Shown here piece after piece: positions 1 through 64,000 of a DNA stretch of 64,000 nucleotides. The stretch is taken from NCBI GenBank assembly GCA_019747905.1, contig JAIEQG010000013.1, forward strand, positions 50,482 through 114,481, written 5' to 3'. This DNA comes from Burkholderiales bacterium. Lineage in GTDB: Bacteria > Pseudomonadota > Gammaproteobacteria > Burkholderiales > Ga0077523. A program made the translations under genes and the position numbers. Position 1 is the first letter of the stretch, and each line of letters starts with the position of its first letter. Below the pieces are notes generated by a model. The model ran no database searches. It had not been told where the DNA came from and saw nothing but the letters and a program-made list of their open reading frames with translations.

Positions 1-2381
1 TCGATGCCCGTCTGCAACGCTTGGGCAAACAGGCGCGGCATCGTCCAGTCGCCGAAGCGAAGGTAGTAGCGGTTGTTGTTCGCTCGGGCCAGTGCCAGTG
101 CCTGTGCGAGTGCCGCGCGGGCGGCAGGGCCGTCTGCGCACAGTTCGGCGACACGGGCTTCGAGCAGTCTTACCACCGGACGATAGCAATGGAACATCGG
201 GGCCCGCTCGGCCAGCGCGCGAACGTGCGCGATCAGCGGCGCCGCCTCGTTCGGCAGCTCTAGCTCCAGCAGGATGTCGGCGCCGGACAGACCGAAGATG
301 ACTTCCTGCAAGCGCGAGCCCAGACGCACGGCCGTCTGATTGGCCCGCAGTGCCCGTTGCGCACCTTCGTCACGCTGGCCCCGGTGGGTGGCTTGCCGTG
401 CACGAAACAGATGAATCTGCGCTTCATGCATGACCTCCCGATACGGGGGTCTCGACATGGCTTCGGCCTGGGCGAGGGTCGCGTCCGCCACCGACCAGCG
501 CACAGCGCGCCATTCCACTGTGAACTTCCAGAGGGTCAGCGCAAGGCGAACGACGCGCAGCGCATTCGCTTCGGCGATCTCGAGGCCGCGCCCGATGCTG
601 TCGAGCGCTTCGTCATAGCGCGCCTCCTGGAAGCGCAGCCAGCCGACCTGCCCGTAGCACCAGGCTGCCTCGGACGGGCTGGCGGTACTGCGGGCCGCCA
701 GCGCCATTGCCATGTCGGCGAAGCGATCGCCCCGCTCGAAGTCGCCGGACAGACCGCTCACCACCAGAGCTCCGAGCGCGGCGCCGAGCGCCACGTCCGG
801 ATCGGTACAGAGTGGCAACAGCGCTTCGACACGCAGATATGCCGGCTCGAGCCGCTCGTGCCACGGGCGAGCGTGAAAGAGTGCCATGCACAGCGTGCCG
901 TAGACACGAAGTTCCGCCTCGACCGACGCGAACTGTGAAGTGTGTTCGATCTCCTCGAGGTATTCGTCGAGCCATCCATCCATGGCGTCGAGGGCATGGA
1001 AGCCAAGGAAGGCACCGCTCACCAGAGTGGTGAGGCATTCGAGCAGTCCAGCGCGATCGCCGGCAGCTCGATACAGTGCCGCGGCACGTTCGAGCACCCG
1101 GGTGCCGGCTTCCGGCTCGGTCTGGAGCACAGTGCGACCGTGCCAATGAACGAGCGCCGGATGCGACGTCCTGAGGGCCTCGGGCAATGCTTCGATCCAG
1201 CGGCGTAACGTTACGCGTCGGCCGCTTCTCAGGAGCCGGTCGGCCTGATCGACGATCAGCGCCTGCGCAGCGTCCCAACGGCCGTGCGCAAGGTTGAGAT
1301 CCATGGCCGCCTCTACGTTGCCCGCTTGCTGCAGGGCTGTCGCGCTGAGGGCGATACGTTCGGACAGAAGAGCTGGTGCGAAGATGGTGCGGGCGCGTGC
1401 CCGCAGAAAATCCAGGAACAGCGCGTGGAACTGGTACGACGGATCCGGTCCGGGACGACGATCCGTGAACAGGCGGCGACGATAGAGTTCGTCGAGCAAA
1501 AGAGGGGCCTCGGCGTCCCCGCTCAGTTGGACGGCAAGCTCGGCGCTGACACGCGGCAGGAATGCGACCGCCAACAGGATGGCGCGCCGTTGCGGAGATG
1601 TCTGATCGAAGATCAGGTCGGCGAAGTACGTGAACACCGATTCTCGAGTTTCCGACGGCAATTCGCGCGCATTCCCATCGGTGTGCTCGAGTCGCTCCAG
1701 CATCAGAGTGATGCCGGCTGCCCATCCCTGCGATTGCTGGTGCAGCGCCTGGACCAGCCAACCCTCGGTGACGCCGCGCTTGGCGCAGATGGCGTTCACT
1801 TCCTCCTGCGTGAGCTGCAGATGGTCCCAGCCGATCGTCGTCATGCTGCCGTTCGCGGTGAACGCCACGAACGACGGTGGCGCATCGGTGCGGCTCATCG
1901 CGACGATGGTGCCGCCGCGCGGCGCCTGGCGCGCGCACTCCTGCACGATCTCGTGCAACGGGGCACCTTCGGGCGCATCTTGATAGTTGTCCAACACCAG
2001 CGCGGCGCCGGGTGGCAGGCTCGCGAACAGGGCCCGGAAGTACAGCCGGGCGAACGCGTTAACCTCGCCCAGATGCTCTGCGGAGAATCGCGGGAGCACT
2101 GCGTCGGACTCCGGGGCGACCGAGCCCAGGCCGCGTGCGAGATGATCGAAAAGAGCCGCCGGGTCCGCGTCCTCGGCGTCGATCTGGTACCAGATCGACG
2201 GGATCGAGCGCGTTTCGAGCCACGTCGCGACGAGCGTCGTCTTGCCCGCGCCAGGCGGGCCCGCGATCCACAACAGGGGGCGGCCGCGGTTGTCGTCGAG
2301 CAGCGCGAACAGGCGTTCGCGCCGAACGACGTCGAACAGCCGCGGCGGACTGACTTTTGCTGGCAACACATTCTTGAGCAT
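1..2381 (-). CDS. MalT-like STAND/AAA ATPase, probable LuxR-family transcriptional regulator (3' end runs off the left window edge)
   Basis: Not in the supplied ORF track because there is no stop inside the window. Reverse-complement translation from the ATG at 2381-2379 (GGAGG 7 nt upstream) reads MLKNVLPAKVSPPRLFDVVRRERLFALLDDNRGRPLLWIAGPPGAGKTTLVATWLE (Walker A GPPGAGKTT). It later reads LHQQSQGWAAGITLMLE, continues into a helical-repeat-like region, and stays open to base 1 (ends ...RFGDWTMPRLFAQALQTGI). The other two minus frames hold only Arg-rich junk ORFs. Confidence 0.8.
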   Translation of the reverse strand, partial: MLKNVLPAKVSPPRLFDVVRRERLFALLDDNRGRPLLWIAGPPGAGKTTLVATWLETRSIPSIWYQIDAEDADPAALFDHLARGLGSVAPESDAVLPRFSAEHLGEVNAFARLYFRALFASLPPGAALVLDNYQDAPEGAPLHEIVQECARQAPRGGTIVAMSRTDAPPSFVAFTANGSMTTIGWDHLQLTQEEVNAICAKRGVTEGWLVQALHQQSQGWAAGITLMLERLEHTDGNARELPSETRESVFTYFADLIFDQTSPQRRAILLAVAFLPRVSAELAVQLSGDAEAPLLLDELYRRRLFTDRRPGPDPSYQFHALFLDFLRARARTIFAPALLSERIALSATALQQAGNVEAAMDLNLAHGRWDAAQALIVDQADRLLRSGRRVTLRRWIEALPEALRTSHPALVHWHGRTVLQTEPEAGTRVLERAAALYRAAGDRAGLLECLTTLVSGAFLGFHALDAMDGWLDEYLEEIEHTSQFASVEAELRVYGTLCMALFHARPWHERLEPAYLRVEALLPLCTDPDVALGAALGALVVSGLSGDFERGDRFADMAMALAARSTASPSEAAWCYGQVGWLRFQEARYDEALDSIGRGLEIAEANALRVVRLALTLWKFTVEWRAVRWSVADATLAQAEAMSRPPYREVMHEAQIHLFRARQATHRGQRDEGAQRALRANQTAVRLGSRLQEVIFGLSGADILLELELPNEAAPLIAHVRALAERAPMFHCYRPVVRLLEARVAELCADGPAARAALAQALALARANNNRYYLRFGDWTMPRLFAQALQTGI

Positions 2382-2464
2382 GTGCGTGCCTCCGAATCAC
2401 CTCAAACGGACCGCGATCGGCGTGCCGGTGCATGAGCTTGGTCGTGCACCGGTCCGGAATCAAC

Positions 2465-2965
2465 TCACTTCAGTTCGTAAGTGCCTTTGTTGCCGTTGCA
2501 GACCTGGAAGGCAGCGTCCTTCGACGTCGGCCAGAATTCGACCTTGTACTCGCCCTTGATGGTCATGCCATCGTACTTGCCTGTGCCCCAGGGTGAAGTG
2601 TAGATCCCGCCGCCGCCCTCTGGGCTGTCGGTGTATTCCAGCCACCACTTGTCACCGTCCAGGTCGATCATCTCGCACATGCCGAAGCCGCGCTGACGAC
2701 CATTGAGGTTCATGTAGGTGCCGTAGCACACGCCCGAAGTGCGGTCGAAGGCGCGTCCGGGTGGGTTCGTGAGAACGTTCGCGATGCCCTCGTAGTGGCT
2801 CACCATGTTCTTGTCGCCGCCGTTCAATGACTTGGCCTGGTCGACCACGCAGAAGGTGAACTCGTAGCTGCCTTTCTTGGGCATGTTTACCTTGCCTGCC
2901 GCCGCGCTGCCTGCCAGCACCATCGTGCCTACGCCGAGGGCCGCCACCATGCATGCCTTCATCAT
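2465..2965 (-). CDS. hypothetical exported protein (166 aa, four Cys), family not recognised
   Basis: Track ORF 2465..3037(-). The likely start is ATGATG at 2965, preceded by GAGGAGGA. The N-terminus MMKACMVAALGVGTMVLAGSAAAGK looks like a signal peptide. Codon usage is GC3-rich like the neighbours. Confidence 0.7.
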   Translation of the reverse strand: MMKACMVAALGVGTMVLAGSAAAGKVNMPKKGSYEFTFCVVDQAKSLNGGDKNMVSHYEGIANVLTNPPGRAFDRTSGVCYGTYMNLNGRQRGFGMCEMIDLDGDKWWLEYTDSPEGGGGIYTSPWGTGKYDGMTIKGEYKVEFWPTSKDAAFQVCNGNKGTYELK

Positions 2966-3156
2966 TCTTCCTCCTCGTCTGATGCGTTCGTCGGGAACCC
3001 GCGCGCGGCGGGGGGAAGAGCTCGAAGCGCCTGCCACAGGCCATCAGCCGATCGGAAGCGGGTCTGCGCGCCCGTTGCAACGTCCTCGACGATGCCGGCA
3101 ATCCCTTCCGGATCGCGGCGATACACCCGGACGACGTACAGCCCGAGTCCGCTCAT
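2962..3156 (-). CDS. small hypothetical protein (64 aa, acidic DEEEE tail)
   Basis: Track ORF 2962..3177(-). The second ATG at 3156 has GAAGGGGAAAGG just upstream. The stop TGA overlaps the ATGATG start of the next gene, which suggests translational coupling. Sequence: MSGLGLYVVRVYRRDPEGIAGIVEDVATGAQTRFRSADGLWQAL... Confidence 0.5.
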   Translation of the reverse strand: MSGLGLYVVRVYRRDPEGIAGIVEDVATGAQTRFRSADGLWQALRALPPAARGFPTNASDEEEE

Positions 3157-3271
3157 GAGCCTTTCCCCTTCGTACACGCCAGGTCACGATAGCGAGCGAC
3201 GGGGTACGTATCGACTTCGGATTCGAGAACTGCAGCAGTCCGAACGAATGCCGGGCGGTTCGATCAGGGAG

Positions 3272-3308
3272 TTGACATTAGATTGAGTTGATATAAACTC
3301 AAATCAAC
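3272..3308 (+). promoter_or_regulatory. sigma-70-like promoter with overlapping dyad operator upstream of the TetR gene
   Basis: TTGACA at 3272-3277 and TAAACT at 3294-3299, with a 16-nt spacer. Dyad TTGAGTT-gatata-AACTCAA at 3283-3302, plus an overlapping GTTGAT...ATCAAC dyad at 3287-3308. This is the only AT-rich patch in the 3157-3336 divergent intergenic region. Confidence 0.45.
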
Positions 3309-3336
3309 ACGACCTTCGTTCCCCCGACTTCCTGCC

Positions 3337-3966
3337 GTGGCTTCCCGTTCCTACAGCATCGAGCGCAGACGACTGCTCCAATCCGAGACGCGGTCACGCA
3401 TCGCTGCCGCCGCCGCCGAACTGCATGCTCTCAAAGGCGCGGTGGCGACCAGCTATGCCGACATCGCGCAGCGTGCCGGCGTCTCGCTGCCCACCGTCTA
3501 CAACCATTTCCCGAATCAGAAGGCGCTAATTGAGGCGTGCACCGGTCACGCCGCCGCGGCGGCTCCGATGCCACCCTTCGAGCAGATCCTCGCCGCGGCA
3601 GACTTGCCGCAAGCGGCGGAGCTGCTGGTTGCGGGCATGGACAAGGTCAACGCGTACTACGAGCCCTGGCTCGCCTGGCGCGAACAGCGGGTCATCCCGG
3701 TGCTCGCCGAAGTGGAAGCGCGAGCTCGCAAGCAGTTGACCGTGTTCCTGATCGATCTTCTTTCCCGGCACCGGGTCGCCGGCAACCCGCGCGAACTGGC
3801 GGCCGTCTGGGAAACGTTGCTGCACTTCGATGCATGGCACAGCCTGGTGCGCGAGCACAAGCTGCCGCGTACCGCCGTGCGCTCGATCCAATTGCACCTG
3901 TTGCTGGCTGCCGTCGGACCGCAGCCTGCCGTGACAGCCCACCCGCGTCCGAGGAGAAAGTCATGA
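3337..3966 (+). CDS. TetR/AcrR family transcriptional regulator
   Basis: GTG start. The N-terminal HTH reads RIAAAAAELHALKGAVATSYADIAQRAGVSLPTVYNHFPNQKALI, typical of TetR_N. Confidence 0.9.
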   Translation: MASRSYSIERRRLLQSETRSRIAAAAAELHALKGAVATSYADIAQRAGVSLPTVYNHFPNQKALIEACTGHAAAAAPMPPFEQILAAADLPQAAELLVAGMDKVNAYYEPWLAWREQRVIPVLAEVEARARKQLTVFLIDLLSRHRVAGNPRELAAVWETLLHFDAWHSLVREHKLPRTAVRSIQLHLLLAAVGPQPAVTAHPRPRRKS

Positions 3967-4685
3967 GCATGGCGCCCGCAGGATCGATTCACGAAATCGC
4001 CCCAGACACCTATCGCATCAGCATCGCGCTGCCCCCCGGCGCCTTCCCGGGCGGATTCTCGTTCAATCAGTACCTCGTCGTGGACGAGCAGCCGCTGCTG
4101 TTCCATACCGGTCCGAGAAAGATGTTCGGGCTGGTGCGCGAGCAGATCGAGAAGGTGCTGCCGGTCGCGGCGCTCCGCTACATCGCGTTCTCCCACGTGG
4201 AAGCCGACGAGTGCGGGAGCCTCCCCGATTTCCTGGCGGTCGCACCGCAAGCCCGCCCGGTCTGCAGCGCCATCGCGGCGATGGTCTCGATCGGCGACCT
4301 GGTCGACGTGGAGCCGATCGGTCTTGCCGATGGTCAGACGATCGAACTCGGCCGTCACCGGCTCACGTGGCAGTCGACGCCACATCTTCCGCATGGCTGG
4401 GAATGTGGGTACCTGTTCGACGCCACCACGCGCACGCTTTTTTGCGGGGACTTGCTCACCCAACCTGGCATGGGCGATCGCCCCCTGGTCAGCGACGACA
4501 TTCTCGGACCGAGCGAGGCGATGCGACACCAGATGGACTATTACTCACACGGTCGTGATTCTGCCGCGTTGATCGAGAAGCTGGCGCTGTTGCAGCCGGA
4601 ACGTCTCGCCTGCATGCACGGCAGCGCCTGGCAGGGTGATGGCGCCGGGTTGCTGCGGTCTCTCGGGCGCGCGCTCCTGCAGTGA
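3963..4685 (+). CDS. MBL-fold metallo-hydrolase (diiron/ODP-like HxExDxxG variant)
   Basis: The ATG at 3963 overlaps the TetR stop (ATGA). Sequence MSMAPAGSIHEIAPDTYRISIALP...FNQYLVVDEQPLLFHTG...IAFSHVEADECGSLPDF. The upstream part of track ORF 3537..4685 is an out-of-context extension. Confidence 0.85.
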   Translation: MSMAPAGSIHEIAPDTYRISIALPPGAFPGGFSFNQYLVVDEQPLLFHTGPRKMFGLVREQIEKVLPVAALRYIAFSHVEADECGSLPDFLAVAPQARPVCSAIAAMVSIGDLVDVEPIGLADGQTIELGRHRLTWQSTPHLPHGWECGYLFDATTRTLFCGDLLTQPGMGDRPLVSDDILGPSEAMRHQMDYYSHGRDSAALIEKLALLQPERLACMHGSAWQGDGAGLLRSLGRALLQ

Positions 4686-4727
4686 CGCGCGCTCGAGGCT
4701 TGGCAGTCCGGCGGCTGCGCGAGCGCT

Positions 4728-5426
4728 CTACGCCATGTCGAACACGATCACTTCCGCGTTCTTCGCGTTGGCGAGCTTGAGGCCGGTCTCGGCGACCACC
4801 TTCAGGCCGTCCCCCGTGCCGAGCTTGCGGCCGTTCACCTCGACTTCGCCGCGCGCGACGTGCAAGTAGGCACGATGCGACGGGTCGACGGGATGCTCGA
4901 CTGCATCGCCTTCGTTCAACAGCCCGGCGTACATCCAGGCGTCCTGGTGGATCTTCACTGAACCGTCGCGCCCGTCGGGCGAGGCGACCAGCCGCAACCG
5001 ACCCCGCTTGTCCTCGGCGGAGAAGTTCTTCTGCTCGTAGCTGGGCGCGATGCCGCGTTCCTTCGGTTCGATCCAGATCTGCAGAAAGTGGACGAGCTCC
5101 GCCGGCGAGTGGTTGTACTCGCTGTGGGTCACCCCCGTGCCGGCGCTCATGCGCTGCACGTCGCCCGGCTTGATGACTGACCCGGTGCCCATGCTGTCGC
5201 GGTGCTCCAGGGCGCCGTCGAGCACGTAGCTGATGATTTCCATGTCGCGATGCGGATGGGTACCGAAGCCCATGCCCGGCGCCACCCGGTCTTCATTGAT
5301 GACGCGTAGCGTGCCGAAGCCCATCTCGCTCGGGTTGTAATAGCTCGCGAAGGAAAACGTGTGATGGCTGTCGAGCCAGCCATGGTTGGCGTGGCCGCGG
5401 TCTTCGGCCTTGCGGACTGCGATCAT
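4728..5426 (-). CDS. pirin family protein
   Basis: RKAEDRGHANHGWLDSHHTFSFASYYNP...GFGTHPHRDMEIISYVLDGALEHRDSMG is the classic pirin N-terminal cupin signature. Confidence 0.9.
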   Translation of the reverse strand: MIAVRKAEDRGHANHGWLDSHHTFSFASYYNPSEMGFGTLRVINEDRVAPGMGFGTHPHRDMEIISYVLDGALEHRDSMGTGSVIKPGDVQRMSAGTGVTHSEYNHSPAELVHFLQIWIEPKERGIAPSYEQKNFSAEDKRGRLRLVASPDGRDGSVKIHQDAWMYAGLLNEGDAVEHPVDPSHRAYLHVARGEVEVNGRKLGTGDGLKVVAETGLKLANAKNAEVIVFDMA

Positions 5427-5571
5427 CGTTCCGTCCTTTCGAATGGATTGCTGATTAAACTGCTACAGGACGGTAGTTTGGGTACAAGTGCCCGGTTTCA
5501 ATGCGGAAAGTTTCGAAGCATTCGTTCGAATTCACTGAACCAAGCGATGGCCCGCTGATTTTGAAACCGGT

Positions 5572-6102
5572 TCAGCGCCGCGACACTGCCGACGATGCGT
5601 CCAGGTGGCGGCCAAGGATGGCGAGGTCGCGCGGCTGTCCGTCGAGCAATGCCACGCCCGGGAGCCAGCCCCAGGGCTCGAACTCGTAGCGGCTGAACAG
5701 CGCGACGCTGGCGACGTTGTGGCCGAACACGAACGCGAGCAGGGTCCGGATTCCGAGGGCGGGCGCCTGGGCCAGGGCTTCGCCCACCAGGAAGGCGCCG
5801 AGCCCCTGGCCTCGATTGCGTTCGTCCACGTACACGCTGACTTCCACGGTGCCGCCGTAGGCCGGCCGACCGTAGAACGACGACAGTGAAAGCCATCCGC
5901 GCACCTCGCCGTCGATGTCGACGACCCACAGGGGCCGGCGACCCGGTTCGTGTTCGCTGAACCATTCGATGCGGCTCTCGACGCTGACCGGTTCCAGGTC
6001 CGCCGTCGCCACGCGCGAGGGAATGGTCGCGTTGTAGATGTCTACGATGCGCGGCAAGTCACCGATCACTGCGTCGCGACGGAGAAAACGCTCGGCAGTC
6101 AC
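5572..6102 (-). CDS. GNAT family N-acetyltransferase (phosphinothricin-acetyltransferase-like)
   Basis: The GTG start at 6102 overlaps the stop of the upstream gene (GTGA). Sequence VTAERFLRRDAVIGDLPRIVDIYNATIPSRVATADLEPVSVESRIEWF...VDERNRGQGLGAFLVGEAL. The first roughly 130 codons of track ORF 5572..6492 are a spurious extension. Confidence 0.85.
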   Translation of the reverse strand: MTAERFLRRDAVIGDLPRIVDIYNATIPSRVATADLEPVSVESRIEWFSEHEPGRRPLWVVDIDGEVRGWLSLSSFYGRPAYGGTVEVSVYVDERNRGQGLGAFLVGEALAQAPALGIRTLLAFVFGHNVASVALFSRYEFEPWGWLPGVALLDGQPRDLAILGRHLDASSAVSRR

Positions 6103-6626
6103 GAGAACACCATGCAGGTGGTGGACCCGTGGGCGACGATGCGACCCTGCGCGTCGCGCAGCCAGCCTTCGGCGGTGGCCACCTGCTTGCCGGCATGGAT
6201 CACCTTGCCCTCGGCTTCGACGCGGCCGGTGCGGTCCGTCATGGCGCGCACGTAGTTGATCTTGATCTCGAGCGTCGTGTAGCCCTGGCCGGGCTCGAGC
6301 GTCGAGTGCACGGCGCACGCCATGCAGCTGTCCAGCAGCGTCGCGGCCCAGCCGCCGTGGACCGTGCCGATCGGGTTGTAGAAGCGGGCGTCCGGCGTGC
6401 CGGCGAACAGGACGCGCCCCTTCTCCACGGCCACAGCGTCGAAATCGAAGACCTGACCGATCGGCGGCGAGGGGAGCCTGCCATCGATCCATGCCTGCAG
6501 AAACACGACGCCGCTCATCGCACGCACTTCGTCGAGCGGCGTCACGCCGTAGTTGCGGTCCTGGCTCACTGCATTCACGGTTGTGCCTTCTCCAAAAGGA
6601 AACCCGGCGTTCAAGCCGGGTTTCAT
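6099..6626 (-). CDS. PaaI-family hotdog-fold thioesterase
   Basis: TPLDEVRAMSGVVFLQAWIDGRLPSPPIGQVFDF...NPIGTVHGGWAATLLDSCMACAV...GKVIHAGKQVATAEG. The exact start is uncertain and an internal start is possible. Confidence 0.85.
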   Translation of the reverse strand: MKPGLNAGFPFGEGTTVNAVSQDRNYGVTPLDEVRAMSGVVFLQAWIDGRLPSPPIGQVFDFDAVAVEKGRVLFAGTPDARFYNPIGTVHGGWAATLLDSCMACAVHSTLEPGQGYTTLEIKINYVRAMTDRTGRVEAEGKVIHAGKQVATAEGWLRDAQGRIVAHGSTTCMVFS

Positions 6627-6652
6627 CGGGGCGGGCGGGCCGCCGGTAATTG

Positions 6653-9600
6653 CTAGGCGTGCGTCGTCGCGGCGGCGAGTTCAGGACCTTCGTCCTGCCG
6701 CTTGTGGACCTTGCGCACCAGCACCGAGTAGATGGTGGGAATCACGAACAGCGTGAGCAGCGTTCCCAGCATCAGCCCGCCGACCACCACCCAGCCGATG
6801 GCCTGCCGCGACTCGGCACCGGCCCCGTGGGCCAGTGCCAACGGAACGGCACCCAGCACCATGGCGGCGGTCGTCATCAGGATCGGGCGCAACCGCAGCG
6901 TGGCGGCTTCCTTCACCGCCTCGACGCGATCCATGCCGCGCTCGCGCAACTGGTTGGCGAACTCGACGATGAGAATGCCGTGCTTGGTGATGAGGCCCAC
7001 CAGCATCACCAGGCCCACCTTGCTGTACACGTTGAGGGTGCCGCCGTTGCCAAGCTTGGTGTTGATGTACATCACCAGCAGCGCACCCGTCATGGCGAGC
7101 GGCACCGTGAACATGATGACCAGCGGACCGACGAAGCTCTCGAACTGCGCGGCGAGCACGAGGTAGATGACCAGCAGCGCCAAGCCGAAGGTGACGATGA
7201 GCTGCGCCCCCGACTCGCGGAACTCGCGCGAGATGTTGTCGAGGTCGGTGCGGGTCTCCGGTCCGAGTTCGGACTTCACCAGAGCGTCCATGTGATCGAG
7301 CACCTGGCCCAGCGTGTAACCGGGGGCCGGTTCACCGTTGATCACCGCTGCGCGCAGCTTGTTGAAGTGGTTGAGCTCCTTCGGACCGACCGACTCCGAG
7401 ATCGAGACGAGGTTCGACAACTGGTGCAGCGTGCCGTCGTTGCCGCGGACGTAGATGGACGTGAGGTCGCTCGGTTGCCGGCGCTTGTCGTCTTCCATCT
7501 GCACCACGACGTCGTACTGCTTGCCTTCGTGCTTGTAGCGAGTGACGTCGAAACCGCCCAGCAGCGTTTCCAGCGTGTGTCCGATGGTGCTCATCGACAC
7601 GCCGAGCGCCGAGGCCTTGTCGCGATCGATCTTCACCGAGAGCTGCGGCTTGTTGAGCTTGAGGTCCGTGTCGAGCGCGGTGATGCCCGGGTAATCGCGC
7701 AGCTTCGCCATCATCTTGTTGACCTTCACCTGCAGGTCTTCGTAGGTGTTGCCGTAGATGACGTACTCGACGCTCTTCGCGAACAGCGGCTGGCCGAGCG
7801 CGGGCAGCGCCTTGGTGAAGGACAGGGCGCCCGGCAGGCCGCCGAAGAGCTTCGGCCCCAGTTCCTTCGTGATCGCCTGCTGGCCGCGCTTGCGCTCGTG
7901 CCAGGGCTTCAGGACCGCGAAGGCCACGCCCAGGTTGACCGGGTTGGGCCGGTCCAGACCGGGGGCCACCACGGCAAACATCGTTTCGATCTCGGGTACG
8001 CCCTTGGTCATCTCCTCCACCGCGCGCATGTACCCATCGGTGTATTGCATGCTCGAGCCTTCCGGCGCGATCACGAAGGCGAGGAACATGCTCCGGTCTT
8101 CCTCGGGCGACAGTTCGTCCTTCAGCTGGCCGAGCAGCCAGACCATCGAGCCCAGCGTCGCGACCAGGACGATGGCGATGACCCAGCGGTGGCGCAGCGT
8201 CCAGCCGAGCATCGACCGGTAGACGTTCACCATGCCGGCGAAGAACGGCTCGGTCTTGTGATAGAGCCAACTGTGCTCGGCCCGCAGGAACTTCGAGCAC
8301 ATCATCGGCACCAGCGTCAGTGCGACGAAACCGGACACGATTACGGAGGTCGCCACGGTCAGCGCGAACTCCGTCATCAGCTTGCCGACGTTGCCTTCGG
8401 CGAAGGACAGCGGCGTGAACACGGCGGCGAGGGTGATGGTCATCGCGATGACCGCGAAGCCGATCTCCTTACTGCCGACCAGCGCCGCCTTGAAGGGCTT
8501 CATGCCCTCCTCGATGTGGCGGTGCACGTTCTCCAGCACGACGATGGCGTCGTCCACCACGAGACCGATCGAGAGCACCACGCCGAGCAGGGTCAGCGTG
8601 TTGATGGAGAACCCCAGCACCTTGAGGAACGTGAAGTGCCCGATGATGGACACGGGGATCGTCACGGCAGGGATGATCGTCGCGCGGAACTCGCGCAGGA
8701 AGAAGAAGATCACCAGCACCACGAGGGCCAGGGCGACGTAGATCGTTTCCATCACGGAATCGACCGAGGCCTGGATGAACTGCGAGGTGTCCACCGCAAC
8801 CCACATCTTCATGCCGGGCTGCAGCGAGGTTTCGAGGCGCGGCAGCAGTTCTTTCACTGCCTGGGCCACTTCCAGCGTGTTGGCCGTCGATTGCTTGACG
8901 ACACCCAGGCCAAGCGCCTCTTCGCCACGGACCCGCACGATCTTGCGGTTCTCGTACGGTCCCGGGGCTGCGCGGCCGACGTCGCGGAGGCGGATCGGAT
9001 ACCCGTTCACCTCCTTGATGATCATGTTGTTGAATTCTTCGGGCGACAGCAGATCGGTGCGCGCCTGGACGGTGAACTCGCGTTGCGTGCTCTCGATGCG
9101 ACCGCCGGGCGAATCGAGGTTCTGGCGCTTCAGCGCGTCCTCGACGTCCTGCGCGGTGAGGCCCTGGGCGGCGAGACGCTCGCGGTCGAGCCACACCCGC
9201 ATCGCATACTTGCGTTCCCCGCCGATGATGACCGAGGCCACCCCGGGAATCGCCTTGAGCGGGTCGGTGAGGTAGCGGTCGGCGAAGTCGGTCATCTCCA
9301 TCGGCGTGTGCTGGCCGCTGGTGAGTGCCACCCATACGATGGGCTGGGCGTCGGCTTCGATCTTCGACACCACCGGGTTGTCAGCGGCGGCCGGAATGTT
9401 CTTCCGCACGCGCGCGACCCGGTCGCGCACGTCGTTCGCGGCGCCGTCGATCTCGCGGCTGGTGACGAAGGTGACAGTGATCTGGCTCACCTCTTCACGG
9501 CTCTGCGACTTGATGGTCTTGATGCCCTCGATGCCCGACAGCGAATCTTCCAGCGGCTGGGTAATGGCACTTTCCATCACCTGCGCCGTCGCACCCTTGT

Positions 9601-9751
9601 AGACGGTGCGCACCGAGACCACCGGGGGGTCGATGTTCGGGTACTCGCGCACCGGCATTCGCGTGTACGACAGGAAGCCCATCAGGATGATGAGCAGGCT
9701 CATGACGGTGGCGAGCACCGGACGGCGGATGGAGACGTCGGAGAGCACCAT
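6653..9751 (-). CDS. RND efflux transporter permease (HAE1/AcrB-like)
   Basis: 1032 aa. Sequence MVLSDVSIRRPVLATVMSLLIILMGFLSYTRMPVREYPNIDPPVVSVRTVYKGA..., with a twelve-TM-type hydrophobic pattern. Confidence 0.95.
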   Translation of the reverse strand: MVLSDVSIRRPVLATVMSLLIILMGFLSYTRMPVREYPNIDPPVVSVRTVYKGATAQVMESAITQPLEDSLSGIEGIKTIKSQSREEVSQITVTFVTSREIDGAANDVRDRVARVRKNIPAAADNPVVSKIEADAQPIVWVALTSGQHTPMEMTDFADRYLTDPLKAIPGVASVIIGGERKYAMRVWLDRERLAAQGLTAQDVEDALKRQNLDSPGGRIESTQREFTVQARTDLLSPEEFNNMIIKEVNGYPIRLRDVGRAAPGPYENRKIVRVRGEEALGLGVVKQSTANTLEVAQAVKELLPRLETSLQPGMKMWVAVDTSQFIQASVDSVMETIYVALALVVLVIFFFLREFRATIIPAVTIPVSIIGHFTFLKVLGFSINTLTLLGVVLSIGLVVDDAIVVLENVHRHIEEGMKPFKAALVGSKEIGFAVIAMTITLAAVFTPLSFAEGNVGKLMTEFALTVATSVIVSGFVALTLVPMMCSKFLRAEHSWLYHKTEPFFAGMVNVYRSMLGWTLRHRWVIAIVLVATLGSMVWLLGQLKDELSPEEDRSMFLAFVIAPEGSSMQYTDGYMRAVEEMTKGVPEIETMFAVVAPGLDRPNPVNLGVAFAVLKPWHERKRGQQAITKELGPKLFGGLPGALSFTKALPALGQPLFAKSVEYVIYGNTYEDLQVKVNKMMAKLRDYPGITALDTDLKLNKPQLSVKIDRDKASALGVSMSTIGHTLETLLGGFDVTRYKHEGKQYDVVVQMEDDKRRQPSDLTSIYVRGNDGTLHQLSNLVSISESVGPKELNHFNKLRAAVINGEPAPGYTLGQVLDHMDALVKSELGPETRTDLDNISREFRESGAQLIVTFGLALLVIYLVLAAQFESFVGPLVIMFTVPLAMTGALLVMYINTKLGNGGTLNVYSKVGLVMLVGLITKHGILIVEFANQLRERGMDRVEAVKEAATLRLRPILMTTAAMVLGAVPLALAHGAGAESRQAIGWVVVGGLMLGTLLTLFVIPTIYSVLVRKVHKRQDEGPELAAATTHA

Positions 9752-9756
9752 GGCGA

Positions 9757-10929
9757 TCAGCCCCCCGTCTTCGTGCCGGCGGCGGGCGCGCCCGCGGTGG
9801 CCGGCGGAGCCGACGGCAGCACCATCACCGGTGCGCCGTCGCGCATCTTCATCTGGCCGTCGGTCATGACGATGTCGTGATCCTTCAGGCCTTCGAGCAC
9901 TTCGACCTCACCCGGACGCCGCACGCCTAGCACCACCTTGGTGAGCACGGCCTTGCCGTCCACGATCTTGTAGACGAACGAATCGCGGCCCTGCGGCCAG
10001 ATGGCCTCTTCCGGGATGATGATGGCGTTGGGGCGCGACTCGAGCAAGATGCTCACGCGGCCGAACATGCCCGGCTTCAGCTTGACCTGGCTGTTCGGGA
10101 CCTGGGCCCGCGCCAGCACGGTGCGGCTCTTTTCGTCGACGGTGGGTTCGATCGCGTAGATGCGGCCCACGAACACGTCGTTCGGGAAGGCATCGGTGCG
10201 GATGCTGACCGTGAGCCCGGGCTTCAATTTGGAGACGTAGACTTCCGGCACGCGAAAATCGAGCTTGAGCGAACTCACGTTCTCGAGGCGCACGATGTCG
10301 TCGCCGGCCTTCACGTACGCACCGGGGCTGATCAGTCGCAGGCCCACGATGCCGCTGAAGGGGGCCTCGACCGTGGATTTGGCGAGTGCCACTTCATCCT
10401 GCTGCTGCTTGGCGAGGGCAACATCCATGCTGCCCTTGGCGACGTCCACGGCATCCTGGCTCACGAACTTCTGCGCGAGCAGTTCCTTGGCGCGCTCGTA
10501 GCGCTGGCGCTCCTTGGTTGCGTCGGCGGTCGAACCGGCCAGCCTCGCCTGGTACTCGGACGGGTCGAGGGTTACCAGCTTGGCGCCCTTCTGGACCGCC
10601 TGACCTTCCTGGAAGTTGAGCGCCATGACGCGGCCCGGAATTTCCGAGCGGATCACCACGGACTCTGCGGGGAGCAGCGTGCCGACCGCGGTGATGTCGT
10701 TCTCGACCTTGCCTACGCGCACCGGCTCGGCCTTCACGGGGAGTCCCATGGGCTTGGCTGGGCCGCCGGCGGCCGGACCGCCTGGCTTCGGCGCATCGCC
10801 GGCCTTGGTCTCGGCCGGCTTTGCTGCTCCGGGCGAGGGCGGCTTCGATTCGGAGTTGCTCCCGCAGCCGACCATCATCAAAGCGGCCAGTGCGGCCGGC
10901 AGGAGTGAAACGGACAACGGACGGCGCAT
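9757..10929 (-). CDS. RND efflux periplasmic adaptor (membrane fusion protein), lipoprotein
   Basis: Start at ATG 10929. MRRPLSVSLLPAALAALMMVGCGS is a lipobox. The remainder has coiled-coil and beta-barrel MFP regions. There is a 5-nt gap to the RND permease. Confidence 0.9.
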   Translation of the reverse strand: MRRPLSVSLLPAALAALMMVGCGSNSESKPPSPGAAKPAETKAGDAPKPGGPAAGGPAKPMGLPVKAEPVRVGKVENDITAVGTLLPAESVVIRSEIPGRVMALNFQEGQAVQKGAKLVTLDPSEYQARLAGSTADATKERQRYERAKELLAQKFVSQDAVDVAKGSMDVALAKQQQDEVALAKSTVEAPFSGIVGLRLISPGAYVKAGDDIVRLENVSSLKLDFRVPEVYVSKLKPGLTVSIRTDAFPNDVFVGRIYAIEPTVDEKSRTVLARAQVPNSQVKLKPGMFGRVSILLESRPNAIIIPEEAIWPQGRDSFVYKIVDGKAVLTKVVLGVRRPGEVEVLEGLKDHDIVMTDGQMKMRDGAPVMVLPSAPPATAGAPAAGTKTGG

Positions 10930-11139
10930 GATTTTCACTGGAGAAGCCTCGAATGATGCGTGCAGCGGTGAAAAAACCCCCGGCGCCATCTTCTCTCTCG
11001 AGAATGAGGCGCCGCGGACACTGAGGTTGGTCGCCGCTGGGATGCATTCCTACCCCTACGTCTTCCAGGCGGCGGTCTGGTGCTGACCAAAGGGTCAGTA
11101 ATTGCTCCTTATCATAGCGGAGTTTACTCGCCCTTCGCC

Positions 11140-12042
11140 ATGCGCTTATCCCTCGAAGCCCTCGCGACTCTCGATGCCATCGCCCGCCGCGGCAGCTTCG
11201 CCGCGGCCGCCGAGGAGTTGAATCGCGTGCCCTCGGCCGTGACCTACACCGTCCAGAAACTCGAGCAGGATCTCGGCGTGCCGCTGTTCGATCGCAGCGG
11301 CCACCGCGCGAAACTGACCCCCGCCGGCGCCGAACTGCTGCGCGAAGGCCGCCACCTCCTGCGCTCGGCTGCGGAGATCGAGCGCCGGGTCCAGCGCCTC
11401 GCCGAGGGTTGGGAGTCCGAGCTTGCCATTGCGGTGGACGACATCATCGCGCTCGAGCGCATCTATCCGCTGATGGCGCGGTTCTACGCCCTTAATCCGG
11501 GGACGCGGTTGCGTGTAGGCGCGGAAGTGCTGGCCGGTTCGTGGGATGCCCTGCAGTCCGGCCGGGCCGACCTCGTGATCGGCGCCTCCGGCGACCCACC
11601 GCCCGAGGGCGGTTGTTCGCTGCAGCCCATGGGCGTGGTGGCGTTCGATTTCGTGGTCGCGCCGAACCATCCGCTCGCGGCTGCGCCGGAACCGCTGGCG
11701 CCGGACGCCATCCTCGAATACCGCGCCATCCTGGTCGCGGACAGTTCCCGTACCCTGCCGGCGCGCACCACCGGCCTCATCTCGGGCCAGGATTGCCTGA
11801 CGGTGCCAAGCATGCGCGCGAAGATCGACGCCCATGTGGCGGGCCTGGGGGTAGGCTATCTGCCGGCGCATCGGGCGCGCCCGCTCGTCGCCGCAGGCTC
11901 TCTGGTGACCAAGTCCGTACTGGAATCCAAGCCGACCGCGCAGCTCTACGTTGCCTCGCGACCGCGGGGATCGGGCAAAGCGCTGAAGTGGTTCCTCACC
12001 CAGCTCGAAGATCCGGCAACGCTCGGATCCTTTCTTGCCTGA
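11140..12042 (+). CDS. LysR family transcriptional regulator
   Basis: MRLSLEALATLDAIARRGSFAAAAEELNRVPSAVTYTVQKLEQDLGVPLFDRSGHRAKLTPAG. Divergent from the efflux operon. Confidence 0.9.
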   Translation: MRLSLEALATLDAIARRGSFAAAAEELNRVPSAVTYTVQKLEQDLGVPLFDRSGHRAKLTPAGAELLREGRHLLRSAAEIERRVQRLAEGWESELAIAVDDIIALERIYPLMARFYALNPGTRLRVGAEVLAGSWDALQSGRADLVIGASGDPPPEGGCSLQPMGVVAFDFVVAPNHPLAAAPEPLAPDAILEYRAILVADSSRTLPARTTGLISGQDCLTVPSMRAKIDAHVAGLGVGYLPAHRARPLVAAGSLVTKSVLESKPTAQLYVASRPRGSGKALKWFLTQLEDPATLGSFLA

Positions 12043-12060
12043 AGAGACGTTTCCCCGGTA

Positions 12061-12117
12061 GCCCCTGCGGTCTCTGCCCCCAGGGGCTCAGCCCTCTTTG
12101 GGCCGAGGAGGGGTTGG
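12061..12117. repeat. intergenic GC-rich hairpin repeat, family 2 (copy 1 of 2)
   Basis: TCTCTGCCCCCAGGGGCTCAGCCCTCTTTGGGCC is roughly 80 percent identical to 30902-30936. Hairpin GCCCCTG...CAGGGGC at 12061-12087. It lies between convergent gene ends. Confidence 0.45.
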
Positions 12118-12119
12118 CG

Positions 12120-12542
12120 TCAGGTCAGATTGCCGCGGCGTCCCGCGGGACAGGCCCGGCGCATGGCGATCATGGACTCGGCCTCGCGGTCGCGGCGCAT
12201 TTCCTCGCGGACCTGATCGATGTCGAGGTTCTGCGCGCGCCGCAGGAGTGCTTCCAACTGGGGCGCCGAGAACGCGGCCGGGCCGCAGTACAGCCCGACA
12301 CCCTTTCGGAACAGCACCAGTGCCGGTGCCGCCTCGATGCCGAACAGCCCGGCCAGCGCATTTGAATCCGTCCAGGGGACGCGCCGGAAGGCCACTTCGG
12401 GCATGCGCTGCATCACATCCTCGAAGGCCGCGCGGAAGCCCCGGCCTGCTTCACTGCCCTCGTCGTCGAACACGATCGCGAGGGTCGCGTGGGCCGCGAT
12501 CAGCGCGTCGAGAGTGTCCTGGTCGGGGAGCGTGGCGACCAT
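12120..12542 (-). CDS. thioredoxin-fold protein lacking the CxxC active site, with a basic C-terminal extension
   Basis: 140 aa. The pattern LAIVFDDEG...FRRVPWTDSNALAGLFGIEAAPALVLFRKGVGL looks like a Trx fold, but no CxxC is present. It starts 10 nt after the thioredoxin gene on the same strand. Confidence 0.7.
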   Translation of the reverse strand: MVATLPDQDTLDALIAAHATLAIVFDDEGSEAGRGFRAAFEDVMQRMPEVAFRRVPWTDSNALAGLFGIEAAPALVLFRKGVGLYCGPAAFSAPQLEALLRRAQNLDIDQVREEMRRDREAESMIAMRRACPAGRRGNLT

Positions 12543-12552
12543 AGGCAGGCCC

Positions 12553-12936
12553 TCAGGACTGGGCGGCGGGCTCTGCCGCGTCGCGGGCCGCGATTTCGCT
12601 GTGGACTTTTGCCATGTCGATCCCCTTCACCTCTTCGATCAGCTTTTCGAAGGCGCCGCCCATCATAGCGCCGGGCTGGGAGAAGAGGATGATCTGCTCG
12701 CGAAACACCATCAGGGTCGGAATCGCGCGGATGCTGAACTGCTGGGCGATCTCCGGCACGTCCTCGGTGTTGAGCTTGGCGAAGACGACGTCGGGATGCT
12801 GTTCCGACGTGGCCTCGAACACCGGGGCGAAGGCGCGACAGGGGCCGCACCACGGCGCCCAGAAATCGATGATCACGATGTCGTTGCCCTCGATCGTGGA
12901 CTCGAAGTTGTCCAGGGTCAGTTCGACGGTTGCCAT
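12553..12936 (-). CDS. thioredoxin (WCGPC active site)
   Basis: IVIIDFWAPWCGPCRAFAPVFE...IRAIPTLMVFRE. 127 aa with a short C-terminal tail. Confidence 0.9.
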   Translation of the reverse strand: MATVELTLDNFESTIEGNDIVIIDFWAPWCGPCRAFAPVFEATSEQHPDVVFAKLNTEDVPEIAQQFSIRAIPTLMVFREQIILFSQPGAMMGGAFEKLIEEVKGIDMAKVHSEIAARDAAEPAAQS

Positions 12937-13158
12937 GAAAAAACACTCCTGCAGGTAGGGGTGACGGGGCCGCTCGAATGCCGCGGATCGGTTGTCGCCA
13001 AGATAGGGGCGGCAGGGACGGAACGCAACCGCCCGCCACCCTGAAAATTCCTATGGCGCCGATAAGAACAATTCATCATCGGATGCGGGGGCAATCCCTA
13101 TACTCGAGGCGTGTGCGCACCTGGCGCAGATCCGATCAACCAGTACTGGAGCTCGAAC

Positions 13159-13632
13159 ATGAAACCGAACATCGGCCTGAGCGATGCCCAACGCAAGGGT
13201 GTCGTGGAGATCCTGAACCGCCTGCTCGCAGACGAGGTGGTGCTGTACATCAAGACCCGCAACTACCATTGGAATGTGGAAGGTCCCGACTTCAGCGAGA
13301 CACACAAGTTCTTCGAGGCGCAGTACGAAGAGCTCGACGAGATCATGGACGACGTCGCGGAGCGCGCGCGGGCCCTGGGCGGGCGCGCCGCAGGTTCGCT
13401 CGCGGCGTATCTCAAGCTCACCAAGCTGAAGGAAGACGACGGCAAGACCGTGGGGGAGAAAGCGATGATCAAGGACTTGCTGATCAGCCACGAAACCATC
13501 ATCCAGCGCCTGCGCAAGGAAGTGGAGATCGTCGGCGACAAGTTGGGCGATGTCGGCACCAACGACTTCATCACCGGCTTGATCGAGGCGCACGAGAAGA
13601 TGGCGTGGATGCTGCGCTCGTACTTGGCGTGA
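13159..13632 (+). CDS. dps: Dps family DNA-protection/ferroxidase protein
   Basis: ATG at 13159 with GGAG 7 nt upstream. Sequence MKPNIGLSDAQRKGVVEILNRLLADEVVLYIKTRNYHWNVEGPDFSETHKFFEAQYEELDEIMDDVAERARALGG. Confidence 0.9.
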   Translation: MKPNIGLSDAQRKGVVEILNRLLADEVVLYIKTRNYHWNVEGPDFSETHKFFEAQYEELDEIMDDVAERARALGGRAAGSLAAYLKLTKLKEDDGKTVGEKAMIKDLLISHETIIQRLRKEVEIVGDKLGDVGTNDFITGLIEAHEKMAWMLRSYLA

Positions 13633-13659
13633 GGTCGGTGGTGCCGACCCCACGCCAAG
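13623..13659 (+). terminator. long hairpin spanning the dps stop codon (no U-tract)
   Basis: CTTGGCGTG-a-GGTCGG-tggtg-CCGACC-c-CACGCCAAG gives 15 paired positions. The dps TGA lies at 13630-13632. Confidence 0.45.
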
Positions 13660-13691
13660 TGCAGTCCAATGGTGGCCCCCCACTTCCCCGT

Positions 13692-13714
13692 CCCTTCTCC
13701 CCGGGGGAGAAGGG
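13692..13714. repeat. GC hairpin related to the C5/G5 repeat units
   Basis: CCCTTCTCCCC-g-GGGGAGAAGGG is a perfect 11-bp dyad between dps and the response-regulator gene. Confidence 0.35.
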
Positions 13715-13742
13715 GGGATTCCACGAATGAATGGGGTAACCA

Positions 13743-15437
13743 ATGCCTGACGCGCGTCCCGTCATTCTCGCCGTCGACGACGAACCGGAGGTCTCGCGCG
13801 CCGTGGCGCGCGATCTGCGCGAAGCCTACGGCGAGCACTACCGGATCCTCCGTGCCGAGTCGCCGCTCACGGCCATGGAGACCCTGACCGAACTCCGGTT
13901 GCGCAGCGATACCGTCGCCTTGCTGTTGTCGGACCAGCGCATGCCCGAGATGAGCGGCGTCGAGTTTCTCGAGCAGGCCTCCAAGCTGTTCCCCACCGCC
14001 CGCCGGGTTCTGCTCACGGCGTACACCGATACCGAAGCAGCGATCCGCGCGATCAATCGCGTGCGCCTCGACTACTACCTGATGAAACCGTGGCATCCGC
14101 CGGAGCACAACCTCTATCCGGTGCTCGGCGACCTCCTGGAAGATTGGCGCTCCACGCAGAAGCCGCAGTTCCGCGGCGTGCAGCTCATCGATCATCGCTG
14201 GTCGCCGCTGGGCCACGAGCTGCGTGAATTTCTCTCGGGCAATCACGTGCCCTACCGGCGGCTCGATGTCGAGCATGATCCGGAAGCGCAGCGCATCATC
14301 GAACTGCTCACGCCCGAAGAGAAGACAGCGTGCAATGCCCCCAAACTGAAGGGCCTGCCGCTGGTGGTGCTGCCGGACGGCACGCGCCTGCAGCGGCCCA
14401 GCCCGACCGTGCTGGCAGAGCGTCTCGGAATCTCGACCCACAGCGCGACACAGGTGTACGACCTCGTGATCGTGGGCGGCGGACCGGCGGGCCTCGCGGC
14501 CGCGGTTTACGGTGCCTCCGAAGGGCTCAAGAGCGCGATCGTCGAGCGCGAAGCCCCGGGCGGCCAGGCCGGCACCAGTTCCCGCATCGAGAACTACCTC
14601 GGTTTCCCTTCGGGCTTGAGCGGCGCCGACCTGTCGCGCCGCGCCGTTGCGCAGGCGCGGCGTTTCGGTGCCGATCTGATTCTCACGCAGGCTGTCACGG
14701 GTTTGCGCGTGCAGGCGCCCTACAAGTTCGTGCAGTTGTCGGATGGCTCCGAAGTCGGCTGCCGCGCGCTGGTGATCGCGAGCGGCGTGCAGTACCGCAA
14801 GTTGCCGGCACCCGGCCTCGAGGAACTGGCCGGCGTCGGTGTGTTCTATGGGGCTGCGACCACCGAGACCGCCGTCTGCCAGGGCCAGGACGTGGTGATC
14901 GTCGGCGGCGGCAATTCGGCAGGGCAGGGCGCGATCTTCCTGGCGGACTACGCGCGGAGCGTCACCATCATCGTGCGCGGCGAAGGGCTCGCGGCGACGA
15001 TGTCGCGTTATCTCATCGACCGCATCGAAGGGACCGCCAACATCACGGTGTTGCCTTTCACGCAGGTGGCGCGAGTGAGTGGCACCGATCACCTGGAAAC
15101 CGTGACACTCGGCAACGTGCGCACCGGCGAAGAGGAAACCCGCGACGTCGCGGCGCTGTTCATCTTCATCGGTGCCGAGCCGCGCACCGATTGGCTGGGC
15201 GATTCCGCGCTGCGCGACGATCATGGCTTCATCCTGACCGGCCGTGACCTGCTGGTCGACGGCAAATGGCCCCCGGTGTGGACCCTCGAGCGCGACCCGT
15301 TCCTGCTAGAGACCTGCATCCCCGGCGTGTTCGCGGCCGGCGACGTGCGCCACGGTTCGATGAAACGGGTCGCCGCAGCCGTGGGCGAAGGGTCCATGGC
15401 CGTGTCGTTCGTCCACCAGTTTCTCGCCGACCTGTGA
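13743..15437 (+). CDS. fused response regulator / thioredoxin-reductase-like FAD oxidoreductase (no CxxC redox motif)
   Basis: The N-terminal REC domain reads VILAVDDEPEV...LLLSDQRMPEMSGVEFL...YLMKPW. A roughly 110-aa linker domain follows, then YDLVIVGGGPAGLAAAVYGASEGL and VVIVGGGNSAGQGAIFLA dinucleotide-binding motifs. Where TrxR has CATC, this sequence reads YGAATTETAVCQG. Confidence 0.9.
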   Translation: MPDARPVILAVDDEPEVSRAVARDLREAYGEHYRILRAESPLTAMETLTELRLRSDTVALLLSDQRMPEMSGVEFLEQASKLFPTARRVLLTAYTDTEAAIRAINRVRLDYYLMKPWHPPEHNLYPVLGDLLEDWRSTQKPQFRGVQLIDHRWSPLGHELREFLSGNHVPYRRLDVEHDPEAQRIIELLTPEEKTACNAPKLKGLPLVVLPDGTRLQRPSPTVLAERLGISTHSATQVYDLVIVGGGPAGLAAAVYGASEGLKSAIVEREAPGGQAGTSSRIENYLGFPSGLSGADLSRRAVAQARRFGADLILTQAVTGLRVQAPYKFVQLSDGSEVGCRALVIASGVQYRKLPAPGLEELAGVGVFYGAATTETAVCQGQDVVIVGGGNSAGQGAIFLADYARSVTIIVRGEGLAATMSRYLIDRIEGTANITVLPFTQVARVSGTDHLETVTLGNVRTGEEETRDVAALFIFIGAEPRTDWLGDSALRDDHGFILTGRDLLVDGKWPPVWTLERDPFLLETCIPGVFAAGDVRHGSMKRVAAAVGEGSMAVSFVHQFLADL

Positions 15438-16822
15438 TCGGGCTCGAACTCCTCCGCGCCATGCCGTTGTTCAGCGGCCTGTCGGACGAACGTCTCGATT
15501 GGGTCTGCCACCGGCTCACCGACTTCGAACTTGCGCCCGGTGAGGCACTGATCCACGAAGGCGACGAGGGCGCGAGCTTCGTGGTCCTGATCGAAGGCTC
15601 GTTGCTCATTACCAAGCGCTCCAACAGCGTCGAACTGCCGGCCGGTCGCCAGGATGCACCGGCCTTCATGGGCGAGATTCCGCTGCTCTCCGGTACGCCG
15701 GCCCAGGTCACGGTGCGCTCCGCCGGGCACAGCCGCCTGCTGCGCCTGGACGAGGATACCTTTCGCGAACTGATCGCGACCGACGTCACCTTCAGCCGCA
15801 CCATCTTCCAGACGCTCTCGAGGCGCGTTTCGGGCCTCGAATCCTTCGTGCGCCAGCGCGAGAAGCTGGCCTCCCTCGGAACGCTGACTGCCGGCCTCGC
15901 CCACGAGCTCAACAACCCCGCGGCGGCCGTGGCACGTTCCACCGACCGCATGCGGGCGATCGCGCGCGATCTCGATTCCATCACGTGCGAACTGCACGAC
16001 TCCGATCTTCCGCAGGAGGCGATGTACGCTCTGAAGGCGCTGAGCGACACGGCCATCAGCGGGCCCGTGCCGGCGCGCACCCCGATCGAAGAGAGCGATC
16101 GCGAAGAAGCCTTCGGCGAGTGGCTGGACGGCCGCAAGGTGCACGATGCATGGAAGATCGCTGCCGTGTTCGCTGCATCGAAGCTCGAGTTGCCGGCCGT
16201 GCAATCACTGCTCGGCAGCGCGGGCGATGCCGTCTCGCCGGCGGCCCGCTGGCTCGCGGCCACCGTCGAACTCGCGGCGCTGGTCGACGAAGCCAACCAC
16301 GGTGCCTCGCGCATCGCCGATCTGGTGAAGGCGATGAAGTCCTATTCGTACATGGACCAGGCGCCGAAGCAGGAGGTGGACATTCACGAAGGCATCGAAG
16401 CCACGCTCACCATCATGCGCCACAAGCTGAAGCACGGCGTCGAAGTGGTGCGCGAATACGATCGGTCGTTGCCGAAACTGTCGGTGTACGGCTCGGAGCT
16501 CAATCAGGTGTGGACCAACCTGATCGACAACGCGTTGGACGCGATGGACTGCAAGGGCACACTTACTATCCGCACGCGGCGCGACGGCGGCGCCGCCGTC
16601 GTCGAAGTGGGTGATTCAGGTCCCGGCATCCCGCCGGACGTGCAGACGCGGCTGTTCGAACCGTTCTTCACCACGAAGCCCGTCGGCAAGGGCACCGGTC
16701 TCGGGCTCGATATCACCTGGCGTATCGTCGTGAATCGCCACGGCGGTACCATCAAGGTCCATTCGAAGCCGGGCGACACGAAATTCCTGGTGGTGCTGCC
16801 GATCGATTCCGAGGTTCACTGA
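15434..16822 (+). CDS. cyclic-nucleotide-binding-domain sensor histidine kinase
   Basis: The GTG at 15434 overlaps the upstream stop (GTGA). The cNMP-binding-like N-terminus reads LRAMPLFSGLSDERLDWV...GEALIHEGDEGASFVVLIEGSL...FMGEIPLL. The HisKA H-box is LAHELNNPAAA. The HATPase motifs are NLIDNALDAM, DSGPGIP and GTGLGL. Confidence 0.9.
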   Translation: MIGLELLRAMPLFSGLSDERLDWVCHRLTDFELAPGEALIHEGDEGASFVVLIEGSLLITKRSNSVELPAGRQDAPAFMGEIPLLSGTPAQVTVRSAGHSRLLRLDEDTFRELIATDVTFSRTIFQTLSRRVSGLESFVRQREKLASLGTLTAGLAHELNNPAAAVARSTDRMRAIARDLDSITCELHDSDLPQEAMYALKALSDTAISGPVPARTPIEESDREEAFGEWLDGRKVHDAWKIAAVFAASKLELPAVQSLLGSAGDAVSPAARWLAATVELAALVDEANHGASRIADLVKAMKSYSYMDQAPKQEVDIHEGIEATLTIMRHKLKHGVEVVREYDRSLPKLSVYGSELNQVWTNLIDNALDAMDCKGTLTIRTRRDGGAAVVEVGDSGPGIPPDVQTRLFEPFFTTKPVGKGTGLGLDITWRIVVNRHGGTIKVHSKPGDTKFLVVLPIDSEVH

Positions 16823-16837
16823 CCCCCGAGGTACGCG

Positions 16838-17095
16838 ATGACCTGCACCCATCTCGACACCATTCAGGAAGTCACCCCGAGCGGCCGCGGCTGCAAGGAG
16901 TGCCTGGAGACGGGCGACACCTGGGTGCACCTGCGCCTGTGCCTCACCTGCGGCCACGTCGGATGCTGCGATTCGTCGAAGAACCGGCATGCGACGAAGC
17001 ACTTCCATGTGACGCAGCACCCGATCGTGCGGTCATTCGAACCCGGGGAAGACTGGGCTTGGTGCTTTGTCGACAGCGAATTCCTCGAAGTCTGA
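16838..17095 (+). CDS. UBP-type zinc-finger domain protein (stand-alone zf-UBP)
   Basis: 85 aa: CTHLDTI...GCKECLETGDTWVHLRLCLTCGHVGCCDSSKNRHATKHFHVTQHPIVRS. The Cys/His pattern matches zf-UBP. It starts 15 nt after the kinase stop. Confidence 0.85.
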   Translation: MTCTHLDTIQEVTPSGRGCKECLETGDTWVHLRLCLTCGHVGCCDSSKNRHATKHFHVTQHPIVRSFEPGEDWAWCFVDSEFLEV

Positions 17096-17168
17096 CCTCG
17101 AGCTTGCGGGCAGAGCCCGACGATCATATGCATTGCGCGGTAGGAACAACCTTGGTGTGGAGGCAAGG

Positions 17169-19199
17169 ATGACGAAGAAAAGCCCTGTCGGGACGAACAG
17201 ATGTTCGAACCTACTCAGGCGCGCGCTGGTTCACCATCTCGCCGCCGGATGCTCCTTCATGGCAGCGGCGTTCCCGGTGACAGCGATGGACGCAAGGGAC
17301 TTCGGTGCCGTTCGTTCACCTTTCCTCCCGCGGTTGGTCGCAGACGACGACCCTGAACTTTGTTCGATTGTATTGGCGTTGGCGCGGCGTACCTTTCTCT
17401 CCGGAGACTCTGACATGTGGGTCAATCGAGTCGATGGGAACGGTATTCGATGGGTCCCGTGGGAGGATCAGACGGCCTCTGAGGACTCGGCGCGCGGTCC
17501 CATACGTTCGATCGAACTTGATCTTGACGGCACCGGAACCAAACAGACTCTCGCCCTGCGCCACTACTTTCACACGTGGCGAGGTGAGAACTATTACGCC
17601 TTTGTCTTTCCGTCAAAGGGCAGTCTTGAATCGGTGATCAAGGATCCAAAGGCGGATTCCGACAATGGGGATACCGCAGAATCTCGATTGCCCGCCGATC
17701 CGGGGAGTCTGGATCCGGGTATTCGCTACTACCCGGATGGAGAGACGACGACTGGCGAAGCGGCAGAGGGAAGTGAATGGGAGGACCACCAACTCTTCGA
17801 GTTTCGGGGGCGCTACTACTTCTACGGATATCAGCATTGGCTGCACGGTCCACTGCAGAGGAGCCTTCCTGTCTATCGCCTGCAGGGGAACGGTCGATTG
17901 AAACCCGCTTGCAGGGTACAGATGTGGCCCATGGAGGACCGGGTCGCCGCCGCTGATTCCGTCGAGGGTGTTGCTGGTTACTTTGGAGTGCTTCGCCGCA
18001 TCGGTACTGGAGGTGTCGGCGACTGCGGAACGATGCATGCCAACGATATTCACGATTGGGGCGCCGAATTTGCGATGATGAATGCCATCATCCGCCCGTG
18101 GACCCTGTCCGAGCGGCGTCGCGAGGGCTCTGCGAAGTTGGAGCGAACGTTGATGGCGGATTGGAGTTTCGCTGGTGTCTGGAACCGCCGCGAGTATCAG
18201 ACCCTGCTGGAACATGAACCCTCGGCTTTGCAAGGCCTCGAGCGGCACTTCCAGAAGGCATTCGGGCTAAAGACAGACAACGCGCGGCGACAGGCGAAAC
18301 TCGCACTTGATCAGATAGTCGCAGCCTGGATCATGGTACCTGGCAGCTATGGAGACTTCCAAACGGTTGATCCGTTCCGGCAACGGATCATTCAAGGGAC
18401 CCTTACGAAAAGCGACATAGTCGAGTCGGGCAGTCCGAAGGAAGAAGGACGCGATGATCAATTGATTTTTCCCGTGTCGCCCTACCTCCACGACGCCGTG
18501 GAGTCCTCAAGTATTGCAAAGAGCTTGCTCGACGCCGGCTTCAGAGTTGATGCCAGGAACGACTTTGGCAAGACAGCCTTGATGATGGCTGCGCACATGA
18601 ATCGACCGGACGTGGTGGCACTGCTGCTTCGGCGCAAGGCCGCTGTTGATGCAAGGACCAAGGAGGTGAATCAGTGCGGCATGCAGATAAACCGAAGCGG
18701 TCGAACTGCGTTGATGTACGCAGCCGAGAATGCTGGCATCGAAGTGCTTCGATTGCTGGTCGAAGCGGGTGCGGACAGGAAGGCGGTGGACAGCCGCGGC
18801 GATGGCGTCGCTTACTATCTTGCCAAGAATCCCTACCTGACCGACGCGCAGAAACAGATGGATGTGGGCGCTCTCGTCAATAGCGTGCGACCGGTCCAGG
18901 GACCGAGCTTCAAATGCGGACCTGCATTGAGCGCCATAGATCGCCTGGTGTGCTCGGATGGCGTGCTTGCAATGCAAGATCGGTATCTCGCCGATGCCTA
19001 CGCCCGGTGGCTATCCCGCAAGGGCGAAGAAGCACGCAGGGACCAACGCACATGGCTCGCGCGCAGAAACAAGACCTGCGGCGCATTGACGAAGGACGAA
19101 AGTTTATCGTGCCTGCAGCAGTCCACACGTACGCGAATCCGCTACCTCCAGAATCGCTTGGCTGAGCAGGGAACAGACGCAGCCGGCGCGCGCCGCTGA
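17169..19199 (+). CDS. exported protein: unknown ~440-aa N-terminal domain + ankyrin repeats + DUF1311/LprI-like C-terminal domain
   Basis: ATG at 17169 with GGAGG upstream. The hydrophobic leader is HHLAAGCSFMAAAFPVTAMDA. Ankyrin repeats include GKTALMMAAHMNRPDVVALLLRRKAAVDA and GRTALMYAAENAGIEVLRLLVEAGADR. The C-terminus reads FKCGPALSAIDRLVCSDGVLAMQDRYLADAYARWL...QRTWLARRNKTCG...LSCLQQSTRTRIRYLQNRL. GC content is visibly lower than the flanks. Confidence 0.8.
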   Translation: MTKKSPVGTNRCSNLLRRALVHHLAAGCSFMAAAFPVTAMDARDFGAVRSPFLPRLVADDDPELCSIVLALARRTFLSGDSDMWVNRVDGNGIRWVPWEDQTASEDSARGPIRSIELDLDGTGTKQTLALRHYFHTWRGENYYAFVFPSKGSLESVIKDPKADSDNGDTAESRLPADPGSLDPGIRYYPDGETTTGEAAEGSEWEDHQLFEFRGRYYFYGYQHWLHGPLQRSLPVYRLQGNGRLKPACRVQMWPMEDRVAAADSVEGVAGYFGVLRRIGTGGVGDCGTMHANDIHDWGAEFAMMNAIIRPWTLSERRREGSAKLERTLMADWSFAGVWNRREYQTLLEHEPSALQGLERHFQKAFGLKTDNARRQAKLALDQIVAAWIMVPGSYGDFQTVDPFRQRIIQGTLTKSDIVESGSPKEEGRDDQLIFPVSPYLHDAVESSSIAKSLLDAGFRVDARNDFGKTALMMAAHMNRPDVVALLLRRKAAVDARTKEVNQCGMQINRSGRTALMYAAENAGIEVLRLLVEAGADRKAVDSRGDGVAYYLAKNPYLTDAQKQMDVGALVNSVRPVQGPSFKCGPALSAIDRLVCSDGVLAMQDRYLADAYARWLSRKGEEARRDQRTWLARRNKTCGALTKDESLSCLQQSTRTRIRYLQNRLAEQGTDAAGARR

Positions 19200-19277
19200 G
19201 GCGGACGTCACGGCAGCGCTTGTGTGACCCACCGTTTCGTCCATTTCCAGGGCAGCCGGTGCCCGGCAGAAACCGCT

Positions 19278-19544
19278 TCACCCCCTGCTGCGCTCCCGCC
19301 GATTCGTCAGGGTCGCCCGAACGGACTCCACCAATCCGGAAGTCAGTGGTGGAGTAGCGGCATGCGGTTCGGCCACCAGAAAGCGGCCTGTCTTGATCAG
19401 CTCTACGGGCAGGGGCTCCGCGCAGATCTCCACGATGCCGTCGGAAAGACGTATCGACAGAGGTGTCCCAGGGGTCAGCCCCGCCCCTTCCCTGATGTCC
19501 TTGGGGATCAAGACTCTTCCAGCCCTATCGATGGCAGTGTTCAT
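19278..19544 (-). CDS. AbrB/MazE/SpoVT-domain protein, VapB-like antitoxin (no adjacent toxin gene)
   Basis: 88 aa: MNTAIDRAGRVLIPKDIREGAGLTPGTPLSIRLSDGIVEICAEP...GRFLVAEPHAATPPLTSGLVESVRATL. The rest of track ORF 19278..20168 is a spurious extension. Confidence 0.7.
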   Translation of the reverse strand: MNTAIDRAGRVLIPKDIREGAGLTPGTPLSIRLSDGIVEICAEPLPVELIKTGRFLVAEPHAATPPLTSGLVESVRATLTNRRERSRG

Positions 19545-19726
19545 GGCGTTGATACTACCGTGGAGACTGCCATGATCGGGACGCTTCGTGCCAGCACGGA
19601 GCGCACCGCTCCCGAGCCTTGGTAGCGCCGCGCGGGTCATTGCCGAAGCAACAACCGCCACTCGGCATCGCACGCTGATGCGAAACCGAGCGGTGCGGCG
19701 ACATCGGAGCGGTACTCGGTGTCGAG

Positions 19727-20068
19727 CTATCGAACGCCAAGCAACTCCACCTCGAACACCAGCGTCGCATTCGGCGGTATCACCCCACCGGCCCCACGCG
19801 CGCCGTAGCCGAGTTCCGGCGGGATCGTGAGCTTGCGCTTGCCGCCCACCTTCATGCCCTGCACGCCCTCGTCCCAGCCGGCGATCACCTGCCGCTGGCC
19901 GAGTCCGAAGACGAACGGATCGTGGCGATCCTTGCTCGAGTCGAATTTCGAGCCGTCGGTCAGCCAGCCGGTGTAGTGCACGGTGACCTGGCGGCCGGCG
20001 GTGGCTTCGTCGCCGTCGCCGACGGTGAGTTCGTCGATGATGAGGCCGGTTGCGGTGGTGTTGGGCAT
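19727..20068 (-). CDS. FKBP-type peptidyl-prolyl cis-trans isomerase
   Basis: [89 protein letters not shown]. Confidence 0.9.
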
Positions 20069-20169
20069 GGCAGTCTCGCTGTCGTGAGGAAGTCGCGCAT
20101 TGTAGACGGGCGCGCGGTCCCGTATCGTCGCGGCGAACGCCAATAAGACGCGTGCACGGAGGCAACACG

Positions 20170-21018
20170 ATGAGCGCCAGCTTGAGCGCGGCCGAACTCG
20201 ATCACTATCGCGAACACGGCTACGTATTTCCCCGGTATCGGTTGCCGGACGATTTGCTGCAGCGGCTGCGCGCCGCCACCGACGGGTTGCTCGCCACCTA
20301 TACCGACGTGGCGCAGGAAGATCTTGCCAACCCGCACATGATTCCGCCCACCACCGGGCCGGACCTGAATCCCTTCATGGCCGCGGCCCAGGATCCCGGT
20401 GTGCTCGATCTGGTGGAGCAGGTGCTCGGGCCGGACCTGATCCTGTGGATCACGCGCGTGCTGTGCAAGCCGCCGACCATCGGCCGGGAGGTCCCCTGGC
20501 ACCAGGATGGCGAGTACTGGCCCATGCGGCCGTTGGCGACCGCCTCGGTGTGGATCGCGATCGATCCGGTATCGCCCGCGAACGGCTGCATGCGGTTCAT
20601 CCCCGGCTCTCATCGCCGTCAGGAGCTCTATCGCCACCACGTGAGCGAACGCAAGAACCTGGTCCTCAACCTGGAGCTCGATGCCGACCAGTTCGACGAA
20701 GCCACCGCGGTCAACGTGGAACTGGAGCCCGGTGAGATGTCGATCCACGACGTGCGGCTGATCCACGGATCGCTCGCCAACACCTCGGGCCAGCGGCGCG
20801 CGGCGCTGATCATGCGCTACATGCCGGCGACGTCGCACTACGACCGTTCGCTGGTGCGCCAGCGCAAGGACAACAGCCCGTTCAACATCTACGACCAGCC
20901 GCTGTGGCTGTTGCGGGGGGGTGATCGCAGCGGGCACAACGATCTCACGCACGGTCACGAGCTCTGGAAGCAGCGTTACGCCGGCGGCGTCGGCGTGGCC
21001 TCGGGCAGCGCGGGCTGA
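20170..21018 (+). CDS. phytanoyl-CoA dioxygenase family (Fe/2OG) protein
   Basis: ATG at 20170 with GGAGG upstream. Sequence [17 protein letters not shown]...[12 protein letters not shown]...[21 protein letters not shown]...[13 protein letters not shown]. Confidence 0.85.
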
Positions 21019-21029
21019 AGGTTGCAAGG

Positions 21030-21497
21030 TTGATGGAACGTTCCGACGGCGTCTGCCGCCTGGTGCTCGACACGAACGTCTGGCTCGACTGGCTGGTATT
21101 CGCGGACGCTTCGGTTCAGGCGATTCGCACTGGGGTCCAGGCGCGGCGAATCGAGATAGTGATGAACCCGCCTTGTCGCGACGAACTCGAGCGCGCACTA
21201 GGCTACCCCTTTCGGGGGGAAGTGGCGCCCGCCGACGTCCAGGCGCTCTGGATGGTGGAAGCCCTCGGCATGGTCCGGCAGATCAAGTTGAACGGGGCCT
21301 CCGTGGTGGGTCGGCTGCCGCGATGTCACGACCCCGACGACCAGAAGTTTCTCGAGCTTGCCCTCGATGCCAGTGCGGACTTTCTGGTGACGCGCGACAA
21401 GGCGCTGCTCGTGTTCGCCCGCCGCCGCTTCCAGCCGCTGCCGTTTCGCGTCATGACGCCGCTGCAGTTCAGTGAGGTAAACGCACTGTCGGCTTGA
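21030..21497 (+). CDS. PIN-domain protein (stand-alone putative toxin/RNase type)
   Basis: RLVLDTNVWLDWLVF...DPDDQKFLELALDASADFLVTRDKALL gives the conserved acidic PIN residues. It starts 11 nt after the dioxygenase gene. No small antitoxin ORF lies adjacent. Confidence 0.75.
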   Translation: MMERSDGVCRLVLDTNVWLDWLVFADASVQAIRTGVQARRIEIVMNPPCRDELERALGYPFRGEVAPADVQALWMVEALGMVRQIKLNGASVVGRLPRCHDPDDQKFLELALDASADFLVTRDKALLVFARRRFQPLPFRVMTPLQFSEVNALSA

Positions 21498-21650
21498 AAC
21501 GCGCCGCGCTCGCACCAACCTTCGCCGGGAATGCTCGATTTCGGGCCACCCACCTACCTCGCTGCTTGGCAATGGAAGCCCGTGCGCCCCAGGTTCCCTG
21601 GGCGCGGGGCCCAATGCGGTAACGAGGGCAACACAAGAAAGGCGAATGCG

Positions 21651-24071
21651 ATGAATCAGTGGTTTACGCCTCAGTCTGTCCTCTCCGACGACGATGCGCG
21701 GTCGGCGCCTGGTGGCGAACCGCGCCGTCGCGGTGCGCCGCTTCGCCCCTTGCCGCCGGATGCGCTGATCCTCATCCCGGCGCGCAACGTCGTCCTGTAT
21801 CCCGGTGTCGTCTCGCCTGTGACCATCGGTCGCGCCACTTCGGTTGCCGCTGCACAAGCAGCTGTCCAATCGGAGCAACGCGTCGGTTTTCTGCTCCAGC
21901 GCGATGCCGAGCAGAATGATGTCCGTCCCAACGACCTGCACTGGGTCGGCACGGCAGGTCGCATCGTACGTTACGTGACAGGCCAGGACGGCTCGCATCA
22001 TCTCGTCGTGCAAGGCGAGGAACGCTTCCGTGTGCTCGAGTTCCTCGAGGGCTGGCCGTTCCTGGTGGGCCGCGTCGCACTCATCGCGCCGGCGGATGAA
22101 ACCGGACCCGAGATCGAAGCGCGCTTTCTCCAGTTGAAGGAAAAGGCAGTCGAGGCGATCCGTCTGCTGCCCAATGCGCCCGACGAGTTCATTCCGGTCG
22201 TGCAAGGCATGGAATCGGCCGGCGCGCTCGCGGACACAGTCGCGAACCTGATCGACGTCAAGCGCGAGGACAAGCAGGACATCCTCGAGACGTTCGATCT
22301 CACGCGCCGTCTCGATCGGGTGCTGGCATTGCTCGCCGCGCGTGTCGAGGTGCTGCGCCTTTCCAAGGAGATCGGCGACAAGACCAGGAAGGAATTCGAC
22401 GATCGCCAACGCGAGCATGTGCTGCGTGAACAGATGCGCCAGATCCAGAAGGAACTCGGCGATGGCGAAGATACGGCCGCGGAGATCGAAGGGCTGAAGA
22501 CGGCAGTCGAGTCTGCCGGGATGCCCGACGAAACGTTGAAGCACGCGCGCAAGGAACTGAAGCGCCTGGAACGCATGGGCGAGAGTTCGGGCGAGGCGTC
22601 GATGGTGCGCACGTATCTCGAGTGGCTGACCGAGTTGCCCTGGAAGGCCGACGACATCAAGTCGATCGACATCGCCGAGGCCCGCAGGGTGCTCGACGAG
22701 GATCACTTCGGTCTCGACAAGATCAAGCGGCGCATCCTCGAGTTCCTCGCAGTTCGCAAGCTCAATCCGGAAGGCAAGAGCCCGATCCTGTGCTTCGTCG
22801 GCCCGCCCGGCGTGGGCAAGACGTCGCTCGGCCAGTCGATCGCGAAGGCCACCGGCCGGACGTTCCAGCGCGTGGCGCTGGGCGGCGTGCACGACGAAGC
22901 GGAGATTCGTGGTCACCGGCGTACCTACATCGGTTCGCTGCCCGGCAACATCGTCCAGGCATTGAAGCGCGCCGGGTCACGCACGGGCGTGCTGCTGTTC
23001 GACGAGGTCGACAAGCTCGGCGCAGGCGGATTCCATGGCGATCCGTCGTCGGCGCTGCTCGAGGTGCTCGATCCGGAGCAGAACTCCAAGTTCCGCGATA
23101 ACTACCTCGGCGTCGACTTCGATCTGTCGAAGGTGATGTTCATCGCCACCGCGAACCAGCTCGACACCATTCCGGGGCCGTTGCGCGACCGCATGGAAAT
23201 CATCCAGCTTCCCGGTTACACGGAAGAGGAAAAGCTAGAGATCGCGCGCCGTTACCTCGTGAAGCGCCAGCTTGAAGCCAATGGCCTCTCCGCGGAGCAG
23301 GTGGCGGTCACCGATGCGGCGCTACGCAGGATCATCGGCGAGTACACGCGCGAAGCGGGTGTGCGCAATCTCGAACGCGAAGTCGGTTCGGTCCTGCGCC
23401 GGGTGGCGATGCGTATCGCGGAAGGCGAAGCCGGACCGATCACGGTGGACGGCAACGACCTGCACGCGATTCTTGGTGCGGCGCGGTTCGAGAACGAAGT
23501 GGCGCAGCGTGCCGGCTTGCCGGGCGTGGCGACGGGTCTTGCCTGGACGCCCGTGGGCGGTGACATCCTCTTCATCGAATCCGCGAAGGTGCAGGGCTCG
23601 GGCAAGTTGATCCTGACCGGGCAACTCGGTGATGTGATGAAGGAGTCAGCGCAAGCCGCACTCACGCTTGCCAAGACCTGGACCGGTCGCAAGCTCGACG
23701 ACGTCGATATCCACGTGCATGTGCCCGCGGGCGCGACACCGAAGGATGGTCCGAGTGCGGGTGTGGCGATGTTCCTGTCGCTCGTCTCGTTGCTCACCGA
23801 CAAGCCGGTGCGCGCTGACGTGGCGATGACCGGCGAGATCTCGCTGCGCGGGCTGGTCCTGCCCATCGGTGGCGTCAAGGAAAAGACCCTGGCCGCACTG
23901 CGCGCCGGTGTCACCACCGTGATGCTGCCGCGGCGCAACGCGAAGGATCTCGACGACGTGCCGGCCGAAGCGCGCGAGAAGCTGCAGTTCGTGCTGCTCG
24001 ATCGGGTCGAGGATGCGGTGCGTACGGCGATCGACGGGGTGCCGCCGGTGACGGAGCAGGCGGCGGCCTGA
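21651..24071 (+). CDS. lon: ATP-dependent Lon protease (endopeptidase La)
   Basis: Start at MNQWF (21651). Walker A reads FVGPPGVGKTSLGQSIA, followed by LFDEVDKL. The protease motif PKDGPSAGVAMFLSLVS is followed by MTGEISLRG. Confidence 0.95.
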   Translation: MNQWFTPQSVLSDDDARSAPGGEPRRRGAPLRPLPPDALILIPARNVVLYPGVVSPVTIGRATSVAAAQAAVQSEQRVGFLLQRDAEQNDVRPNDLHWVGTAGRIVRYVTGQDGSHHLVVQGEERFRVLEFLEGWPFLVGRVALIAPADETGPEIEARFLQLKEKAVEAIRLLPNAPDEFIPVVQGMESAGALADTVANLIDVKREDKQDILETFDLTRRLDRVLALLAARVEVLRLSKEIGDKTRKEFDDRQREHVLREQMRQIQKELGDGEDTAAEIEGLKTAVESAGMPDETLKHARKELKRLERMGESSGEASMVRTYLEWLTELPWKADDIKSIDIAEARRVLDEDHFGLDKIKRRILEFLAVRKLNPEGKSPILCFVGPPGVGKTSLGQSIAKATGRTFQRVALGGVHDEAEIRGHRRTYIGSLPGNIVQALKRAGSRTGVLLFDEVDKLGAGGFHGDPSSALLEVLDPEQNSKFRDNYLGVDFDLSKVMFIATANQLDTIPGPLRDRMEIIQLPGYTEEEKLEIARRYLVKRQLEANGLSAEQVAVTDAALRRIIGEYTREAGVRNLEREVGSVLRRVAMRIAEGEAGPITVDGNDLHAILGAARFENEVAQRAGLPGVATGLAWTPVGGDILFIESAKVQGSGKLILTGQLGDVMKESAQAALTLAKTWTGRKLDDVDIHVHVPAGATPKDGPSAGVAMFLSLVSLLTDKPVRADVAMTGEISLRGLVLPIGGVKEKTLAALRAGVTTVMLPRRNAKDLDDVPAEAREKLQFVLLDRVEDAVRTAIDGVPPVTEQAAA

Positions 24072-24121
24072 GGTTGTTGTCCACCCGGTTCGGCGGACAG
24101 CATCTCCACGCGCGGGTGCGC

Positions 24122-24252
24122 GGCCCCCATCCCAACCTTCCCCCGGCGAAGCCGGGGGAAGGGGTGTAAAGCTCTCTCCCCCGACGAAGTCGGGGGAAAG
24201 GGTGTAAAGCTCCCTCCCCCGACGGAGTCGGGGGAGGGCTGGGGTGGGGGCC
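24122..24252 (+). repeat. nested-hairpin intergenic repeat, family 1, expanded copy (three internal hairpins)
   Basis: Outer arms GGCCCCCATCCCAACC / GGCTGGGGTGGGGGCC enclose three hairpins. These are CCTTCCCCCGGC-gaa-GCCGGGGGAAGG, CTCTCCCCCGAC-gaa-GTCGGGGGAAAG and CCCTCCCCCGAC-gga-GTCGGGGGAGGG, separated by GGTGTAAAGCT. The copy lies between the convergent lon and uvrA-like ends. Confidence 0.8.
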
Positions 24253-24265
24253 AGACGCCGAATAC

Positions 24266-27200
24266 CTAGGCGCCGCTGCCACGCTCCGCCAGAAACTCCC
24301 CGAGCACCTTCGCCGTATGCGACCGCGTCGCCTTCGCGACGATCGTCTCAGGTGCTCCCTGCGCGACGATCTCGCCACCGGCATCCCCACCCTCGGGTCC
24401 GAGATCGATGATCCAGTCGGCCTCTGCCATCACATCGAGGTTGTGCTCGATCACCACCACGGAATTGCCGGCGTCCACCAGTCGATGCAGCACGCGGATC
24501 AGTTTCTCCACATCCGCCATGTGCAGCCCGACAGTCGGTTCGTCCAGCACGTAGAGCGTGTGCTGCTGCGCGCCGGCGCGACCCGGTCTGGCGCCGGCGT
24601 CGGACTGATCGGTGCGCACCTTGGACAGCTCCGTCACCAGCTTGATCCGCTGTGCTTCGCCGCCCGAGAGCGTCGGACTCTGCTGCCCGAGCGTGAGATA
24701 GCCCAGTCCCACGTCCTGCAGCAAGCGCAGCGCGTGATGGATCGAGTTGTGTGCCGAGAAGAACTCGACCGCGTCGTCCACGCTCATCGCCAGCACATCG
24801 CCGATGGACTTGCCCTTGAACTGCACCGAGAGTGTTTCGGGATTGAAACGTTTGCCGCCGCACACATCGCAGGTCACCTTCACGTCCGGCAGGAAGCTCA
24901 TCTCGATCTTCTGCAAACCCTGGCCTTCGCAGGCATCGCAGCGGCCGCTGCCGGTGTTGAAGGAAAACCGCGTGGCCTCGAAACCGCGCATGCGCGCTTC
25001 GGTGGTGCCGGCGAACAGTCGGCGGATCGAATCCCAGAAGCCGACGTAGGTCGCCGGGCAGGAGCGCGGTGTCTTGCCGATGGGCGTCTGGTCCACTTCG
25101 AGCACCCGACCCACCGCTTCCGCACCCTTGACGTCGCGACACCCGAGGAAGACTTCACCCGGCCCGCGGCGCTTGCGCCCTTCGGAGACGATGTGCACGA
25201 GATTCGCGTGCAGCACGTCGCGCGCGATCGTGGATTTGCCGGAGCCGGATACGCCTGTGATCACCGTCAGCCGACCGAGCGGCACGCGCGCGTTCACCTG
25301 CTTCAGGTTGTGCAGGTCCGCGCCCACGAGCTCGATCGAAGGCGCGGATGCGGCCACGGCACGCCGCGGCGCCAGCGGATGCCGCAATGGCTCGCGCAGG
25401 AAACGGCCGGTGAGCGAATCGGGCGAGGCCATCAGATCCTCTGCCGTGCCTTGCCCCACCACGTGACCGCCACGCGTGCCTGCGCCCGGACCCAGGTCGA
25501 GCACGTGGTCGGCGCGCCGGATGGTGTCTTCGTCATGCTCGACCACCACCAGCGTGTTGCCCTTCGCTTCCAGCCGGGCGAGTGTGTCCAGGAGAATGCG
25601 GTTGTCACGCGGGTGCAGGCCGATGGTGGGTTCGTCGAGGATGTAGCAAACACCTTGCAGGTTCGAACCCAGTTGCGAGGCGAGGCGGATGCGCTGGGCC
25701 TCGCCACCCGACAGCGTCGGAGCCGAACGATCCAGCGCGAGATAGCCGAGCCCCACGTCCTGCAGGAAGCCGAGCCGTGACTTGAGCTCCGCCAGGATGT
25801 CGCGGGCGATCTCGAGTTCGCGCCCTTCGAGCGCGAGCAGATGGAAGAAGTCGTCGATCTTGCCCACCGACAGTGCCGCGAGGTCGGCGATGGAGAGGTC
25901 GCGAAACAGCACGTTCAGTGCGATCGGATTGAGGCGCTTGCCCTCGCAGGTCGGGCACGGGTGCGCATCGCCTTCGAACCAGTCGTTCCACCAGATCTCT
26001 TCGCCGGTCTGTTCCTCGTCGAACCCCTGGATCGCGAGGCCGGTGCCGTAACACGTCTCGCACCAGCCGTGCTTCGAGTTGTAGGAGAAGAGGCGTGGGT
26101 CGAGTTCCGGATAGCTGGTACCGCAGGTCGGGCAGGCGCGCTTGGTGGAGAACACCTGGTCGGTCGCCTCGGCCTTGCCCTCCAGCAGACCATCGAGCGG
26201 CGCGATGACGTGCACCACGCCCTTGCCGTGTTCCAGCGCGGTCGCCAGCGCGGTGCGCAGCGCGGTCTCGGCTTCCGGCGTGATCACAAGATCCGCCACC
26301 GGCAGCTCCAGAGTGTGCTCCTTGAACCGGTCGAGGCGCGGCCATTTCGCCGTGCCGATGAACTCGCCGTCCACACGCAGGTGCGTGTAGCCCTTGCCGG
26401 ACGCCCACTTCGCGAGATCGGTGTAGTACCCCTTCCGCGCGACCACCAGAGGCGCCAGAAGACCGATGTGCTGGCCTCGATAGTCGCGCAGGATGCGCGC
26501 GACGATGCTGTCGACGCTTTGCGGTTCGATCGGTGTGCCGTCGTTCGGGCAATGCTGCGTGCCCAGCTTCATGAACAGCAGCCGCAGGAAGTGATACACC
26601 TCGGTGAGAGTGGCCACCGTGCTCTTGCGCCCGCCGCGGCTGGTGCGCTGCTCGATCGCGACCGTGGGCGGAATGCCGAAGATCGCGTCCACGTCGGGGC
26701 GTGAGGCCGGCTGCACGAACTGGCGCGCATAGGCGTTGAGTGACTCGAGGTAACGGCGCTGGCCTTCGTTGAACAGGATGTCGAAGGCGAGCGTGGACTT
26801 GCCGGAGCCGGACACGCCGGTGATCACGTTGAAGCCGTGGCGCGGAATGTCGACGTTGACGCTCTTCAAGTTGTGTTCGCGGGCGTTGCGCACGCTGATC
26901 GAAGTTCCTCCCCGGGCCGCGCGCGGTACCGGTCGGTAGCTCACCGCGGACTCGGCGACGCGCGGCGTGTTGCCCGACAGCGCCGTGGCGTAGTCCCGCA
27001 GGGCCTTGCCGGTATGCGATGTCGGATGGGCCATCACGTCGGTCGGGGTGCCTGCGCAGACGAGCGCACCGCCGGCATCGCCGCCTTCGGGTCCCAGGTC
27101 GATCAGCCAGTCCGACGCACCGATCACGTCGAGGTTGTGCTCGATCACGATCAGAGAATGACCGGCGGCGAGCAGCTTGCGGAAGGCCCGGAGCAGCTTC

Positions 27201-30031
27201 GCGGTGTCGTCGAAATGCAGTCCGGTCGTCGGCTCGTCGAACAGGAACAACGATTTCGACGCCGTGCCGAGGTTGGCTTCGGCGAGATGACCGGCCAGCT
27301 TGAGCCGCTGTGCTTCGCCGCCCGACAAGGTCGGCACCGGCTGACCCAGGCGCAGGTACTCGAGGCCCACGTCTGCGAGCGGCTGCAGGCGCGCTAGCGT
27401 CTCCTTCGAATCGGCAAAGAAATGCACGGCCTCCGACACCGTCAATTCGAGTACCTCCGCCATGTTCCTGCCGGCCACAGTGATCTCGAGCACTTCCGGG
27501 CGATAGCGCTTGCCGTCGCAGTCCGGGCAGCGCAGATACACGTCGGAGAGGAACTGCATCTCCACGTGCTCGAAGCCGTTGCCGCCGCAGGTCGGGCAGC
27601 GGCCGTCGCCGGAGTTGAAGCTGAAGGTGCCGGGGGTATAGGCGCGCTGCTTCGCAGCCGGCGTGTCCGCGAACAGCTTGCGGATCGCGTCGAAGGCCCC
27701 GACGTAGCTCGCGGGGTTGGACCGGGTGGTCTTGCCGATCGGTGTCTGGTCCACCATCACGACCTCGGCGACGTGCTGATGGCCGCGCAGCTCACGGAAC
27801 GCGCCTGGCGTTTCGGTCGGCTTGCCTTTCTGCTTGAGCAGCGCGGCGTAGAGCACGTCCTGGACGAGGGTCGACTTGCCCGAGCCGGAAACGCCGGTGA
27901 TGGTGACCAGCCGCTCCAGCGGAATCGTCACATCCACGTTCTTCAGGTTGTGCTCGGTCGCACCGAGCAACTCCAGTTTCGGTCCGCGCGCATCGGGCGC
28001 TCGCGGCGCGAGACCGCTGTCGGCACGCTTGCGCCCCGACAGATACGAGGCGGTGAGCGAATCCGGTGTGCGCATCATCTCCTCCGGCGTGCCGAAGAAG
28101 ACGATCTCGCCGCCGCGTTCGCCGGGTCCGGGGCCCATGTCGAGCAGCCGGTCGGCGGCGAACATGATCTGCGGATCGTGCTCCACCACCACCAGCGAGT
28201 TGCCGGCATCGCGCAGCTTCTGCATCACCGCGATCACGCGCAGCATGTCGCGCGGATGCAGGCCGATGGAAGGTTCGTCGAGCACGAAGAGGGTGTTGAC
28301 GAGCGACGTGCCGAGCGCGGTGGTGAGGTTGATGCGCTGCACTTCGCCGCCCGAGAGCGTGCGCGATTGGCGGTCGAGTGTGAGATAGCCGAGCCCCACT
28401 TCGTTGACGAAACCGAGGCGGCTTCGGATCTCCGCGAGCAGCAGGTCGGTGGCTTCGTCGAGAGCGCCTTCGAGGCGCAGGCTCTCGAAGAACGTGCGGG
28501 TGCGTTCCGTGGGCAACAGCATCAGGTCGTGGATCGACAGACCCGGCAGGTGCTCGAGGACCTCGCGCGACCAGTCAACGCCCCGAGGCAGAAAGCGCTG
28601 GTTCGACGGGAGCACGGCATCGGCATCTGCGCTCGTACCGACTCGCCACAGCAGGGATTCCGGCTTCAGGCGCGCGCCGCCGCACGACTCGCACGGGGTG
28701 TAGGCGCGGTACTTCGACAGCAGCACCCGGATGTGCATCTTGTACGCCTTGGTCTCGAGCCAGGCGAAGAAGCGCCGCACGCCGTACCACGTGCCCGGCC
28801 AGGACTTGCTCCAGCTCTTCCATTCCGGTTCGCCCTCCAGCACCCAATGGCGCTGGGCATCGGTGAGGTCGCGCCAGGGCACATCGAGCGGGACGTCGCG
28901 CTTTCTTGCGTACTTCACCAGATCGTCCTGGCATTCGCTGAAACTCGGCGTCTGCCAAGGTTTGATCGCGCCGCCGCCGAGCGTCTTCGCAGAGTCCGGC
29001 ACGATCAGCCCGAAATCGATGCCGATCACGCGGCCGAAACCGCGACAGGTCTCGCAGGCCCCGATGGGCGAATTGAACGAGAAGCGGCTCGGATTCGGCT
29101 CGCTGTAGTGGATGTCGCAGTCGGGGCAGTGCAGGTCGGTGCTGTAACGCCACACTGCGGACGCCACGGGCACTCCTTTCCCCACCGGAACGGTGGGGGA
29201 AGGTTGGGAGCGAGACGGGGAATTCGAGCCGCATGCGGCGAGCCCGTCGAGCGGCGCCGGCATGCAGGCCGGCGCGCACTCCGCAGGAGGGGGCATTCCA
29301 CCGCCCGCAGCATCGTCGCCCACCGGATACACATTCACCCGCCCTTGCCCCACCCGCAGCGCCGCTTCGAGCGCCTCCACGATCCGCGCCCGTTCCGCGT
29401 TGCCCGCCCGGAACCGATCCTGGATGACCTCGACCGCATCCTTCGATCGCGCGTGGATCCGCGAATACCCCTGCACCTCCAGCAACTTCAGGACTTCCTC
29501 TTCCTTGAAATTCTTCGGCACCGGGACCGGGAAGGTCACGATCAGCCGTGGATCGCCCGTCGTCCTGGCCCGTTCCGTAAGGTCGTCGAAGATGGTCTGC
29601 GGCGAGTCGCGGCGCACCGCGCGCCCGCAATGGCGGCAGTGCAGATGGGCTGCCCGCGCGAACAGCAGCTTCAGGTGGTCGTTCAGCTCCGTCATCGTGC
29701 CGACGGTGGAGCGCGAGGTGCGCACCGGGTTGGTCTGGTCGATGGCAATGGCGGGCGGTATGCCCTCGACCCGATCCACCTGCGGCTTGTCCATGCGGTC
29801 CAGGAACTGGCGCGCGTAGGGCGAGAACGTCTCCACGTAGCGCCGCTGGCCTTCGGCGTAAAGCGTGTCGAACACCAGGGAGGACTTGCCGGAGCCGGAC
29901 ACGCCGGTCACCACCACCAGTTCGTTGGTGGGGATCGAGAGGGTCAGGTTCTTGAGGTTGTTCTGGCGCGCGCCGTGAATGACGATTGCTTCGCCGACAC
30001 GGTCGGAAAGAGGGGAATCGGGGGTTTTCAT
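24266..30031 (-). CDS. uvrA: tandem-duplicated UvrA-family ABC ATPase (two UvrA modules in one 1921-aa polypeptide)
   Basis: Start at MKTPDSPL (ATG 30031). There are four Walker A sites: GVSGSGKSSLVFDTLYAEGQRRY, GVSGSGKSTLVQDVLY, GVSGSGKSTLAFDILFNEGQRRY and GVSGSGKSTIARDVLH. There are four LSGGEAQR signature motifs. Zn-module CxxC pairs occur in both halves. Confidence 0.9.
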   Translation of the reverse strand: MKTPDSPLSDRVGEAIVIHGARQNNLKNLTLSIPTNELVVVTGVSGSGKSSLVFDTLYAEGQRRYVETFSPYARQFLDRMDKPQVDRVEGIPPAIAIDQTNPVRTSRSTVGTMTELNDHLKLLFARAAHLHCRHCGRAVRRDSPQTIFDDLTERARTTGDPRLIVTFPVPVPKNFKEEEVLKLLEVQGYSRIHARSKDAVEVIQDRFRAGNAERARIVEALEAALRVGQGRVNVYPVGDDAAGGGMPPPAECAPACMPAPLDGLAACGSNSPSRSQPSPTVPVGKGVPVASAVWRYSTDLHCPDCDIHYSEPNPSRFSFNSPIGACETCRGFGRVIGIDFGLIVPDSAKTLGGGAIKPWQTPSFSECQDDLVKYARKRDVPLDVPWRDLTDAQRHWVLEGEPEWKSWSKSWPGTWYGVRRFFAWLETKAYKMHIRVLLSKYRAYTPCESCGGARLKPESLLWRVGTSADADAVLPSNQRFLPRGVDWSREVLEHLPGLSIHDLMLLPTERTRTFFESLRLEGALDEATDLLLAEIRSRLGFVNEVGLGYLTLDRQSRTLSGGEVQRINLTTALGTSLVNTLFVLDEPSIGLHPRDMLRVIAVMQKLRDAGNSLVVVEHDPQIMFAADRLLDMGPGPGERGGEIVFFGTPEEMMRTPDSLTASYLSGRKRADSGLAPRAPDARGPKLELLGATEHNLKNVDVTIPLERLVTITGVSGSGKSTLVQDVLYAALLKQKGKPTETPGAFRELRGHQHVAEVVMVDQTPIGKTTRSNPASYVGAFDAIRKLFADTPAAKQRAYTPGTFSFNSGDGRCPTCGGNGFEHVEMQFLSDVYLRCPDCDGKRYRPEVLEITVAGRNMAEVLELTVSEAVHFFADSKETLARLQPLADVGLEYLRLGQPVPTLSGGEAQRLKLAGHLAEANLGTASKSLFLFDEPTTGLHFDDTAKLLRAFRKLLAAGHSLIVIEHNLDVIGASDWLIDLGPEGGDAGGALVCAGTPTDVMAHPTSHTGKALRDYATALSGNTPRVAESAVSYRPVPRAARGGTSISVRNAREHNLKSVNVDIPRHGFNVITGVSGSGKSTLAFDILFNEGQRRYLESLNAYARQFVQPASRPDVDAIFGIPPTVAIEQRTSRGGRKSTVATLTEVYHFLRLLFMKLGTQHCPNDGTPIEPQSVDSIVARILRDYRGQHIGLLAPLVVARKGYYTDLAKWASGKGYTHLRVDGEFIGTAKWPRLDRFKEHTLELPVADLVITPEAETALRTALATALEHGKGVVHVIAPLDGLLEGKAEATDQVFSTKRACPTCGTSYPELDPRLFSYNSKHGWCETCYGTGLAIQGFDEEQTGEEIWWNDWFEGDAHPCPTCEGKRLNPIALNVLFRDLSIADLAALSVGKIDDFFHLLALEGRELEIARDILAELKSRLGFLQDVGLGYLALDRSAPTLSGGEAQRIRLASQLGSNLQGVCYILDEPTIGLHPRDNRILLDTLARLEAKGNTLVVVEHDEDTIRRADHVLDLGPGAGTRGGHVVGQGTAEDLMASPDSLTGRFLREPLRHPLAPRRAVAASAPSIELVGADLHNLKQVNARVPLGRLTVITGVSGSGKSTIARDVLHANLVHIVSEGRKRRGPGEVFLGCRDVKGAEAVGRVLEVDQTPIGKTPRSCPATYVGFWDSIRRLFAGTTEARMRGFEATRFSFNTGSGRCDACEGQGLQKIEMSFLPDVKVTCDVCGGKRFNPETLSVQFKGKSIGDVLAMSVDDAVEFFSAHNSIHHALRLLQDVGLGYLTLGQQSPTLSGGEAQRIKLVTELSKVRTDQSDAGARPGRAGAQQHTLYVLDEPTVGLHMADVEKLIRVLHRLVDAGNSVVVIEHNLDVMAEADWIIDLGPEGGDAGGEIVAQGAPETIVAKATRSHTAKVLGEFLAERGSGA
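29175..29210 (-). repeat. family-1 hairpin unit embedded in-frame inside the uvrA-like CDS
   Basis: The plus strand reads CCTTTCCCCACCG-gaa-CGGTGGGGGAAGG-TTGGGAG. On the coding strand this is CTCCCAACCTTCCCCC..., the same left end as the intergenic copies. It translates as SQPSPTVPVGKG. Confidence 0.6.
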
Positions 30032-30369
30032 GTCAGTGGGGTGTTCGTTATCGCGATGGGCCAGCGGCCGGCGCAGCCGGGTTGCACGGGCCCTCCCGTA
30101 CAAGGCCTTGAGATGGGTGTCGCAGGGCCGCCCCAAGACACTGATGCGCCCCCTCGGGGGGCAGCGATCGCAGTGAGCGTGGGGGCCGTTTTGTCAGACT
30201 TTGGAGGGGTCGCGAGGGTCGACCCGGAAGCCCTCGATTGTAGTCTTGCCGCAGTGCAAACAAACGATCGCGTGCCGCGCGGGGAGTCTTTCCCTTGACC
30301 TCCCGGGTCGACAGTCGCACCATGTTCAGCCAACAAAAACTTACAGCAGCATTGGGGAGGAAAGAGCGC

Positions 30370-30516
30370 ATGGGACCGATCGGCCGGGCTTGCTCGGCGT
30401 TTTCGCTCGTGGTGACTGCCGGTATCGCACCGGCCTCGGGGGCGGCCGAAGGTTGGCCTTCAGGAACAGCGCTCTCGCATGGGCAGATCGCACGGAAGAT
30501 CGAGGCCCGCGCATGA
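30370..30516 (+). CDS. possible small leader ORF (48 aa) coupled to the cytochrome c gene
   Basis: ATG at 30370, preceded by GGGGAGGAAAG. Its stop overlaps the cytochrome c start (ATGA at 30513-30516). The hydrophobic N-terminus reads MGPIGRACSAFSLVVTAGIAPASGAA. No family was recognised. Confidence 0.35.
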   Translation: MGPIGRACSAFSLVVTAGIAPASGAAEGWPSGTALSHGQIARKIEARA

Positions 30517-30872
30517 AATTCTCGATCGCGATCATTGCGATGCTGTCGCTCGTCCTGTCGATGGCGGCCACGGCTGAAACCAGTCCCCAGGAAGCCAAGC
30601 AGATCTACGATCAGATGTGTGCCGGCTGCCACGGTTTCCAGGGCGACGGCGGCGAAGGGCACCGCGGCGGATTCAGCCCGCACATCGGCACGCTGGCCAA
30701 CAAGGCCTACATGGCCTCGGTGCCCGACGAGTACCTCGCCATGATCATCAAGAAGGGCGGCGCCGCCATGGGCAAGATTGCCACCATGCCGGCCTGGGAG
30801 CACAAGTTCAACGAGGAGCAGGTGAATGCCCTCGTAAAGCACATTCGATCATTTGCGCCCGCCGATCATTAG
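30513..30872 (+). CDS. c-type cytochrome (mono-haem, CxxCH)
   Basis: The signal peptide is MKFSIAIIAMLSLVLSMAATAE. The haem site is IYDQMCAGCHGFQGDG, with a distal Met region ATMPAW. Confidence 0.85.
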   Translation: MKFSIAIIAMLSLVLSMAATAETSPQEAKQIYDQMCAGCHGFQGDGGEGHRGGFSPHIGTLANKAYMASVPDEYLAMIIKKGGAAMGKIATMPAWEHKFNEEQVNALVKHIRSFAPADH

Positions 30873-30900
30873 ACGTGACCTCCCCCCCGATAGGCATTGT

Positions 30901-30952
30901 GGCCTCTCCCCCCAGGGGGCCAGCCCTCTTGGGGCGGCCCGGCGAGGGCTGG
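30901..30952. repeat. intergenic GC-rich hairpin repeat, family 2 (copy 2 of 2)
   Basis: CCTCTCCCCCCAGGGGGCCAGCCCTCTTGGGGCG is similar to 12072-12105. Hairpin CAGCCCTC-15nt-GAGGGCTG at 30921-30951. Confidence 0.45.
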
Positions 30953-31058
30953 TTCGCGCGGCCAGCGATTCAGGGAGATCAGTAAGTCTCGAATAGAAAG
31001 GGCAACGCCCGAGTAGCACGGTAGCTGAAGTCGAACTTCAACCGAGGAGGAGGCGAGA

Positions 31059-32723
31059 ATGAGAATACCAATCTACGCAGCAGTGCTCGCATTGGCTGTG
31101 GGGGCCACGGCGGGATCTGCTTTCGCGGCGGATGACCGCGCGAAGGCGGAGCCGGGTGGTCCGGCCGGGAAGTGGTCCACGCGCACGCCGGTTACGCCGG
31201 ATCCGAGCAAGATCAAGATCGCGAAGGGCTACAAGGTGCAGGTGTTCGCCGCCGGCCTCGACACGATCACGTCCATCGCGGTCGACAAGGACGACAACGT
31301 CTGGGTTGCCATTTCCGGCAACACCTTCGGCTTTCCACCCGAGGGCATCGACAAGCCGCACGTGAAGATCTTCGACAAGAACGGCAAGCTCATCAAGGAC
31401 AAGGTCGGCCTGGGGACGTTCAAGTCGTTCGCCCTGAACGAGATCGGCTATTGCCCGGAGAACGGTCGCATGTACGTCGGCGACTACAGCTACGGCATCT
31501 GGGAAGTCGACGGCGTGAACGGCACGCCCAAGCTGATCATGAACGAGGTCCCGATCGGCGACCACGCGCTCGGCGGCATCACCTGCCGCGACGGCTGGCT
31601 CTACTACGCCGTGGGCGCACCTTCCAACTCCGGTTTTTCCGATCCCAACATCCACGGCTGGACCGATGCGATCGACCCGTACTGGGAAAAGCGCACCACG
31701 GACGGCATGCCGGCGCTGCCGCGTGACCCGCCCTGCCGCGACATCGTGCTGACGGGCCTGAACATCCGCGACACCGAAGGCAACCTCACGGGCGCTTACC
31801 TGCCCAAGGGCACGCCGTCGAAGCCCGGGCAGGTCATCAAGGCACAGAAGCCCTGCGGCGGCGCCATCCATCGCGCCAAGTTGAAGGCCGACAGCAGCTA
31901 CACGCGGGATGACTGGGAAGTCTACGCGATGGGCCTGCGCAATTCGTCGGGTGTCGCGTTCGGACCGAAGGGTTCGCGCTTCGAGAAGGCCCTGGCGGTG
32001 AGCGACAACGGTCACAACGACAAGGGCAACCGCCGCGTGGCCAATGCTGCAGAGCGTCTGTTCGTCTTCACCGAGAAGGGCCAGGACGCGGGCTTCCCGG
32101 ACAAGGACGGCGACAACTTCGTCAACATCAAGCGCTCCGGCCCGGATACCTACCGTGGCAACAAGTTCGACCCGACCCGGCCCAATCCCCAGCTCTACAT
32201 CGGGGACAAGCCCTTCGTGCCTAGCCTGCCGCCCTATCGTTTCATCGATCACTCGATCGGTGTGCGCGGTACGCCGCTGATCGTGGCCAACCCCAACCCG
32301 AACGGCTACATCAACCCGGTGCTGGAGTGGGACACGAACAACCCCATGGACGGTCTGGCATGGTCGAACCCCGGATTCGAAGGCAGGCCGGGTGACGTGC
32401 TCTACACCGCGGTGTTCGGCATCATCGACAACGGCCCGGAAAGCCTGCGTCCGATGTGGCCGGCCGTGGTCCGTGTCGAGTTCCTCAACCCGACCGGCGT
32501 GAAGTGGTCCATCTTCGCGGAGAACATCGATCCGGGCCCCAACGCCTATCAGAAGAAGGAAAACCGGGGTGGGTTCGAGCGCACCAACGACGTCGAGTTC
32601 AGCATGGACGGCAAGACCATGTACGTCGCCGACTACGGCGAGCTGTACGTGAACTACCAGATGGAATCGCCGTTCTACACCACGCCGAAGTCGGCGGTCG
32701 TGTGGAAGATCACCAAGGAGTGA
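31059..32723 (+). CDS. exported beta-propeller protein, glucose/sorbosone-dehydrogenase-like (possibly PQQ-dependent)
   Basis: The signal peptide is MRIPIYAAVLALAVGATAGSAFA. The stretch DHALGGITCRDGWLYYAVGAPSNSG resembles the GSDH-family motif. The family assignment rests on motif recall only. Confidence 0.7.
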   Translation: MRIPIYAAVLALAVGATAGSAFAADDRAKAEPGGPAGKWSTRTPVTPDPSKIKIAKGYKVQVFAAGLDTITSIAVDKDDNVWVAISGNTFGFPPEGIDKPHVKIFDKNGKLIKDKVGLGTFKSFALNEIGYCPENGRMYVGDYSYGIWEVDGVNGTPKLIMNEVPIGDHALGGITCRDGWLYYAVGAPSNSGFSDPNIHGWTDAIDPYWEKRTTDGMPALPRDPPCRDIVLTGLNIRDTEGNLTGAYLPKGTPSKPGQVIKAQKPCGGAIHRAKLKADSSYTRDDWEVYAMGLRNSSGVAFGPKGSRFEKALAVSDNGHNDKGNRRVANAAERLFVFTEKGQDAGFPDKDGDNFVNIKRSGPDTYRGNKFDPTRPNPQLYIGDKPFVPSLPPYRFIDHSIGVRGTPLIVANPNPNGYINPVLEWDTNNPMDGLAWSNPGFEGRPGDVLYTAVFGIIDNGPESLRPMWPAVVRVEFLNPTGVKWSIFAENIDPGPNAYQKKENRGGFERTNDVEFSMDGKTMYVADYGELYVNYQMESPFYTTPKSAVVWKITKE

Positions 32724-32744
32724 TCCTTACGGTGTGATGGTATC

Positions 32745-32768
32745 CCCGGCGGTCTTCGGACCGCCGGG
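32745..32768 (+). terminator. stem-loop downstream of the propeller-protein gene (no U-tract)
   Basis: CCCGGCGGTC-ttcg-GACCGCCGGG is a perfect 10-bp stem, 22 nt after the stop. Confidence 0.5.
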
Positions 32769-32783
32769 TGCAGCAAAGCGCTC

Positions 32784-32869
32784 AACGCGGAGGACGCGGA
32801 GGACGCGGGGGAAAACCGGGAGCAGACCTTGGTTTTGACTTACCCCGCGTCCTCCGCGTCTTCCGCGTT
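32784..32869. repeat. 27-bp inverted repeat with nested AAAACC/GGTTTT dyad
   Basis: The left arm is AACGCGGAGGACGCGGAGGACGCGGGG (32784-32810). The right arm is CCCCGCGTCCTCCGCGTCTTCCGCGTT (32843-32869). The arms match at 26 of 27 positions. Each arm contains a short tandem GCGGAGGAC motif. Confidence 0.7.
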
Positions 32870-32888
32870 TGGCGCTTGTCTTTCCGGA

Positions 32889-33278
32889 TTAGTTCGACAA
32901 CTGGGGATCCGCTGCAACGTCCGCACCGTTGACGATCACGGTGGCGGCGAACGTGCCGTCGTTCAATGTCCGCAGCGACTCGAGCCGGATCTGCTTGTGC
33001 TGATGGATCATGCTGGCCAGCAGGGCATTGAGCCGGTCGCGCTTCGCAGCAGCGCCAGCCCCTGCGAAGCCGGTCACGCCGTCGGGCCGGACTCGAATCA
33101 GCGACTCTTCACCCGGAAGCGACGGTTCGACCCGGAACCGGCACCATCCGCCGGAGTCGCAGCCGCGGAACTGTGCCTCCGTCGGCTCGGACGCATGGGT
33201 CGCCGGGGTCAGCAGGACGCCGAGAGTCGCGATGTGCACTGCAAGCCGCTTGAGCGGCACTTCTGGTACGAATGGCAT
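32889..33278 (-). CDS. hypothetical exported protein (129 aa)
   Basis: This is the C-terminal part of track ORF 32889..34238(-). ATG at 33278. Sequence MPFVPEVPLKRLAVHIATLGVLLTPATHASEP...; the upstream roughly 320 codons are Arg-rich antisense junk. Confidence 0.6.
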   Translation of the reverse strand: MPFVPEVPLKRLAVHIATLGVLLTPATHASEPTEAQFRGCDSGGWCRFRVEPSLPGEESLIRVRPDGVTGFAGAGAAAKRDRLNALLASMIHQHKQIRLESLRTLNDGTFAATVIVNGADVAADPQLSN

Positions 33279-33332
33279 GGTGGCATTTTTACCACAGGCC
33301 TGACGTAGCGTCGCTCGCCGTACACTCTCGCG

Positions 33333-34985
33333 ATGAGGAGCATGAGGGAGGACCGTATGGACGAGACCAAGAGACGGGCGCTGGAGCCCGCGACGAGTCT
33401 GGGCAGTTCGGTGCGCGCATCCGTGCACGCATTTCTGCGAGCACAGGGCATGACGACCGTGTTCGGCAATCCGGGTTCCACCGAACTCCGGTTCTTCCGC
33501 GATTGGCCGGCGGACTTCCGCTATGTGCTGGGTCTGCAGGAGTCCTGCTGCGTGGCGATGGCGGACGGCTACGCGCAGGCGACGCGCCGTGCGGCCTTCG
33601 TCAATCTGCATTCGGCCGCTGGTGTCGGGCATGCGCTGGGCAGCGTGTTCACCGCATTCCGCAACCAGACCCCGCTGGTGATCACGGCCGGCCAGCAGAC
33701 GCGCGCCATGTTTCCTACCGATCCATACCTGTATGCGTCGCGTGCGGCGGAGTTTCCCCAGCCCTACGTGAAGTTCAGCGTCGAGCCCGCCCGGGCCGCG
33801 GATGTTCCTGCCGCCATTGCGCGCGCGTACTACCTCGCCATGCAGAAACCCTGCGGGCCGACGTTCGTGTCGATTCCCGAGGACGACTGGGATGCGGTCA
33901 CCGACCCCTTGCCCGAACGTCGCGTGGCTTTCGATATCGCGCCCGATCCGGACGCGCTCGCGGCGCTTGCGGCGGCCTTGGACGCGAGCCGCAAGCCGGT
34001 GATCGTTGCCGGGGCCGCGGTCGATCAGGACGACGCGTGGGGACTTGCCGTGCAGTTGGCCGAACGCCTCGAGGCGCCGGTGTGGTCCAGCCCCATGTCG
34101 GGGCGTGCGAGTTTTCCCGAGGACCACCGCCTGTTCGCGGGACACCTGCCGCCCGTACGCGCGCAACTCGCCGCAAGACTGGCAGGACACGATCTGATCC
34201 TGGTGCTCGGCGCCCCGGTGTTCACCTATCACGTGCACACGCCGGGCGACTTCGTGCCCGACGGTGCGGCCCTGTGGCAGCTAACGGACGATGCCGAGAT
34301 CGCCGCGCGCTCCCCCGTGGGGGCGAGCGTGCGCTGTTCGCTGCGCGTGGGTCTGACCCAGCTGTTCGGTTCGCTCGACACCGCGCAGCAGCGGCCCCGA
34401 GCCCAGGGGCGAACGCCGCTGGCACCGCCCGCTGCGTGCGATCGCCCCTCCGGCGCCTGGTTGATGCACGCCGTCGGACGGCTGATGCCGCCCGATGCGG
34501 CGATCGTCGAAGAGGCACCCACCCATCGCGGCGCACTGCGCGATTACCTGCCGATTCGGCGCAGCGGCGGCTTCTACGCGGCCGCAAGCGGCGGCCTCGG
34601 CTGGGCAGTGCCGGCGGCCGTGGGCGTGGCACTGGCCCAGCCCGGCCGCAAGGTGATCTGCCTCGTGGGAGACGGATCGAGCCTGTATTCGATCCAGTCG
34701 CTCTGGACCGCGATGGAGTGCAAGTTGCCGATCGCCTTCGTGATCTTCAACAACGGCGGCTACGGCGCGTTGCGGTCCTTCGGATCGATGCTGGGTATTC
34801 CCGGTGCGCCGGGTCACGACGTGGCGGGTGTCGACTTCGTCGCCCTCGCCCGTGGGTTCGGCTGCGCGGCCGAATGTGTCGATCGAACCGCCGATGCCGA
34901 GCGGGCGCTGCGCAAGGCGTTCGCTTCGAGTGCGCCGTGCCTGATCGACGTGCGCCTCGATGATGCCGTGAAGAAACTCTACTGA
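33333..34985 (+). CDS. mdlC: thiamine-diphosphate enzyme, benzoylformate decarboxylase-like
   Basis: TVFGNPGSTELRFFRDWPADFRYVLGLQESCCVAMADGYAQATRRAAFVNLHSAAGVGHALGSVFTAFRNQTPLVITAGQQTRAM closely parallels the Pseudomonas putida MdlC N-terminus from memory. The start may be at 33357. Confidence 0.85.
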   Translation: MRSMREDRMDETKRRALEPATSLGSSVRASVHAFLRAQGMTTVFGNPGSTELRFFRDWPADFRYVLGLQESCCVAMADGYAQATRRAAFVNLHSAAGVGHALGSVFTAFRNQTPLVITAGQQTRAMFPTDPYLYASRAAEFPQPYVKFSVEPARAADVPAAIARAYYLAMQKPCGPTFVSIPEDDWDAVTDPLPERRVAFDIAPDPDALAALAAALDASRKPVIVAGAAVDQDDAWGLAVQLAERLEAPVWSSPMSGRASFPEDHRLFAGHLPPVRAQLAARLAGHDLILVLGAPVFTYHVHTPGDFVPDGAALWQLTDDAEIAARSPVGASVRCSLRVGLTQLFGSLDTAQQRPRAQGRTPLAPPAACDRPSGAWLMHAVGRLMPPDAAIVEEAPTHRGALRDYLPIRRSGGFYAAASGGLGWAVPAAVGVALAQPGRKVICLVGDGSSLYSIQSLWTAMECKLPIAFVIFNNGGYGALRSFGSMLGIPGAPGHDVAGVDFVALARGFGCAAECVDRTADAERALRKAFASSAPCLIDVRLDDAVKKLY

Positions 34986-35299
34986 CGCGGAGTCTCTGTA
35001 TTCTCAGGAGAGGGCGCGAGTCGTCGATCGACGCACCGCTGGATCATGACCCAGCCGCCAGCCTTCATGCGCTTGGTGCACGCCTCGATGAGGGGTGCGG
35101 CTTCGGGCGGATAGTTGCGCAACGCCTTCTCGGCTGCCTGATCCTGCTTCACGCAGATGTCGATAGCGTCGGCGCCGAATTCGCCTATCTCGTAGATGCA
35201 GCGCTCGACGATCTCGGCCGAATCTGCGGCGTGGCATGAAGCTGCGTGCAGCAACGCGACAGCGCAGCCGAGCCGCAGCCAACGCTGGATCGTCGTCAT
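34979..35299 (-). CDS. hypothetical exported Cys-containing protein (106 aa)
   Basis: MTTIQRWLRLGCAVALLHAASCHAADSAEIVERCIYEIGEFG... It starts 36 nt downstream of recQ on the same strand. Confidence 0.55.
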   Translation of the reverse strand: MTTIQRWLRLGCAVALLHAASCHAADSAEIVERCIYEIGEFGADAIDICVKQDQAAEKALRNYPPEAAPLIEACTKRMKAGGWVMIQRCVDRRLAPSPENTETPRQ

Positions 35300-35335
35300 G
35301 GTCCCGCTCGCAGTTTCGTGCACGGCATGTTCCGT

Positions 35336-37144
35336 TCAGGCCGAACCCAGCAACGCCAGCAGCTCGTCGCCGTAGCGCTCCAGCTTCTTCGTCCCGACGC
35401 CACCGATATCGCCGAGCGCGTTGAGATCGCGTGGCCGCACTCTCGCGATCTCGGCGAGCGTCTTGTCGTGGAAGATCACGTACGGCGGCACCGACTGGGA
35501 CCGCGCGAGATCCAGTCGCCATGCGCGCAGGCGGTCCATCAGCGCCATGTCCGCGGGCGGGAGACTGCTCGGCGCGACGCGCCGGCTCCGGCGTGTCCCC
35601 GTCGTTGCGCGCACGCGGCGCAGTTCCACGCGCTGTTCGCCCTTGAGAACGGAGCGGCTCGCCTCGGTCAGTTTGAGCGCGCCGTGGGCCTCGTGATCGA
35701 CGTGGACCAGGTCGAGTGCTGCGAGCTGCCGGAACACGCTGCGCCAGACGGGCTCGTCCACATCGGCGCCGACGCCGAATACGCCGAGCTGATCGTGGCC
35801 CCAGCGGGCAATCCGCTCGCCGGGTTTGCCGCGCAGCACGTCGATGAGGTGCACGGCGCCGAAGCGTTGGCCCGTGCGATAGATGGCGGACAGGGCCTTG
35901 CGGGCGGCGTCCGTCGCATCCCAGGTCTCCGGGGGTTCCAGGCACGTGTCGCAGTTGCCGCACGGTTCGGACGACTCGCCGAAATAGGACAGCAGACGGA
36001 CGCGCCGGCATCCCGCGGTTTCGCACAATCCGAGCAGCGCGTCGAGCTTTGCCGTGGCGACGCGCTTGAACTCGGCATTGGCTTCGGACAGATCGATGAG
36101 GCGGCGCTGTTGCACCAGGTCGGCCAGGCCGTAGGTCATCCAGGTATCGGCCGGCAAGCCGTCGCGGCCGGCACGACCGGTTTCCTGGTAGTAGCCTTCG
36201 ATGCTCTTAGGCAGATCGAGATGGGCGACGAAACGCACGTCGGGCTTGTCGATGCCCATGCCGAACGCAATGGTGGCGACCATCACGATGCCTTCGTCGC
36301 GTTGGAAACGGGCCTGGTGTTCCGCACGCGTGGCGGCATCCATCCCCGCGTGGTAGGGCAAGGCATCGACACCTTGAGCGACCAGCCACGCCGCCGTTTC
36401 GTCCACCTTGCGGCGCGACAGGCAATACACGATGCCCGATTCGCCGGCGTGTTCTTCGCGGATGAAGCGCAACAACTGCGACCGCGGATCGGTCTTGTCG
36501 ACGATGGTGTAGCGGATATTGGGCCGATCGAAGCTCGAGACGAACACGTGCGCGTCGCCGAGCGCCAGGCGGTCCATGATCTCGGTGCGCGTCTGCGGGT
36601 CTGCCGTGGCGGTGAGGGCGATGCGCGGAACATTCGGGAAGCGCTCGTGCAGCACCGAAAGCTGCAGGTACTCGGGACGGAAGTCGTGACCCCACTGCGA
36701 TACGCAGTGGGCCTCGTCGATCGCGAACAGTGCGAGCGGTGTGCGCGCCAGCAGATCGAGGGTGCGCGGCATCGCCAGGCGCTCGGGCGCGAAGTAGACG
36801 AGATCGAGTTCACCCGCTGCCAATGCCTGCTCGACGGCGCGAGCCTCGGCTGCATCGAGAGTCGAATTGAGGAATGCCGCGCGCACGCCGGCTTGCCGGA
36901 GGGCCGCCACCTGATCCTGCATGAGCGCGATCAGCGGCGAGATCACGACCCCCACGCCGGGCCGCAACAGCGACGGAATCTGGTAGCAAAGCGACTTGCC
37001 GCCGCCCGTGGGCATCAACACCAGTGCGTCGCCGCCTTCGACGACCGCTTGCACGACTTCGGCCTGGAGACCGCGAAACGCCGGATAGCCGAATACGTCG
37101 CGCAGGATTCCGCTGGCTCGGTCGAGGGTCGTCGGGTCAGGCAT
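35336..37144 (-). CDS. recQ: ATP-dependent DNA helicase RecQ
   Basis: Start at MPDPTTLD (ATG 37144). Sequence VFGYPAFRGLQAEVVQAVVEGGDALVLMPTGGGKSLCYQIPSL...FAIDEAHCVSQWGHDFRPEY...ATIAFGMGIDKPDVRFV. The C-terminal HRDC domain reads LRAWRLDLARSQSVPPYVIFHDKTLAEIA. Confidence 0.95.
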   Translation of the reverse strand: MPDPTTLDRASGILRDVFGYPAFRGLQAEVVQAVVEGGDALVLMPTGGGKSLCYQIPSLLRPGVGVVISPLIALMQDQVAALRQAGVRAAFLNSTLDAAEARAVEQALAAGELDLVYFAPERLAMPRTLDLLARTPLALFAIDEAHCVSQWGHDFRPEYLQLSVLHERFPNVPRIALTATADPQTRTEIMDRLALGDAHVFVSSFDRPNIRYTIVDKTDPRSQLLRFIREEHAGESGIVYCLSRRKVDETAAWLVAQGVDALPYHAGMDAATRAEHQARFQRDEGIVMVATIAFGMGIDKPDVRFVAHLDLPKSIEGYYQETGRAGRDGLPADTWMTYGLADLVQQRRLIDLSEANAEFKRVATAKLDALLGLCETAGCRRVRLLSYFGESSEPCGNCDTCLEPPETWDATDAARKALSAIYRTGQRFGAVHLIDVLRGKPGERIARWGHDQLGVFGVGADVDEPVWRSVFRQLAALDLVHVDHEAHGALKLTEASRSVLKGEQRVELRRVRATTGTRRSRRVAPSSLPPADMALMDRLRAWRLDLARSQSVPPYVIFHDKTLAEIARVRPRDLNALGDIGGVGTKKLERYGDELLALLGSA

Positions 37145-37299
37145 GGTGGCGGGAGTATGACCGCTCGCCGCCGGCGCCCGCAATGCGTCGAATAGGGGCT
37201 GCACTCCGGGCCGACGGTGCGGGAAAGGTTGTATAGTCGCCGCCCCGGAGCCCGCACATCCTGGACCAGGCAGGCCCTGAATCGACCCGCGCCATCGCC

Positions 37300-38004
37300 G
37301 TGAATCCGAACCCTCGCAACATTCCGCTGACCGAAGCCGAACTCGACCGCCTGGAGGCACTGCTCGCGAGCGACGTCTTCGGCGAGCACGCCATGCCGCT
37401 CGATGCCATGCAAGGTTTCCTTGCTGCGGTGGTGAGTGCGCCGGAGGCGATCCTGCCGAGCCGGTGGTTGCCGGTCGTGTTCGGTGCCGAGCGCGAATGG
37501 GAGACCGTTGTTGAAGCACGCGAGGTGCTCGATCTGCTGATGCGCTTCTACAACGAGATCGCGCTCGATCTGCTGGACGGCCACGGCGTGGACCCGCTGC
37601 TCTATCCGGTCAGCGACGACAGCGATGAACACGACTACGCCATGTGGGCGCTCGGCTATCTCGAGGGAGTGGAACTCGCGGATCCGGCGTGGGAAGCCTC
37701 GAGCGACCAGGACGAAGTGGAGGACCTGCTGTTTCCGTTCCTCATCCTCGCCGGTGGGCTCGAGCACGATCCCGTGTTGCGGGAGTCGCTCGGTCTGGAT
37801 GCCGAGGAGCAGGCCGAGTTGATCGCGAGCTGTCGCGAAGAGCTGCCGATCGCGGTACAGGATGCGTACGACTACTGGCTCGAGAAGCGCCGGCCGCAGA
37901 CCGTGAAGCGCGAAACGCCGAAGATCGGTCGCAACGATCCGTGCATCTGCGGCAGCGGGAAGAAGTACAAGCACTGCTGCGGGGCGCCGCATACGGAACA
38001 CTGA
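37300..38004 (+). CDS. UPF0149/YecA-family protein with C-terminal SEC-C metal-binding motif
   Basis: GTG start. The C-terminus reads [21 protein letters not shown]. Confidence 0.85.
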
Positions 38005-38156
38005 TCCGCTCAGCGCGCATCCGATTCCGGAATGCGTGCGTATCAACTCTTTCGCCGTGCGATGGCGCGCGCGAAACGCGCAAATCCGATTGCAGACATG
38101 TGTCGTATCTGGGGCGGGCACTTGCCCTCACCCGAACAACTCGACGGAGTAAAACC

Positions 38157-38750
38157 ATGTCCAAGATCATCGTCGCGCAACCGGCGCCGCTTGCGCGCCG
38201 CAACTTCCTCGGCCAGGCCGGGGGTGTTCTGCTGTCCGCCACCGCGATCTCGCTGATGGCTGGCTGTGAAACCATGGCCCAGAGCAGCAACAAGAGCGAA
38301 TCGCAGGACGTCGCCATCCTCAACACCGCGCTCGGTCTCGAACACGAGGCGATCAACGCCTATCAGCTTGGTGCCGAGAGCGGATTGCTCGACAAGGGCG
38401 TGCTCGACGTGGCGGTGAAATTCCAGGGCGACCACAAGGCGCACCGCGATGCGCTGATCGCGACCATTCAGAAGCTGGGCGGCAAACCGGTGATGGAAAT
38501 GAAGCTTGGCGACTATGCGAAGGCGCTGAAGGCCGATACGCTCAAATCCCAGACGGATGTACTGGCGCTCGCCGCGAAGCTCGAGATGGGCGCGATCAAC
38601 GCGTACCTGGGTGTTATTCCCGCGTTCAAGAGCGGCGATCTCGCGAAGGTCTCGGGCCGCCTCGCCGCCGACGAGACGCTGCACTGGACGGTGCTGTCGC
38701 AGGCGCTCGGCCGGCCGCTGCCGGGCAAGGCACTGTCGTTCGGGGCCTGA
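38157..38750 (+). CDS. Tat-signal ferritin-like domain protein
   Basis: ATG at 38157 with GGAG upstream. The twin-arginine motif is LARRNFLGQAGG. DVAILNTALGLEHEAINAYQLG is typical of the ferritin-like (Ferritin_2-type) family. Confidence 0.75.
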   Translation: MSKIIVAQPAPLARRNFLGQAGGVLLSATAISLMAGCETMAQSSNKSESQDVAILNTALGLEHEAINAYQLGAESGLLDKGVLDVAVKFQGDHKAHRDALIATIQKLGGKPVMEMKLGDYAKALKADTLKSQTDVLALAAKLEMGAINAYLGVIPAFKSGDLAKVSGRLAADETLHWTVLSQALGRPLPGKALSFGA

Positions 38751-38811
38751 TTTGTAACCGGTTTCCGCACGCACCGGTGCAATGGTGCGTGCGGCACTCG
38801 GAGGAGACGAG

Positions 38812-39180
38812 ATGAACATCCGTTGCGTGGCGGCGATGCTGCTTACCCTGTCCGGCGTGCCCGTGTACGCCGCAGGCGATGCTGGCAGGGGCGCCGAACT
38901 CTACGAAGCCCGTTGCACCGGTTGCCATTCACTTGATGCCAATCGCGTCGGACCACTGCACCGTGGCGTCGTCGGACGGCGTGCCGGCAGCGTCACGGAC
39001 TTTGCGTACTCGCCGGCGTTGCGCAAGTCGAAGCTCACGTGGACCGAAGCCAATCTCGATCGGTGGCTTGCCAACCCGGAAGCCCTGGTGCCGGGCCAGA
39101 AGATGGGCTATTCGGTCGCCGAAGCGGTCGACCGCGCCGACCTCATCGCCTACTTGCGCCGCGAGACCAGCACGCCCTGA
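38812..39180 (+). CDS. c-type cytochrome (class I, CxxCH)
   Basis: ATG at 38812 after GGAGGAGA. The signal peptide is MNIRCVAAMLLTLSGVPVYAAG. The haem site is LYEARCTGCHSLD, with a distal Met in PGQKMGY. Confidence 0.85.
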   Translation: MNIRCVAAMLLTLSGVPVYAAGDAGRGAELYEARCTGCHSLDANRVGPLHRGVVGRRAGSVTDFAYSPALRKSKLTWTEANLDRWLANPEALVPGQKMGYSVAEAVDRADLIAYLRRETSTP

Positions 39181-39944
39181 GATCTCGGCGGCGTGGCGGG
39201 CTCAGGCGGTTTCGGCCGGCGCAGCTCGCGGAACTCGTCCAGTTCCCAGGGCCGCATGGCGAGCAGCAGGGTGATGGGACGCCGATCGCCCAGCGGCAGG
39301 TGTTTTTCGTCTTCGTGCTGTTCGCCGAACTCGTTCGCCATGCGCTTCAGCTTCGAGACCAGCGTCGACTGCGTGCCGGCCGAGAGCAGGCCGTTCACCA
39401 GCAGCATCACCTCGTTCTCGCGATCGAAGCGGGCCCGGAAGAACTCGTTCTGGGCGCGCGCCTTGAAGTACTGCTGGATCGGTCCGTTCGGCAACCAGGA
39501 GAACGTGTGGGTGACCAGTAGCCGGATGCGGTTCTCGGGCAGCAGTTCGAGAAAGCGGATCTTTTCCAACCGAAGGAGCAGCTTGATGCCCTCGGCCTTG
39601 GTGATTTCGTAGCCGCGGACGATGTCGTCCAGCGTGAGGTGATTGAGCACGCAGACGGCCATCAGCAACAGCTTGCGGTCGCTCATGATGGCCCGCTCCT
39701 GCTCGGGCTCGAGCTGGGAGACGACGTCGTTGCCCCGGACGGTCTCGCGGGCCAGGCCGCCCAGCGTGGTGCCGGCCAGGGCACACACCTGCTCGAACCG
39801 CTCCAGGGTGAATCCCCCCTTGGAAAACAGGCGCTTGACGCTCGCCTGGCTCAGGCCGAGCTCCTTGGCCACGTGCTCGTAGTTGAGGCGGCGCTGTTTC
39901 AGCGCCCGCTTGAGCGCTTCGGTCAGGACGGCGACTTCGGCCAT
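39150..39944 (-). CDS. XRE-family helix-turn-helix transcriptional regulator with ~190-aa C-terminal domain
   Basis: MAEVAVLTEALKRALKQRRLNYEHVAKELGLSQASVKRLFSKGGFTLERFEQVCALAG. Its 3' end overlaps the convergent cytochrome c gene by 31 nt. Confidence 0.8.
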   Translation of the reverse strand: MAEVAVLTEALKRALKQRRLNYEHVAKELGLSQASVKRLFSKGGFTLERFEQVCALAGTTLGGLARETVRGNDVVSQLEPEQERAIMSDRKLLLMAVCVLNHLTLDDIVRGYEITKAEGIKLLLRLEKIRFLELLPENRIRLLVTHTFSWLPNGPIQQYFKARAQNEFFRARFDRENEVMLLVNGLLSAGTQSTLVSKLKRMANEFGEQHEDEKHLPLGDRRPITLLLAMRPWELDEFRELRRPKPPEPATPPRSQGVLVSRRK

Positions 39945-40099
39945 GGATCCCCCCGTTGTTGGAGTCGGTATCGCTGGATGGTACCAAGAGCTATGCATTC
40001 GGCAACCCGTCCGCGGGGCCGCGCGACCTCGGCGGGCACGCGCGCAGGATCGCCTCGCGTGCCCGATCCGGAGCACCTCCACTCAAGGAGAGGAACATC

Positions 40100-40294
40100 A
40101 TGATGGCAAGGCAGACGTTGGAAAGAGCGTTCTCCGTCGCGCTGGCGCAGCGCAGCCGCATCCTCGGCGACGAAGGCGCCGAGCACTGGTCCTTCGAGGA
40201 CGACGACGTGCTCCCCGAACTGGACGGCGACTACGATCCGGACGTGCAGCTCGCGGTCACGGCGGCCGGGCAGGAGTTGATCGAAGAGGACTAG
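40100..40294 (+). CDS. small acidic hypothetical protein (64 aa)
   Basis: ATGATG at 40100, preceded by AAGGAGAGGAA. Sequence MMARQTLERAFSVALAQRSRILGDEGAEHWSFEDDDVLPELDGDYDPDVQLAV... It is divergent from the XRE regulator. Confidence 0.5.
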   Translation: MMARQTLERAFSVALAQRSRILGDEGAEHWSFEDDDVLPELDGDYDPDVQLAVTAAGQELIEED

Positions 40295-40509
40295 CGGCGT
40301 GAGCCGCCCGGCGAGGGGATCGCTGGAGCGCGGAGGAGGGGCCCCATCGCAAGATTGGGATCCGACCGCGGAAGCGATCGTCGGGGCGGCGATCCCCTGC
40401 GCGTCGGAACGCGGGTCGCATCCGCACTGCGTGGGGCCCCTGCTCTGCCGCGTTCGCCGCCCCGGCCGCAGGCTGGGGTTCGACGGCCAGGCGGTCGGGG
40501 GAACAAGGC

Positions 40510-41478
40510 TCAGCTCCTCCGCCTCCGCCCGGCCGGACGTGCGGGCTGTGGCTGGCTCAAACTGTTCGCCCCCGCTTCCGCCAGTATCCACTCGGCGAAC
40601 ATCTCGACCTCCGGCCGCTGGCGCGCGGTCGGGGCGATGAGCAGCCAGTAGGACCGCTGCGAGGCAACGCGGGCATCGAAGGGCGCGATGACGCTGCCCT
40701 CGTCGAGAAACTCCTGGATCAGCGGCACCCGCCCCAGAGCGACTCCATGACCGGCCAGCGCGGCGCGCATGAGCTGGTCGAAGTAGTTGAAGGCGATCGA
40801 GCCCGCCGGTTTGACGCGCCGCACGCCGGCTGCCTCGAACCACCGGTCCCAGGACAGCCACAGCGCCGGATTCGCAGGATCCTCGAGGCGCAGCAGGACG
40901 TGATGACGCAGATCCTCCGGGCACTTCAAGGGCTTCCTGGTCCGCTCCAGCAGCCCGGGCGAACAGATCGGCATGAACTCTTCACGGAACAGCCAGTGTG
41001 CGTCCGGGGGCGGATCGGCATCGGGCGCATAGCGCACCGATACGTCGATATGCTCCCGGTCGAGGTCGAGCACACGATCGTTGGCCGCCACGCGCACGTC
41101 GACTTCGGGGTGCATCTGCTGGAACTTGCCCAGCCGTGGGATCAGCCACAAGGACGAGTAGGCCATCGTCGAGGTGATGGTGATGCCGCGGGGGACGTTG
41201 CGGGGCGAAAGGCTCTCGATTGCCTCGCGCACCTGTCCGAGCGCAGCCTGGACCGCCTCGCGCAAGCGGACGCCTTCCAGGGTCAAGGCGAGCCCGCGCC
41301 GCTGGCGCACGAAGAGCTTCACGCCAATCTGGTCCTCGAGCGTCTGGATCTGCCGGCTCACGGCGGACTGCGTGAGATAGAGCTCGTCCGCGGCGTGGGT
41401 GAAGTTGAGATGCCTCGCGGCCGATTCGAAGCCCTTCAGCAGGTCCAGCGAAGGCAGGCGGCGGATCGGTTCAGCCAT
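40510..41478 (-). CDS. LysR family transcriptional regulator (GcvA-like)
   Basis: LPSLDLLKGFESAARHLNFTHAADELYLTQSAVSRQIQTLEDQIGVKLFVRQRRGLALTLEG. Confidence 0.9.
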   Translation of the reverse strand: MAEPIRRLPSLDLLKGFESAARHLNFTHAADELYLTQSAVSRQIQTLEDQIGVKLFVRQRRGLALTLEGVRLREAVQAALGQVREAIESLSPRNVPRGITITSTMAYSSLWLIPRLGKFQQMHPEVDVRVAANDRVLDLDREHIDVSVRYAPDADPPPDAHWLFREEFMPICSPGLLERTRKPLKCPEDLRHHVLLRLEDPANPALWLSWDRWFEAAGVRRVKPAGSIAFNYFDQLMRAALAGHGVALGRVPLIQEFLDEGSVIAPFDARVASQRSYWLLIAPTARQRPEVEMFAEWILAEAGANSLSQPQPARPAGRRRRS

Positions 41479-41615
41479 GCATCACACTCATGGCATGCAT
41501 TCCCATTTCTCGTTTGTCCCTGGAGGCAGTGCCGTGGAGAATCCAGGCTGCAATGATTCTCGCGAATACCGCTACGGTCAACCGGACCGCGCGGCGAGCG
41601 GGTCAAGGAGATGCC

Positions 41616-41930
41616 ATGAACATCGAACTGCAGGCTTCCAATATCGTCCTGGCGCGCGACGGCATGATCGCCATCCGCGCGGCGCGGGGTGTGCGCATCA
41701 GCTGTCTCAAGGGTGCACTCTGGATCACACAGGACAACTACGTGCAGGACTTCATCGTCGGCCCGGGCGAGACGCACACCATCGACTATTCCGGGCTGAC
41801 GCTGGTCACCGCGCTCGAGCCGACCACCTTGTCGGTGGGTGAGCCCAAGCCGAGCCTGACCGCGCGGATCATGGGTTCGATCGCGCGCCGGCTGGGTTCG
41901 GGGATGCAGGTGCGGCCCGCGCCGCTCTGA
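41616..41930 (+). CDS. DUF2917-like small protein
   Basis: ATG at 41616 after AAGGAG. Sequence MNIELQASNIVLARDGMIAIRAARGVRISCLKGALWITQDNYVQDFIVGPGETH. The divergent pairing with a LysR gene is typical for this family (from memory). Confidence 0.65.
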   Translation: MNIELQASNIVLARDGMIAIRAARGVRISCLKGALWITQDNYVQDFIVGPGETHTIDYSGLTLVTALEPTTLSVGEPKPSLTARIMGSIARRLGSGMQVRPAPL

Positions 41931-41937
41931 CGCCCGC

Positions 41938-42342
41938 TCAGGCTCCGGTCGCGTCCAACCGCGAGCGCACGTCTTCGACGCGCTTGCGGTTGACGCCGAA
42001 GTCGCTGTGACCCACGCGCGAAGCCGAACGCACGTGCACGATCTTCTGGCCGCTCGGCAGCCAGAACTCCACGTCGTCGACGAAACCCAGCAACGCGGAT
42101 TGGTACTCGGCGTAGAGGTAGTCGTTGGTCTGGGAAACGATCTGCGTACGCGGGGTGGCGCGAACGATCTCGGCGATTGCCTCGAGCGCGGCTTCCGGCG
42201 TGGTCTTGTAAGTGAGCGGCGGAATCGAGTGGGTCGAATCCGGCGCCTGGCTGCTGACGCCGTTGGGTGAACTCGGCGCGGGCTTCAACTTGCCGTCGCG
42301 CACGCCGAGGTCGGTGGGGCGTTTGCCGCTGAGCAGGCCCAT
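41938..42342 (-). CDS. DUF1499-like protein
   Basis: ATG at 42342. Sequence ...YAEYQSALLGFVDDVEFWLPSGQKIVHVRSASRVGHSDFGVNRKRVEDVRSRL. It starts 5 nt after the GST gene. Confidence 0.7.
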   Translation of the reverse strand: MGLLSGKRPTDLGVRDGKLKPAPSSPNGVSSQAPDSTHSIPPLTYKTTPEAALEAIAEIVRATPRTQIVSQTNDYLYAEYQSALLGFVDDVEFWLPSGQKIVHVRSASRVGHSDFGVNRKRVEDVRSRLDATGA

Positions 42343-42347
42343 GACGA

Positions 42348-42968
42348 TCAACTCGCCGAGGGGTTCATGCCGCGCTGCACCGCAGGCCGCGCGGCCATGG
42401 TAGCAGCCCAACGCTGCAGGTTGGCGAGGCCTCCAGCCGAGTCCAGCAGCGCCTTGCGCGCCACGAAACCTGGATAGAGCATCACGTCCGCGACGCTGAT
42501 CTCGCCCGCGAGGAAATCGCGCCCTTCGAGCTGCCGATCGCAGTCGCGGAAGAAGTTCACCAGCCGCTTCTGGAAGTACTCCGAATTGCCTGGCGTCTTG
42601 TCGGGAATCGAGTTGTCGATGCGGAACAACGCACCGCTGGTGCCAGCGACGTCGCTCGTCGCCTGCATCAGCCATTGCAGGGCGATGCATCGGGTGAGCG
42701 GGTCCTTGGGCACGAGGCGCCCGGTCTTCTCGGCGGCGTACAGGATGATCGCGGCCGATTGGGTCAGCGTGAACGGCTTGCCGCCGGGGCCGTCGGAATC
42801 GACGATCGCCGGAATCATTCCCGCCGGATTCACCTTGAGATACTCGGGCGTGCGACTCTCGCCCTTCGCGAGGTCGAGCTTGTGCAGACGGTAGGGCAGG
42901 CCGCACTCTTCCATCGCCAGCGTGGCTCGATAGCCGTTGGCAGTCGGCCCAAAGTACAAGTCGATCAT
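42348..42968 (-). CDS. glutathione S-transferase
   Basis: MIDLYFGPTANGYRATLAMEECGLPYRLHKLDLAKGESRTPEYLKVNPAGMIPAIVD...LTQSAAIILYAAEK. Confidence 0.9.
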   Translation of the reverse strand: MIDLYFGPTANGYRATLAMEECGLPYRLHKLDLAKGESRTPEYLKVNPAGMIPAIVDSDGPGGKPFTLTQSAAIILYAAEKTGRLVPKDPLTRCIALQWLMQATSDVAGTSGALFRIDNSIPDKTPGNSEYFQKRLVNFFRDCDRQLEGRDFLAGEISVADVMLYPGFVARKALLDSAGGLANLQRWAATMAARPAVQRGMNPSAS

Positions 42969-43012
42969 CTTCGCTCCTGCGTCTTTGACGTGAGTCTACA
43001 GCGCGCCCGAGG

Positions 43013-44260
43013 TCACGGATACGCGAACGGCATCGGATAGGGTCGGCCGAACGGGCGTCCGGCGCGTATCGCCTGGATCGGCTTCAGCCAGCGGTTCCCT
43101 TGGCGACGATTGCCGCGCGTGTCGACGAACGTGACCGGTTCTTCGACGAGCAGCAGGATCGACACGTCCGCGGGTGCGCCGACTTCGAGCGTGCCGAGCT
43201 TTTCCACGCGACCGATCACGCGGGCGGGATTGACGGTGGCCATGGCGATGACCTGTTCGAGAGCGACGCCCAGGTTGAGGAACTTGCTCATCACCCACGG
43301 CAGGTAAGGCTGCCCCGGGGTATTGCCGCTGACCGCGTGGATGTCGCTGCTGATCGTGTCGGGAACGAGCCCCTGGGCCATGGCCGGTTCGGCCACCGTG
43401 TAGTCGAAGCTGCCGCCACCGTGTCCGACATCGATGATGACGCCGCGCTGCTTCGCGGCAAGTGCAGCGGGCACCACCCTGTCGCCTTGAACGACATTGT
43501 TCCCGGCACCGCTGTAGGCGTGGGTGAGGATGTCGCCGGGGCGCAGCAGATCGAGCACGGCCGGGAGCTCGCCCGGCGCATCGCCGATGTGGCATTGCAC
43601 GCGGAAGCCGGGCCCTGCGCGCTCTGCTGCGGCGATGGCGCGAACGAGAGGCTCGAGGCCGTGGGTGCCCACGACGTTCTTCGACATCCGCACTTTCACG
43701 CCCAGGGCCACGTCGGCATTCTCGGCGACCGTCTTCGCCGTCGCGTCCACGTCGGCGTAGTCGATGTTGAGCGTTTCCCCCACCGGAAACCCGGCGAGGC
43801 CGATGCGCGAGATGTGCACGAACGCGAAGATGCGCGAGCGCGCCTGCGCGATGATGTAGTGCCGCAGCGCGGAGAAGTTGCCTGCCCCGGCGTCACCGGC
43901 AGACACGTAGGTGGTCGTCGCGGTGAACGGCGCCAGCTCGTCGGCCGGCAGACCCAGGGCCGAGCCTTGCGCGTACACGTGGGCGTGCAGATCCACCAGG
44001 CCAGGGACAACCAGATGCCCGCTCGCGTCGATGGCCTGCAGCGCGCGGCTGGCGTCGATCGACGGCTCGACCGCGGCGACGCGACCCCAGCGGATGCCGA
44101 CGTCGCGATGGCCACGCAAGGATTGCGAGGGGTCGACCACCTCGCCGCCGCGGATTACCAGGTCGAACTTCTCGTCGGCGAACGCGGTCAAGCTCGCTGC
44201 CGCCAGCACGCTGCCTCGGCGCAGGAATGCGCGCCGTTCCGGTCGGGTCGGTTGGTTCAT
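43013..44260 (-). CDS. Tat-signal amidohydrolase/deacetylase-family metallohydrolase
   Basis: The Tat motif is RRAFLRRGSVLAAA. Sequence FDLVIRGGEVVDPSQ...GHLVVPGLVDLHAHVY. Confidence 0.85.
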   Translation of the reverse strand: MNQPTRPERRAFLRRGSVLAAASLTAFADEKFDLVIRGGEVVDPSQSLRGHRDVGIRWGRVAAVEPSIDASRALQAIDASGHLVVPGLVDLHAHVYAQGSALGLPADELAPFTATTTYVSAGDAGAGNFSALRHYIIAQARSRIFAFVHISRIGLAGFPVGETLNIDYADVDATAKTVAENADVALGVKVRMSKNVVGTHGLEPLVRAIAAAERAGPGFRVQCHIGDAPGELPAVLDLLRPGDILTHAYSGAGNNVVQGDRVVPAALAAKQRGVIIDVGHGGGSFDYTVAEPAMAQGLVPDTISSDIHAVSGNTPGQPYLPWVMSKFLNLGVALEQVIAMATVNPARVIGRVEKLGTLEVGAPADVSILLLVEEPVTFVDTRGNRRQGNRWLKPIQAIRAGRPFGRPYPMPFAYP

Positions 44261-44408
44261 GGGCGTGAGCGTGCCACTGCCTGGGACGGCGGTCCAGCGG
44301 TGCCGGGTATCATCGGCCCCTCGCCTTGAATTCGATGGATTCGCTCACCACCTGCACGTGGTCAAGTCCGACCCGTCACGCTTCGCTCCCGTCTTCGAAG
44401 GAATCGTA

Positions 44409-45011
44409 GTGCCACCCGTTACCCAGGCCCTGCTCGGGCTCAACATCATCGCCTTTGCGTTGCAGGGCATGTTCGGCTTTGGTCTCGAAGCCAATTTCGC
44501 CCTGTGGCCGCCGGCCCAGATCAACCATCCGCAGATTCCGCATTTCGAGCTGTGGCAGGTGCTGACCTACGGCTTCCTGCACGGCAATTTCTGGCACCTC
44601 GCTTTCAACATGCTGGGGCTCTGGATGCTCGGCCGCGACGTGGAGCGTGCGCTGGGTTCGCGTCGCTATCTCCAGTACTACCTCTCGTGTGTCATCACTG
44701 CGGCGCTCGCGCAGCTGGCGGTGATGAGCCTCACGAATGCGCCGCCGTATCCGACGGTCGGTGCCTCCGGTGGCGTTTTCGGCGTGCTGCTCGCTTATGG
44801 CCTGTTGTTCCCGCGCCGCATCGTGATGCTGCTCATCCCACCGATTCCGCTGCCGGCGCGCTGGTTCGTGATCATCTATGGGCTGATCGAACTGTTTCTC
44901 GGCGTCACCGGTACGCAATCCGGCGTCGCGCATTTCGCGCACCTCGGCGGACTGGCGGGTGGCTTCTTCCTGCTGCAGTACTGGCGACGGCGGTGGCCGT
45001 TCTCGCGGTGA
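44409..45011 (+). CDS. rhomboid-family intramembrane serine protease
   Basis: The probable GTG start at 44409 has AAGGAA upstream; an alternative GTG lies at 44358. Sequence WQVLTYGFLHGNFWHLAFNMLGLW...GASGGVFGVLLAYG...AHFAHLGGLAGG gives the Ser and His catalytic motifs. Confidence 0.85.
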   Translation: MPPVTQALLGLNIIAFALQGMFGFGLEANFALWPPAQINHPQIPHFELWQVLTYGFLHGNFWHLAFNMLGLWMLGRDVERALGSRRYLQYYLSCVITAALAQLAVMSLTNAPPYPTVGASGGVFGVLLAYGLLFPRRIVMLLIPPIPLPARWFVIIYGLIELFLGVTGTQSGVAHFAHLGGLAGGFFLLQYWRRRWPFSR

Positions 45012-45021
45012 CGGCTTTGCC

Positions 45022-46518
45022 TCAACCGCCCACAAATGCGATTCCGTTCGGTTTCGTCCGGATTCCAGGCGCCAATCGCTTCCACGGAAAGTCCGACGGA
45101 TCGGCCAGCATCGGCCCCGGTGCCTTGCACACCAGGATCTCCTCGGCGATGGGCGTGAAGTCGGCGCGGAAATGCACCGAGCTCTTGTTGACGAGGATAC
45201 CCTCGCGCGTTGGTTCGATGCCGACGAAGCGATACATCTCCTGATCGGCCATCTGCGGCTTCTCGCACGCCACCACGACGCGCACGCCGCCGATGCGCAG
45301 GCAGGCGGAGGGCCCCAGCGTCATGCGCGCGCCGCGATAGAACGGCCCGGTGCAGGTGAAGCGACCGTCGGACAAGTTCTCCACGGTGAAGCGTGCCTGG
45401 AACGGCGCATCGCCGGGGATGCGCGACTTGCCGCCGAGCGCGATGTCCAGGCTGGCCCCGACGCCCACGGCGTGCGCAGCCCGTGCCGCTTCGGGGTCGA
45501 CGATGAGTCCCATCGCCGCCCGCTGCGCATTGGCGCCCACGAGCGCCCGCAGCATGCCGGTCGTGTCCGAGTTTCCACCGGCACCCGGATTGTCCTGCGT
45601 GTCGGCGATGACGACCGGCCGGGCCGCGCGCCCGGCCACCGCGATCGCGCGGCGCACACCTTCCTCCGGCGACAGCACTTCGAGAGCGAAATCGGATTCA
45701 CGGGCCTCGACCGCTTCGCACAGCCGCTGGGCGGCACAGGCGACGCCGCCGGGATCGTCGCCGTAGGCAAAGACGACCGGCCCGCACTCGGGGAAATCCG
45801 CTGCCGGAAAGCCGGGCGTGAACGATGCGGAAGCGACCCCGCTGCCTTCGAAACGCGGCAGCTCGCGATACAGCGACTGCGTCGGTTCGAGCATCGTGCA
45901 TTGGGAGCCGAGCGGGATGAGGAACGGCACACGCTTCACCGCGACGTGCGGCTTCGAGGCGCCATCGAAACGGCGCTGCAGCAGCGCGGCAGCCCGCGCG
46001 CCGGTTTCGGCCATGTCCACGTGCGGGTAGGTACGGTACGCCACCAGGGCTTCGGCGTTTTCCACCATGCGCTGCGTGACATTCGCGTGCAGGTCGAGGC
46101 TGGCGACCACCGGCACGTTCGGGCCCACGACCTTGCGGATGCGGGCCAGGAGTTCGCCTTCACCATCGTCCAGGTGTTCGGTGACCATAGCGCCGTGCAG
46201 ATCGAGGTAGACCGCATCCACCCCCTGCGCCCGCTTGATGCCGCCGACGATCAGGTCGGCGAAGCGTTCGAACGCGTCCTCCGTCACGTGGGCCGAGGGG
46301 CTGGCGGCGGCCCAGGCAGTCGGCATCAGGTGATGCCTGGCCTTCATCGCGTCGATGAAGCCAGCGATCGGCAGGTTGATGCCGGCAACGCCGTCGAACA
46401 GGTCACCGCCCGTCAGCAAGGGCGGCCAGCCGCCGCCGCGCGCGAACGCGTCGAAGTCGGCCTTGCTGGGGGCGAATGTGTTGGTCTCGTGCTGGAAGCC
46501 GCCGATCGCGATGCGCAT
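45022..46518 (-). CDS. M81-family metallopeptidase (MlrC/microcystinase C-like)
   Basis: The start is MRIAIGGFQHETNTFAPSKADFDAF (ATG 46518). 498 aa. Confidence 0.85.
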   Translation of the reverse strand: MRIAIGGFQHETNTFAPSKADFDAFARGGGWPPLLTGGDLFDGVAGINLPIAGFIDAMKARHHLMPTAWAAASPSAHVTEDAFERFADLIVGGIKRAQGVDAVYLDLHGAMVTEHLDDGEGELLARIRKVVGPNVPVVASLDLHANVTQRMVENAEALVAYRTYPHVDMAETGARAAALLQRRFDGASKPHVAVKRVPFLIPLGSQCTMLEPTQSLYRELPRFEGSGVASASFTPGFPAADFPECGPVVFAYGDDPGGVACAAQRLCEAVEARESDFALEVLSPEEGVRRAIAVAGRAARPVVIADTQDNPGAGGNSDTTGMLRALVGANAQRAAMGLIVDPEAARAAHAVGVGASLDIALGGKSRIPGDAPFQARFTVENLSDGRFTCTGPFYRGARMTLGPSACLRIGGVRVVVACEKPQMADQEMYRFVGIEPTREGILVNKSSVHFRADFTPIAEEILVCKAPGPMLADPSDFPWKRLAPGIRTKPNGIAFVGG

Positions 46519-46678
46519 GCTGGTAACCGGTGAACGATGTCGAAGAGCACGCATTGTGGCGGTGGCGACGCGGAGCGCGCAACGCCGCCATGGCGGAAGG
46601 ATGGCTGTGGCCGGCAGGGCCCGCGACCGGGCTGCGCCCGATGCGGCATCATGGCGGCCTTCGGACCGGGAGGAGCTC

Positions 46679-47671
46679 ATGAAGATCTGCATGATCGGCG
46701 CCGGCGCCATGGGTGGTGTCTACGGTGGCCTGCTGCTGCGCGCCGGATTCGACGTCACGCTGGTGGACGTGCGCAAGGACCATCTCGAGGCGATTCGCCG
46801 CGACGGGTTGAAGGTGGAGGGCGTGCGCGGCGAACACGTCATCGCGATCGACGCCCACGAGAGCGCCGACAACCTGGCGTCGTTCGACCTCGCCATCGTG
46901 TTCACGGACGCCAACGCAACGCAGGATGCCGCTGCCTTCGCGGCGCGAATCCTGAAGCCCGACGGCTTTGCGATGACCTTGCAGAACGGCATCGGCAACG
47001 TCGAAGCGCTGATCGGTGCCCTCGGGCGCGAGCGCGTGGTCGCGGGCGTCAGCATGAACAGTGCGGCGAATCCGGCGCCCGGCCGCTCGGCGTACACGAA
47101 CGCCGGCATGACCTCGATCGGCGAACTCGACGGCCGCGACACACCGCGGATTCGCGAAGTGGCGCGGATGCTGAACGCCGCCGGCATCGAAACCGAGATC
47201 GTTTCCGATCCGATGAGCTACATCTGGAGCAAGTTCGTGCTGAACTGCGGCATCAATGCATTGACCGCGGTGACCGGACTGCGCAGCGGCGAGATGTATC
47301 GCACGCCGGAAGTCAATGCGCTGCAGGACCGCGTCATCGACGAGATCCTGCTGGTGATCGAACGCAAGGGCGTCAAGCTGGCCGAGCCCGATCCGCGCAA
47401 GAAGATCAAGGAACACTGCCGCATCCGCTACAACAAGCCGTCGATGATGCAGCACATCGAGCAGGGCCGCCGCACCGAGATCGACGCGATCAACGGCGCG
47501 CTGGTGCGTGAGGCGCGTGCACTGGGGTTGTCGGTGCCCTACAACGAAGCCGTCGTCGCCATCGTGAAGGGCCTCGAGAAGAGCCGGCGCCAGACGCTGC
47601 ACGAACCGCCTATCGACTACAAGCAGCGCGAGGCGGAAGCGGAGGCGGAGGTCGCGGCGGGGAAGAAGTAG
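46679..47671 (+). CDS. ketopantoate reductase family (2-dehydropantoate 2-reductase-like)
   Basis: ATG at 46679 after GGAGGAG. Sequence MKICMIGAGAMGGVYGGLLLRAGFDVTLV...KPSMMQHIEQGRRTEIDAINGALV. Confidence 0.85.
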   Translation: MKICMIGAGAMGGVYGGLLLRAGFDVTLVDVRKDHLEAIRRDGLKVEGVRGEHVIAIDAHESADNLASFDLAIVFTDANATQDAAAFAARILKPDGFAMTLQNGIGNVEALIGALGRERVVAGVSMNSAANPAPGRSAYTNAGMTSIGELDGRDTPRIREVARMLNAAGIETEIVSDPMSYIWSKFVLNCGINALTAVTGLRSGEMYRTPEVNALQDRVIDEILLVIERKGVKLAEPDPRKKIKEHCRIRYNKPSMMQHIEQGRRTEIDAINGALVREARALGLSVPYNEAVVAIVKGLEKSRRQTLHEPPIDYKQREAEAEAEVAAGKK

Positions 47672-47715
47672 GCGTCTTCGACGGGCTTGACCGTCCTCGG
47701 CTTGCCGAGGTTGGT

Positions 47716-47806
47716 GGCCCCATCCCAACCTTCCCCCAGCGCAGCTGGGGGAAGGGGCGGTACATCCCCTCCCCCACTGAAAGTGGGGGAGGGTCAGGGT
47801 GGGGGC
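47716..47806 (+). repeat. nested-hairpin intergenic repeat, family 1 (two internal hairpins)
   Basis: GGCCCCATCCCAACC, then CCTTCCCCCAGC-gca-GCTGGGGGAAGG, then CCCTCCCCCACT-gaa-AGTGGGGGAGGG, then GGTCAGGGTGGGGGC. It lies between convergent gene ends (47671 and 47819). Confidence 0.8.
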
Positions 47807-47818
47807 AATCCGACAGGC

Positions 47819-48772
47819 CTATGCGGAACTCCGTGCACGCCGTGGTGCCTGCGCCAATTTGCCCGGCTGCCGAGCCTCGTCCAGCAGCCACTGCTCCAAC
47901 GCCCGCACTGCACGTCTGTTGCGTGCGGCGGCATCGATCACCAGGTAATAGGCGCGGGGTGACGCGAGGCGGCTCGTGAACGGTGCGACCAGTCGGCGCT
48001 CGGCGAGGAGATGGTCGACCAGTGGGGAACGCCCCAGCGCCACGCCTTGGCCGGCGACCGCCGCGAGGATCACCTCGTCGTAGTTGGTGAAGCTCAGCGT
48101 GGTGGCCGGCTGCAGGTCCGTGAGGTGGATCGCTTTCAACCACGGGTCCCAGTCGGTCGGCATGCCTGCATCCGCCGGCAGCAGCATCTGCAGCAACGGG
48201 AAGTGCCGTAGGTCCTCCGGCGTGTGCAAGCCGTGCCTCGTGCGTTTCAACAGGGCCGGCGAGCACACCGGTTGCACCGTTTCCGCGAACAGCTGCGTGC
48301 CGTCGATCGATCCGACCGGCGCGTAGCGGATCGCCACGTCGATATCGTCGCCGCGCAGGTCGCGGCGGCGGAAGCTCGCGTCGATGCGCACGTCGATGCC
48401 GGGGTGGGCCTGCGTGAATGCAGCCAGCCGCGGAATCAGCCAGAGCGAGGCGAGCCCTGGCGTCGTCGTGAGGGCGAGCACCTGACGCTGATTCGGCTGC
48501 CGAATGCGGGCCACGGTCGTTCTGAGCTCCGCGAGCAGGCCGGTGCAGGTTTCGAACAGGCGCTGCCCTTCGTCGGTCAACGCGAGGGCGCGGTGACGGC
48601 GCCGGAACAGGGGCACGCCCAGGTCGTCTTCCAGAGCCTTGATGCGCCGGCTCATGGCGGACTGCGTCACGAAGCGCTCGACGGCCGCCTTGGTGAACGA
48701 CAGGTGTCGCGCGGCCGCCTCGAACTCCACGAGCAGTTCCAGCGGGGGCAGGCGGGTGGCGGCCTTTCGCAT
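47819..48772 (-). CDS. LysR family transcriptional regulator (GcvA-like)
   Basis: LPPLELLVEFEAAARHLSFTKAAVERFVTQSAMSRRIKALEDDLGVPLFRRRHRALALTDEG. Confidence 0.9.
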   Translation of the reverse strand: MRKAATRLPPLELLVEFEAAARHLSFTKAAVERFVTQSAMSRRIKALEDDLGVPLFRRRHRALALTDEGQRLFETCTGLLAELRTTVARIRQPNQRQVLALTTTPGLASLWLIPRLAAFTQAHPGIDVRIDASFRRRDLRGDDIDVAIRYAPVGSIDGTQLFAETVQPVCSPALLKRTRHGLHTPEDLRHFPLLQMLLPADAGMPTDWDPWLKAIHLTDLQPATTLSFTNYDEVILAAVAGQGVALGRSPLVDHLLAERRLVAPFTSRLASPRAYYLVIDAAARNRRAVRALEQWLLDEARQPGKLAQAPRRARSSA

Positions 48773-48902
48773 GCGGTTACGGAATGGCAGGCATTCGGAG
48801 AATTCGTTTGAGACGGTATTTCTGTAGGGAGAGTATTCGATCTCCGATCGATCAAGGTCAAGACCTTCTCATGCTGCAAAAGCATGCAAGCCGGAGATTC
48901 GC

Positions 48903-49469
48903 ATGAACTGGTTCCACTCGCTCCCCGTTCGCACCCGCGGTGTCCGCGGCTCCCCGTCCAGCCTGGTCGACAGCGTCCTGCTTGCGGATGGACGAAGCGT
49001 GACCGTGCGGCCGGTGTTGCCGACGGACCTGGAGGCCGAGCGCCGCTTCGTCGTCGACTTGTCGCCGCAGTCGCGCTGGCAGCGCTTCCATCTGGGCATT
49101 GCGTCCCTGTCCGACGAGATGCTCCAGGCCTTCACTTGCATCGACTACCGCACCCACGTGGCGCTGATCGCCGCGCGCGATGACGATGCCGGGCCCGTCA
49201 TGGTCGCGGACGCCCGCTACGCAGTGCTCGCCGACACGGGCCATGCGGAGTTCGCCATTGCAGTGGCGGACGACTGGCAAGGGATCGGACTCGGGCGGGA
49301 GATGCTGGTCCGGCTCGGCATGCATGCGCGGCGCAGCGGACTCAGGAGGCTGTGCGGGGACATCGTGCGCGGCAATGCCGCGATGATCGGGCTCGCGCGC
49401 AACCTTGGCGGCCGCGTGTACTCGCATCCGGACGACATGCTGCTGATGCGCGTCAGTTTCGATTTCTAG
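48903..49469 (+). CDS. GNAT family N-acetyltransferase
   Basis: AEFAIAVADDWQGIGLGREMLVRLGMHARRSGLRRLCGDIVRGNAAMIGLARNLG is acetyl-CoA-binding motif A-like. Confidence 0.8.
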   Translation: MNWFHSLPVRTRGVRGSPSSLVDSVLLADGRSVTVRPVLPTDLEAERRFVVDLSPQSRWQRFHLGIASLSDEMLQAFTCIDYRTHVALIAARDDDAGPVMVADARYAVLADTGHAEFAIAVADDWQGIGLGREMLVRLGMHARRSGLRRLCGDIVRGNAAMIGLARNLGGRVYSHPDDMLLMRVSFDF

Positions 49470-49505
49470 ACACAATGCTCCCGTTGTTCCGGGAGGGATC
49501 GCACC

Positions 49506-49988
49506 ATGGTTGCACCGATGAGGAACCGCGCGGTGGTTGCATTCGAAGTCCCATTGCGCGCCAAGGCGTCGAACTATCCGGCGGAACTCGCCGCGTGCCT
49601 CGAGGGTCGTGAGAAGCGCCCGCTCGGCGACCTGTTCGGGTTGAAGAACTTCGGCGTCAACCTGACGCGCCTCGCCCCGGGCGCGCGCTCATCGTTACGG
49701 CATGCGCACAGCCTGCAGGACGAATTCGTCTACGTACTTGCCGGACGTCCGGTGCTGATCATGAACGATGGCGAGACGCCGCTGGCGCCGGGCATGTGCG
49801 CCGGATTTCCGGCCGGGACCGGCGATGCCCATCATCTGATCAATCGCAGCGACGAGGAGGTCTGGTATCTCGAAGTCGGTGACCGCACCGTGGGCGATGC
49901 GGCCAGCTATCCGGACGACGATCTGCAGGCGGTGAAGCTGAGCGACGGCGGCTGGGAGTTCCGGCACAAGGATGGGACGGCGTACTGA
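49506..49988 (+). CDS. cupin domain protein
   Basis: LRHAHSLQDEFVYVLAGRPVLIMNDGETPLAPGMCAGFPAGTGDAHHLIN. Confidence 0.8.
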   Translation: MVAPMRNRAVVAFEVPLRAKASNYPAELAACLEGREKRPLGDLFGLKNFGVNLTRLAPGARSSLRHAHSLQDEFVYVLAGRPVLIMNDGETPLAPGMCAGFPAGTGDAHHLINRSDEEVWYLEVGDRTVGDAASYPDDDLQAVKLSDGGWEFRHKDGTAY

Positions 49989-50006
49989 CGAGCGCGCCGG
50001 TCGCTT

Positions 50007-50098
50007 GCCCCCATCCCAACCTTCCCCCAGCGCAGCTGGGGGAAGGGGTGTACATCCCCTCCCCCACCATCAGTGGGGGAGGGTTAGGGTGGGGGGCC
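50007..50098 (+). repeat. nested-hairpin intergenic repeat, family 1 (two internal hairpins)
   Basis: Near-identical to 47716-47806. GCCCCCATCCCAACC, then CCTTCCCCCAGC-gca-GCTGGGGGAAGG, then CCCTCCCCCAC-catca-GTGGGGGAGGG, then GGTTAGGGTGGGGGGCC. It lies between convergent gene ends (49988 and 50120). Confidence 0.8.
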
Positions 50099-50119
50099 AG
50101 CGCTTGCCGGAGTCCCCCT

Positions 50120-51586
50120 CTAGGCGCCACCCCCGACGAAGATGTTCTTCTTCACGATCGCGTGCACCCCCCAATTGCCGTCGACCACCTGGGTGACGCC
50201 GAAGTCGACCGCCACCGACATCAGCGAGACCGCTTCGTCTTCGGTCAATCCCTGCGTCGTCATCAGGAAGTGGCGCATCTTGCGAAACGCGTCCTTGAGT
50301 GCGAGATCCACCGACGATTTTCCGTAGATCTCGGACTGCGCCTTCGCGCCGAGGTCGGCCAGGTAGTTGGGATAGCTGAACCCGTGCACCAGAAAATCGG
50401 TCTGCGTCTCGAGCAGCGGGAAGCCGAGCTTCTCGAGCGGCGTGCCGGCCAGCGTCGCTTTCTTGTGCAGGATCAGCTGGAACGTGCCGGTGAGCGAGCA
50501 TTCGATCGCGGTGCCGCACAGTTCCGAGTCGCCTTGGGAAGCGTGCGGATCGCCCACCGACAGCAAGGCACCGGGCACCGACACCGGGTAGTACAGCGTC
50601 GCTCCCTTGCCGATGCGCCAGTTGTCGATGTTGCCGCCGGTGTAGCTCGGCGGGATCGAGTCCACCATGTCGGCTTCCTTCGGGGCGAGACCCATCACAC
50701 CGAAGTGCGGCCGGATCGGCACGCGCACGTTCTTGAGCACCCCCCAGTTCTCCTTGATGGTGCTGTGGTCGACCGGTACACCCGGGTAGTCGATGATCTT
50801 GTGCACCACGCCGAACGGGTCGGTCTGAGGCGTCCAGCGGAAGTTGTAGAGCGCCTTGGCCCAGTCGCGCTCACCGCTCGCGTCGATTTCGTAGATGGTG
50901 ATCACTTCGCGCTTCTTCGGTTCCTCGATGAGGTCGTTGAAATGGAAGCCCCACCACGCGGCGGCGTTGCTGCCGAAGCTCTTGCCCTTGAACTCGGGAT
51001 TGGCGCTCGGGCGCGGCTTCACGTCGAGGATGCGCACCTCCAGGATGTCGCCCTCCTCGGCGCCCGCCACGGCGATCGGTCCGGTGCAGATGTGCACGCC
51101 GAGGCCTTCGCCTGCGCCGCGTCCGAACAGCGATGCGTCCATGGGACCGGCGCCGCGCCGGTCCACGCCCTTCTTCTTCTTGTCCCAGAAGTAGACGCTC
51201 TCGGCACCCGGGTCGCCCTTCACCATGCGCGCGTTGTCGTCGTTCGCGTGGTGCGTGAGAGTCTCGATGGTGACGAAGTCGCCGGACTGCACTTCCACCA
51301 GCGGCTTGAGAGACTTGCTGAAGTAGCCCCAGTGCACCGTGTCCGCGGTGGCCGGAATGGCGAAATGCGAGATGGTGCTGCGCTTCATCTCGGTCTTGGC
51401 GAGCGCGAGTGACGAGGTGCCGAGCCCGCCGAGCGCGGCTGCCGCGGCGCCGCTCGTCAGCGCGCCCTGCAGGAAACTGCGGCGCGAGGCGTCCGCGGGC
51501 TTCGGCAGATCCAGCGAGGACGTATCCAGCGGAACGTCGTGGTGGTGGTTCGGGTCACTGCAGCAGCCGTCGTGATGCTCGCTCAT
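50120..51586 (-). CDS. Tat-signal acetamidase/formamidase-family amidohydrolase with His/Cys-rich N-terminus
   Basis: ATG at 51586 with GGGGAGAC upstream. The N-terminus MSEHHDGCCSDPNHHHDVPLD is followed by SRRSFLQGALTSGAAAAALGG (twin-arginine). The family-like core includes GNIDNWRIGKGATLYYPV...GDPHASQGDSELCGTAIE. Confidence 0.85.
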   Translation of the reverse strand: MSEHHDGCCSDPNHHHDVPLDTSSLDLPKPADASRRSFLQGALTSGAAAAALGGLGTSSLALAKTEMKRSTISHFAIPATADTVHWGYFSKSLKPLVEVQSGDFVTIETLTHHANDDNARMVKGDPGAESVYFWDKKKKGVDRRGAGPMDASLFGRGAGEGLGVHICTGPIAVAGAEEGDILEVRILDVKPRPSANPEFKGKSFGSNAAAWWGFHFNDLIEEPKKREVITIYEIDASGERDWAKALYNFRWTPQTDPFGVVHKIIDYPGVPVDHSTIKENWGVLKNVRVPIRPHFGVMGLAPKEADMVDSIPPSYTGGNIDNWRIGKGATLYYPVSVPGALLSVGDPHASQGDSELCGTAIECSLTGTFQLILHKKATLAGTPLEKLGFPLLETQTDFLVHGFSYPNYLADLGAKAQSEIYGKSSVDLALKDAFRKMRHFLMTTQGLTEDEAVSLMSVAVDFGVTQVVDGNWGVHAIVKKNIFVGGGA

Positions 51587-51806
51587 GAATGGTGTCTCCC
51601 CGGTAGGCGAATGCATGCGTTGGGAATGCGAATTCCCGACGCGCCTTTTTGCAAGAGCGGGACCATGTGCGATGCACCGCGCACCGCACGCGGTTCTCGC
51701 TACCGATTCAGGGAGTTGTCTGCGTCGCAGCGCGAGCGGGTCAGGCCGTGGACGCACCGGCGCAGTGCGGCAGGCGCCGCACCGGCCTCACGGAAGCGCA
51801 CGAACC

Positions 51807-52736
51807 TTACGCGGTTCCCAGCAGCCGCAGGACGGCGTCGGGCTTCGGCAGCGGTGCCACCGCGCCATACCCCGTACAAGTGAGCGCAGCTGCCGCGTTG
51901 GCGTAGCGCACGGCGCGGAAGAAGTCGTCGCCCGCGCTGAGGCGGGCGAGAAAGCTGCCTGCGAAGCAGTCCCCGGCGCCCGTGGCATCGACCGCCTGAA
52001 CGCGATGGGGCGCGACGCGTTCGCGTTTGCGACCGTCCGAGGCGATCACGCCTTCCGCACCGAGCTTGAGTGCGACGAATTTCGCGCCGAGGGCGTGTGC
52101 CCAGTCGACGATCGCCTCAGGATCGTCTCGACCCGACAGCACGCGTACATCGTCGAGGCTGGGCAGGAAGTAGTCGGCGAGACCGATGGTGGCGTTGATC
52201 ACGGCGCGCGCCCGCGCCAGCGGCCACAGCTTGAGCCGCAGGTTGGAGTCGTACGCGATCTTCGCGCCCGCCACCCGGGCAGCGTCGATGGCCGTGAACG
52301 CCGCATCGCAGGCGCTCGCACTGATGCCCTGGGTGATGCCGGAAGTGTGCAGATACCGCGCACGCCGCACCACGTCGAGCGGCAGGTTGGCGGGCGCGAG
52401 CCGGCTCGCCGCCGAACCTGCCCGACGGTAGCTGAACGCATGACCGTTCGGCCCGTGAGTGACGAAATACACGGCCGTGGGTGCGTCGGGATCGATCGCG
52501 ACCCCCGAGATGTCCAGGCCTTCGTTCCGCCACAGGTCGAGGAACAGCTTGCCGAAGTCGTCGTCGCCCAGGCGCGTCACGTAGCCGGCCCGAGCGCCCT
52601 GACGGACGGCTGCGATCATCGCGTTCATGGTGTCGCCGCCGAAACCCTGCAGGTAGCGGCGCGGATCGCCGGGCACCTGGTTGAATTCCACCATCGGCTC
52701 GCCGACCGAAACGATGTCGAGCGTGGCAGAGCTCAT
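51807..52736 (-). CDS. kdgK: PfkB-family sugar kinase, 2-dehydro-3-deoxygluconokinase-like
   Basis: LDIVSVGEPMVEFNQ...GGDTMNAMIAAVRQG...VDATGAGDCFAGSFLARL. Confidence 0.85.
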   Translation of the reverse strand: MSSATLDIVSVGEPMVEFNQVPGDPRRYLQGFGGDTMNAMIAAVRQGARAGYVTRLGDDDFGKLFLDLWRNEGLDISGVAIDPDAPTAVYFVTHGPNGHAFSYRRAGSAASRLAPANLPLDVVRRARYLHTSGITQGISASACDAAFTAIDAARVAGAKIAYDSNLRLKLWPLARARAVINATIGLADYFLPSLDDVRVLSGRDDPEAIVDWAHALGAKFVALKLGAEGVIASDGRKRERVAPHRVQAVDATGAGDCFAGSFLARLSAGDDFFRAVRYANAAAALTCTGYGAVAPLPKPDAVLRLLGTA

Positions 52737-52758
52737 CGGATGATGTCTGCGTGCTCCG

Positions 52759-53403
52759 TCATGCCTGCACTCGGCCGAGAAAGCGTCCGGCGTGCTCTAT
52801 CACGCGAGCGCGATCGCCGGTCTCGAGTGCGGGCAGGTCCACGATGTTGTTGCCCACGCCCACCACCACGGCGCCGGCGCGACGATAGGCCTCCATGTTG
52901 TCGAGCGACACGCCGCCGGTGGGACAGAGCGGCACGTCGGGGAACACCGCGTGCAGCGCTCCGAGGTGCGACGGTCCGCCGCTGCCGGCGGGAAACACTT
53001 TCACGATGTCCGACCCCTGGCGCCAGGCGGCGAGCACCTCGCCCGGCGTGAACCCGCCCATGAGGCAGGCGCGACCGTGCTCGTGGGCGAGGACGCCCAT
53101 GCCCGGGACGAGGCACGGCGACACGAGATAGTCGGCCCCGGCGTCGACGCAGGCGCGCGCCGTGTCGAGATCGAGCACGGTGCCGGCGCCGACGAGAAAC
53201 TCGGGGGCCATGCGGCTGCGCAGGTCGCGGATCAAAGTGATCGCGTCCGGGGTGGTGAGCGTGAGCTCGACGGTTCCGAAACCGGCAGCCACGAGACAGT
53301 CGATGGCCTGCGCCGCCAGCGCGGCGGTCTTGAGGCGCAGCACGGGGATGACCGAAGTCGTGAGCAGCCGGGCTGCCACCGGGTGCATGGGTTCGCGTTG
53401 CAT
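52759..53403 (-). CDS. eda: KDPG / 4-hydroxy-2-oxoglutarate aldolase
   Basis: Start at MQREPM (53403). Sequence VIPVLRLKTAALAAQAIDCLVAAGFGTVELTLTTPDAITLI...VKVFPAGSGGPSHLGAL...PTGGVSLDN. It lies 22 nt upstream of kdgK. Confidence 0.85.
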   Translation of the reverse strand: MQREPMHPVAARLLTTSVIPVLRLKTAALAAQAIDCLVAAGFGTVELTLTTPDAITLIRDLRSRMAPEFLVGAGTVLDLDTARACVDAGADYLVSPCLVPGMGVLAHEHGRACLMGGFTPGEVLAAWRQGSDIVKVFPAGSGGPSHLGALHAVFPDVPLCPTGGVSLDNMEAYRRAGAVVVGVGNNIVDLPALETGDRARVIEHAGRFLGRVQA

Positions 53404-53700
53404 GGGCCAATTCTCGTTGTCCCATGCGTGCTGGTGCAAGCGAGAAAAGAGGGCGGCACGCGTTAGGAGACCCGAGTGCGCGCCGCCCTTGAAGTTGCAG
53501 CGGGAGATGGTGAAGCAGTGCTCGAACGCCGCGCCGGCCCGGCAGCAGGTTGTGCACAGCGGCGCGGCGTCGGTTAGCACTGTGCCCGACACCCCCTTAC
53601 CGATGGGTTACGTATTGGTTTCGCAGTTCGGTAGGCGCTCCGGACCCGCGGGTGCTTCTGATAGACTTGCTGCAACGCAACAAGAAAGACGGGTGATGGC

Positions 53701-54483
53701 ATGTTGAAGGGCAGATCGGCGATCGTCACCGGCAGCACCAGTGGCATCGGTCTGGGAATCGCGCAGGCGCTCGCGGCGCAAGGCGCGAACGTCCTCCTGA
53801 ACGGGTTCGGCAACGTGCCGGAGATCAAGAAGCTCGCGGCCCGCATGGAGTCCGAGCACGGCGTCAAGGTGATCTACTCGGGAGCCGACATGAGCCGGCC
53901 GGCCGAGATCCAGACCATGGTGGCCGAGGCCGCGAGCCAACTGGGCAGCGTCGACATCCTGGTCAACAACGCCGGCATCCAGCACGTGGCGCCGGTGGAC
54001 GAATTCCCTCTCGACAAGTGGGACCAGATCATCGCCATCAACCTGACCGCTTCGTTCCACACCATCCGTGCGGCGCTGCCGCACATGAAGAAGCACGGCT
54101 GGGGGCGCATCGTGAACATCGCCTCCGCGCACGGACTGGTCGCTTCGCCGTTCAAGTCGGCCTACATCGCGGCCAAGCACGGCGTGGTCGGGCTCACCAA
54201 GACCGTCGCGCTGGAAACGGCGAAGCTCCCCATCACGTGCAACGCGATCTGCCCTGGCTACGTGCGCACGCCGCTGGTGGAAAAGCAGATCGACGACCAG
54301 GCCAAGGCGCACAACATCCCGCGCGACGAAGTCATCGAACGCATCCTCCTCGAGCGTCAGCCATCGAAGCGTTTCGTCGCAGTCGACGAGGTCGCCGCGC
54401 TGGCGCTCTTCCTGTGCAGCGAGGGCGCCGCAGGGATCACCGGCGCGGCTCTCCCGATCGACGGGGGTTGGGTCGCGCAGTAA
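53701..54483 (+). CDS. bdhA: 3-hydroxybutyrate dehydrogenase (SDR family)
   Basis: LKGRSAIVTGSTSGIGLGIAQALAAQGANV...NNAGIQHVAPVDEFPLDKWD...SAYIAAKHGVVGLTK...CPGYVRTPLVEKQI. Confidence 0.85.
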   Translation: MLKGRSAIVTGSTSGIGLGIAQALAAQGANVLLNGFGNVPEIKKLAARMESEHGVKVIYSGADMSRPAEIQTMVAEAASQLGSVDILVNNAGIQHVAPVDEFPLDKWDQIIAINLTASFHTIRAALPHMKKHGWGRIVNIASAHGLVASPFKSAYIAAKHGVVGLTKTVALETAKLPITCNAICPGYVRTPLVEKQIDDQAKAHNIPRDEVIERILLERQPSKRFVAVDEVAALALFLCSEGAAGITGAALPIDGGWVAQ

Positions 54484-55911
54484 CTACGTGGTATCGCGCC
54501 GCGGGCGGTTCAGGTGCGCGATTGCATTGGCGTAGTAGGCAAGCAGTCCGGTCTCGTCGGGGTTGGCGCGCACCAGGCCGTCCTCCTCAAGCACGAGGTG
54601 GCGCAGCACCAGCATGCGCAGCCCCACTTCGATGGCGTAGTCGCGGTCCTTGCGTGGCACGTAGATGCGGGCACCGCGCCGTTCCAGCTCCTCGTTGCGC
54701 GCCAGGGCGCGCGCCTTCAGTTCCAGCACGCTCAAGGCTTGTCCGCCCGCCTCGAGCATGATCGAGGCGACGAGGGAAACGGGCAGCACGGGAATGACGT
54801 CCTCAAGCCGGTCCATGAGTTCGCGGCCGAGAGTCTCCACGGCTGCGTGGCGTTCGGATTCCGGCATAGACCGGAACACGGTGCCGTGATCGCGACACCA
54901 CGCCCGCATCGACAGCGGGGTGCCGAAGTTGACGCAGGCGTAGCCGTAGCGATACCAGCGACCGGTCAGGAACTGCAGTACGTTGCGTCCCATGAAGCCC
55001 GCGGTCGTGAGACCGGCACCGGCAATGCCGCGCCGCCGAGCCTCGGGGTCGAGCTTGCGTTGCAGGGTCCGATCCTCCAGCACCCGGTCGTAGTTGATGC
55101 CTACAGGGATGAACACGAGATCCCGTGCGCCTTCCGCATCGAAGCCGCGCACCATGTAGTCGATCAGGCCGAGCTTGGGGCTGCGCAGTTTTCCGTCGAT
55201 GCTCAAGCCGCCCTCGGGGAACACCGCCTGGGTGACCCCTGCCTCGGTCGCCATCCGCACATAGCGCTGCAGCACCGTCCGGTACAGCGGGTCGCCGGAG
55301 TTGCGGCGCACGAAGTAGGCGCCCATCGCCTTCACCAAGGCCTGCAGGGGCCACACCCGCGCCCATTCGCCGACCGCGTAGGACAGCGCAGCGCGCTCCG
55401 CGGCCAGGAAGGCCACCAGGATGTAGTCGAAATTCGACCGATGATTGATGACGAACACCACCGTCGATTGGCGCTGCACGCCGGCGAGGCCCGCTTCGTC
55501 GACGTAGCCCAGGCGCACGCGATACAGCGAGCGCGCGATCGCTTTCGCCAGCCAGTACCCGATCCGGAAATACAGATACGCGTTGAACGAAGGCACGATC
55601 TCGCGCGCATACCGCTCCACCCGCCGGCGCACCGCCAGCAGCGATTCGCCGTTGTCCCGTGACTGCCGCTCCGCTGCCGCCTGCACCACGTCGTCGTGGA
55701 ACAGGCGGTCGATCAGGACCTGGCGTCGCGTGATCTTGAACGGCGGAATCTCGACCTGCAGTTTCGAGCCGAGATCCTGCAGCACGCGGTTGACCTTGCG
55801 CTGCACGTACCAGCGTGCCGTGGGGCGCACCAGAAGGTCGAGCGCGGCGAGTGCGGCCAGGATGCACAGCACGAGGAAGAACCACAGCGGAACGCTGATG
55901 CTGCCGCTCAA
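54484..55911 (-). CDS. membrane-anchored glycerol-3-phosphate / lysophospholipid acyltransferase family protein
   Basis: TTG start. An N-terminal TM helix is present. The acyltransferase HX4D motif is VFVINHRSNFDYIL, and a second family motif is AVFPEGGLS. The stop abuts the bdhA stop with a 0-nt gap. Confidence 0.85.
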   Translation of the reverse strand: MSGSISVPLWFFLVLCILAALAALDLLVRPTARWYVQRKVNRVLQDLGSKLQVEIPPFKITRRQVLIDRLFHDDVVQAAAERQSRDNGESLLAVRRRVERYAREIVPSFNAYLYFRIGYWLAKAIARSLYRVRLGYVDEAGLAGVQRQSTVVFVINHRSNFDYILVAFLAAERAALSYAVGEWARVWPLQALVKAMGAYFVRRNSGDPLYRTVLQRYVRMATEAGVTQAVFPEGGLSIDGKLRSPKLGLIDYMVRGFDAEGARDLVFIPVGINYDRVLEDRTLQRKLDPEARRRGIAGAGLTTAGFMGRNVLQFLTGRWYRYGYACVNFGTPLSMRAWCRDHGTVFRSMPESERHAAVETLGRELMDRLEDVIPVLPVSLVASIMLEAGGQALSVLELKARALARNEELERRGARIYVPRKDRDYAIEVGLRMLVLRHLVLEEDGLVRANPDETGLLAYYANAIAHLNRPRRDTT

Positions 55912-56028
55912 GGTTCGCGTCGACTACCGGGAAAGGGTCGGGCCGCATGGTAACGCGGAGCGCGTCGGACCAAAGCACGCCGGCCGCCGCGGTGTCACCC
56001 GCGGCGGCCGGGGCTCGGGAGGCGTGGC

Positions 56029-56313
56029 TTACAGGTGCGAGGCGAGAATCGACTGCGCGCTGCGCGGCTCGATGGCCGGATGCGTGTGGATGGTCACCAC
56101 GGCCGGCTCGGCGCCGGTCGCATCGCGGCGGAACACGATCACGGCGGGGTGATCGCCGTTGTTGTTCACGTCACGCGAGAAGCCGTGGGCCGGATGCAGG
56201 TAGAAGCGCATCGTCTGCTCGTACGTGCCGGCCTGATTGATCGTGTCGGACGCCTGAGCGGTCGAGGCTGCGAAGGCCGAAACAAGAGCGGCTGCAAGAA
56301 GCAAGCGGTTCAT
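56029..56313 (-). CDS. small exported hypothetical protein (94 aa)
   Basis: ATG at 56313 with AGGAG 7 nt upstream. The signal peptide is MNRLLLAAALVSAFAASTAQA. The upstream part of track ORF 56029..56499 is a non-coding extension. Confidence 0.6.
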   Translation of the reverse strand: MNRLLLAAALVSAFAASTAQASDTINQAGTYEQTMRFYLHPAHGFSRDVNNNGDHPAVIVFRRDATGAEPAVVTIHTHPAIEPRSAQSILASHL

Positions 56314-56384
56314 GGTGATCTCCTGTGGTCGATACGTGGTTGGAAATGTTCTCGAGGGCGGTTCGCCGTCGGTGCGCTGCCTGT

Positions 56385-56400
56385 CGCACCACGCGTGCCA
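56385..56400 (-). promoter_or_regulatory. sigma-54 (-24/-12) promoter candidate for the small exported protein gene
   Basis: The minus strand reads TGGCACGCGTGGTGCG. GG and GC have the canonical spacing of TGGCACG-N4-TTGC, with a single departure (GTGC for TTGC). It lies about 70 nt upstream of the ATG at 56313 and directly downstream of a sigma-54 activator gene. Confidence 0.55.
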
Positions 56401-56417
56401 GTCGAGAATCTTGAAAT

Positions 56418-56551
56418 CGATCAACAAGTTGATCGGAATCGCCGAGAACGACCCCGCGGCGATTCGTTGGGCCTGCCCAACACGCCATGCCGGGGGCATG
56501 GGCTAAGTCATTGTCGGTGCGCGATACCCGCTTGTTGGGCGCACCCAACAA
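56418..56551. promoter_or_regulatory. cluster of four dyad-symmetric sites upstream of the -24/-12 element (candidate enhancer/UAS)
   Basis: The four dyads are CGATCAAC-aa-GTTGATCG (56418-56435), GTTGGGC-ct-GCCCAAC (56465-56480), CCATGCC-ggg-GGCATGG (56484-56500) and CTTGTTGGG-cgca-CCCAACAAG (56530-56551). Two of them share the half-site GTTGGG. Confidence 0.35.
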
Positions 56552-56557
56552 GTCGAT

Positions 56558-57915
<1,358 letters not shown>

Positions 57916-57919
<4 letters not shown>

Positions 57920-58296
57920 GTCGGTGCGCCGTCGGTGCCCAGCTGTCGGGCGATCGCATCGAGCAGCACCTTGAACTCGATCGGCTTCACGAGATAGTCA
58001 TTCGCACCTTGCGCGAGGCGCGCGGCACGCTCCGAATGGTCGGCGCTCGCCGTCATGAAGATGAACGGCATGCGTACGGTGCGTGGGTCGGCCCGCAAGG
58101 CGGCGAGCACGGCGTCGCCGTCCATCTCCGGCATGCGCAGGTCGCACAGGATGAGGTCCGGTTCGCGCGTCCGGGCGAGCCGCAGTCCGTCCAGGCCGTT
58201 GATGGCGGTCAACACCTCGAACCCCTCGAGTGTCAGCACGCGGGCGTAGTTCGCCAGGATCGACGAGTCGTTCTCGATCAGCAGGATCTTATGCAC
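57916..58296 (-). CDS. single-domain (CheY-like) response regulator
   Basis: The GTG start overlaps the kinase stop by 8 nt. Sequence [13 protein letters not shown]...[14 protein letters not shown]...FIFMTASAD...DYLVKP. Confidence 0.9.
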
Positions 58297-60379
58297 GGGA
58301 CCCGCCGCCGATTTCGGGAATGACGACGGTGAACTTGGAGCCCTCGCGCGGCGCGCTGCTCACCGCGATGCGGCCACCGTGCAGTTCCACCGATTTGCGC
58401 ACGATCGCGAGTCCGAGCCCGGCGCCGGCAATGTGGTTGACGTTGCGCCCGCGATGGAAGGTCTCGAAGAGCCGCGCCTGGTCCTCGATCGGAATGCCGA
58501 TGCCGCGATCCTCCACTTCGAGCAGGATCTCGCGGCCGTCGCAGACCACCCGCACGTCGACGGTCGACTCGGTGGGCGAATACTTGATGGCGTTGGTGAG
58601 CAGATTGCCGAGAATGTGCCGGAGCAGTTCTTCATCGACGACGTGCTCGGCACCCACGTTCTCGAACCGCAGGAGCACTTGCTGCTCGGCGTGAGCTGCG
58701 GCTCGCGTTTCATCGACGATGCGCTGGCACAGCGCTCGCAGATCGAGCCGTCGTGGACGAAACTCCAGCCGCCCGGCTTCGGAGCGACCGATCAGGAGAA
58801 TGTCCTCGAGCATGCGGGTCATGCGTTGGACCGCACCCTTGATGCCACCGATGAGATCGGCCCGCTCGCGTTCCGTGAGGCGTTCGCCGTAGTCGGCCAG
58901 CAGTTCGGTCGACGACAGGATGGTCGCGAGCGGGGTGCGGAACTCATGCGAGGTCATCGACACGAAACGCGACTTGAGCTCGTTCAACTCCTTCTCGCGC
59001 GCCAGCGCATCCACCAGTTCCGCCTCCGCGGCCTTGCGCCGCGACAGATCCACCACGGTCCAGATGGTCCCCACGTTGAGGTCGCGCCGATCGATCGCGC
59101 AGCCGCTCACCAGGCACCAGAACGTGGATCCATCCTTGCGCCGCACCCGGCCTTCGGTGGTGAACAAGCCCTTGTCCACGAGCTGGCGGTTGATGACCGG
59201 GCCGAGTTCGTCGTAAGCCTCCGGGGAGCCATAGGTGTGGCGCACGGACTGGCCCACCAGCTCCCCTGCCCGATAGCCCAGCATGTCGCACTCGAAGTGC
59301 TGGTTGACCCAGACGTACTCCCGATTGCGCACCAGGGCGATCCCGATCACCGACGACTGCAGGATGGCCTCGCGCTCCGACAGCGTGCGGCGCAGATCCT
59401 CTTCGAGCTTGCGGCGGGAGGTGATGTCCATCAGCACCCAGATGCTGCCCAAGGCCGGATCGTCGGACTGGATCGCCCGGCCGCTGATCAGGCACCAGAA
59501 CAGGGAGCCGTCGCTCCGCTTCATGCGTGCGCGTGTCTCGTAGATGCGGCCCTGCGCGAGCAGCGGATAGGCTTCGGCGCCGAGGCGCTCGTAGTCCTCG
59601 CGCGACGGATAGAGCATCGCGGTGTTCTTGCCGGTCAGCGAACCCCGGGGGTAGCCGAAGAGGTGCTCCTCCAGCATGCGGTTGCACCACTCCAGGCGGC
59701 GGTTGCGCAGCAGGCCGATGCCGACCACGGAGTGCTCCAGGATGGCGGTCTTCTCGGCGAGTGCCACCTGAAGGCGTTCCTCGCTGTGCCGCAGCGCATC
59801 GTCGGCCGCCGTCAACTCGGCGAGCTTCTGCGTGAGCTCGGCGGTGCGCTCCGCGATGCGTTGCTCGAGGTCGCGGTTGAGTGCCTCGATCTCGGCCTTG
59901 CTGCGTCGGCTTTCGCTGATGTCCGAAAAGGTCACGACCGCGAACTTGCGGCCGTCGGCCCGCGTGATCGGTCGGAAGCTCACCAGCGAATCGAAGACGC
60001 TGCCGTCGCTGCGGCGAATACCCCATTCGAGCGGAATCTTCGGCGAATCCGCGAACAGGGCCGCGAGGAACTTCTCCTTCACCGCCACGACGCTGGGCGG
60101 GGCGCTCATCGAATAGTGCTGGCCGATGAGGTCTTCCGGTCGATGCCGGACCAGTTCGCAGAAGAACGGGTTGACGCGCACGAACCGGCCCTGCTCGTCG
60201 ATCACGCAGATGCCGATTCGAGCGACGTCGAACACGGTCGCGTACAAATCGAGATCGAGTTGATCGAGGTCCACGGCGGGCTGCGGGCGCTGGTGACGGC
60301 TGTCCGGTCGGCGAGGAGCCGCATTATCCTCCCGTCGCGCCGGGCCCGCGGCCGATCGATGCGGGCCGCCGGCGCCCAC
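58289..60379 (-). CDS. cytoplasmic multi-PAS sensor histidine kinase (start uncertain)
   Basis: There are three PAS-like segments and a coiled-coil linker. The H-box is SRFVSMTSHEFRTPL. The HATPase motifs are LLTNAIKYS, DRGIGIP and GAGLGLAI. No TM segments were seen. The candidate GTG at 60379 has GGAG 7 nt upstream. The track start at 60550 would overlap the divergent hydrolase gene. Confidence 0.85.
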   Translation of the reverse strand: MGAGGPHRSAAGPARREDNAAPRRPDSRHQRPQPAVDLDQLDLDLYATVFDVARIGICVIDEQGRFVRVNPFFCELVRHRPEDLIGQHYSMSAPPSVVAVKEKFLAALFADSPKIPLEWGIRRSDGSVFDSLVSFRPITRADGRKFAVVTFSDISESRRSKAEIEALNRDLEQRIAERTAELTQKLAELTAADDALRHSEERLQVALAEKTAILEHSVVGIGLLRNRRLEWCNRMLEEHLFGYPRGSLTGKNTAMLYPSREDYERLGAEAYPLLAQGRIYETRARMKRSDGSLFWCLISGRAIQSDDPALGSIWVLMDITSRRKLEEDLRRTLSEREAILQSSVIGIALVRNREYVWVNQHFECDMLGYRAGELVGQSVRHTYGSPEAYDELGPVINRQLVDKGLFTTEGRVRRKDGSTFWCLVSGCAIDRRDLNVGTIWTVVDLSRRKAAEAELVDALAREKELNELKSRFVSMTSHEFRTPLATILSSTELLADYGERLTERERADLIGGIKGAVQRMTRMLEDILLIGRSEAGRLEFRPRRLDLRALCQRIVDETRAAAHAEQQVLLRFENVGAEHVVDEELLRHILGNLLTNAIKYSPTESTVDVRVVCDGREILLEVEDRGIGIPIEDQARLFETFHRGRNVNHIAGAGLGLAIVRKSVELHGGRIAVSSAPREGSKFTVVIPEIGGGSRA

Positions 60380-60403
60380 GACCAGACTCCGGGACTCCTT
60401 CGA

Positions 60404-61381
60404 ATGACGATCCACTGGCTGGCGGCCCGAGGGCGGGCGCTGCTGTTTGCGATGTTGCTTCCCATGGGCAATCCCGCCGGCGTCGCCGCGGAAGAGTCGA
60501 CTGTGTCCGCGGCGACGCATTGGGTGCCGCGCGGCGACTACCGCTTGCACGTCTGGGAGAAGTACGTGGGTTCACCCGCGGGCAAACCGGTCGTGGTGCT
60601 TGCTCACGGTTCCGCCACGGCCGGCAAGGAAAGTTTCGATCTGGCGGTGCCGGGGCGGAAGGACTACAGCCTGATGGACCGCTTTGCGCGCGCGGGCTTC
60701 GACGTGTTCGCACTGGACGTACATGGCTTCGGCCGCTCGACCCACCCCGAAGGCTACGTCACCACCGAAGGTGCCGCCGAGGATCTCGACGCCGTCGTCG
60801 ATGCCGTGCGACGCGAGCGCGGCGTGGCCCGCGTCCACGTGATCGCCTGGTCCTGGGCCACGCAGTACGCAGGGCTCTTCGTTTCAGCTCACGGCGACAA
60901 GGTCGACCGCTATGTGAGCTACGCGCAGATGCATGCCGATAGCCCCGACATCGTGCGGCGTCGCGCGGATCTCGAGCTGTATCGGAGCCGGCCGTGGATC
61001 GTCGTGCCGCGCGACGGCTGGAAAGCACGGTTCCGCTCGCTGACCCCCACCGAGGTTACCGAACCGGACGCGATGGAAGCGTTTGCCGATGCCGCCGCGG
61101 CCATCGAGACGCGCACTTCCACCGGCCCGCAACTGGATATGGTGACCCGCCTGCCCATGGTGGATCCGACCCGCATCGCGGTACCGACGCTGATGATCCA
61201 TGGGCAGTACGACGACGTCGCCGATACGGCCGGGCTGCTGCCGTTCTTCGTGCGCCTGCCGAACCCCGACAAACGCTACGTCGTCATTCCGCGTGCCGGG
61301 CACATGATGCATCTGCAGGTCGGGCGGCGGGCGTTCTTCGATGCCGTGATGGATTTCCTGATGGCAGACGCGCCGCGTTAG
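60404..61381 (+). CDS. alpha/beta-fold hydrolase (exported)
   Basis: This is the C-terminal third of track ORF 58379..61381. ATG at 60404. The leader is MTIHWLAARGRALLFAMLLPMGNPAGVAAEE. Sequence VVVLAHGSAT...VHVIAWSWATQY (nucleophile-elbow-like)...IHGQYDDV...AGHMMHL. Confidence 0.8.
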   Translation: MTIHWLAARGRALLFAMLLPMGNPAGVAAEESTVSAATHWVPRGDYRLHVWEKYVGSPAGKPVVVLAHGSATAGKESFDLAVPGRKDYSLMDRFARAGFDVFALDVHGFGRSTHPEGYVTTEGAAEDLDAVVDAVRRERGVARVHVIAWSWATQYAGLFVSAHGDKVDRYVSYAQMHADSPDIVRRRADLELYRSRPWIVVPRDGWKARFRSLTPTEVTEPDAMEAFADAAAAIETRTSTGPQLDMVTRLPMVDPTRIAVPTLMIHGQYDDVADTAGLLPFFVRLPNPDKRYVVIPRAGHMMHLQVGRRAFFDAVMDFLMADAPR

Positions 61382-61408
61382 CGCCGCTTCAGGCTCCCCT
61401 CGTTTGCG

Positions 61409-62110
61409 TCAGGTGCGGCCGATGTCTCGCGATCGCCGTAGCCCGATGCCGGCCAGAAGCACCAGACCGCCGGACAGCAGCGCCCAGGTGCCGGGTTCGG
61501 GGATCGGCGCCGCAGCCCACGTCAGGTCGACCCGTACATGCGGGTCCCCGGTGCGGGCACACACGGCGCGACCGCAATCCGCAGCGCCGCTGACGCTCAG
61601 GACGAGGTCGGCGCTGAAGAACAGCGTCGGAGAGGGCAGTCCGACGGTGGCGGGTGGGAAAGCACCTTCGGTATTCTGGTTCCACGTGATATTGAATATG
61701 GTGGGAAAAGTGCCGCTCGCATCGGCGGCTGGCCCGGGGGTTAGGGCGACCCAGGTGCCTCCCACGCTGTAGCCGCCCTCCCAGGCCTCCGAGGGGGCGG
61801 CGCCGCTGACCGTCATGCCCGTAAGGGTGTAGCCGGGCTTGGCATCGAACCGTGCACTGGTGTGTAGGGTGACGGAATTGCTCTGCGAGGCCCCGACTTC
61901 CAGGAGGAACGGCGTTGCCGTCGAGAACCTGGTTGTCTGAGCGTTGTTGAGCACGATTCCGAAATCCGAATCCGGCTGGGACACCGTTACCGTGTAGAAC
62001 GGCGTCTCCGAGAACAGCACGATGGCGTGAGTGGAGGGCGACGCAGCGAGTACGAAGCAGCCAGCCGCAAGGGCGGCGCAAGCGGAGCGGGTGTGGCGAG
62101 CAGGACGCAT
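61409..62110 (-). CDS. PEP-CTERM sorting-domain protein
   Basis: ATG at 62110 after AAGAGGA. The signal peptide is ACAALAAGCFVLAASPSTHA. The C-terminus IPEPGTWALLSGGLVLLAGIGLRRSR has the PEP motif, a TM helix and a basic tail. Confidence 0.8.
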   Translation of the reverse strand: MRPARHTRSACAALAAGCFVLAASPSTHAIVLFSETPFYTVTVSQPDSDFGIVLNNAQTTRFSTATPFLLEVGASQSNSVTLHTSARFDAKPGYTLTGMTVSGAAPSEAWEGGYSVGGTWVALTPGPAADASGTFPTIFNITWNQNTEGAFPPATVGLPSPTLFFSADLVLSVSGAADCGRAVCARTGDPHVRVDLTWAAAPIPEPGTWALLSGGLVLLAGIGLRRSRDIGRT

Positions 62111-62269
62111 GACGATCCTCTTGGGGTCGAACCACAGCCGGGCGGTGGATGCCAATGGATTCCCATGACAATGGAATCGCATTCGCTACCGTGCGGCGAC
62201 TATAACAAGGAATCGTCGACGGGCAACCGGATCTTGGCGATTCGGGAGAATTTCGGCCCGGCGCGGCTC

Positions 62270-64000
62270 TCAGCCGTTGTGCGCCGCGGCGAGCACCGCC
62301 TGCTGGGCCGGCTGGTCCTCGTGGGCTGCAGCCATGCGCTCCAACACATGGCGCGTCATGCTGAGCGCCAGTTCGTGTTCCCCGATGAACACCATACCCG
62401 CCTGTTCCTTCCGCAGCAATTCGGCTTCCTCATCGCTGTGAGTACGCACTAGTGTCTCCACGTCAGGCTTCAGCGTGCGGGCAATGTCGATCATCTTGCG
62501 AGCCCGGAAGGCGTCGGGCGTGGCGATGACGAGCAGGCGGGCGCGATGCACGTGCGCCTGGATCAACACGGCAGGATCGGATGCGTCTCCGGACACCGCC
62601 GGGATGCCGCGACCGCGCAGTTGTTCGACGACCTCGCGGTTCTGTTCCGCCACGACGATCGGCACGCCGCGCTCGATGAGTGCCTCGCCGATGCGACGCC
62701 CGACGCGGCCATAGCCTACGATCAGCACATGCTGCGTGAGTTGGCTCTGGTCCACGCTCATGGGCAGTTCCGCGAGCGGGTCGTCCGATCGCTCCATGGC
62801 GCGCGCGAGTTTCGAACGCGATCGTATCCAGCGCTGCAGCGGTTCCACGGCATTGAACAGCAGCGGATTGACCGCGATCGAGATCAGCGCGCCCGCGAGG
62901 ACCAGGCTCTGGCCCTCGGTTGGCAGCAGTTTCATCGCCACGCCGAGGCCCACCAGGATGAACGAGAACTCGCCGATCTGCGCGAGGCTCGCCGACACGG
63001 TGAGTGCCGTGTTGAGCGGGTAGCGGAATACCAGGACGATCAGGAAGGCGGCAAGAGTCTTGCCGATCACGATGATGGCCACTACGGCGAGGACCTTGAG
63101 GGGTTCCTGCAACAGCATCGCCGGGTCGAACAGCATGCCGACCGAGACAAAGAAGAGCACCGCGAACGCATCGCGCAGCGGCAACGATTCGTCGGCCGCC
63201 CGATGGCTCAAGGCCGATTCGCGCATCACCATGCCCGCGAAGAAGGCGCCGAGCGCGAACGAAACGCCGAACAGCTTGCCGGAGCCGAATGCGATGCCCA
63301 CGGCGGCGGAGATCACGCACAGCGTGAAGAGCTCGCGCGAGCCGGTGCGCGCCACCTGCCACAGGATCCACGGAAACACCCGCCGGCCGACCACCAGCAT
63401 GAGCGCGATGAACGCGGCGACCTGGCCGAGCGTGATGAGCAGCATGGTGGTGAGGCCGCGCTCCGGCGCAACGGGTTGGCCACTGTCGCCACCCAGCCAT
63501 CCCGCGAGCGGCGGCAGCAGCACCAGGACCAGCACCATGGCGAGGTCCTCGACCACCAGCCAACCCACCGCAATGCGCCCGTTGATCGAGTCGAGCACAC
63601 CACGGCTTTCCAGCGCCCGCAGCAGCACCACGGTACTCGCCACCGACAGCGCCAGGCCGAACACCAGGCTCGCGCCCAGGCTCCAGCCCCAGAAGTATGC
63701 GACGGCCCCGCCCATCAAGGTCGCCACAGCAATCTGCACGATGGCGCCAGGCACTGCGATCTTGCGTACGGCGAGCAGATCGTTCAGCGAAAAATGCAGC
63801 CCGACGCCGAACATGAGCAGCATGACGCCGATCTCGGCGAGCTGAGTCGCCAGTTCCACGTCGGCCACGAAGCCCGGCGTGGCCGGCCCGATCATGATGC
63901 CGGCGACCAGGTAGCCGACGAGTGCCGGCAGCTTGAGGCGGACGGCGATGAAGCCAAGGACGAGCGCGAGACCGAGTGCGGCCGCGATTGTGGTGATGAG
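62270..64000 (-). CDS. ybaL: CPA2 cation:proton antiporter with C-terminal RCK/TrkA-N domain (YbaL/Kef type); 5' end beyond the right window edge
   Basis: The frame stays open past track start 63895 to base 64000 (...ITTIAAALGLALVLGFIAVRLKLPALVGYLVAGIMIGPATPGFVADVELATQLAEIGVMLLMFGVGLHFS). This closely parallels the E. coli YbaL N-terminus from memory. The RCK domain reads HVLIVGYGRVGRRIGEAL. Confidence 0.9.
   Translation of the reverse strand, partial: LITTIAAALGLALVLGFIAVRLKLPALVGYLVAGIMIGPATPGFVADVELATQLAEIGVMLLMFGVGLHFSLNDLLAVRKIAVPGAIVQIAVATLMGGAVAYFWGWSLGASLVFGLALSVASTVVLLRALESRGVLDSINGRIAVGWLVVEDLAMVLVLVLLPPLAGWLGGDSGQPVAPERGLTTMLLITLGQVAAFIALMLVVGRRVFPWILWQVARTGSRELFTLCVISAAVGIAFGSGKLFGVSFALGAFFAGMVMRESALSHRAADESLPLRDAFAVLFFVSVGMLFDPAMLLQEPLKVLAVVAIIVIGKTLAAFLIVLVFRYPLNTALTVSASLAQIGEFSFILVGLGVAMKLLPTEGQSLVLAGALISIAVNPLLFNAVEPLQRWIRSRSKLARAMERSDDPLAELPMSVDQSQLTQHVLIVGYGRVGRRIGEALIERGVPIVVAEQNREVVEQLRGRGIPAVSGDASDPAVLIQAHVHRARLLVIATPDAFRARKMIDIARTLKPDVETLVRTHSDEEAELLRKEQAGMVFIGEHELALSMTRHVLERMAAAHEDQPAQQAVLAAAHNG

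Follow-up and report, generated by a model that had tools for sequence, protein, structure and literature searches.

Positions 24266 to 30031 of the window (the whole stretch of 64,000 nucleotides that was analysed) encode on the minus strand a protein built of two UvrA-like modules in tandem. The open reading frame listed at 24266..30136 starts at a TTG codon and runs without interruption for 1956 aa. An ATG at 30031 gives a 1921-aa protein with the N-terminus MKTPDSPL, which is the sensible product, since alignments of homologues start at query residues 1-16. The strand was left unstated in the first-pass annotation of this DNA; it is minus. The features of the gene are as follows (all on the minus strand).

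24266..30031, minus: complete tandem-UvrA coding sequence, 1921 aa plus stop (uninterrupted ORF, profile scores, collinear relatives)
26987..30031, minus: module 1 (N-half), residues 1-1015, complete UvrA unit (TIGR00630, 910 bits)
24269..26908, minus: module 2 (C-half), residues 1042-1921, UvrA unit without insertion domain (TIGR00630, 1031 bits)
26909..26986, minus: inter-module linker, residues 1016-1041, TALSGNTPRVAESAVSYRPVPRAARG (variable length, low conservation)
29882..29905, minus: Walker A site 1, residues 43-50, GVSGSGKS (K49 aligns with E. coli K37; K in 73/73 relatives)
27872..27895, minus: Walker A site 2, residues 713-720, GVSGSGKS (K719 aligns with E. coli K646; K in 73/73)
26795..26818, minus: Walker A site 3, residues 1072-1079, GVSGSGKS (K1078; K in 73/73)
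25232..25255, minus: Walker A site 4, residues 1593-1600, GVSGSGKS (K1599; K in 73/73)
29117..29638, minus: N-half UvrB-binding-like domain, residues 132-305 (PF17760, 29.5 bits; R216/E222 kept)
26123..26551, minus: C-half UvrB-binding-like domain, residues 1161-1303 (PF17760, 98.5 bits; full-length fold)
28682..29056, minus: N-half insertion domain inside zinc module 2, residues 326-450 (PF17755, 44.6 bits)
25946..26062, minus: C-half remnant replacing the insertion domain, residues 1324-1362 (length comparison)
27518..27598, minus: N-half C-terminal zinc finger Zn3, residues 812-838 (four Cys in 73/73 relatives)
24860..24940, minus: C-half C-terminal zinc finger Zn3, residues 1698-1724 (four Cys in 73/73 relatives)
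29162..29311, minus: lineage-specific Pro/Ala/Gly/Ser-rich insert, residues 241-290 (conservation 0.04, low pLDDT)

The presence of two complete UvrA-like modules in a single chain, claimed in the first-pass annotation, was borne out by profile searches. The whole protein scores 1984 bits against TIGR00630 (cut-off 730) and 2034 bits against NF001503 (cut-off 1147). Taken alone, both the N-half (910 bits) and the C-half (1031 bits) align to UvrA above the TIGR00630 equivalog cut-off of 730, so chance resemblance to UvrA is no concern; with NF001503 they reach 910 and 1065 bits, each alone under the cut-off of 1147. The AF2 models of the N-half (pLDDT 78.7, pTM 0.71) and the C-half (pLDDT 79.1, pTM 0.71) are of similar quality. 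The top fold matches of the N-half model are the Bst UvrA structures 2r6f and 3uwx (E 1e-78), and class I UvrAs are also the closest solved structures by sequence.

The linker between the modules was located near 26.9-27.0 kb, where it had been placed earlier, and comprises about 26 aa (roughly 30 aa in the original description). It is poorly conserved among relatives (block conservation 0.34), the distance from H-loop to Walker A across it ranges from 96 to 146 residues, and the opening 21 residues of the C-half AF2 model have a pLDDT of ~33. According to the model, this segment is probably disordered or flexible.

Conservation of motifs was counted in an alignment of 73 relatives. The four GVSGSGKS Walker A sites described earlier are exact and begin at residues 43, 713, 1072 and 1593. 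Four signature motifs are also present as claimed, but only three of them (residues 902, 1440 and 1788) read LSGGEAQR; the one at residue 559 is LSGGEVQR, and its Val is invariant across the family. At each of the four sites, conservation is ~100% (73 sequences) for Walker A, signature, Walker B, H-loop and Q-loop. In both halves, the lysines at the positions of E. coli K37 and K646 never vary, and equivalents of E. coli G502, K37 and K646 are present in each half. Judged by their sequences, the four ATP sites look catalytically competent.

All three zinc modules are present in the N-half of the window protein. Zn2 is intact in both halves, its four N-half cysteines being invariant across relatives. 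Zn1 is more variable: in the N-half its cysteines are kept in 42 of the 73 relatives and ligands are lost in the other 31, and in the C-half C1161, C1300 and C1303 are kept, with Asp at the position of the E. coli His.

The role of the UvrA insertion domain in damage specificity was demonstrated by its deletion in E. coli (residues 290-400; PMC3025350). In the N-half, 117 residues separate CETC from CESC (roughly 115 aa in the first-pass annotation), and the segment measures 111-117 aa in all 73 relatives. The short C-half remnant, for which about 27 residues had been given, was confirmed together with the exact peptide quoted for it; it contains 31 residues between C1327 and C1359 (29-45 in 73/73 relatives, 125 in E. 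coli), has a pLDDT of ~51-58 (AF2), and no match of the C-half to the PF17755 insertion-domain profile was obtained. Both insertion domains are still present in 9 of 37 superfamily representatives.

In E. coli UvrA, R216 and E222 form the contact surface for UvrB and Mfd, and R712, R722, R724 and R730 constitute the DNA-binding arginine patch (PMC3025350). Retention of a UvrB-binding-like segment in both modules had been proposed, and both do match PF17760 (UvrA_inter); the two domains are not equivalent, the N-half one being short with R216/E222 and the C-half one full-length without them. The N-half match (29.5 bits) covers only HMM positions 58-106, the C-half match (98.5 bits) covers positions 1-106, and E. 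coli UvrA scores 136 bits. The N-half domain is shortened by the loss of a hairpin of ~20 aa. Its position corresponding to R216 is R in 73/73 relatives, and that corresponding to E222 is E in 64 of the 73 and D in the other 9. In the C-half, these positions are occupied by A1257 (varying as A/E/Q/L among relatives) and A1263 (varying as A/S/K/R), and the 'DR' motif is also lost; R1259, two residues past the R216 position, is almost invariant. Pfam scores at first suggested that UvrB is bound by the C-half domain and that the N-half domain has decayed. This reading was revised once the experimentally defined R216/E222 residues had been mapped onto both halves.

AF2 predicts a fold for both UvrB-binding-like domains, with a pLDDT of ~90 in the N-half (residues 132-240) and 85-93 in the C-half. 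The N-half domain may not bind UvrB either, as its hairpin is missing, Zn1 is lost in 31/73 relatives and only half of the Pfam model is matched. The C-half domain could bind UvrB in a shifted register, given its better Pfam match and R1259. Of the DNA-binding arginine positions, the C-half retains 4/4 (R1680 is R or K in relatives), and 2/4 are invariant in the N-half.

The same full layout is found in each half and in canonical class I UvrA (E. coli; B. stearothermophilus 2R6F, 3UWX): two ABC domains, Zn2 and Zn3, a UvrB-binding-like domain and DNA-binding arginines. Class I UvrA is a homodimer, whereas the window protein holds both modules within one chain. It further differs from class I UvrA in that the C-half lacks the insertion domain and R216/E222, and the UvrB-binding domain of the N-half lacks the hairpin.

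The gene is neither rare nor new; its family is old, is spread widely and has been annotated before. Full-length collinear relatives are known from at least 597 species; residues ~1-1920 are covered in at least 80 related loci, and single ORFs of more than 1750 aa stand at 72 independent loci. The best 120 protein matches are 69-96% identical at 85-100% query coverage (mostly 97-100%). In Ralstonia, Cupriavidus, Burkholderia and Mycetohabitans, relatives are located on chromids or megaplasmids; those on the chromids of Ralstonia and Cupriavidus have the same ~1.9-kaa tandem architecture (residues ~3-1920, 62% identity to the window protein). The gene is carried by the C. metallidurans chromid NZ_CP046333.1 (zinc-factory pond) and is absent from the 50-kb stretch examined of the CH34 record NC_007974.2.

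Relatives are labelled uvrA, uvrA2 or uvrA_2 in Ralstonia, Cupriavidus and Bordetella, the Ralstonia megaplasmid gene being a uvrA_2. The Ralstonia and Cupriavidus chromid genes are annotated as excinuclease ABC subunit UvrA, and the window protein is a member of this betaproteobacterial tandem type ('uvrA2'): it is collinear with the others over both modules, and its halves are orthologous to the matching halves. CH34 uvrA2 (Rmet_4549) and B. pertussis BP3240 are kin by annotation label only. A separate uvrA is also annotated in C. metallidurans CH34 and in Bordetella hinzii (uvrA_1 and uvrA_2); this co-occurrence with a canonical uvrA is taken from annotation labels and the CH34 genome paper.

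Over 605 core columns, the N-half is 52% identical to its own C-half and 52% identical to E. coli UvrA, and the C-half is 56% identical to E. coli UvrA. In a half-by-half tree (rough NJ, without bootstrap, with E. coli UvrA as the sole canonical reference), an N-clade and a C-clade hold the same 37 proteins, and both exclude E. coli UvrA. Because the two clades run parallel for the same proteins, the tree points to one ancient fusion, older than the diversification of the family. The choice between ancient fusion and recent duplication, which a phylogeny of the halves was suggested to settle, therefore falls on the former: 52% identity between the halves and the parallel clades rule out a recent tandem duplication. 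In a separate group of 13 tandem proteins the N-halves cluster with E. coli UvrA, which suggests more than one origin of tandem UvrAs.

In the searchable literature, neither a functional study of the tandem form nor a paper on its architecture was found, in agreement with the earlier remark that the function of duplicated UvrA paralogues is uncharacterised; a search there for the phrase 'class III' gave no paper describing such a UvrA class. A duplicated UvrA class was reportedly listed by Goosen and Moolenaar (DNA Repair 2008).

Those neighbours of the tandem gene that were tested encode Lon, a PIN-family protein, a cytochrome c, a thiamine-diphosphate decarboxylase and RecQ. No conserved neighbour or operon partner was found, the top recurring flanking family being present in 15 of 81 loci; the gene is solitary. 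As stated in the first-pass annotation, there is no SOS/LexA-type box upstream: region 30032-30260 contains no CTGT-N8-ACAG box with up to one mismatch allowed. No sigma-70 consensus was detected upstream of the gene and no Rfam match within the window.

It is fairly probable that the protein serves as an accessory damage sensor, a single-chain pseudo-dimer that docks UvrB at one site. Mimicry of the UvrA dimer by one chain is plausible: the two modules would pack together into an intramolecular pseudo-dimer, the counterpart of the canonical UvrA2 homodimer, which would scan DNA with ATP in the usual way. The fusion could have released the halves from symmetry and allowed each of them to specialise. 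The N-half would contribute the sole insertion domain (damage specificity in E. coli) and the sole conserved R216/E222 surface; the C-half would contribute the complete DNA-binding arginine patch, having lost the insertion domain and the contact residues. A single docking site is proposed because only the N-half retains the conserved R216/E222 surface. One UvrB (or Mfd) would thus be docked per damage-sensing unit, and the lesion would be passed to the ordinary UvrB-UvrC machinery. Such an accessory sensor would operate outside recognisable LexA-box control.

A stricter version, which we hold only tentatively and consider rather unlikely, is an obligately asymmetric sensor representing a separate excision-repair sub-pathway of Burkholderiales and their kin. 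In this version exactly one UvrB or Mfd would be bound through R216/E222 of the N-half, and the C-half fold would be re-purposed for another partner. If true, the protein would be a natural construct that allows independent mutation of the two protomers of a UvrA 'dimer' and of each of the four ATP sites, and it would bear on the long-standing questions of UvrA:UvrB stoichiometry and of how proximal and distal sites share the work.

Alone, the locus adds another copy of a gene already called uvrA by pipelines in hundreds of species. The family is of interest as a conserved, apparently functional single-chain form of a normally symmetric homodimeric repair protein, the halves of which have shed complementary features. 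If one UvrB is docked as proposed, the tandem form would be a natural system for studying the number of UvrB molecules per damage sensor, and the contribution of each protomer and each ATP site would become separable, which makes it useful since a mutation in a symmetric homodimer always affects both protomers. The plain 'uvrA' label masks a paralogue carried by plant and human pathogens (such as Ralstonia, Burkholderia and Bordetella).

Alternatively, the protein could be a UvrB-independent, DNA-guarding ATPase similar to class IIa DrrC/Ecm16, which remove or tolerate intercalators and non-covalent DNA binders without other excision machinery. Class II UvrAs (D. radiodurans UvrA2, 2VF7; Ecm16, 7SH1; DrrC) are likewise paralogues found beside a canonical UvrA gene, and their function is unclear or outside classical excision repair. 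UvrA paralogues coexisting with canonical UvrA include drug-resistance proteins such as Ecm16 (PMC9328131). The window protein is clearly homologous to the class II structures 2vf7 and 7sh1, the UvrB-contact residues are lost from its C-half, and the gene is often located on chromids, the home of accessory functions. However, class II UvrAs are single dimerising modules defined by the missing UvrB-binding domain, whereas both halves of the window protein keep this domain (a PF17760 match and a confidently predicted fold in each), so that it falls outside the class. Tandem class II versions do exist (16 of 69 representatives) and form a group distinct from the window family. Retention of R216/E222 in the N-half and the lack of linkage to a biosynthetic or efflux cluster, or to any conserved neighbour, also argue against such a guard, which appears improbable.

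The tandem protein could also be a redundant back-up UvrA, that is, a covalent symmetric dimer in which both UvrB-binding domains work, two UvrB are loaded and no specialisation has taken place. Neither half has lost its ATP sites, its Zn3 finger or its UvrB-binding-like fold, and the 9/37 superfamily representatives with both insertion domains agree with this explanation as well. Its probability is nevertheless low. The differences between the halves (a C-half without R216/E222 and the 'DR' motif, the absence of the insertion domain from most C-halves, partial loss of the arginine patch from the N-half) are systematic and conserved across the superfamily, which argues for a division of labour and not for redundancy.

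A component of phage defence (the MADS proteins mad3 and mad8) is suggested by PADLOC matches to mad3 (511 bits over 6 stretches) and mad8 (221 bits). These matches fall on ABC domains of the generic UvrA-like kind, scores against the UvrA equivalog models are 4x higher, the tested neighbours are those listed above, and no flanking family recurs in more than 15/81 related loci. The matches were judged to reflect shared ABC-domain homology only, and a defensive role is very improbable. An artefact, either a sequencing or assembly error that merged two neighbouring uvrA genes at the junction or a recent tandem duplication, has nothing but the unusual length in its favour and a negligible probability, as the same continuous ORF occurs in hundreds of independent assemblies, complete genomes among them, and the 52% identical halves track each other phylogenetically.

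Returning to the single-chain damage sensor, several other systems of joined modules could be compared with it. NF001885 / PRK00635 'excinuclease ABC subunit A', which we take to be the chlamydial type of double-length UvrA, is another curated family at ~2x the normal UvrA length (1809 positions); membership of the window protein was rejected at 1142 bits against a cut-off of 3054. ABCE1/RLI and ABC-F proteins, which are distant matches, provide an analogy only: their covalently joined ABC modules let sites and domains diverge, but they contain two nucleotide-binding domains versus four here, and their accessory domains and biology are unrelated. Compared with the tandem genes of Ralstonia and Cupriavidus, the window copy carries a disordered insert of its own (50 aa, residues 241-290), which has a family conservation of 0.04, corresponds to a gap in 68-71 of the 73 relatives and is modelled by AF2 with a pLDDT of 25-33.

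The window protein is a UvrA by sequence, and its family assignment is near certain. As the first-pass annotation had proposed, a single stop-free ORF encodes two UvrA modules in 1921 aa, the N-half (residues 1-1015) and the C-half (residues 1042-1921), each of which alone passes TIGR00630, the curated UvrA equivalog model with a cut-off of 730 bits (910 and 1031 bits in a profile search). The ATG start is reasonable, since the alignments of relatives start at residues 1-16. The earlier observation holds overall, with small corrections of the strand (minus) and of one signature variant: four signature motifs are present, but the first is LSGGEVQR and only the other three are LSGGEAQR. The four Walker A sites were found as described, and the linker (peptide as quoted originally) lies where it had been placed, near 26.9-27.0 kb.

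24266..30136, minus strand: longest ORF form, TTG start, 1956 aa, no internal stop
24266-30031, minus strand: tandem UvrA CDS, ATG start at 30031, 1921 aa
Residues 43, 713, 1072 and 1593: Walker A GVSGSGKS, four copies, all exact
26909-26986, minus strand: linker, residues 1016-1041
29162-29311, minus strand: Pro/Ala/Gly/Ser-rich insert of 50 aa with three cysteines, residues 241-290, within the N-half UvrB-binding-like domain

The protein belongs neither to PRK00635, the curated double-length UvrA family (1142 bits against a cut-off of 3054), nor to class II, the UvrA paralogues without a UvrB-binding domain. The nearest solved structures by sequence are class I UvrAs of Clostridium thermocellum, Mycobacterium, Thermotoga and Bacillus. 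AlphaFold models of the halves are confident (pLDDT 78.7 for the N-half and 79.1 for the C-half; pTM 0.71 each), and in fold the N-half model is closest to Bst UvrA and to the UvrA-UvrB complex. The linker, the insert at residues 241-290 and the remnant of the C-half insertion domain are predicted to be unstructured. The insert (pLDDT 25-33, predicted disordered) is a gap in 68-71 of 73 relatives and may vary even between close ones, because an ENA protein 96% identical to the tandem UvrA is 13 aa shorter.

The best 120 protein-database matches are 1816-2022 aa long and 69-96% identical, with query coverage of 97-100% in nearly all; the majority come from Burkholderiales or Rhodocyclaceae, and the majority are named 'excinuclease ABC subunit UvrA'. 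When one genome per species was scanned, the 80 best loci aligned over residues ~1-1920. Hosts include Bordetella, Achromobacter, Cupriavidus necator, Rubrivivax, Variovorax, Acidovorax, Pandoraea, Mycetohabitans, Steroidobacteraceae, Saccharospirillum and a few MAGs of Nitrospirota, Verrucomicrobiia and Chitinispirillaceae. The first-pass annotation had held that a frameshift or stop splitting the gene into two uvrA genes would overturn its reading. For the family this is excluded, since the scanned loci yielded 72 independent ORFs, each a single frame of more than 1750 aa, and relatives occur in at least 597 species; the ORFs are continuous in independent loci. An assembly or sequencing artefact and a recent duplication are likewise excluded for the tandem UvrA.

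The window gene is ordinary for its clade, and collinear relatives are already annotated in model and pathogenic Burkholderiales. In Ralstonia, the tandem gene lies on a megaplasmid in 134 records (labelled uvrA or uvrA_2), and it is also found on chromids of Cupriavidus, Burkholderia, Caballeronia and Mycetohabitans. Annotations list uvrA plus uvrA2 (Rmet_4549, second replicon; label only) in C. metallidurans CH34, uvrA_2 on Ralstonia megaplasmids, uvrA_1 and uvrA_2 in Bordetella hinzii, and BP3240 as uvrA2 in B. pertussis (label only). Such labels imply a second, separate uvrA in the same genomes. Tandem uvrA is kept in Candidatus Burkholderia leaf-nodule symbionts (loci L046 and L068) and on Mycetohabitans megaplasmids; the genomes of these symbionts are reduced or eroding, and this retention hints that the gene is not dispensable there.

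Genome papers name uvrA2 genes in passing. No description of the tandem architecture, asymmetry or function was found in the searchable open literature, in line with the earlier remark that duplicated UvrA paralogues are functionally uncharacterised. A duplicated UvrA class was reportedly listed in a 2008 review by Goosen and Moolenaar. For mechanistic work the family is attractive: it varies a classic repair protein and has been little studied.

To gauge the age of the fusion, the N- and C-halves of 69 diverse tandem UvrAs were treated as individual sequences and aligned with E. coli UvrA over 605 core columns. Both window halves align to E. coli UvrA (52% identity for the N-half, 56% for the C-half), and they share 52% identity with each other. 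The nearest neighbour is another protein's N-half for all 69 N-halves and another C-half for 61 of 69 C-halves. In a neighbour-joining tree (rough, without bootstrap, E. coli UvrA as the sole canonical reference), the two halves of the window protein lie in separate clades of 37 members each, one composed purely of N-halves and the other purely of C-halves; both clades hold the identical set of proteins, with E. coli UvrA outside. The choice posed earlier between ancient fusion and recent duplication falls to the former, and the comparison points to one probable ancient fusion followed by co-divergence of the halves.

In 13 further tandem proteins, a group apart, the N-halves cluster with E. 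coli UvrA, and 16 of the 69 representatives are tandem class II types, missing the UvrB-binding domain from both halves; tandem UvrAs thus form a diverse set with probably more than one origin. The top 150 representatives (clustered at 50% identity) are nearly all 1550-2340 aa long, include doubled class II forms and forms with a canonical-like N-half, and many have lost at least one Walker A or signature motif. Degenerate motifs of these two kinds are frequent in distant tandem families and absent from the window's family, and the survey suggests that asymmetric ATP sites may have evolved repeatedly.

Among 73 family members, Walker A, signature, Walker B, H-loop and Q-loop are ~100% conserved at all four sites, and the Zn2 and Zn3 cysteines are invariant in both halves. 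The proposed asymmetry, an insertion domain in module 1 only, extends to every member: 111-117 aa in the N-half and 29-45 aa in the C-half (125 aa in E. coli). The C-half loss is secondary, because 9 of 37 superfamily representatives still have the domain in both halves. The claim that both modules retain a UvrB-binding-like segment stands in that Pfam matches both and both are predicted to be folded (pLDDT ~85-93), but the two are unequal. The C-half matches the full model (98.5 bits; E. coli 136 bits), and the N-half only its last half (29.5 bits), without a ~20-aa hairpin; its Zn1 cysteines are retained by only 42 of 73 relatives. The surface through which E. coli UvrA contacts UvrB and Mfd is made up of R216 and E222 (Manelyte et al. 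2010, PMC3025350, citing Pakotiprapha 2009). In the N-half, R216 is present in 73/73, and E222 is E in 64 and D in 9; the C-half positions, A1257 (A/E/Q/L) and A1263 (A/S/K/R), are variable. This pattern recurs in all sampled N/C pairs of the 37-member superfamily (10 shown), where a 'DR' motif too is kept only by N-halves. In the canonical-like tandem group, most halves, N and C alike, retain these residues. The DNA-binding arginines (E. coli R712, R722, R724, R730) are kept at all four positions in the C-half, R1680 being R or K in relatives, and at two, as invariant residues, in the N-half.

These comparisons show one conserved chain with two UvrA modules and four intact ATP sites, an old origin, complementary losses and no dedicated partner gene. 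The halves could associate within the chain into a pseudo-dimer that corresponds to the UvrA2 dimer. The N-half would supply the sole insertion domain and sole canonical UvrB/Mfd surface, and the C-half the full DNA-binding patch, an arrangement by which the pseudo-dimer would dock one UvrB. Lesions would then pass to the normal UvrB-UvrC pathway, with the tandem UvrA as an accessory sensor. The overall picture is moderately favoured; the one-UvrB mechanism is about evenly balanced. E. coli UvrA without the insertion domain still acts on short substrates and supports transcription-coupled repair, but its damage specificity in global repair is lost (Manelyte et al., PMC3025350), so specificity could be altered in a pseudo-dimer that carries just one insertion domain.

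Possibly the protein instead guards against drugs or lesions without UvrB, in the manner of class II; this reading is weakened by the UvrB-binding-like fold in both halves, the invariant N-half contact residues and the lack of gene-cluster context. A plain, symmetric, redundant back-up is weakened by an asymmetry that is conserved and complementary. A defence role, suggested by PADLOC matches (mad3, 511 bits over 6 stretches; mad8, 221 bits), is countered by the reliance of these matches on ABC-domain homology alone and by flanking gene families not conserved across relatives. At least two MADS defence components (mad3, mad8) appear to be UvrA-like ATPases, from their strong matches to UvrA-like ABC domains.

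Tandem uvrA stands alone. Across 81 related loci no conserved partner gene was found (best recurring flanking family in at most 15), and linkage to Lon or recQ is not conserved. E. coli uvrA adjoins ssb, whereas the window gene has no ssb neighbour. Upstream of it there is no sigma-70 consensus and, as noted originally for SOS/LexA-type boxes, no CTGT-N8-ACAG match. More distant neighbours include the PIN-family gene, a thiamine-diphosphate decarboxylase and recQ.

17067-19199, plus strand: ankyrin-repeat ORF with C-terminal LprI (lysozyme-inhibitor) domain, 710 aa, in a lower-G+C stretch
19278-20168, minus strand: ORF near the PIN-family gene, and its possible toxin-antitoxin partner, with a weak MazE-antitoxin domain match, exactly at the Pfam cut-off
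21030-21497, plus strand: PIN-family toxin-like gene, directly upstream of the Lon gene
21531-24071, plus strand: Lon protease gene, downstream of tandem uvrA and convergent
30201-30872, divergent from tandem uvrA: cytochrome c gene, upstream
31059-32723, plus strand: 554-aa ORF, signal-peptide-like N-terminus
35336-37519, minus strand: recQ helicase gene, ~5 kb upstream of tandem uvrA

The stretch around the ankyrin/LprI ORF has a G+C of 0.61-0.62 against ~0.66 elsewhere. It may have been acquired horizontally, because ankyrin proteins are uncommon among free-living bacteria. The 554-aa ORF has no NCBIfam or Pfam match and is probably a real gene, since its third-position G+C is very high (0.88).

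Follow-up and report, generated by a model that had tools for sequence, protein, structure and literature searches.

Three composite repeats in a Burkholderiales contig probably consist of inverted BoxC/PIT/TMECO triplex-motif modules

Repeats in the window

The window (the whole 64-kb stretch of DNA analysed here) contains three repeats of ~91 nt, which separate the genes for Lon and a UvrA-like protein, an ApbA-type reductase and a LysR regulator, and a cupin protein and a formamidase. Each pair of genes is convergent, and all three repeats lie 12-55 nt past the stop codons of both genes. A sequence-only reading of this DNA had already described the trio; its existence is confirmed here, with coordinates that differ by 1-3 nt. 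The elements and the other copies in the window are given below, with triad and duplex results from a triplex-motif scan and bit scores from R1, a covariance model trained only on other genomes, whose training set included GGGAGAGGG-type modules.

47717-47805: element 1
47717..47755, minus strand: left module of element 1, CCTTCCCCC-AGCTGCGCT-GGGGGAAGG-TTG-GGATGGGGC (read on the minus strand); 0 duplex mismatches, 1 triad mismatch (triplex-motif scan); 34.6 bits, full length
47756..47766, no strand: linker of element 1, 11 nt, GGCGGTACATC, centre of a quasi-palindrome (sequence and compact-composite alignment)
47767..47805, plus strand: right module of element 1, CCCTCCCCC-ACTGAAAGT-GGGGGAGGG-TCA-GGGTGGGGG; perfect duplex, triads 9/9; 43 bits
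50008-50095: element 2
50008..50046, minus strand: left module of element 2; duplex and triads perfect; 43.8 bits
50057..50095, plus strand: right module of element 2, GGGGGAGGG-TTA-GGGTGGGGG (triplex-motif scan, fold); a single mismatch in the apical stem; 46 bits
24124-24250: element 3, expanded
24124..24162, minus strand: left module of element 3 (triplex-motif scan); 44 bits
24139..24235, plus strand: tandem duplication of hairpin and linker in element 3, 38-nt period, 2.6 copies (Tandem Repeats Finder, 91% matches), which adds a middle hairpin at 24177-24198 that has no third segment
24212..24250, plus strand: right module of element 3, GGGGGAGGG-CTG-GGGTGGGGG (triplex-motif scan); 45.4 bits
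13678..13715, minus strand: solo module of another sequence variant, CCCTTCTCC-CCCGG-GGAGAAGGG-ACG-GGGAAGTGG; duplex and triads perfect; 19.6 bits, E = 0.01
29175..29209, plus strand: degenerate module with a truncated third segment; 13.8 bits, E = 0.22

The C5...G5 hairpin pattern has eight matches in the window against 0.23 expected, and the triplex-motif scan finds seven motifs there against none in 50 Markov-2 simulations. On both strands, and whether folded as RNA or as DNA, the elements have folding z-scores between -5.1 and -9.9. The earlier description of a dispersed, REP-like non-coding repeat is supported.

The repeat had also been described as always lying between convergent genes and always in the same orientation, which is true of the three composites but not of the other two copies. 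The solo module at 13678-13715 lies between co-directional genes, a ferritin-like gene and a response-regulator/oxidoreductase gene (Pfam), both on the plus strand. The partial module at 29175-29209 is located in frame inside the double-UvrA gene (24266-30031, minus strand), where it encodes ..SRSQPSPTVPVGKG.. in a variable linker. A 5'-UTR position was rejected for the copy at 29179, since the UvrA-like reading frame begins at 30031 and encloses this copy in frame.

A three-segment module is the repeat unit

The real unit is a ~38-nt module and not an outer stem around two hairpins, and each composite is two modules in inverted orientation. In each module, a loop joins a C-rich arm to a G-rich arm, which is followed after 2-4 nt by another G-rich segment in mirror order. 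The arms are 9 nt long, the apex is variable and partly self-pairing, and the mirror 9-mer has A or T opposite each A. What had been taken for the outer arms are the third segments, each belonging to its own hairpin module; the outer stem is not the organising feature because the third segment is kept in modules that lack a complementary partner within 250 nt, which number 61 of 192 (among the matches listed). Inverted orientation also prevails between neighbours (89 of 102 adjacent pairs, again among the matches listed).

The six composite modules have no duplex mismatches, and their second G-rich 9-mers fit purine-motif triads (G*G:C, A*A:T, T*A:T) at nine of nine positions in five modules and at eight of nine in the other. 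Modules among the matches listed follow the same mirror rule with 18 distinct G-arms (about nine independent), including the G-arm/third-segment pairs GGGGGAAGG/GGATGGGGG, GGGGGAGGG/GGGTGGGGG, GGGAGAGGG/GGGTGAGGG, GGGAAAGGG/GGGATAGGG and GGAGAAGGG/GGGATGAGG. The rule is also detected when no triad filter is applied (Fisher's test, OR 1.9, p = 1e-7), and the opposite side of the same hairpins mostly gives 2-6 of 9 triads. Because the arms are asymmetric, the third segment can be recognised as a mirror copy and not a direct copy of the G-arm; a mirror copy is what a triplex requires, whereas a direct copy would point to an alternative hairpin.

The paired stem substitutions reported between copies are real: 12 of 14 nine-nt spacers form three extra pairs, drawn from five different pair sets, compared with 0.33 pairs once the spacers are shuffled. 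The proposal of selection on structure, and not merely on sequence, is supported. Two details of the hairpins are less general than described. The 12-bp stem with a 3-nt loop is present in six of the seven hairpins; the exception, hairpin 2 of the 50008 copy, combines 11 bp with a CATCA loop. Six of the seven window hairpins also carry a G-N-A loop, but in relatives the loop is TTA, AAA, AAT, TCT or TAT. Many of the analysed modules were collected via one exact 19-mer, so that counts for this variant are biased. The model was built from equal-length modules because MAFFT, applied to modules with unequal loops, put the C-arm in the wrong place, and a pair count on the model alignment is circular since the sequences were chosen for perfect stems.

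Relationship to BoxC/PIT/TMECO motifs

BoxC/triplex-motif repeats have, to our knowledge, been known since the 1990s without an accepted function or a known route of spread. The intrastrand triplex motifs known as BoxC, PIT or TMECO elements have been described in E. coli and other Proteobacteria (Hoyne & Maher 2000; Holder et al. 2015, PMC4666352), and the same motif was named HPGQ by Kaplan et al. 2016 (PMC5100583). E. coli oligonucleotides of this kind fold as a triplex in vitro (PMC4666352).

The window modules share with these elements the succession of C-arm, loop, G-arm, ~3-nt loop and mirror G-segment, as well as 9-nt arms and TTA-type second loops. Both sets are multi-copy, mainly intergenic and found on either strand, both frequently form inverted pairs of two subtypes (five such E. 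coli pairs appear in Table 1 of PMC4666352), and both are locally hypervariable among relatives. They are also scored by one covariance model: R1 matches all six window modules at 35-46 bits, of which the hairpin alone accounts for 15-17 bits and the third segment for about 28 bits, and it matches E. coli TMECO 1, 2, 17 and 18 at 38-50 bits. In one locus, L050, the partner of the G5/C5 variant is a motif conforming to the strict TMECO consensus.

The window elements nevertheless differ from TMECO in several respects. Their arms are G5/C5-based and asymmetric (GGGGGAGGG, GGGGGAAGG), whereas the TMECO arm is GGGNGAGGG; the apex is lengthened into a 12-bp stem; the linker within a pair is 10-11 nt, compared with 16-59 nt in E. 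coli; one copy has a 38-nt internal duplication; and some copies are in frame within genes, while TMECO is reported to be always intergenic. The strict consensus CCCTCNCCC N3-6 GGGNGAGGG N3 GGGNGAGGG has no match in the 64-kb window, where the modules have GGGTGGGGG or GGATGGGGG as third segment and a first spacer of 9 nt; the published motif definition allows 3-6 nt between the arms (PMC4666352).

Rfam gives no match at gathering score in the 64-kb window, and its sub-threshold matches (sucA motif, miRNA precursors) were dismissed as chance-level, generic hairpin resemblance. A literature search with sequence fragments of the G5/C5 variant retrieved nothing specific; a match to a Pseudomonas alkB2 oligonucleotide is coincidental. 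Rickettsia palindromic elements are also palindromic and can lie in frame within permissive loops of housekeeping proteins, but they have no sequence relationship to the modules, are ~100-150 nt long and AT-rich, and are confined to Rickettsia.

Each ~90-nt element is probably an inverted pair of ~38-nt BoxC/PIT/TMECO intrastrand-triplex modules joined by a short palindromic linker. The G5/C5 form adds a new sequence variant to an established family of repeats.

The relevant fold could also be a G-quadruplex/hairpin switch, as in the HPGQ motif of Kaplan et al., instead of a triplex, which we regard as unlikely. The pattern of the right modules, G5-A-G3-N3-G3-T-G5, is that of a canonical four-tract motif, and E. 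coli relatives switch in CD between a quadruplex in K+ and another fold in Mg2+ (PMC5100583). For most variants, judging from their sequence, a quadruplex would fit the G-tract layout about as well. However, some variants that obey the mirror rule lack four usable G-tracts (for example, GGGGGAGAG-TCA-GAGTGGGGG in L113), and the conserved C-rich arm is left unexplained. Opposite A, mirror-rule modules have A (227) and T (248) in near-even numbers, among the matches listed; a triplex requires A or T at this position, whereas quadruplex loops do not.

Genomic context and possible RNA function

Neither the convergent placement nor the orientation is fixed once other genomes are considered. Modules are found in coding sequences as well as in spacers of three kinds (convergent, tandem and divergent), and relatives carry the composite in inverted orientation at the orthologous site. 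Among the matches listed, 33 spacers with modules are convergent and 12 divergent, as estimated from rough gene calls: the GC3-filtered ORF caller used for these counts assigns wrong neighbours to the 24124 and 50008 elements, and greedy calling is unreliable. Supply or sequestration of a Shine-Dalgarno sequence by the GGGGGAAGGAG arm was rejected, as a start codon opening a long ORF within 3-14 nt accompanies 6 of 116 left modules (among the matches listed), compared with 16% of random positions.

The location of the composites past both convergent stop codons would suit a function selected at the RNA level, either as a bidirectional terminator or as a 3'-end stabiliser common to the two transcripts. 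Their RNA folds are very stable on both strands (-65 to -108 kcal/mol), and stems with one mismatch mostly contain T.G (44 of 56 among the matches listed, a count biased by the selection filter). Such a function is, however, quite improbable. The bidirectional terminator that had been suggested lacks its defining feature, as no U-tract follows any hairpin, no T-run comes after it on either strand and the terminator scan is empty at the elements. The related E. coli elements, the closest known family, have neither terminator nor promoter activity (PMC4666352, citing the Maher laboratory for terminators), and RNA does not form purine-motif triplexes (PMC4666352). A role as an RNA hairpin also leaves unexplained the third segment with its large share of the R1 score, and modules are found upstream of genes, between co-directional genes and in coding sequences as well. 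In mRNA, the stable hairpins probably form no more than an incidental barrier where the two convergent transcripts have their 3' ends.

Comparison with REP elements and MITEs

The modules resemble REP/BIME/REPIN sequences in being short structured repeats (imperfect palindromes next to a conserved flank) that are present as single copies, inverted doublets or arrays, are multi-copy and mostly extragenic, and are enriched at the 3' ends of genes. The modules are in excess in convergent spacers. Their presence or absence also differs among relatives. They could accordingly be REPIN-type REP doublets mobilised in trans by a RAYT, an IS200/IS605-like Y1 transposase, encoded elsewhere in the genome. 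This origin, which the sequence-only reading had raised, is very unlikely: the hairpin has no adjoining GTAG or CGTC head, its flank being R|CCCCCATCCCAA, and a tblastn search with E. coli RayT gives nothing below E = 1 in the window, where none had been seen earlier either, or in ~1 Mb of module-bearing loci. No transposase or other recurrent neighbour emerged from all-against-all ORF clustering of 118 loci, which returned only large housekeeping families (ABC ATPases, GGDEF, SDR, LysR and similar). Moreover, REP families are normally lineage-specific, whereas the module recurs across many phyla (among the matches listed), and recognition by a RAYT leaves the extra mirror segment and its rule unexplained.

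The sharp inverted ends (CCCCC start, GGGGG end), the length of 75-130 nt and the dispersal of the copies recall a MITE, that is, a deletion derivative of an insertion sequence in which the C5.../...G5 arms would serve its transposase as terminal inverted repeats. We consider a MITE highly implausible, as 20 compact composites show no consistent target-site duplication and their flanks tend to extend the palindrome; no parent element or transposase is present in any locus examined, and half elements (single modules) are common and intact.

Turnover among relatives

Close relatives give direct examples of gain or loss, in-place inversion, internal duplication and in-frame residence in genes. 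The ApbA/LysR site is empty in L142, and the composite at the cupin/formamidase site is flipped in L142 and in L145/L146; in L143 the apex is changed with compensation. The UvrA linker is wholly different between relatives that are 90% identical. A metagenome scan with the acetyltransferase encoded between two of the elements retrieved only 26-37% relatives and therefore no orthologous loci. The formamidase gene was the sole match in a plasmid collection (about 73% identity), and an exact look-up of the Lon protein returned no record.

Folding, spread and implications

The architecture, family link, mirror covariation, turnover at orthologous sites and in-frame copies are observed directly; folding in vivo, the means of spread and any benefit are inferences. 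When the G-rich strand becomes single-stranded during replication, repair or transcription, it would form the hairpin, and the third segment would then lie in the major groove through G*G:C, A*A:T and T*A:T triads, or the G-tracts may form a quadruplex instead. The whole pair could extrude as a long hairpin or cruciform. Such folds may stall polymerases and lead to slippage, to template switching and to recombination of one inverted arm with the other, which would explain gain, loss, duplication and flipping with the three-segment rule kept. Holder et al. found no triplex in duplex DNA and no in vivo protection by DMS footprinting (PMC4666352); thus, the fold may never form in cells.

A broader, rather unlikely reading is that the module is a pan-bacterial selfish DNA defined by its structure, with its own propagation route, that inserts, inverts and duplicates at many sites. 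It would spread either by an enzyme that acts in trans and recognises the single strand in its folded form or by a template switch in replication or repair. Its hosts would range from Proteobacteria to Chloroflexota and Calditrichota-like bacteria, and it would include in-frame insertions in permissive loops of such essential proteins as the UvrA-like one, LeuRS and a CopA-type ATPase.

The repeats have practical consequences in that they yield proline/glycine-rich inserts in annotated proteins and break short-read assemblies, contigs from short reads ending inside an element. The symmetric arms of E. coli cannot distinguish a mirror from a direct copy, so the asymmetric variant provides a sharper test of the fold. 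The hypervariable sites are the place to look for a propagation mechanism, if one exists.

Composite elements and their module structure

The three structured repeats proposed in the sequence-only reading are present where it had placed them, between the genes it had named: Lon and a UvrA-like protein, an ApbA-type reductase and LysR, and a cupin and a formamidase. Each is an inverted pair of ~38-nt modules, a left and a right one, and further modules occur elsewhere in the window:

24124-24250, composite element containing a 38-nt tandem duplication
47717-47805, composite element
50008-50095, composite element
about 13680-13714, solo module of different sequence
29175-29209, degenerate partial module, in frame in the linker of the double-UvrA gene

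The composites are not chance features, since the C5...G5 hairpin pattern occurs eight times in the window against 0.23 expected and folding of each element gives z-scores of -5.1 to -9.9 relative to shuffled controls (both strands, RNA and DNA). Short-read contigs with identical cupin genes terminate within the element, which fits a multi-copy repeat in the genome. Judged by the best matches of its proteins, the source is an uncultured Burkholderiales-like betaproteobacterium.

Each module comprises a C-rich arm, an apex, a G-rich arm and, 2-4 nt further on, a third segment. The right module of the window reads CCCTCCCCC-apex-GGGGGAGGG-TTA-GGGTGGGGG, and the left module, on the minus strand, CCTTCCCCC-apex-GGGGGAAGG-TTG-GGATGGGGG. 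In both types the last 9-mer is the mirror of the G-arm with A or T facing A, exactly the purine-motif triad rule. A triplex-motif scanner found seven motifs in the window; 50 simulations yielded none. Six of the seven constitute the three composites and the last is the solo module.

The compensatory stem changes reported previously are genuine and map to an extension of the stem at its apex: 12 of 14 nine-nt spacers form three extra pairs, in five pair sets, against 0.33 pairs when shuffled. Shorter apices in other genomes likewise tend toward pair-closed ends, and beyond the window the G-N-A loop is not maintained. The exact left-arm 19-mer CCCATCCCAACCTTCCCCC occurs in more than 118 genome stretches among the matches listed, where the 3' half is recognisable in 125 of 131 copies, the hairpin coming after the 19-mer. 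The conserved block ends sharply (CCCCCATCCCAACCTTCCCCC-loop-GGGGGAAGG[A/G]G, bounded by R on the left and Y on the right) and left modules are frequently without a right-hand partner; thus the left 'outer arm' is part of the left hairpin and not half of an enclosing stem, as had been supposed. The hairpins are not followed by a U-tract, contrary to a terminator. They lack the GTAG/CGTC head of REP elements, and tblastn with E. coli RayT gave no match at E < 1 in the window or in ~1 Mb of module-bearing loci. The structural intuition of the sequence-only reading was right; the architecture and functions it proposed were not borne out. Searches also found no consistent target duplication, no recurrent neighbouring gene, no Rfam family match and no general link to start codons.

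The third segment mirrors the G-rich arm

The loci, ~1 Mb in total, contain 18 different G-arms, of which ~9 are independent, and each of the 18 has its own mirror segment downstream. The opposite side of each hairpin, a built-in control, mostly scores 2-6 of nine triads. When no triad filter is applied and the ascertained arm is excluded, third-segment positions facing A remain enriched in A or T (OR 1.8, p = 5e-6). No complement of a module's own third segment lies within 250 nt in 61 of 192 modules, so outer-arm pairing cannot be the constraint; many of these 61 were found via the 19-mer, which itself contains the third segment. If the third segment served an alternative hairpin, a direct copy would be expected. 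The symmetric arm of the E. coli motif, GGGAGAGGG, cannot discriminate between the two, whereas the arms of the window variant are asymmetric, so that the mirror copy, which is what is observed, can be separated from a direct one.

Relation to the BoxC/PIT/TMECO family

The E. coli triplex motif known as BoxC, PIT or TMECO has the form CCCTCNCCC N3-6 GGGNGAGGG N3 GGGNGAGGG (Holder et al. 2015, PMC4666352; Kaplan et al. 2016, PMC5100583). Motifs of this type number 3610 in 262 proteobacterial genomes, are intergenic without strand bias, and commonly form inverted pairs of a TTA-loop and a CCG-loop type (PMC4666352, PMC5100583). The strict TMECO consensus has no match in the window, so the window modules represent a variant and not canonical members. 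A covariance model built solely from 25 modules of other genomes scores the six composite modules at 35-46 bits, against 15-17 bits for the hairpin alone; the solo module reaches 19.6 bits and the partial copy 13.8 bits. The same model gives 38-50 bits for E. coli TMECO 1, 2, 17 and 18, and at one locus of another genome (L050) a module of the window variant is paired with a motif meeting the strict consensus. The window repeats belong to a known repeat family, of which they form a new variant in both sequence and architecture.

Distribution and genomic context

Carriers of the 19-mer among the matches listed include Variovorax, Luteimonas, Pseudoxanthomonas, Noviherbaspirillum, Gallionellaceae, Bradyrhizobium, Azospirillum, many Dehalococcoidia, Bacteroidia, Poribacteria, Acetothermia and Elusimicrobia, the taxa being the labels of records of which many are metagenome-assembled genomes. 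The exact 19-mer also occurs in nine IMG/VR contigs listed as viral or proviral (L125-L133), which may be true phage genomes or host flanks, and three of these (L128, L132, L133) have a full compact composite.

Neighbouring modules form inverted pairs in 89 of 102 cases. The compact form seen in the window, in which a 7-12 nt linker joins the modules and the third segments lie on the outside, is found in Burkholderiales, Gallionellaceae, Azospirillum and Dehalococcoidia. Both orders of pairing occur among E. coli motif pairs (PMC4666352); pair 17+18, located between lldD and trmL, has a spacer of 55 nt. By rough gene calls, modules across genomes occupy 33 convergent, 44 tandem and 12 divergent positions and seven within coding sequence, a mixed context that appears to favour convergent spacers.

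Tandem module arrays are present at L018 566-944, L093 7025-7293 and L094 4082-4336. In Variovorax boronicumulans the period is ~141 nt, in a betaproteobacterial MAG ~86 nt. A sub-variant with the 3' arm GGAGGAAGG recurs in several phyla (L033, L034, L035, L051, L054, L090, L103, L123) and carries a T.G pair at a fixed stem position on the G-rich strand; T.G accounts for 44 of the 56 single mismatches in all stems, a count biased by the filter used. At L036 (~3043), L038 (~2695) and L085 (~6852) 80-100 nt separate the left arm from a matching G-arm, or no such G-arm follows, as if other DNA had been inserted into the hairpin apex; the L085 insert includes an E. coli-type module. Perfect heptamer tandem repeats (TCCAGAC, CCCCGCT, AGTCCCG, CCCGATT; three or four copies) lie downstream of the left module, at most 160 nt away, at L077, L083, L087 and L122. 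They thus follow 4 of the 131 copies among the matches listed, against 14 of 5120 random windows.

Turnover at orthologous sites

Relatives with conserved gene order were retrieved via cupin homologues. L142, with a cupin of 89% identity, has 22 nt between the stop codons of ApbA and LysR, so this site is empty; in L144 it contains the element. The cupin/formamidase site of L143 carries the same composite, altered in a loop and with an apical pair restored. At this site in L142 and L145/L146 the two module types are swapped within the composite, which indicates that the element was inverted in place or inserted the opposite way round.

In-frame copies

The following gene contains the partial module:

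24266-30031, minus strand, UvrA-like gene encoding a fused double UvrA (~1921 residues, four ABC modules)

The fusion explains the internal direct repeats D1-D4, D6, D8, D13 and D16. Its start (MKTPDS..) is the ATG at 30031, the longest ORF opening at 30136; a GTG start at 29167 was ruled out because the sequence upstream of it resembles the UvrA N-terminus and has a coding-like GC3. A hypervariable linker (29020-29330) separates the UvrA interaction domain from the WRYSTDL motif; it has 10-14 residues in most homologues and ~45 more in the window. A relative 90% identical in protein (L141 3560-3760) carries a different, complete module and CCTCACC repeats in this linker, with near-identical DNA on one flank, the only one covered by the alignment, and other lineages have other module types there. 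The double-UvrA gene shows the same instability as the intergenic sites.

A copper-type (CopA-type) P-type ATPase (L014 ~4550-4680, minus strand) has an in-frame module pair of ~46 residues between its LQGG and VAMVGDG motifs, and a LeuRS (L123 ~6690-6740) has the in-frame module TPIPTFPHKVEEGE in one surface loop. The closest homologues of this LeuRS are from Calditrichota and candidate division KSB1. Several homologues (P0002-P0020) bear related proline/glycine-rich inserts at the same loop (PPNPPVNGG, PSRPSPQAGKE and others) and some have none; the loop looks like a hotspot.

Structure and instability

Holder et al. (PMC4666352) describe triplex formation in vitro by E. coli oligonucleotides; they saw it neither in duplex DNA nor in vivo. 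They also describe polymerase blockage by the motif in vitro and unusual variability of its loci among strains, and cite previous studies in which promoter and terminator activity were absent. A quadruplex is a possible alternative fold for most variants (PMC5100583). The best-supported interpretation is that of a non-coding repeat whose conserved property is a G-rich strand able to fold back twice. Such a fold may provoke slippage and template switching as well as recombination of the inverted arms with each other, and the gain, loss, flipping and duplication of elements would fit these processes.

Follow-up and report, generated by a model that had tools for sequence, protein, structure and literature searches.

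A conserved sigma-54-type promoter element is the probable output of a GlrR-like signalling operon beside a small exported protein gene in a Burkholderiales bacterium

We find that the -24/-12 element TGGCACGCGTGGTGCG, at 56385..56400 on the minus strand of the window (the whole 64-kb stretch of Burkholderiales DNA that was analysed), is very probably a functional sigma-54 promoter that serves the signalling operon of three genes located immediately upstream as its dedicated output. We put the probability of this reading, which is drawn from the sequence and its conservation, at about 85%. The operon encodes a PAS kinase, a CheY-like receiver, and a sigma-54 activator, and is followed by a small ORF with a signal peptide; this gene order, all on the minus strand, had been proposed in a previous sequence-only reading of the window and is confirmed here. 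The self-contained circuit that had been proposed with it holds in so far as every one of its elements was found at the sequence level and is conserved, whereas the description of the promoter as strong is not borne out by its score.

The element agrees with the motif TGGCACG-N4-TTGC that had been recognized at 56385-56400, with a GG-GC spacing of 10 nt and a single mismatch, a G replacing the first T of TTGC. The -12 region in the window is GTGC, not TTGC. It is the sole match with at most one mismatch in the 64-kb window, for which dinucleotide-preserving shuffles (66% GC) give approximately 2.0 such matches by chance. Against TGGCAC-N5-TTGC, the element scores 10/12 with the correct spacing, and two sites within coding sequence of the window tie with it. 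With about two chance matches expected per window and two intragenic ties at 10/12, the consensus score cannot be used as proof of a promoter, nor does it justify calling the promoter strong. Since the consensus match alone is not above chance, the significance of the element rests on its position and its conservation.

Regarding position, the element ends 72 nt upstream of the ATG of the small gene at 56313, on the same strand, and starts 158 nt past the stop codon of the activator gene at 56558, in agreement with the distances given earlier. The predicted transcription start is near 56374. The element thus lies upstream of a gene and is oriented toward it, an arrangement that fits a sigma-54 promoter and requires no sigma-70 promoter; no sigma-70-like promoter was detected in 55800-56700. 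An activator with a GAFTGA motif is encoded by the adjacent gene, and candidate enhancers, two palindromes at about -100 and -168, fall in the range of ~80-200 bp upstream expected for such a promoter. No RpoN box is encoded within the 64-kb window. Exact matches to the shorter core TGGCAY-N6-TGC also occur on the minus strand at 42631-42645, in the ORF 41938-42906 (minus strand), and at 58833-58847, in the kinase gene. These two are probably not promoters, because about 1.3 matches are expected by chance and both lie under long ORFs.

The conservation of the element was assessed in comparison loci, designated here by L-numbers, which are metagenomic or MAG sequences, as are the sources of all relatives. 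In eight divergent lineages, a TGGCAY-N6-TGC element precedes the ATG of the small-gene orthologue by 67-91 nt, and this core is invariant across all eight. It stays unchanged while the identity of the small proteins falls through 89%, 79%, 60%, and 42% and the intergenic flanks diverge. In the intergenic alignments (A2, A4), four islands of identity stand out amid diverged DNA, namely palindrome 1, palindrome 2, the block TGGCAC..(G/C)TGC, and the Shine-Dalgarno sequence with the ATG. Equivalent -24/-12 elements are present in L009, L016, L018, and L023, of which the last three cannot be aligned with the window and carry TGGCAT-N5-TTGC elements 67-77 nt before the ATG. The promoter element is preceded in each lineage by a pair of 18-bp palindromes (TGTY-N10-RACA) with a spacing of 67-68 bp. 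L016 has TGGCATCGTCCTTGCG 76 nt before the ATG, with sites TGTCTGGCCAGCCAGACA and TGGTGGGCTAGGCCGACA 68 bp apart, and L018 has TGGCATCGAAATTGCC 71 nt before the ATG, with sites TGTCGGGCTACCCCAACA and TGTTGGGCGAGCCCGACA 67 bp apart. L023 (2900-3124) has TGGCATAGCGATTGCT 67 nt before the ATG, TGTTGTGCACTCACAACA 82 nt further upstream, and, after another 68 nt, a degenerate second site. By chance, TGGCAY-N6-TGC is expected at a rate of about 1e-5 per position, corresponding to ~1.3 matches per 128 kb scanned and ~0.003 per 250-nt upstream region. Coincidence is therefore ruled out by the constant distance at which the element recurs in eight lineages, no fewer than five of which are effectively independent.

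The sequence-only reading had left it to be checked whether the small gene is conserved next to orthologous activators, and the complete module of PAS kinase, CheY-like receiver, activator, and small gene is indeed found in at least seven lineages (the window, L001/L008, L007, L003/L005, L009, L016, and L018). The small proteins in these loci are 89% (L007), 78-79% (L001/L008), 60% (L003/L005), and 42% (L009) identical to that of the window, and the module is flanked by different genes from locus to locus. L023 encodes a 50%-identical family member, and its upstream gene is an epimerase, not an activator. As enhancer and promoter accompany the small gene in L023 in the absence of an adjacent activator gene, the activator must act there from elsewhere in the genome. 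In L016 (4395-4769), a class I cytochrome c gene (Cytochrome_CBB3) is found between the activator and the promoter with its small gene, and the kinase is much larger, with additional PAS and GAF domains, which hints at a redox or respiratory connection. L004 (1-2653) contains a small gene of the L003 type with its promoter, followed by a PNPase gene instead of the usual neighbours, and represents either a rearrangement or an assembly chimera.

Other loci that encode members of the small-protein family (L010-L012, L014, L015, L017, L019-L021, and L024) show neither an adjacent activator nor a convincing -24/-12 and palindrome module. These module-free loci rule out sigma-54 control as a general feature of the family; the sigma-54 module is a property of one clade. 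L011 and L012 (both 5830-5860), where the sigma-54 module is missing, share the upstream motif TCGGTAAGCGATC, and L014 and L020 have GGCACAGT-N3-GCGCA in common, approximately 90 nt upstream. These motifs may mark other regulatory inputs to the family.

The intergenic region between the small gene and the activator gene is 245 nt long and holds three palindromes. Predicted activator site 1, TGTTGGGTGCGCCCAACA, is a TGTT-N10-AACA palindrome at 56533..56550 (minus strand) centred at about -168, and its position is conserved across lineages. Predicted activator site 2, TGTTGGGCAGGCCCAACG, lies at 56465..56482 (minus strand), 68 bp downstream of site 1 and centred at about -100, and reads TGTT-N10-AACG. 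When the window is searched for TGTTGGG-N4-CCCAACA with up to two mismatches, only these two sites are found in the 64 kb, where 0.16 would be expected. GlrR binds TGTC-N10-GACA sites upstream of sigma-54 promoters, with a requirement for IHF (PMC3045617, PMC4987338), and the E. coli GlrR sites are visible in L022. The sites of the window resemble these in length and in the outer TGT/ACA and differ in the fourth base, while L016 and L018 carry TGTC and GACA halves and L016 has an exact TGTC-N10-GACA. From the homology of the adjacent activator to GlrR and the shared 18-bp outline TGTY-N10-RACA, we infer that this activator binds both predicted sites. In L009 (5755-5850), both half-sites of both copies are shifted from TTGGG..CCCAA to TTGTG..(C/G)ACAA, a concerted change of the kind expected for a site read by a symmetric dimer, and one that implies co-evolution with the activator. 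The HTH of the L009 activator differs at a few positions (VAQAAKLAKRNRSEFY).

The third palindrome, GATCAACTTGTTGATC at 56419..56434, is centred at about -53 and presents ATCAA-N4-TTG on both strands, in the manner of the IHF consensus WATCARXXXXTTR (PMC3045617). It is retained in L007 and L001/L008, and not clearly in L003 or L009. Because of this partial conservation, its assignment as a DNA-bending IHF site is kept tentative.

The sensor of the circuit is predicted to be a soluble histidine kinase with three PAS domains, HisKA, and HATPase_c (Pfam), encoded at 58289..60274 on the minus strand; no 19-residue stretch reaches transmembrane hydrophobicity. The mechanically called ORF extends to 60550, and the orthologues that were compared (L001, L003) begin with VDLDQLDL, equivalent to ~60274, so that the start is probably the GTG near 60274. 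The N-terminal excess of 92 codons is probably not translated, being rich in Arg and Pro and unconserved. The second gene (57916..58296, minus strand) encodes a CheY-like single-domain receiver of 126 aa (Pfam Response_reg, 2.8e-25) with the acceptor Asp D52 in a DLRM motif. The kinase, CheY-like, and activator genes overlap at their stop and start codons.

The third gene (56558..57919, minus strand) encodes a 453-aa enhancer-binding protein of the GlrR family, with a receiver, an AAA+ domain, and a C-terminal HTH (Pfam Response_reg, Sigma54_activat, AAA_lid, and a weak HTH_8). It has an acceptor Asp, D60, in DLRM, a GAFTGA motif at residue 217, and RNRSEFY in its HTH, and no other GAFTGA protein is encoded in the 64-kb window. 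Its best NCBIfam model is GlrR, with 609.8 bits, which is below the equivalog cutoff of 763 (NF011695); ZraR is the second-best model (414 bits for a cutoff of 760) and also the best PDB match. The protein and E. coli GlrR share 56% identity over 441 aa, HTH included, and the HTH segment GNVTxAARxAxRNR(S/T)EFYxLLxRHxLD is common to all activators of the module and to E. coli GlrR. An identification as the PEP-CTERM regulator PrsR was rejected, as the corresponding model gives 346 bits for a cutoff of 503, well under the GlrR score. This identification had been considered because a 257-aa protein ending in a PEP-CTERM sorting motif (Pfam E = 4.6e-5) is encoded two genes upstream of the kinase, at 61409-62182 on the minus strand. 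Elsewhere in the neighbourhood, the acyltransferase gene discussed below faces a convergent gene for a 3-hydroxybutyrate dehydrogenase (53701-54483, plus strand; TIGR01963, above cutoff with 396 bits), and an alpha/beta hydrolase is encoded at ~60641-61381 on the plus strand; together, the dehydrogenase and the hydrolase suggest a polyhydroxybutyrate-related neighbourhood.

The small gene (56029..56313, minus strand) encodes 94 aa, consisting of a predicted signal peptide, MNRLLLAAALVSAFAASTAQA (56251-56313), and a mature part of 73 aa. The case made in the sequence-only reading depended on this ORF being conserved and translated, and this is what we observe: pairwise comparison of orthologues gives dN/dS values of 0.20-0.56 at a dS that reaches 1.7, and the GC3 amounts to 0.84, which indicates a translated gene under purifying selection. 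A Shine-Dalgarno sequence, AGGAG, is present at 56320..56324 (minus strand), 6 nt before the ATG; its AGG is kept in all lineages, and the ATG is conserved across the aligned ones. The signal peptide that had been predicted is likewise recovered, with a charged MNR, a hydrophobic core, LLLAAALVSAFAA, and a C-region STAQA, followed by SD, that contains the AQA cleavage motif. The highest 15-residue hydropathy of the protein, 2.05, is at the N-terminus. By sequence prediction, the protein thus has the positive N-region, hydrophobic core, and A-x-A motif of a Sec signal peptide, and this pattern is kept across the family.

The mature protein contains the motifs FYLHPAHGF, DHPAVIVF, and HTHPAI, and six of its 73 residues are histidines. 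A word-indexed search of 5.8 billion proteins returned 12 relatives, all metagenomic, an exhaustive profile search gave 54 clusters at 50% identity, and a profile search of a large collection gave 511 proteins, all of them unnamed or annotated as hypothetical. The genome matches are MAGs of Betaproteobacteria, Burkholderiales, and Casimicrobiaceae, and the family is nearly restricted to uncultured members of Burkholderiales and Casimicrobiaceae. The block INQAGxYExTMxFYLHPAHxF is nearly invariant, the motifs (E/D)HPAV(I/L)V and HPA(L/I) are usually present, and some members have a duplicated FYxHPA...EHPAV unit. The Casimicrobiaceae members (L011, L012) show only the N-terminal FYLHPAHGF block followed by a low-complexity tail. 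Searches with the small protein of the window gave no match in Pfam-A, NCBIfam, PADLOC, or, by profile search, the PDB, and a family-wide scan of 32 relatives against Pfam and NCBIfam gave only scattered single-member matches, the best with E = 0.0026. AlphaFold2 models are unreliable, with a pLDDT of 55.6 from a 13-sequence alignment and of 59.3 from a 65-sequence alignment, and their secondary structures contradict each other. In isolation, the mature protein is probably disordered.

By analogy with ZraP, our best guess is that the protein might serve as a periplasmic buffer of metal or redox stress, or as a chaperone. The six histidines, the HPA triplets, the likely disorder, and the predicted periplasmic location are hints in this direction. 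Weak hints of the same kind come from the genes that adjoin other family members, which include a cytochrome c gene (L016), katG (L019), and genes for a GST and a ChrR-like cupin (L017, L015). A wider proposal, which we make tentatively and consider doubtful as a whole, is that the 94-aa product may found a new class of small proteins, periplasmic or secreted, which are disordered in isolation and carry His-Pro-Ala repeats (FYLHPAHxF, EHPAVxV, HPAL), with at least 511 members almost confined to uncultured Burkholderiales and Casimicrobiaceae. In one clade, a GlrR-type sigma-54 circuit, rewired so that it answers to a cytoplasmic PAS sensor, would have such a protein as its only dedicated output, and the protein would act as a metal- or redox-stress buffer or chaperone analogous, but unrelated, to ZraP, Spy, and CpxP.

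Whether the small protein is the key product of the promoter has to be weighed against what lies downstream. A GC-rich hairpin at 55980..56011 (minus strand), 18 nt past the stop codon of the small gene, consists of a 13-bp perfect stem followed by CGUGCUUUGG and folds with -42.5 kcal/mol (z = -3.6); it is likely the terminator or 3' stabiliser of the small transcript. Its U-tract is weak and a generic terminator scan did not call it, which leaves room for read-through into the next gene on the same strand, 117 nt downstream of the small gene in the window and in L001/L002. This gene (54484-55911, minus strand) encodes a short (475 aa) homologue of PlsB-like glycerol-3-phosphate acyltransferases, with Acyltransferase and GPAT_C domains and a score far under the PlsB cutoff. 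Read-through into it is possible in this genome. Nevertheless, L003, L009, L016, L018, and L023 have no acyltransferase gene downstream, yet all retain the promoter and the small gene. Since most lineages lack the acyltransferase gene in their module, the small gene is the only output that is conserved. A regulatory RNA would be the other way for the promoter to be real and the small protein not, or not the only, product that matters, given that the well-studied GlrR targets cited here, among them glmY and glmZ of enterobacteria, are all sRNA genes (PMC3045617, PMC4987338). Against this, the leader from the -12 region to the Shine-Dalgarno sequence is poorly conserved, no RNA family, glmY-like or other, was matched at E <= 1 when 55800-56700 was scanned with Rfam, and purifying selection acts on the protein sequence that the ORF encodes. 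We therefore regard a key product other than, or additional to, the small protein as improbable.

The palindromes could also be explained at the RNA level, as hairpins that terminate or stabilise the transcript of the kinase-CheY-activator operon, in which case the -24/-12 match would be silent or served by a distant activator. Site 1 starts 7 nt past the activator stop and, as a perfect inverted repeat of 9 bp around a loop of 4 nt, could conceivably form a hairpin and might also act on the upstream transcript. As a replacement for enhancer function, however, this explanation is highly improbable: there are two copies at a fixed spacing of 67-68 bp, neither followed by a U-tract, and their outline, TGT-N12-ACA, agrees with the experimentally defined site of GlrR, which the adjacent activator resembles in its HTH. 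Moreover, the sites accompany the small gene in L023, where there is no upstream activator gene, and they are separated from the activator by the cytochrome c gene in L016. It would take a still less credible set of circumstances for the -24/-12 match to be a product of chance in GC-rich DNA, with the small gene driven by an unrecognised promoter of the sigma-70 or another type. The number of matches expected per window and the equally scoring intragenic sites would allow for such a chance match, but not for a position and core that are invariant in eight lineages while the neighbouring DNA has diverged or cannot be aligned, and the scan of 55800-56700 for a sigma-70-like promoter was empty.

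In the preferred reading, that of a dedicated sigma-54 output, the soluble triple-PAS kinase would respond to a signal in the cytoplasm, probably a redox cue or a small ligand, by autophosphorylation and would then phosphorylate the GlrR-like activator at Asp60. Through its Asp52, the CheY-only protein might compete for phosphate, acting as a phosphate sink, or form a branch of the pathway. The phosphorylated activator would assemble on the palindromes at about -168 and -100, and the DNA would loop, possibly with the help of IHF at about -53, so that the GAFTGA loops could touch the closed complex of RNA polymerase and sigma-54 on TGGCAC-N5-GTGC and ATP hydrolysis could open the promoter. Transcription starting near 56374 would give a leader of ~61 nt that includes the Shine-Dalgarno sequence, followed by the 94-aa preprotein. 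After Sec export and cleavage behind AQA21, a His-rich and probably disordered protein of 73 aa would be released into the periplasm or secreted, and the hairpin at 56011-55980 would end or stabilise the transcript.

This circuit does not challenge the current understanding of sigma-54 regulation, and it provides a clean comparative case of GlrR-family wiring outside enterobacteria. What has been kept is the DNA-reading head and the geometry of the sites, and what has changed is the sensor, now a soluble PAS kinase with a CheY-only protein, and the target, a protein gene rather than an sRNA. An unnamed family of small secreted proteins also gains a regulatory context, and the conserved enhancer and promoter module is a ready reporter for a search for the inducing signal.

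The closest known system is GlrK/GlrR (QseE/QseF) with glmY/glmZ in Enterobacteriaceae. The likeness extends to the domain order of the activator, its 56% identity and the RNR(S/T)EFY motif of its HTH, to the 18-bp site outline TGTY-N10-RACA, to several sites placed upstream of a -24/-12 promoter, at distances above 80 bp and with an IHF-like site in the interval, and to a target that adjoins the two-component genes. Nevertheless, the kinase here is a soluble triple-PAS protein, whereas GlrK is a membrane kinase, and a CheY-only receiver takes the place of the lipoprotein gene qseG. There are two sites here, with the inner bases GGGC/GCCC, instead of three, and the promoter serves a protein-coding gene that follows the operon instead of an sRNA gene that precedes it. 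The activator also stays under the NCBIfam cutoff for GlrR (609.8 vs 763).

ZraS/ZraR with ZraP, which responds to zinc and envelope stress in E. coli and Salmonella, offers another parallel, as this two-component sigma-54 activator adjoins its main target, a single gene for a small periplasmic protein with a sigma-54 promoter (PMC4987338). Here too, the activator lies beside a single small output, which is predicted to be exported. However, ZraP belongs to the CpxP/Spy/ZraP family, whereas the small protein described here has no match in Pfam, NCBIfam, or the PDB. In addition, zraP is divergent from zraSR, while the genes here are in tandem, and ZraS senses from the membrane and has a periplasmic domain, while the sensor here is cytoplasmic. 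Because of the tandem genes and the cytoplasmic sensor, unlike ZraS, direct periplasmic feedback on the kinase is unlikely.

More generally, the circuit shares with NtrBC, AtoSC, and DctBD the receiver-AAA+-HTH architecture, the GAFTGA motif, and palindromic enhancers located 80-200 bp upstream that act by looping to a -24/-12 promoter. It differs from them in its signal, in the extra CheY-only gene, and in its single small secreted output, with no metabolic operon. The circuit belongs to neither the GlrKR-glmY nor the ZraSR-ZraP system, as its activator stays below the GlrR cutoff, its kinase and accessory genes are different ones, its target is a protein gene instead of an sRNA, and its product is unrelated to ZraP. 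Its architecture is of the ordinary sigma-54 and enhancer-binding type, and what is new about it is the rewiring of the GlrR-like regulator and the uncharacterised protein that forms its output.
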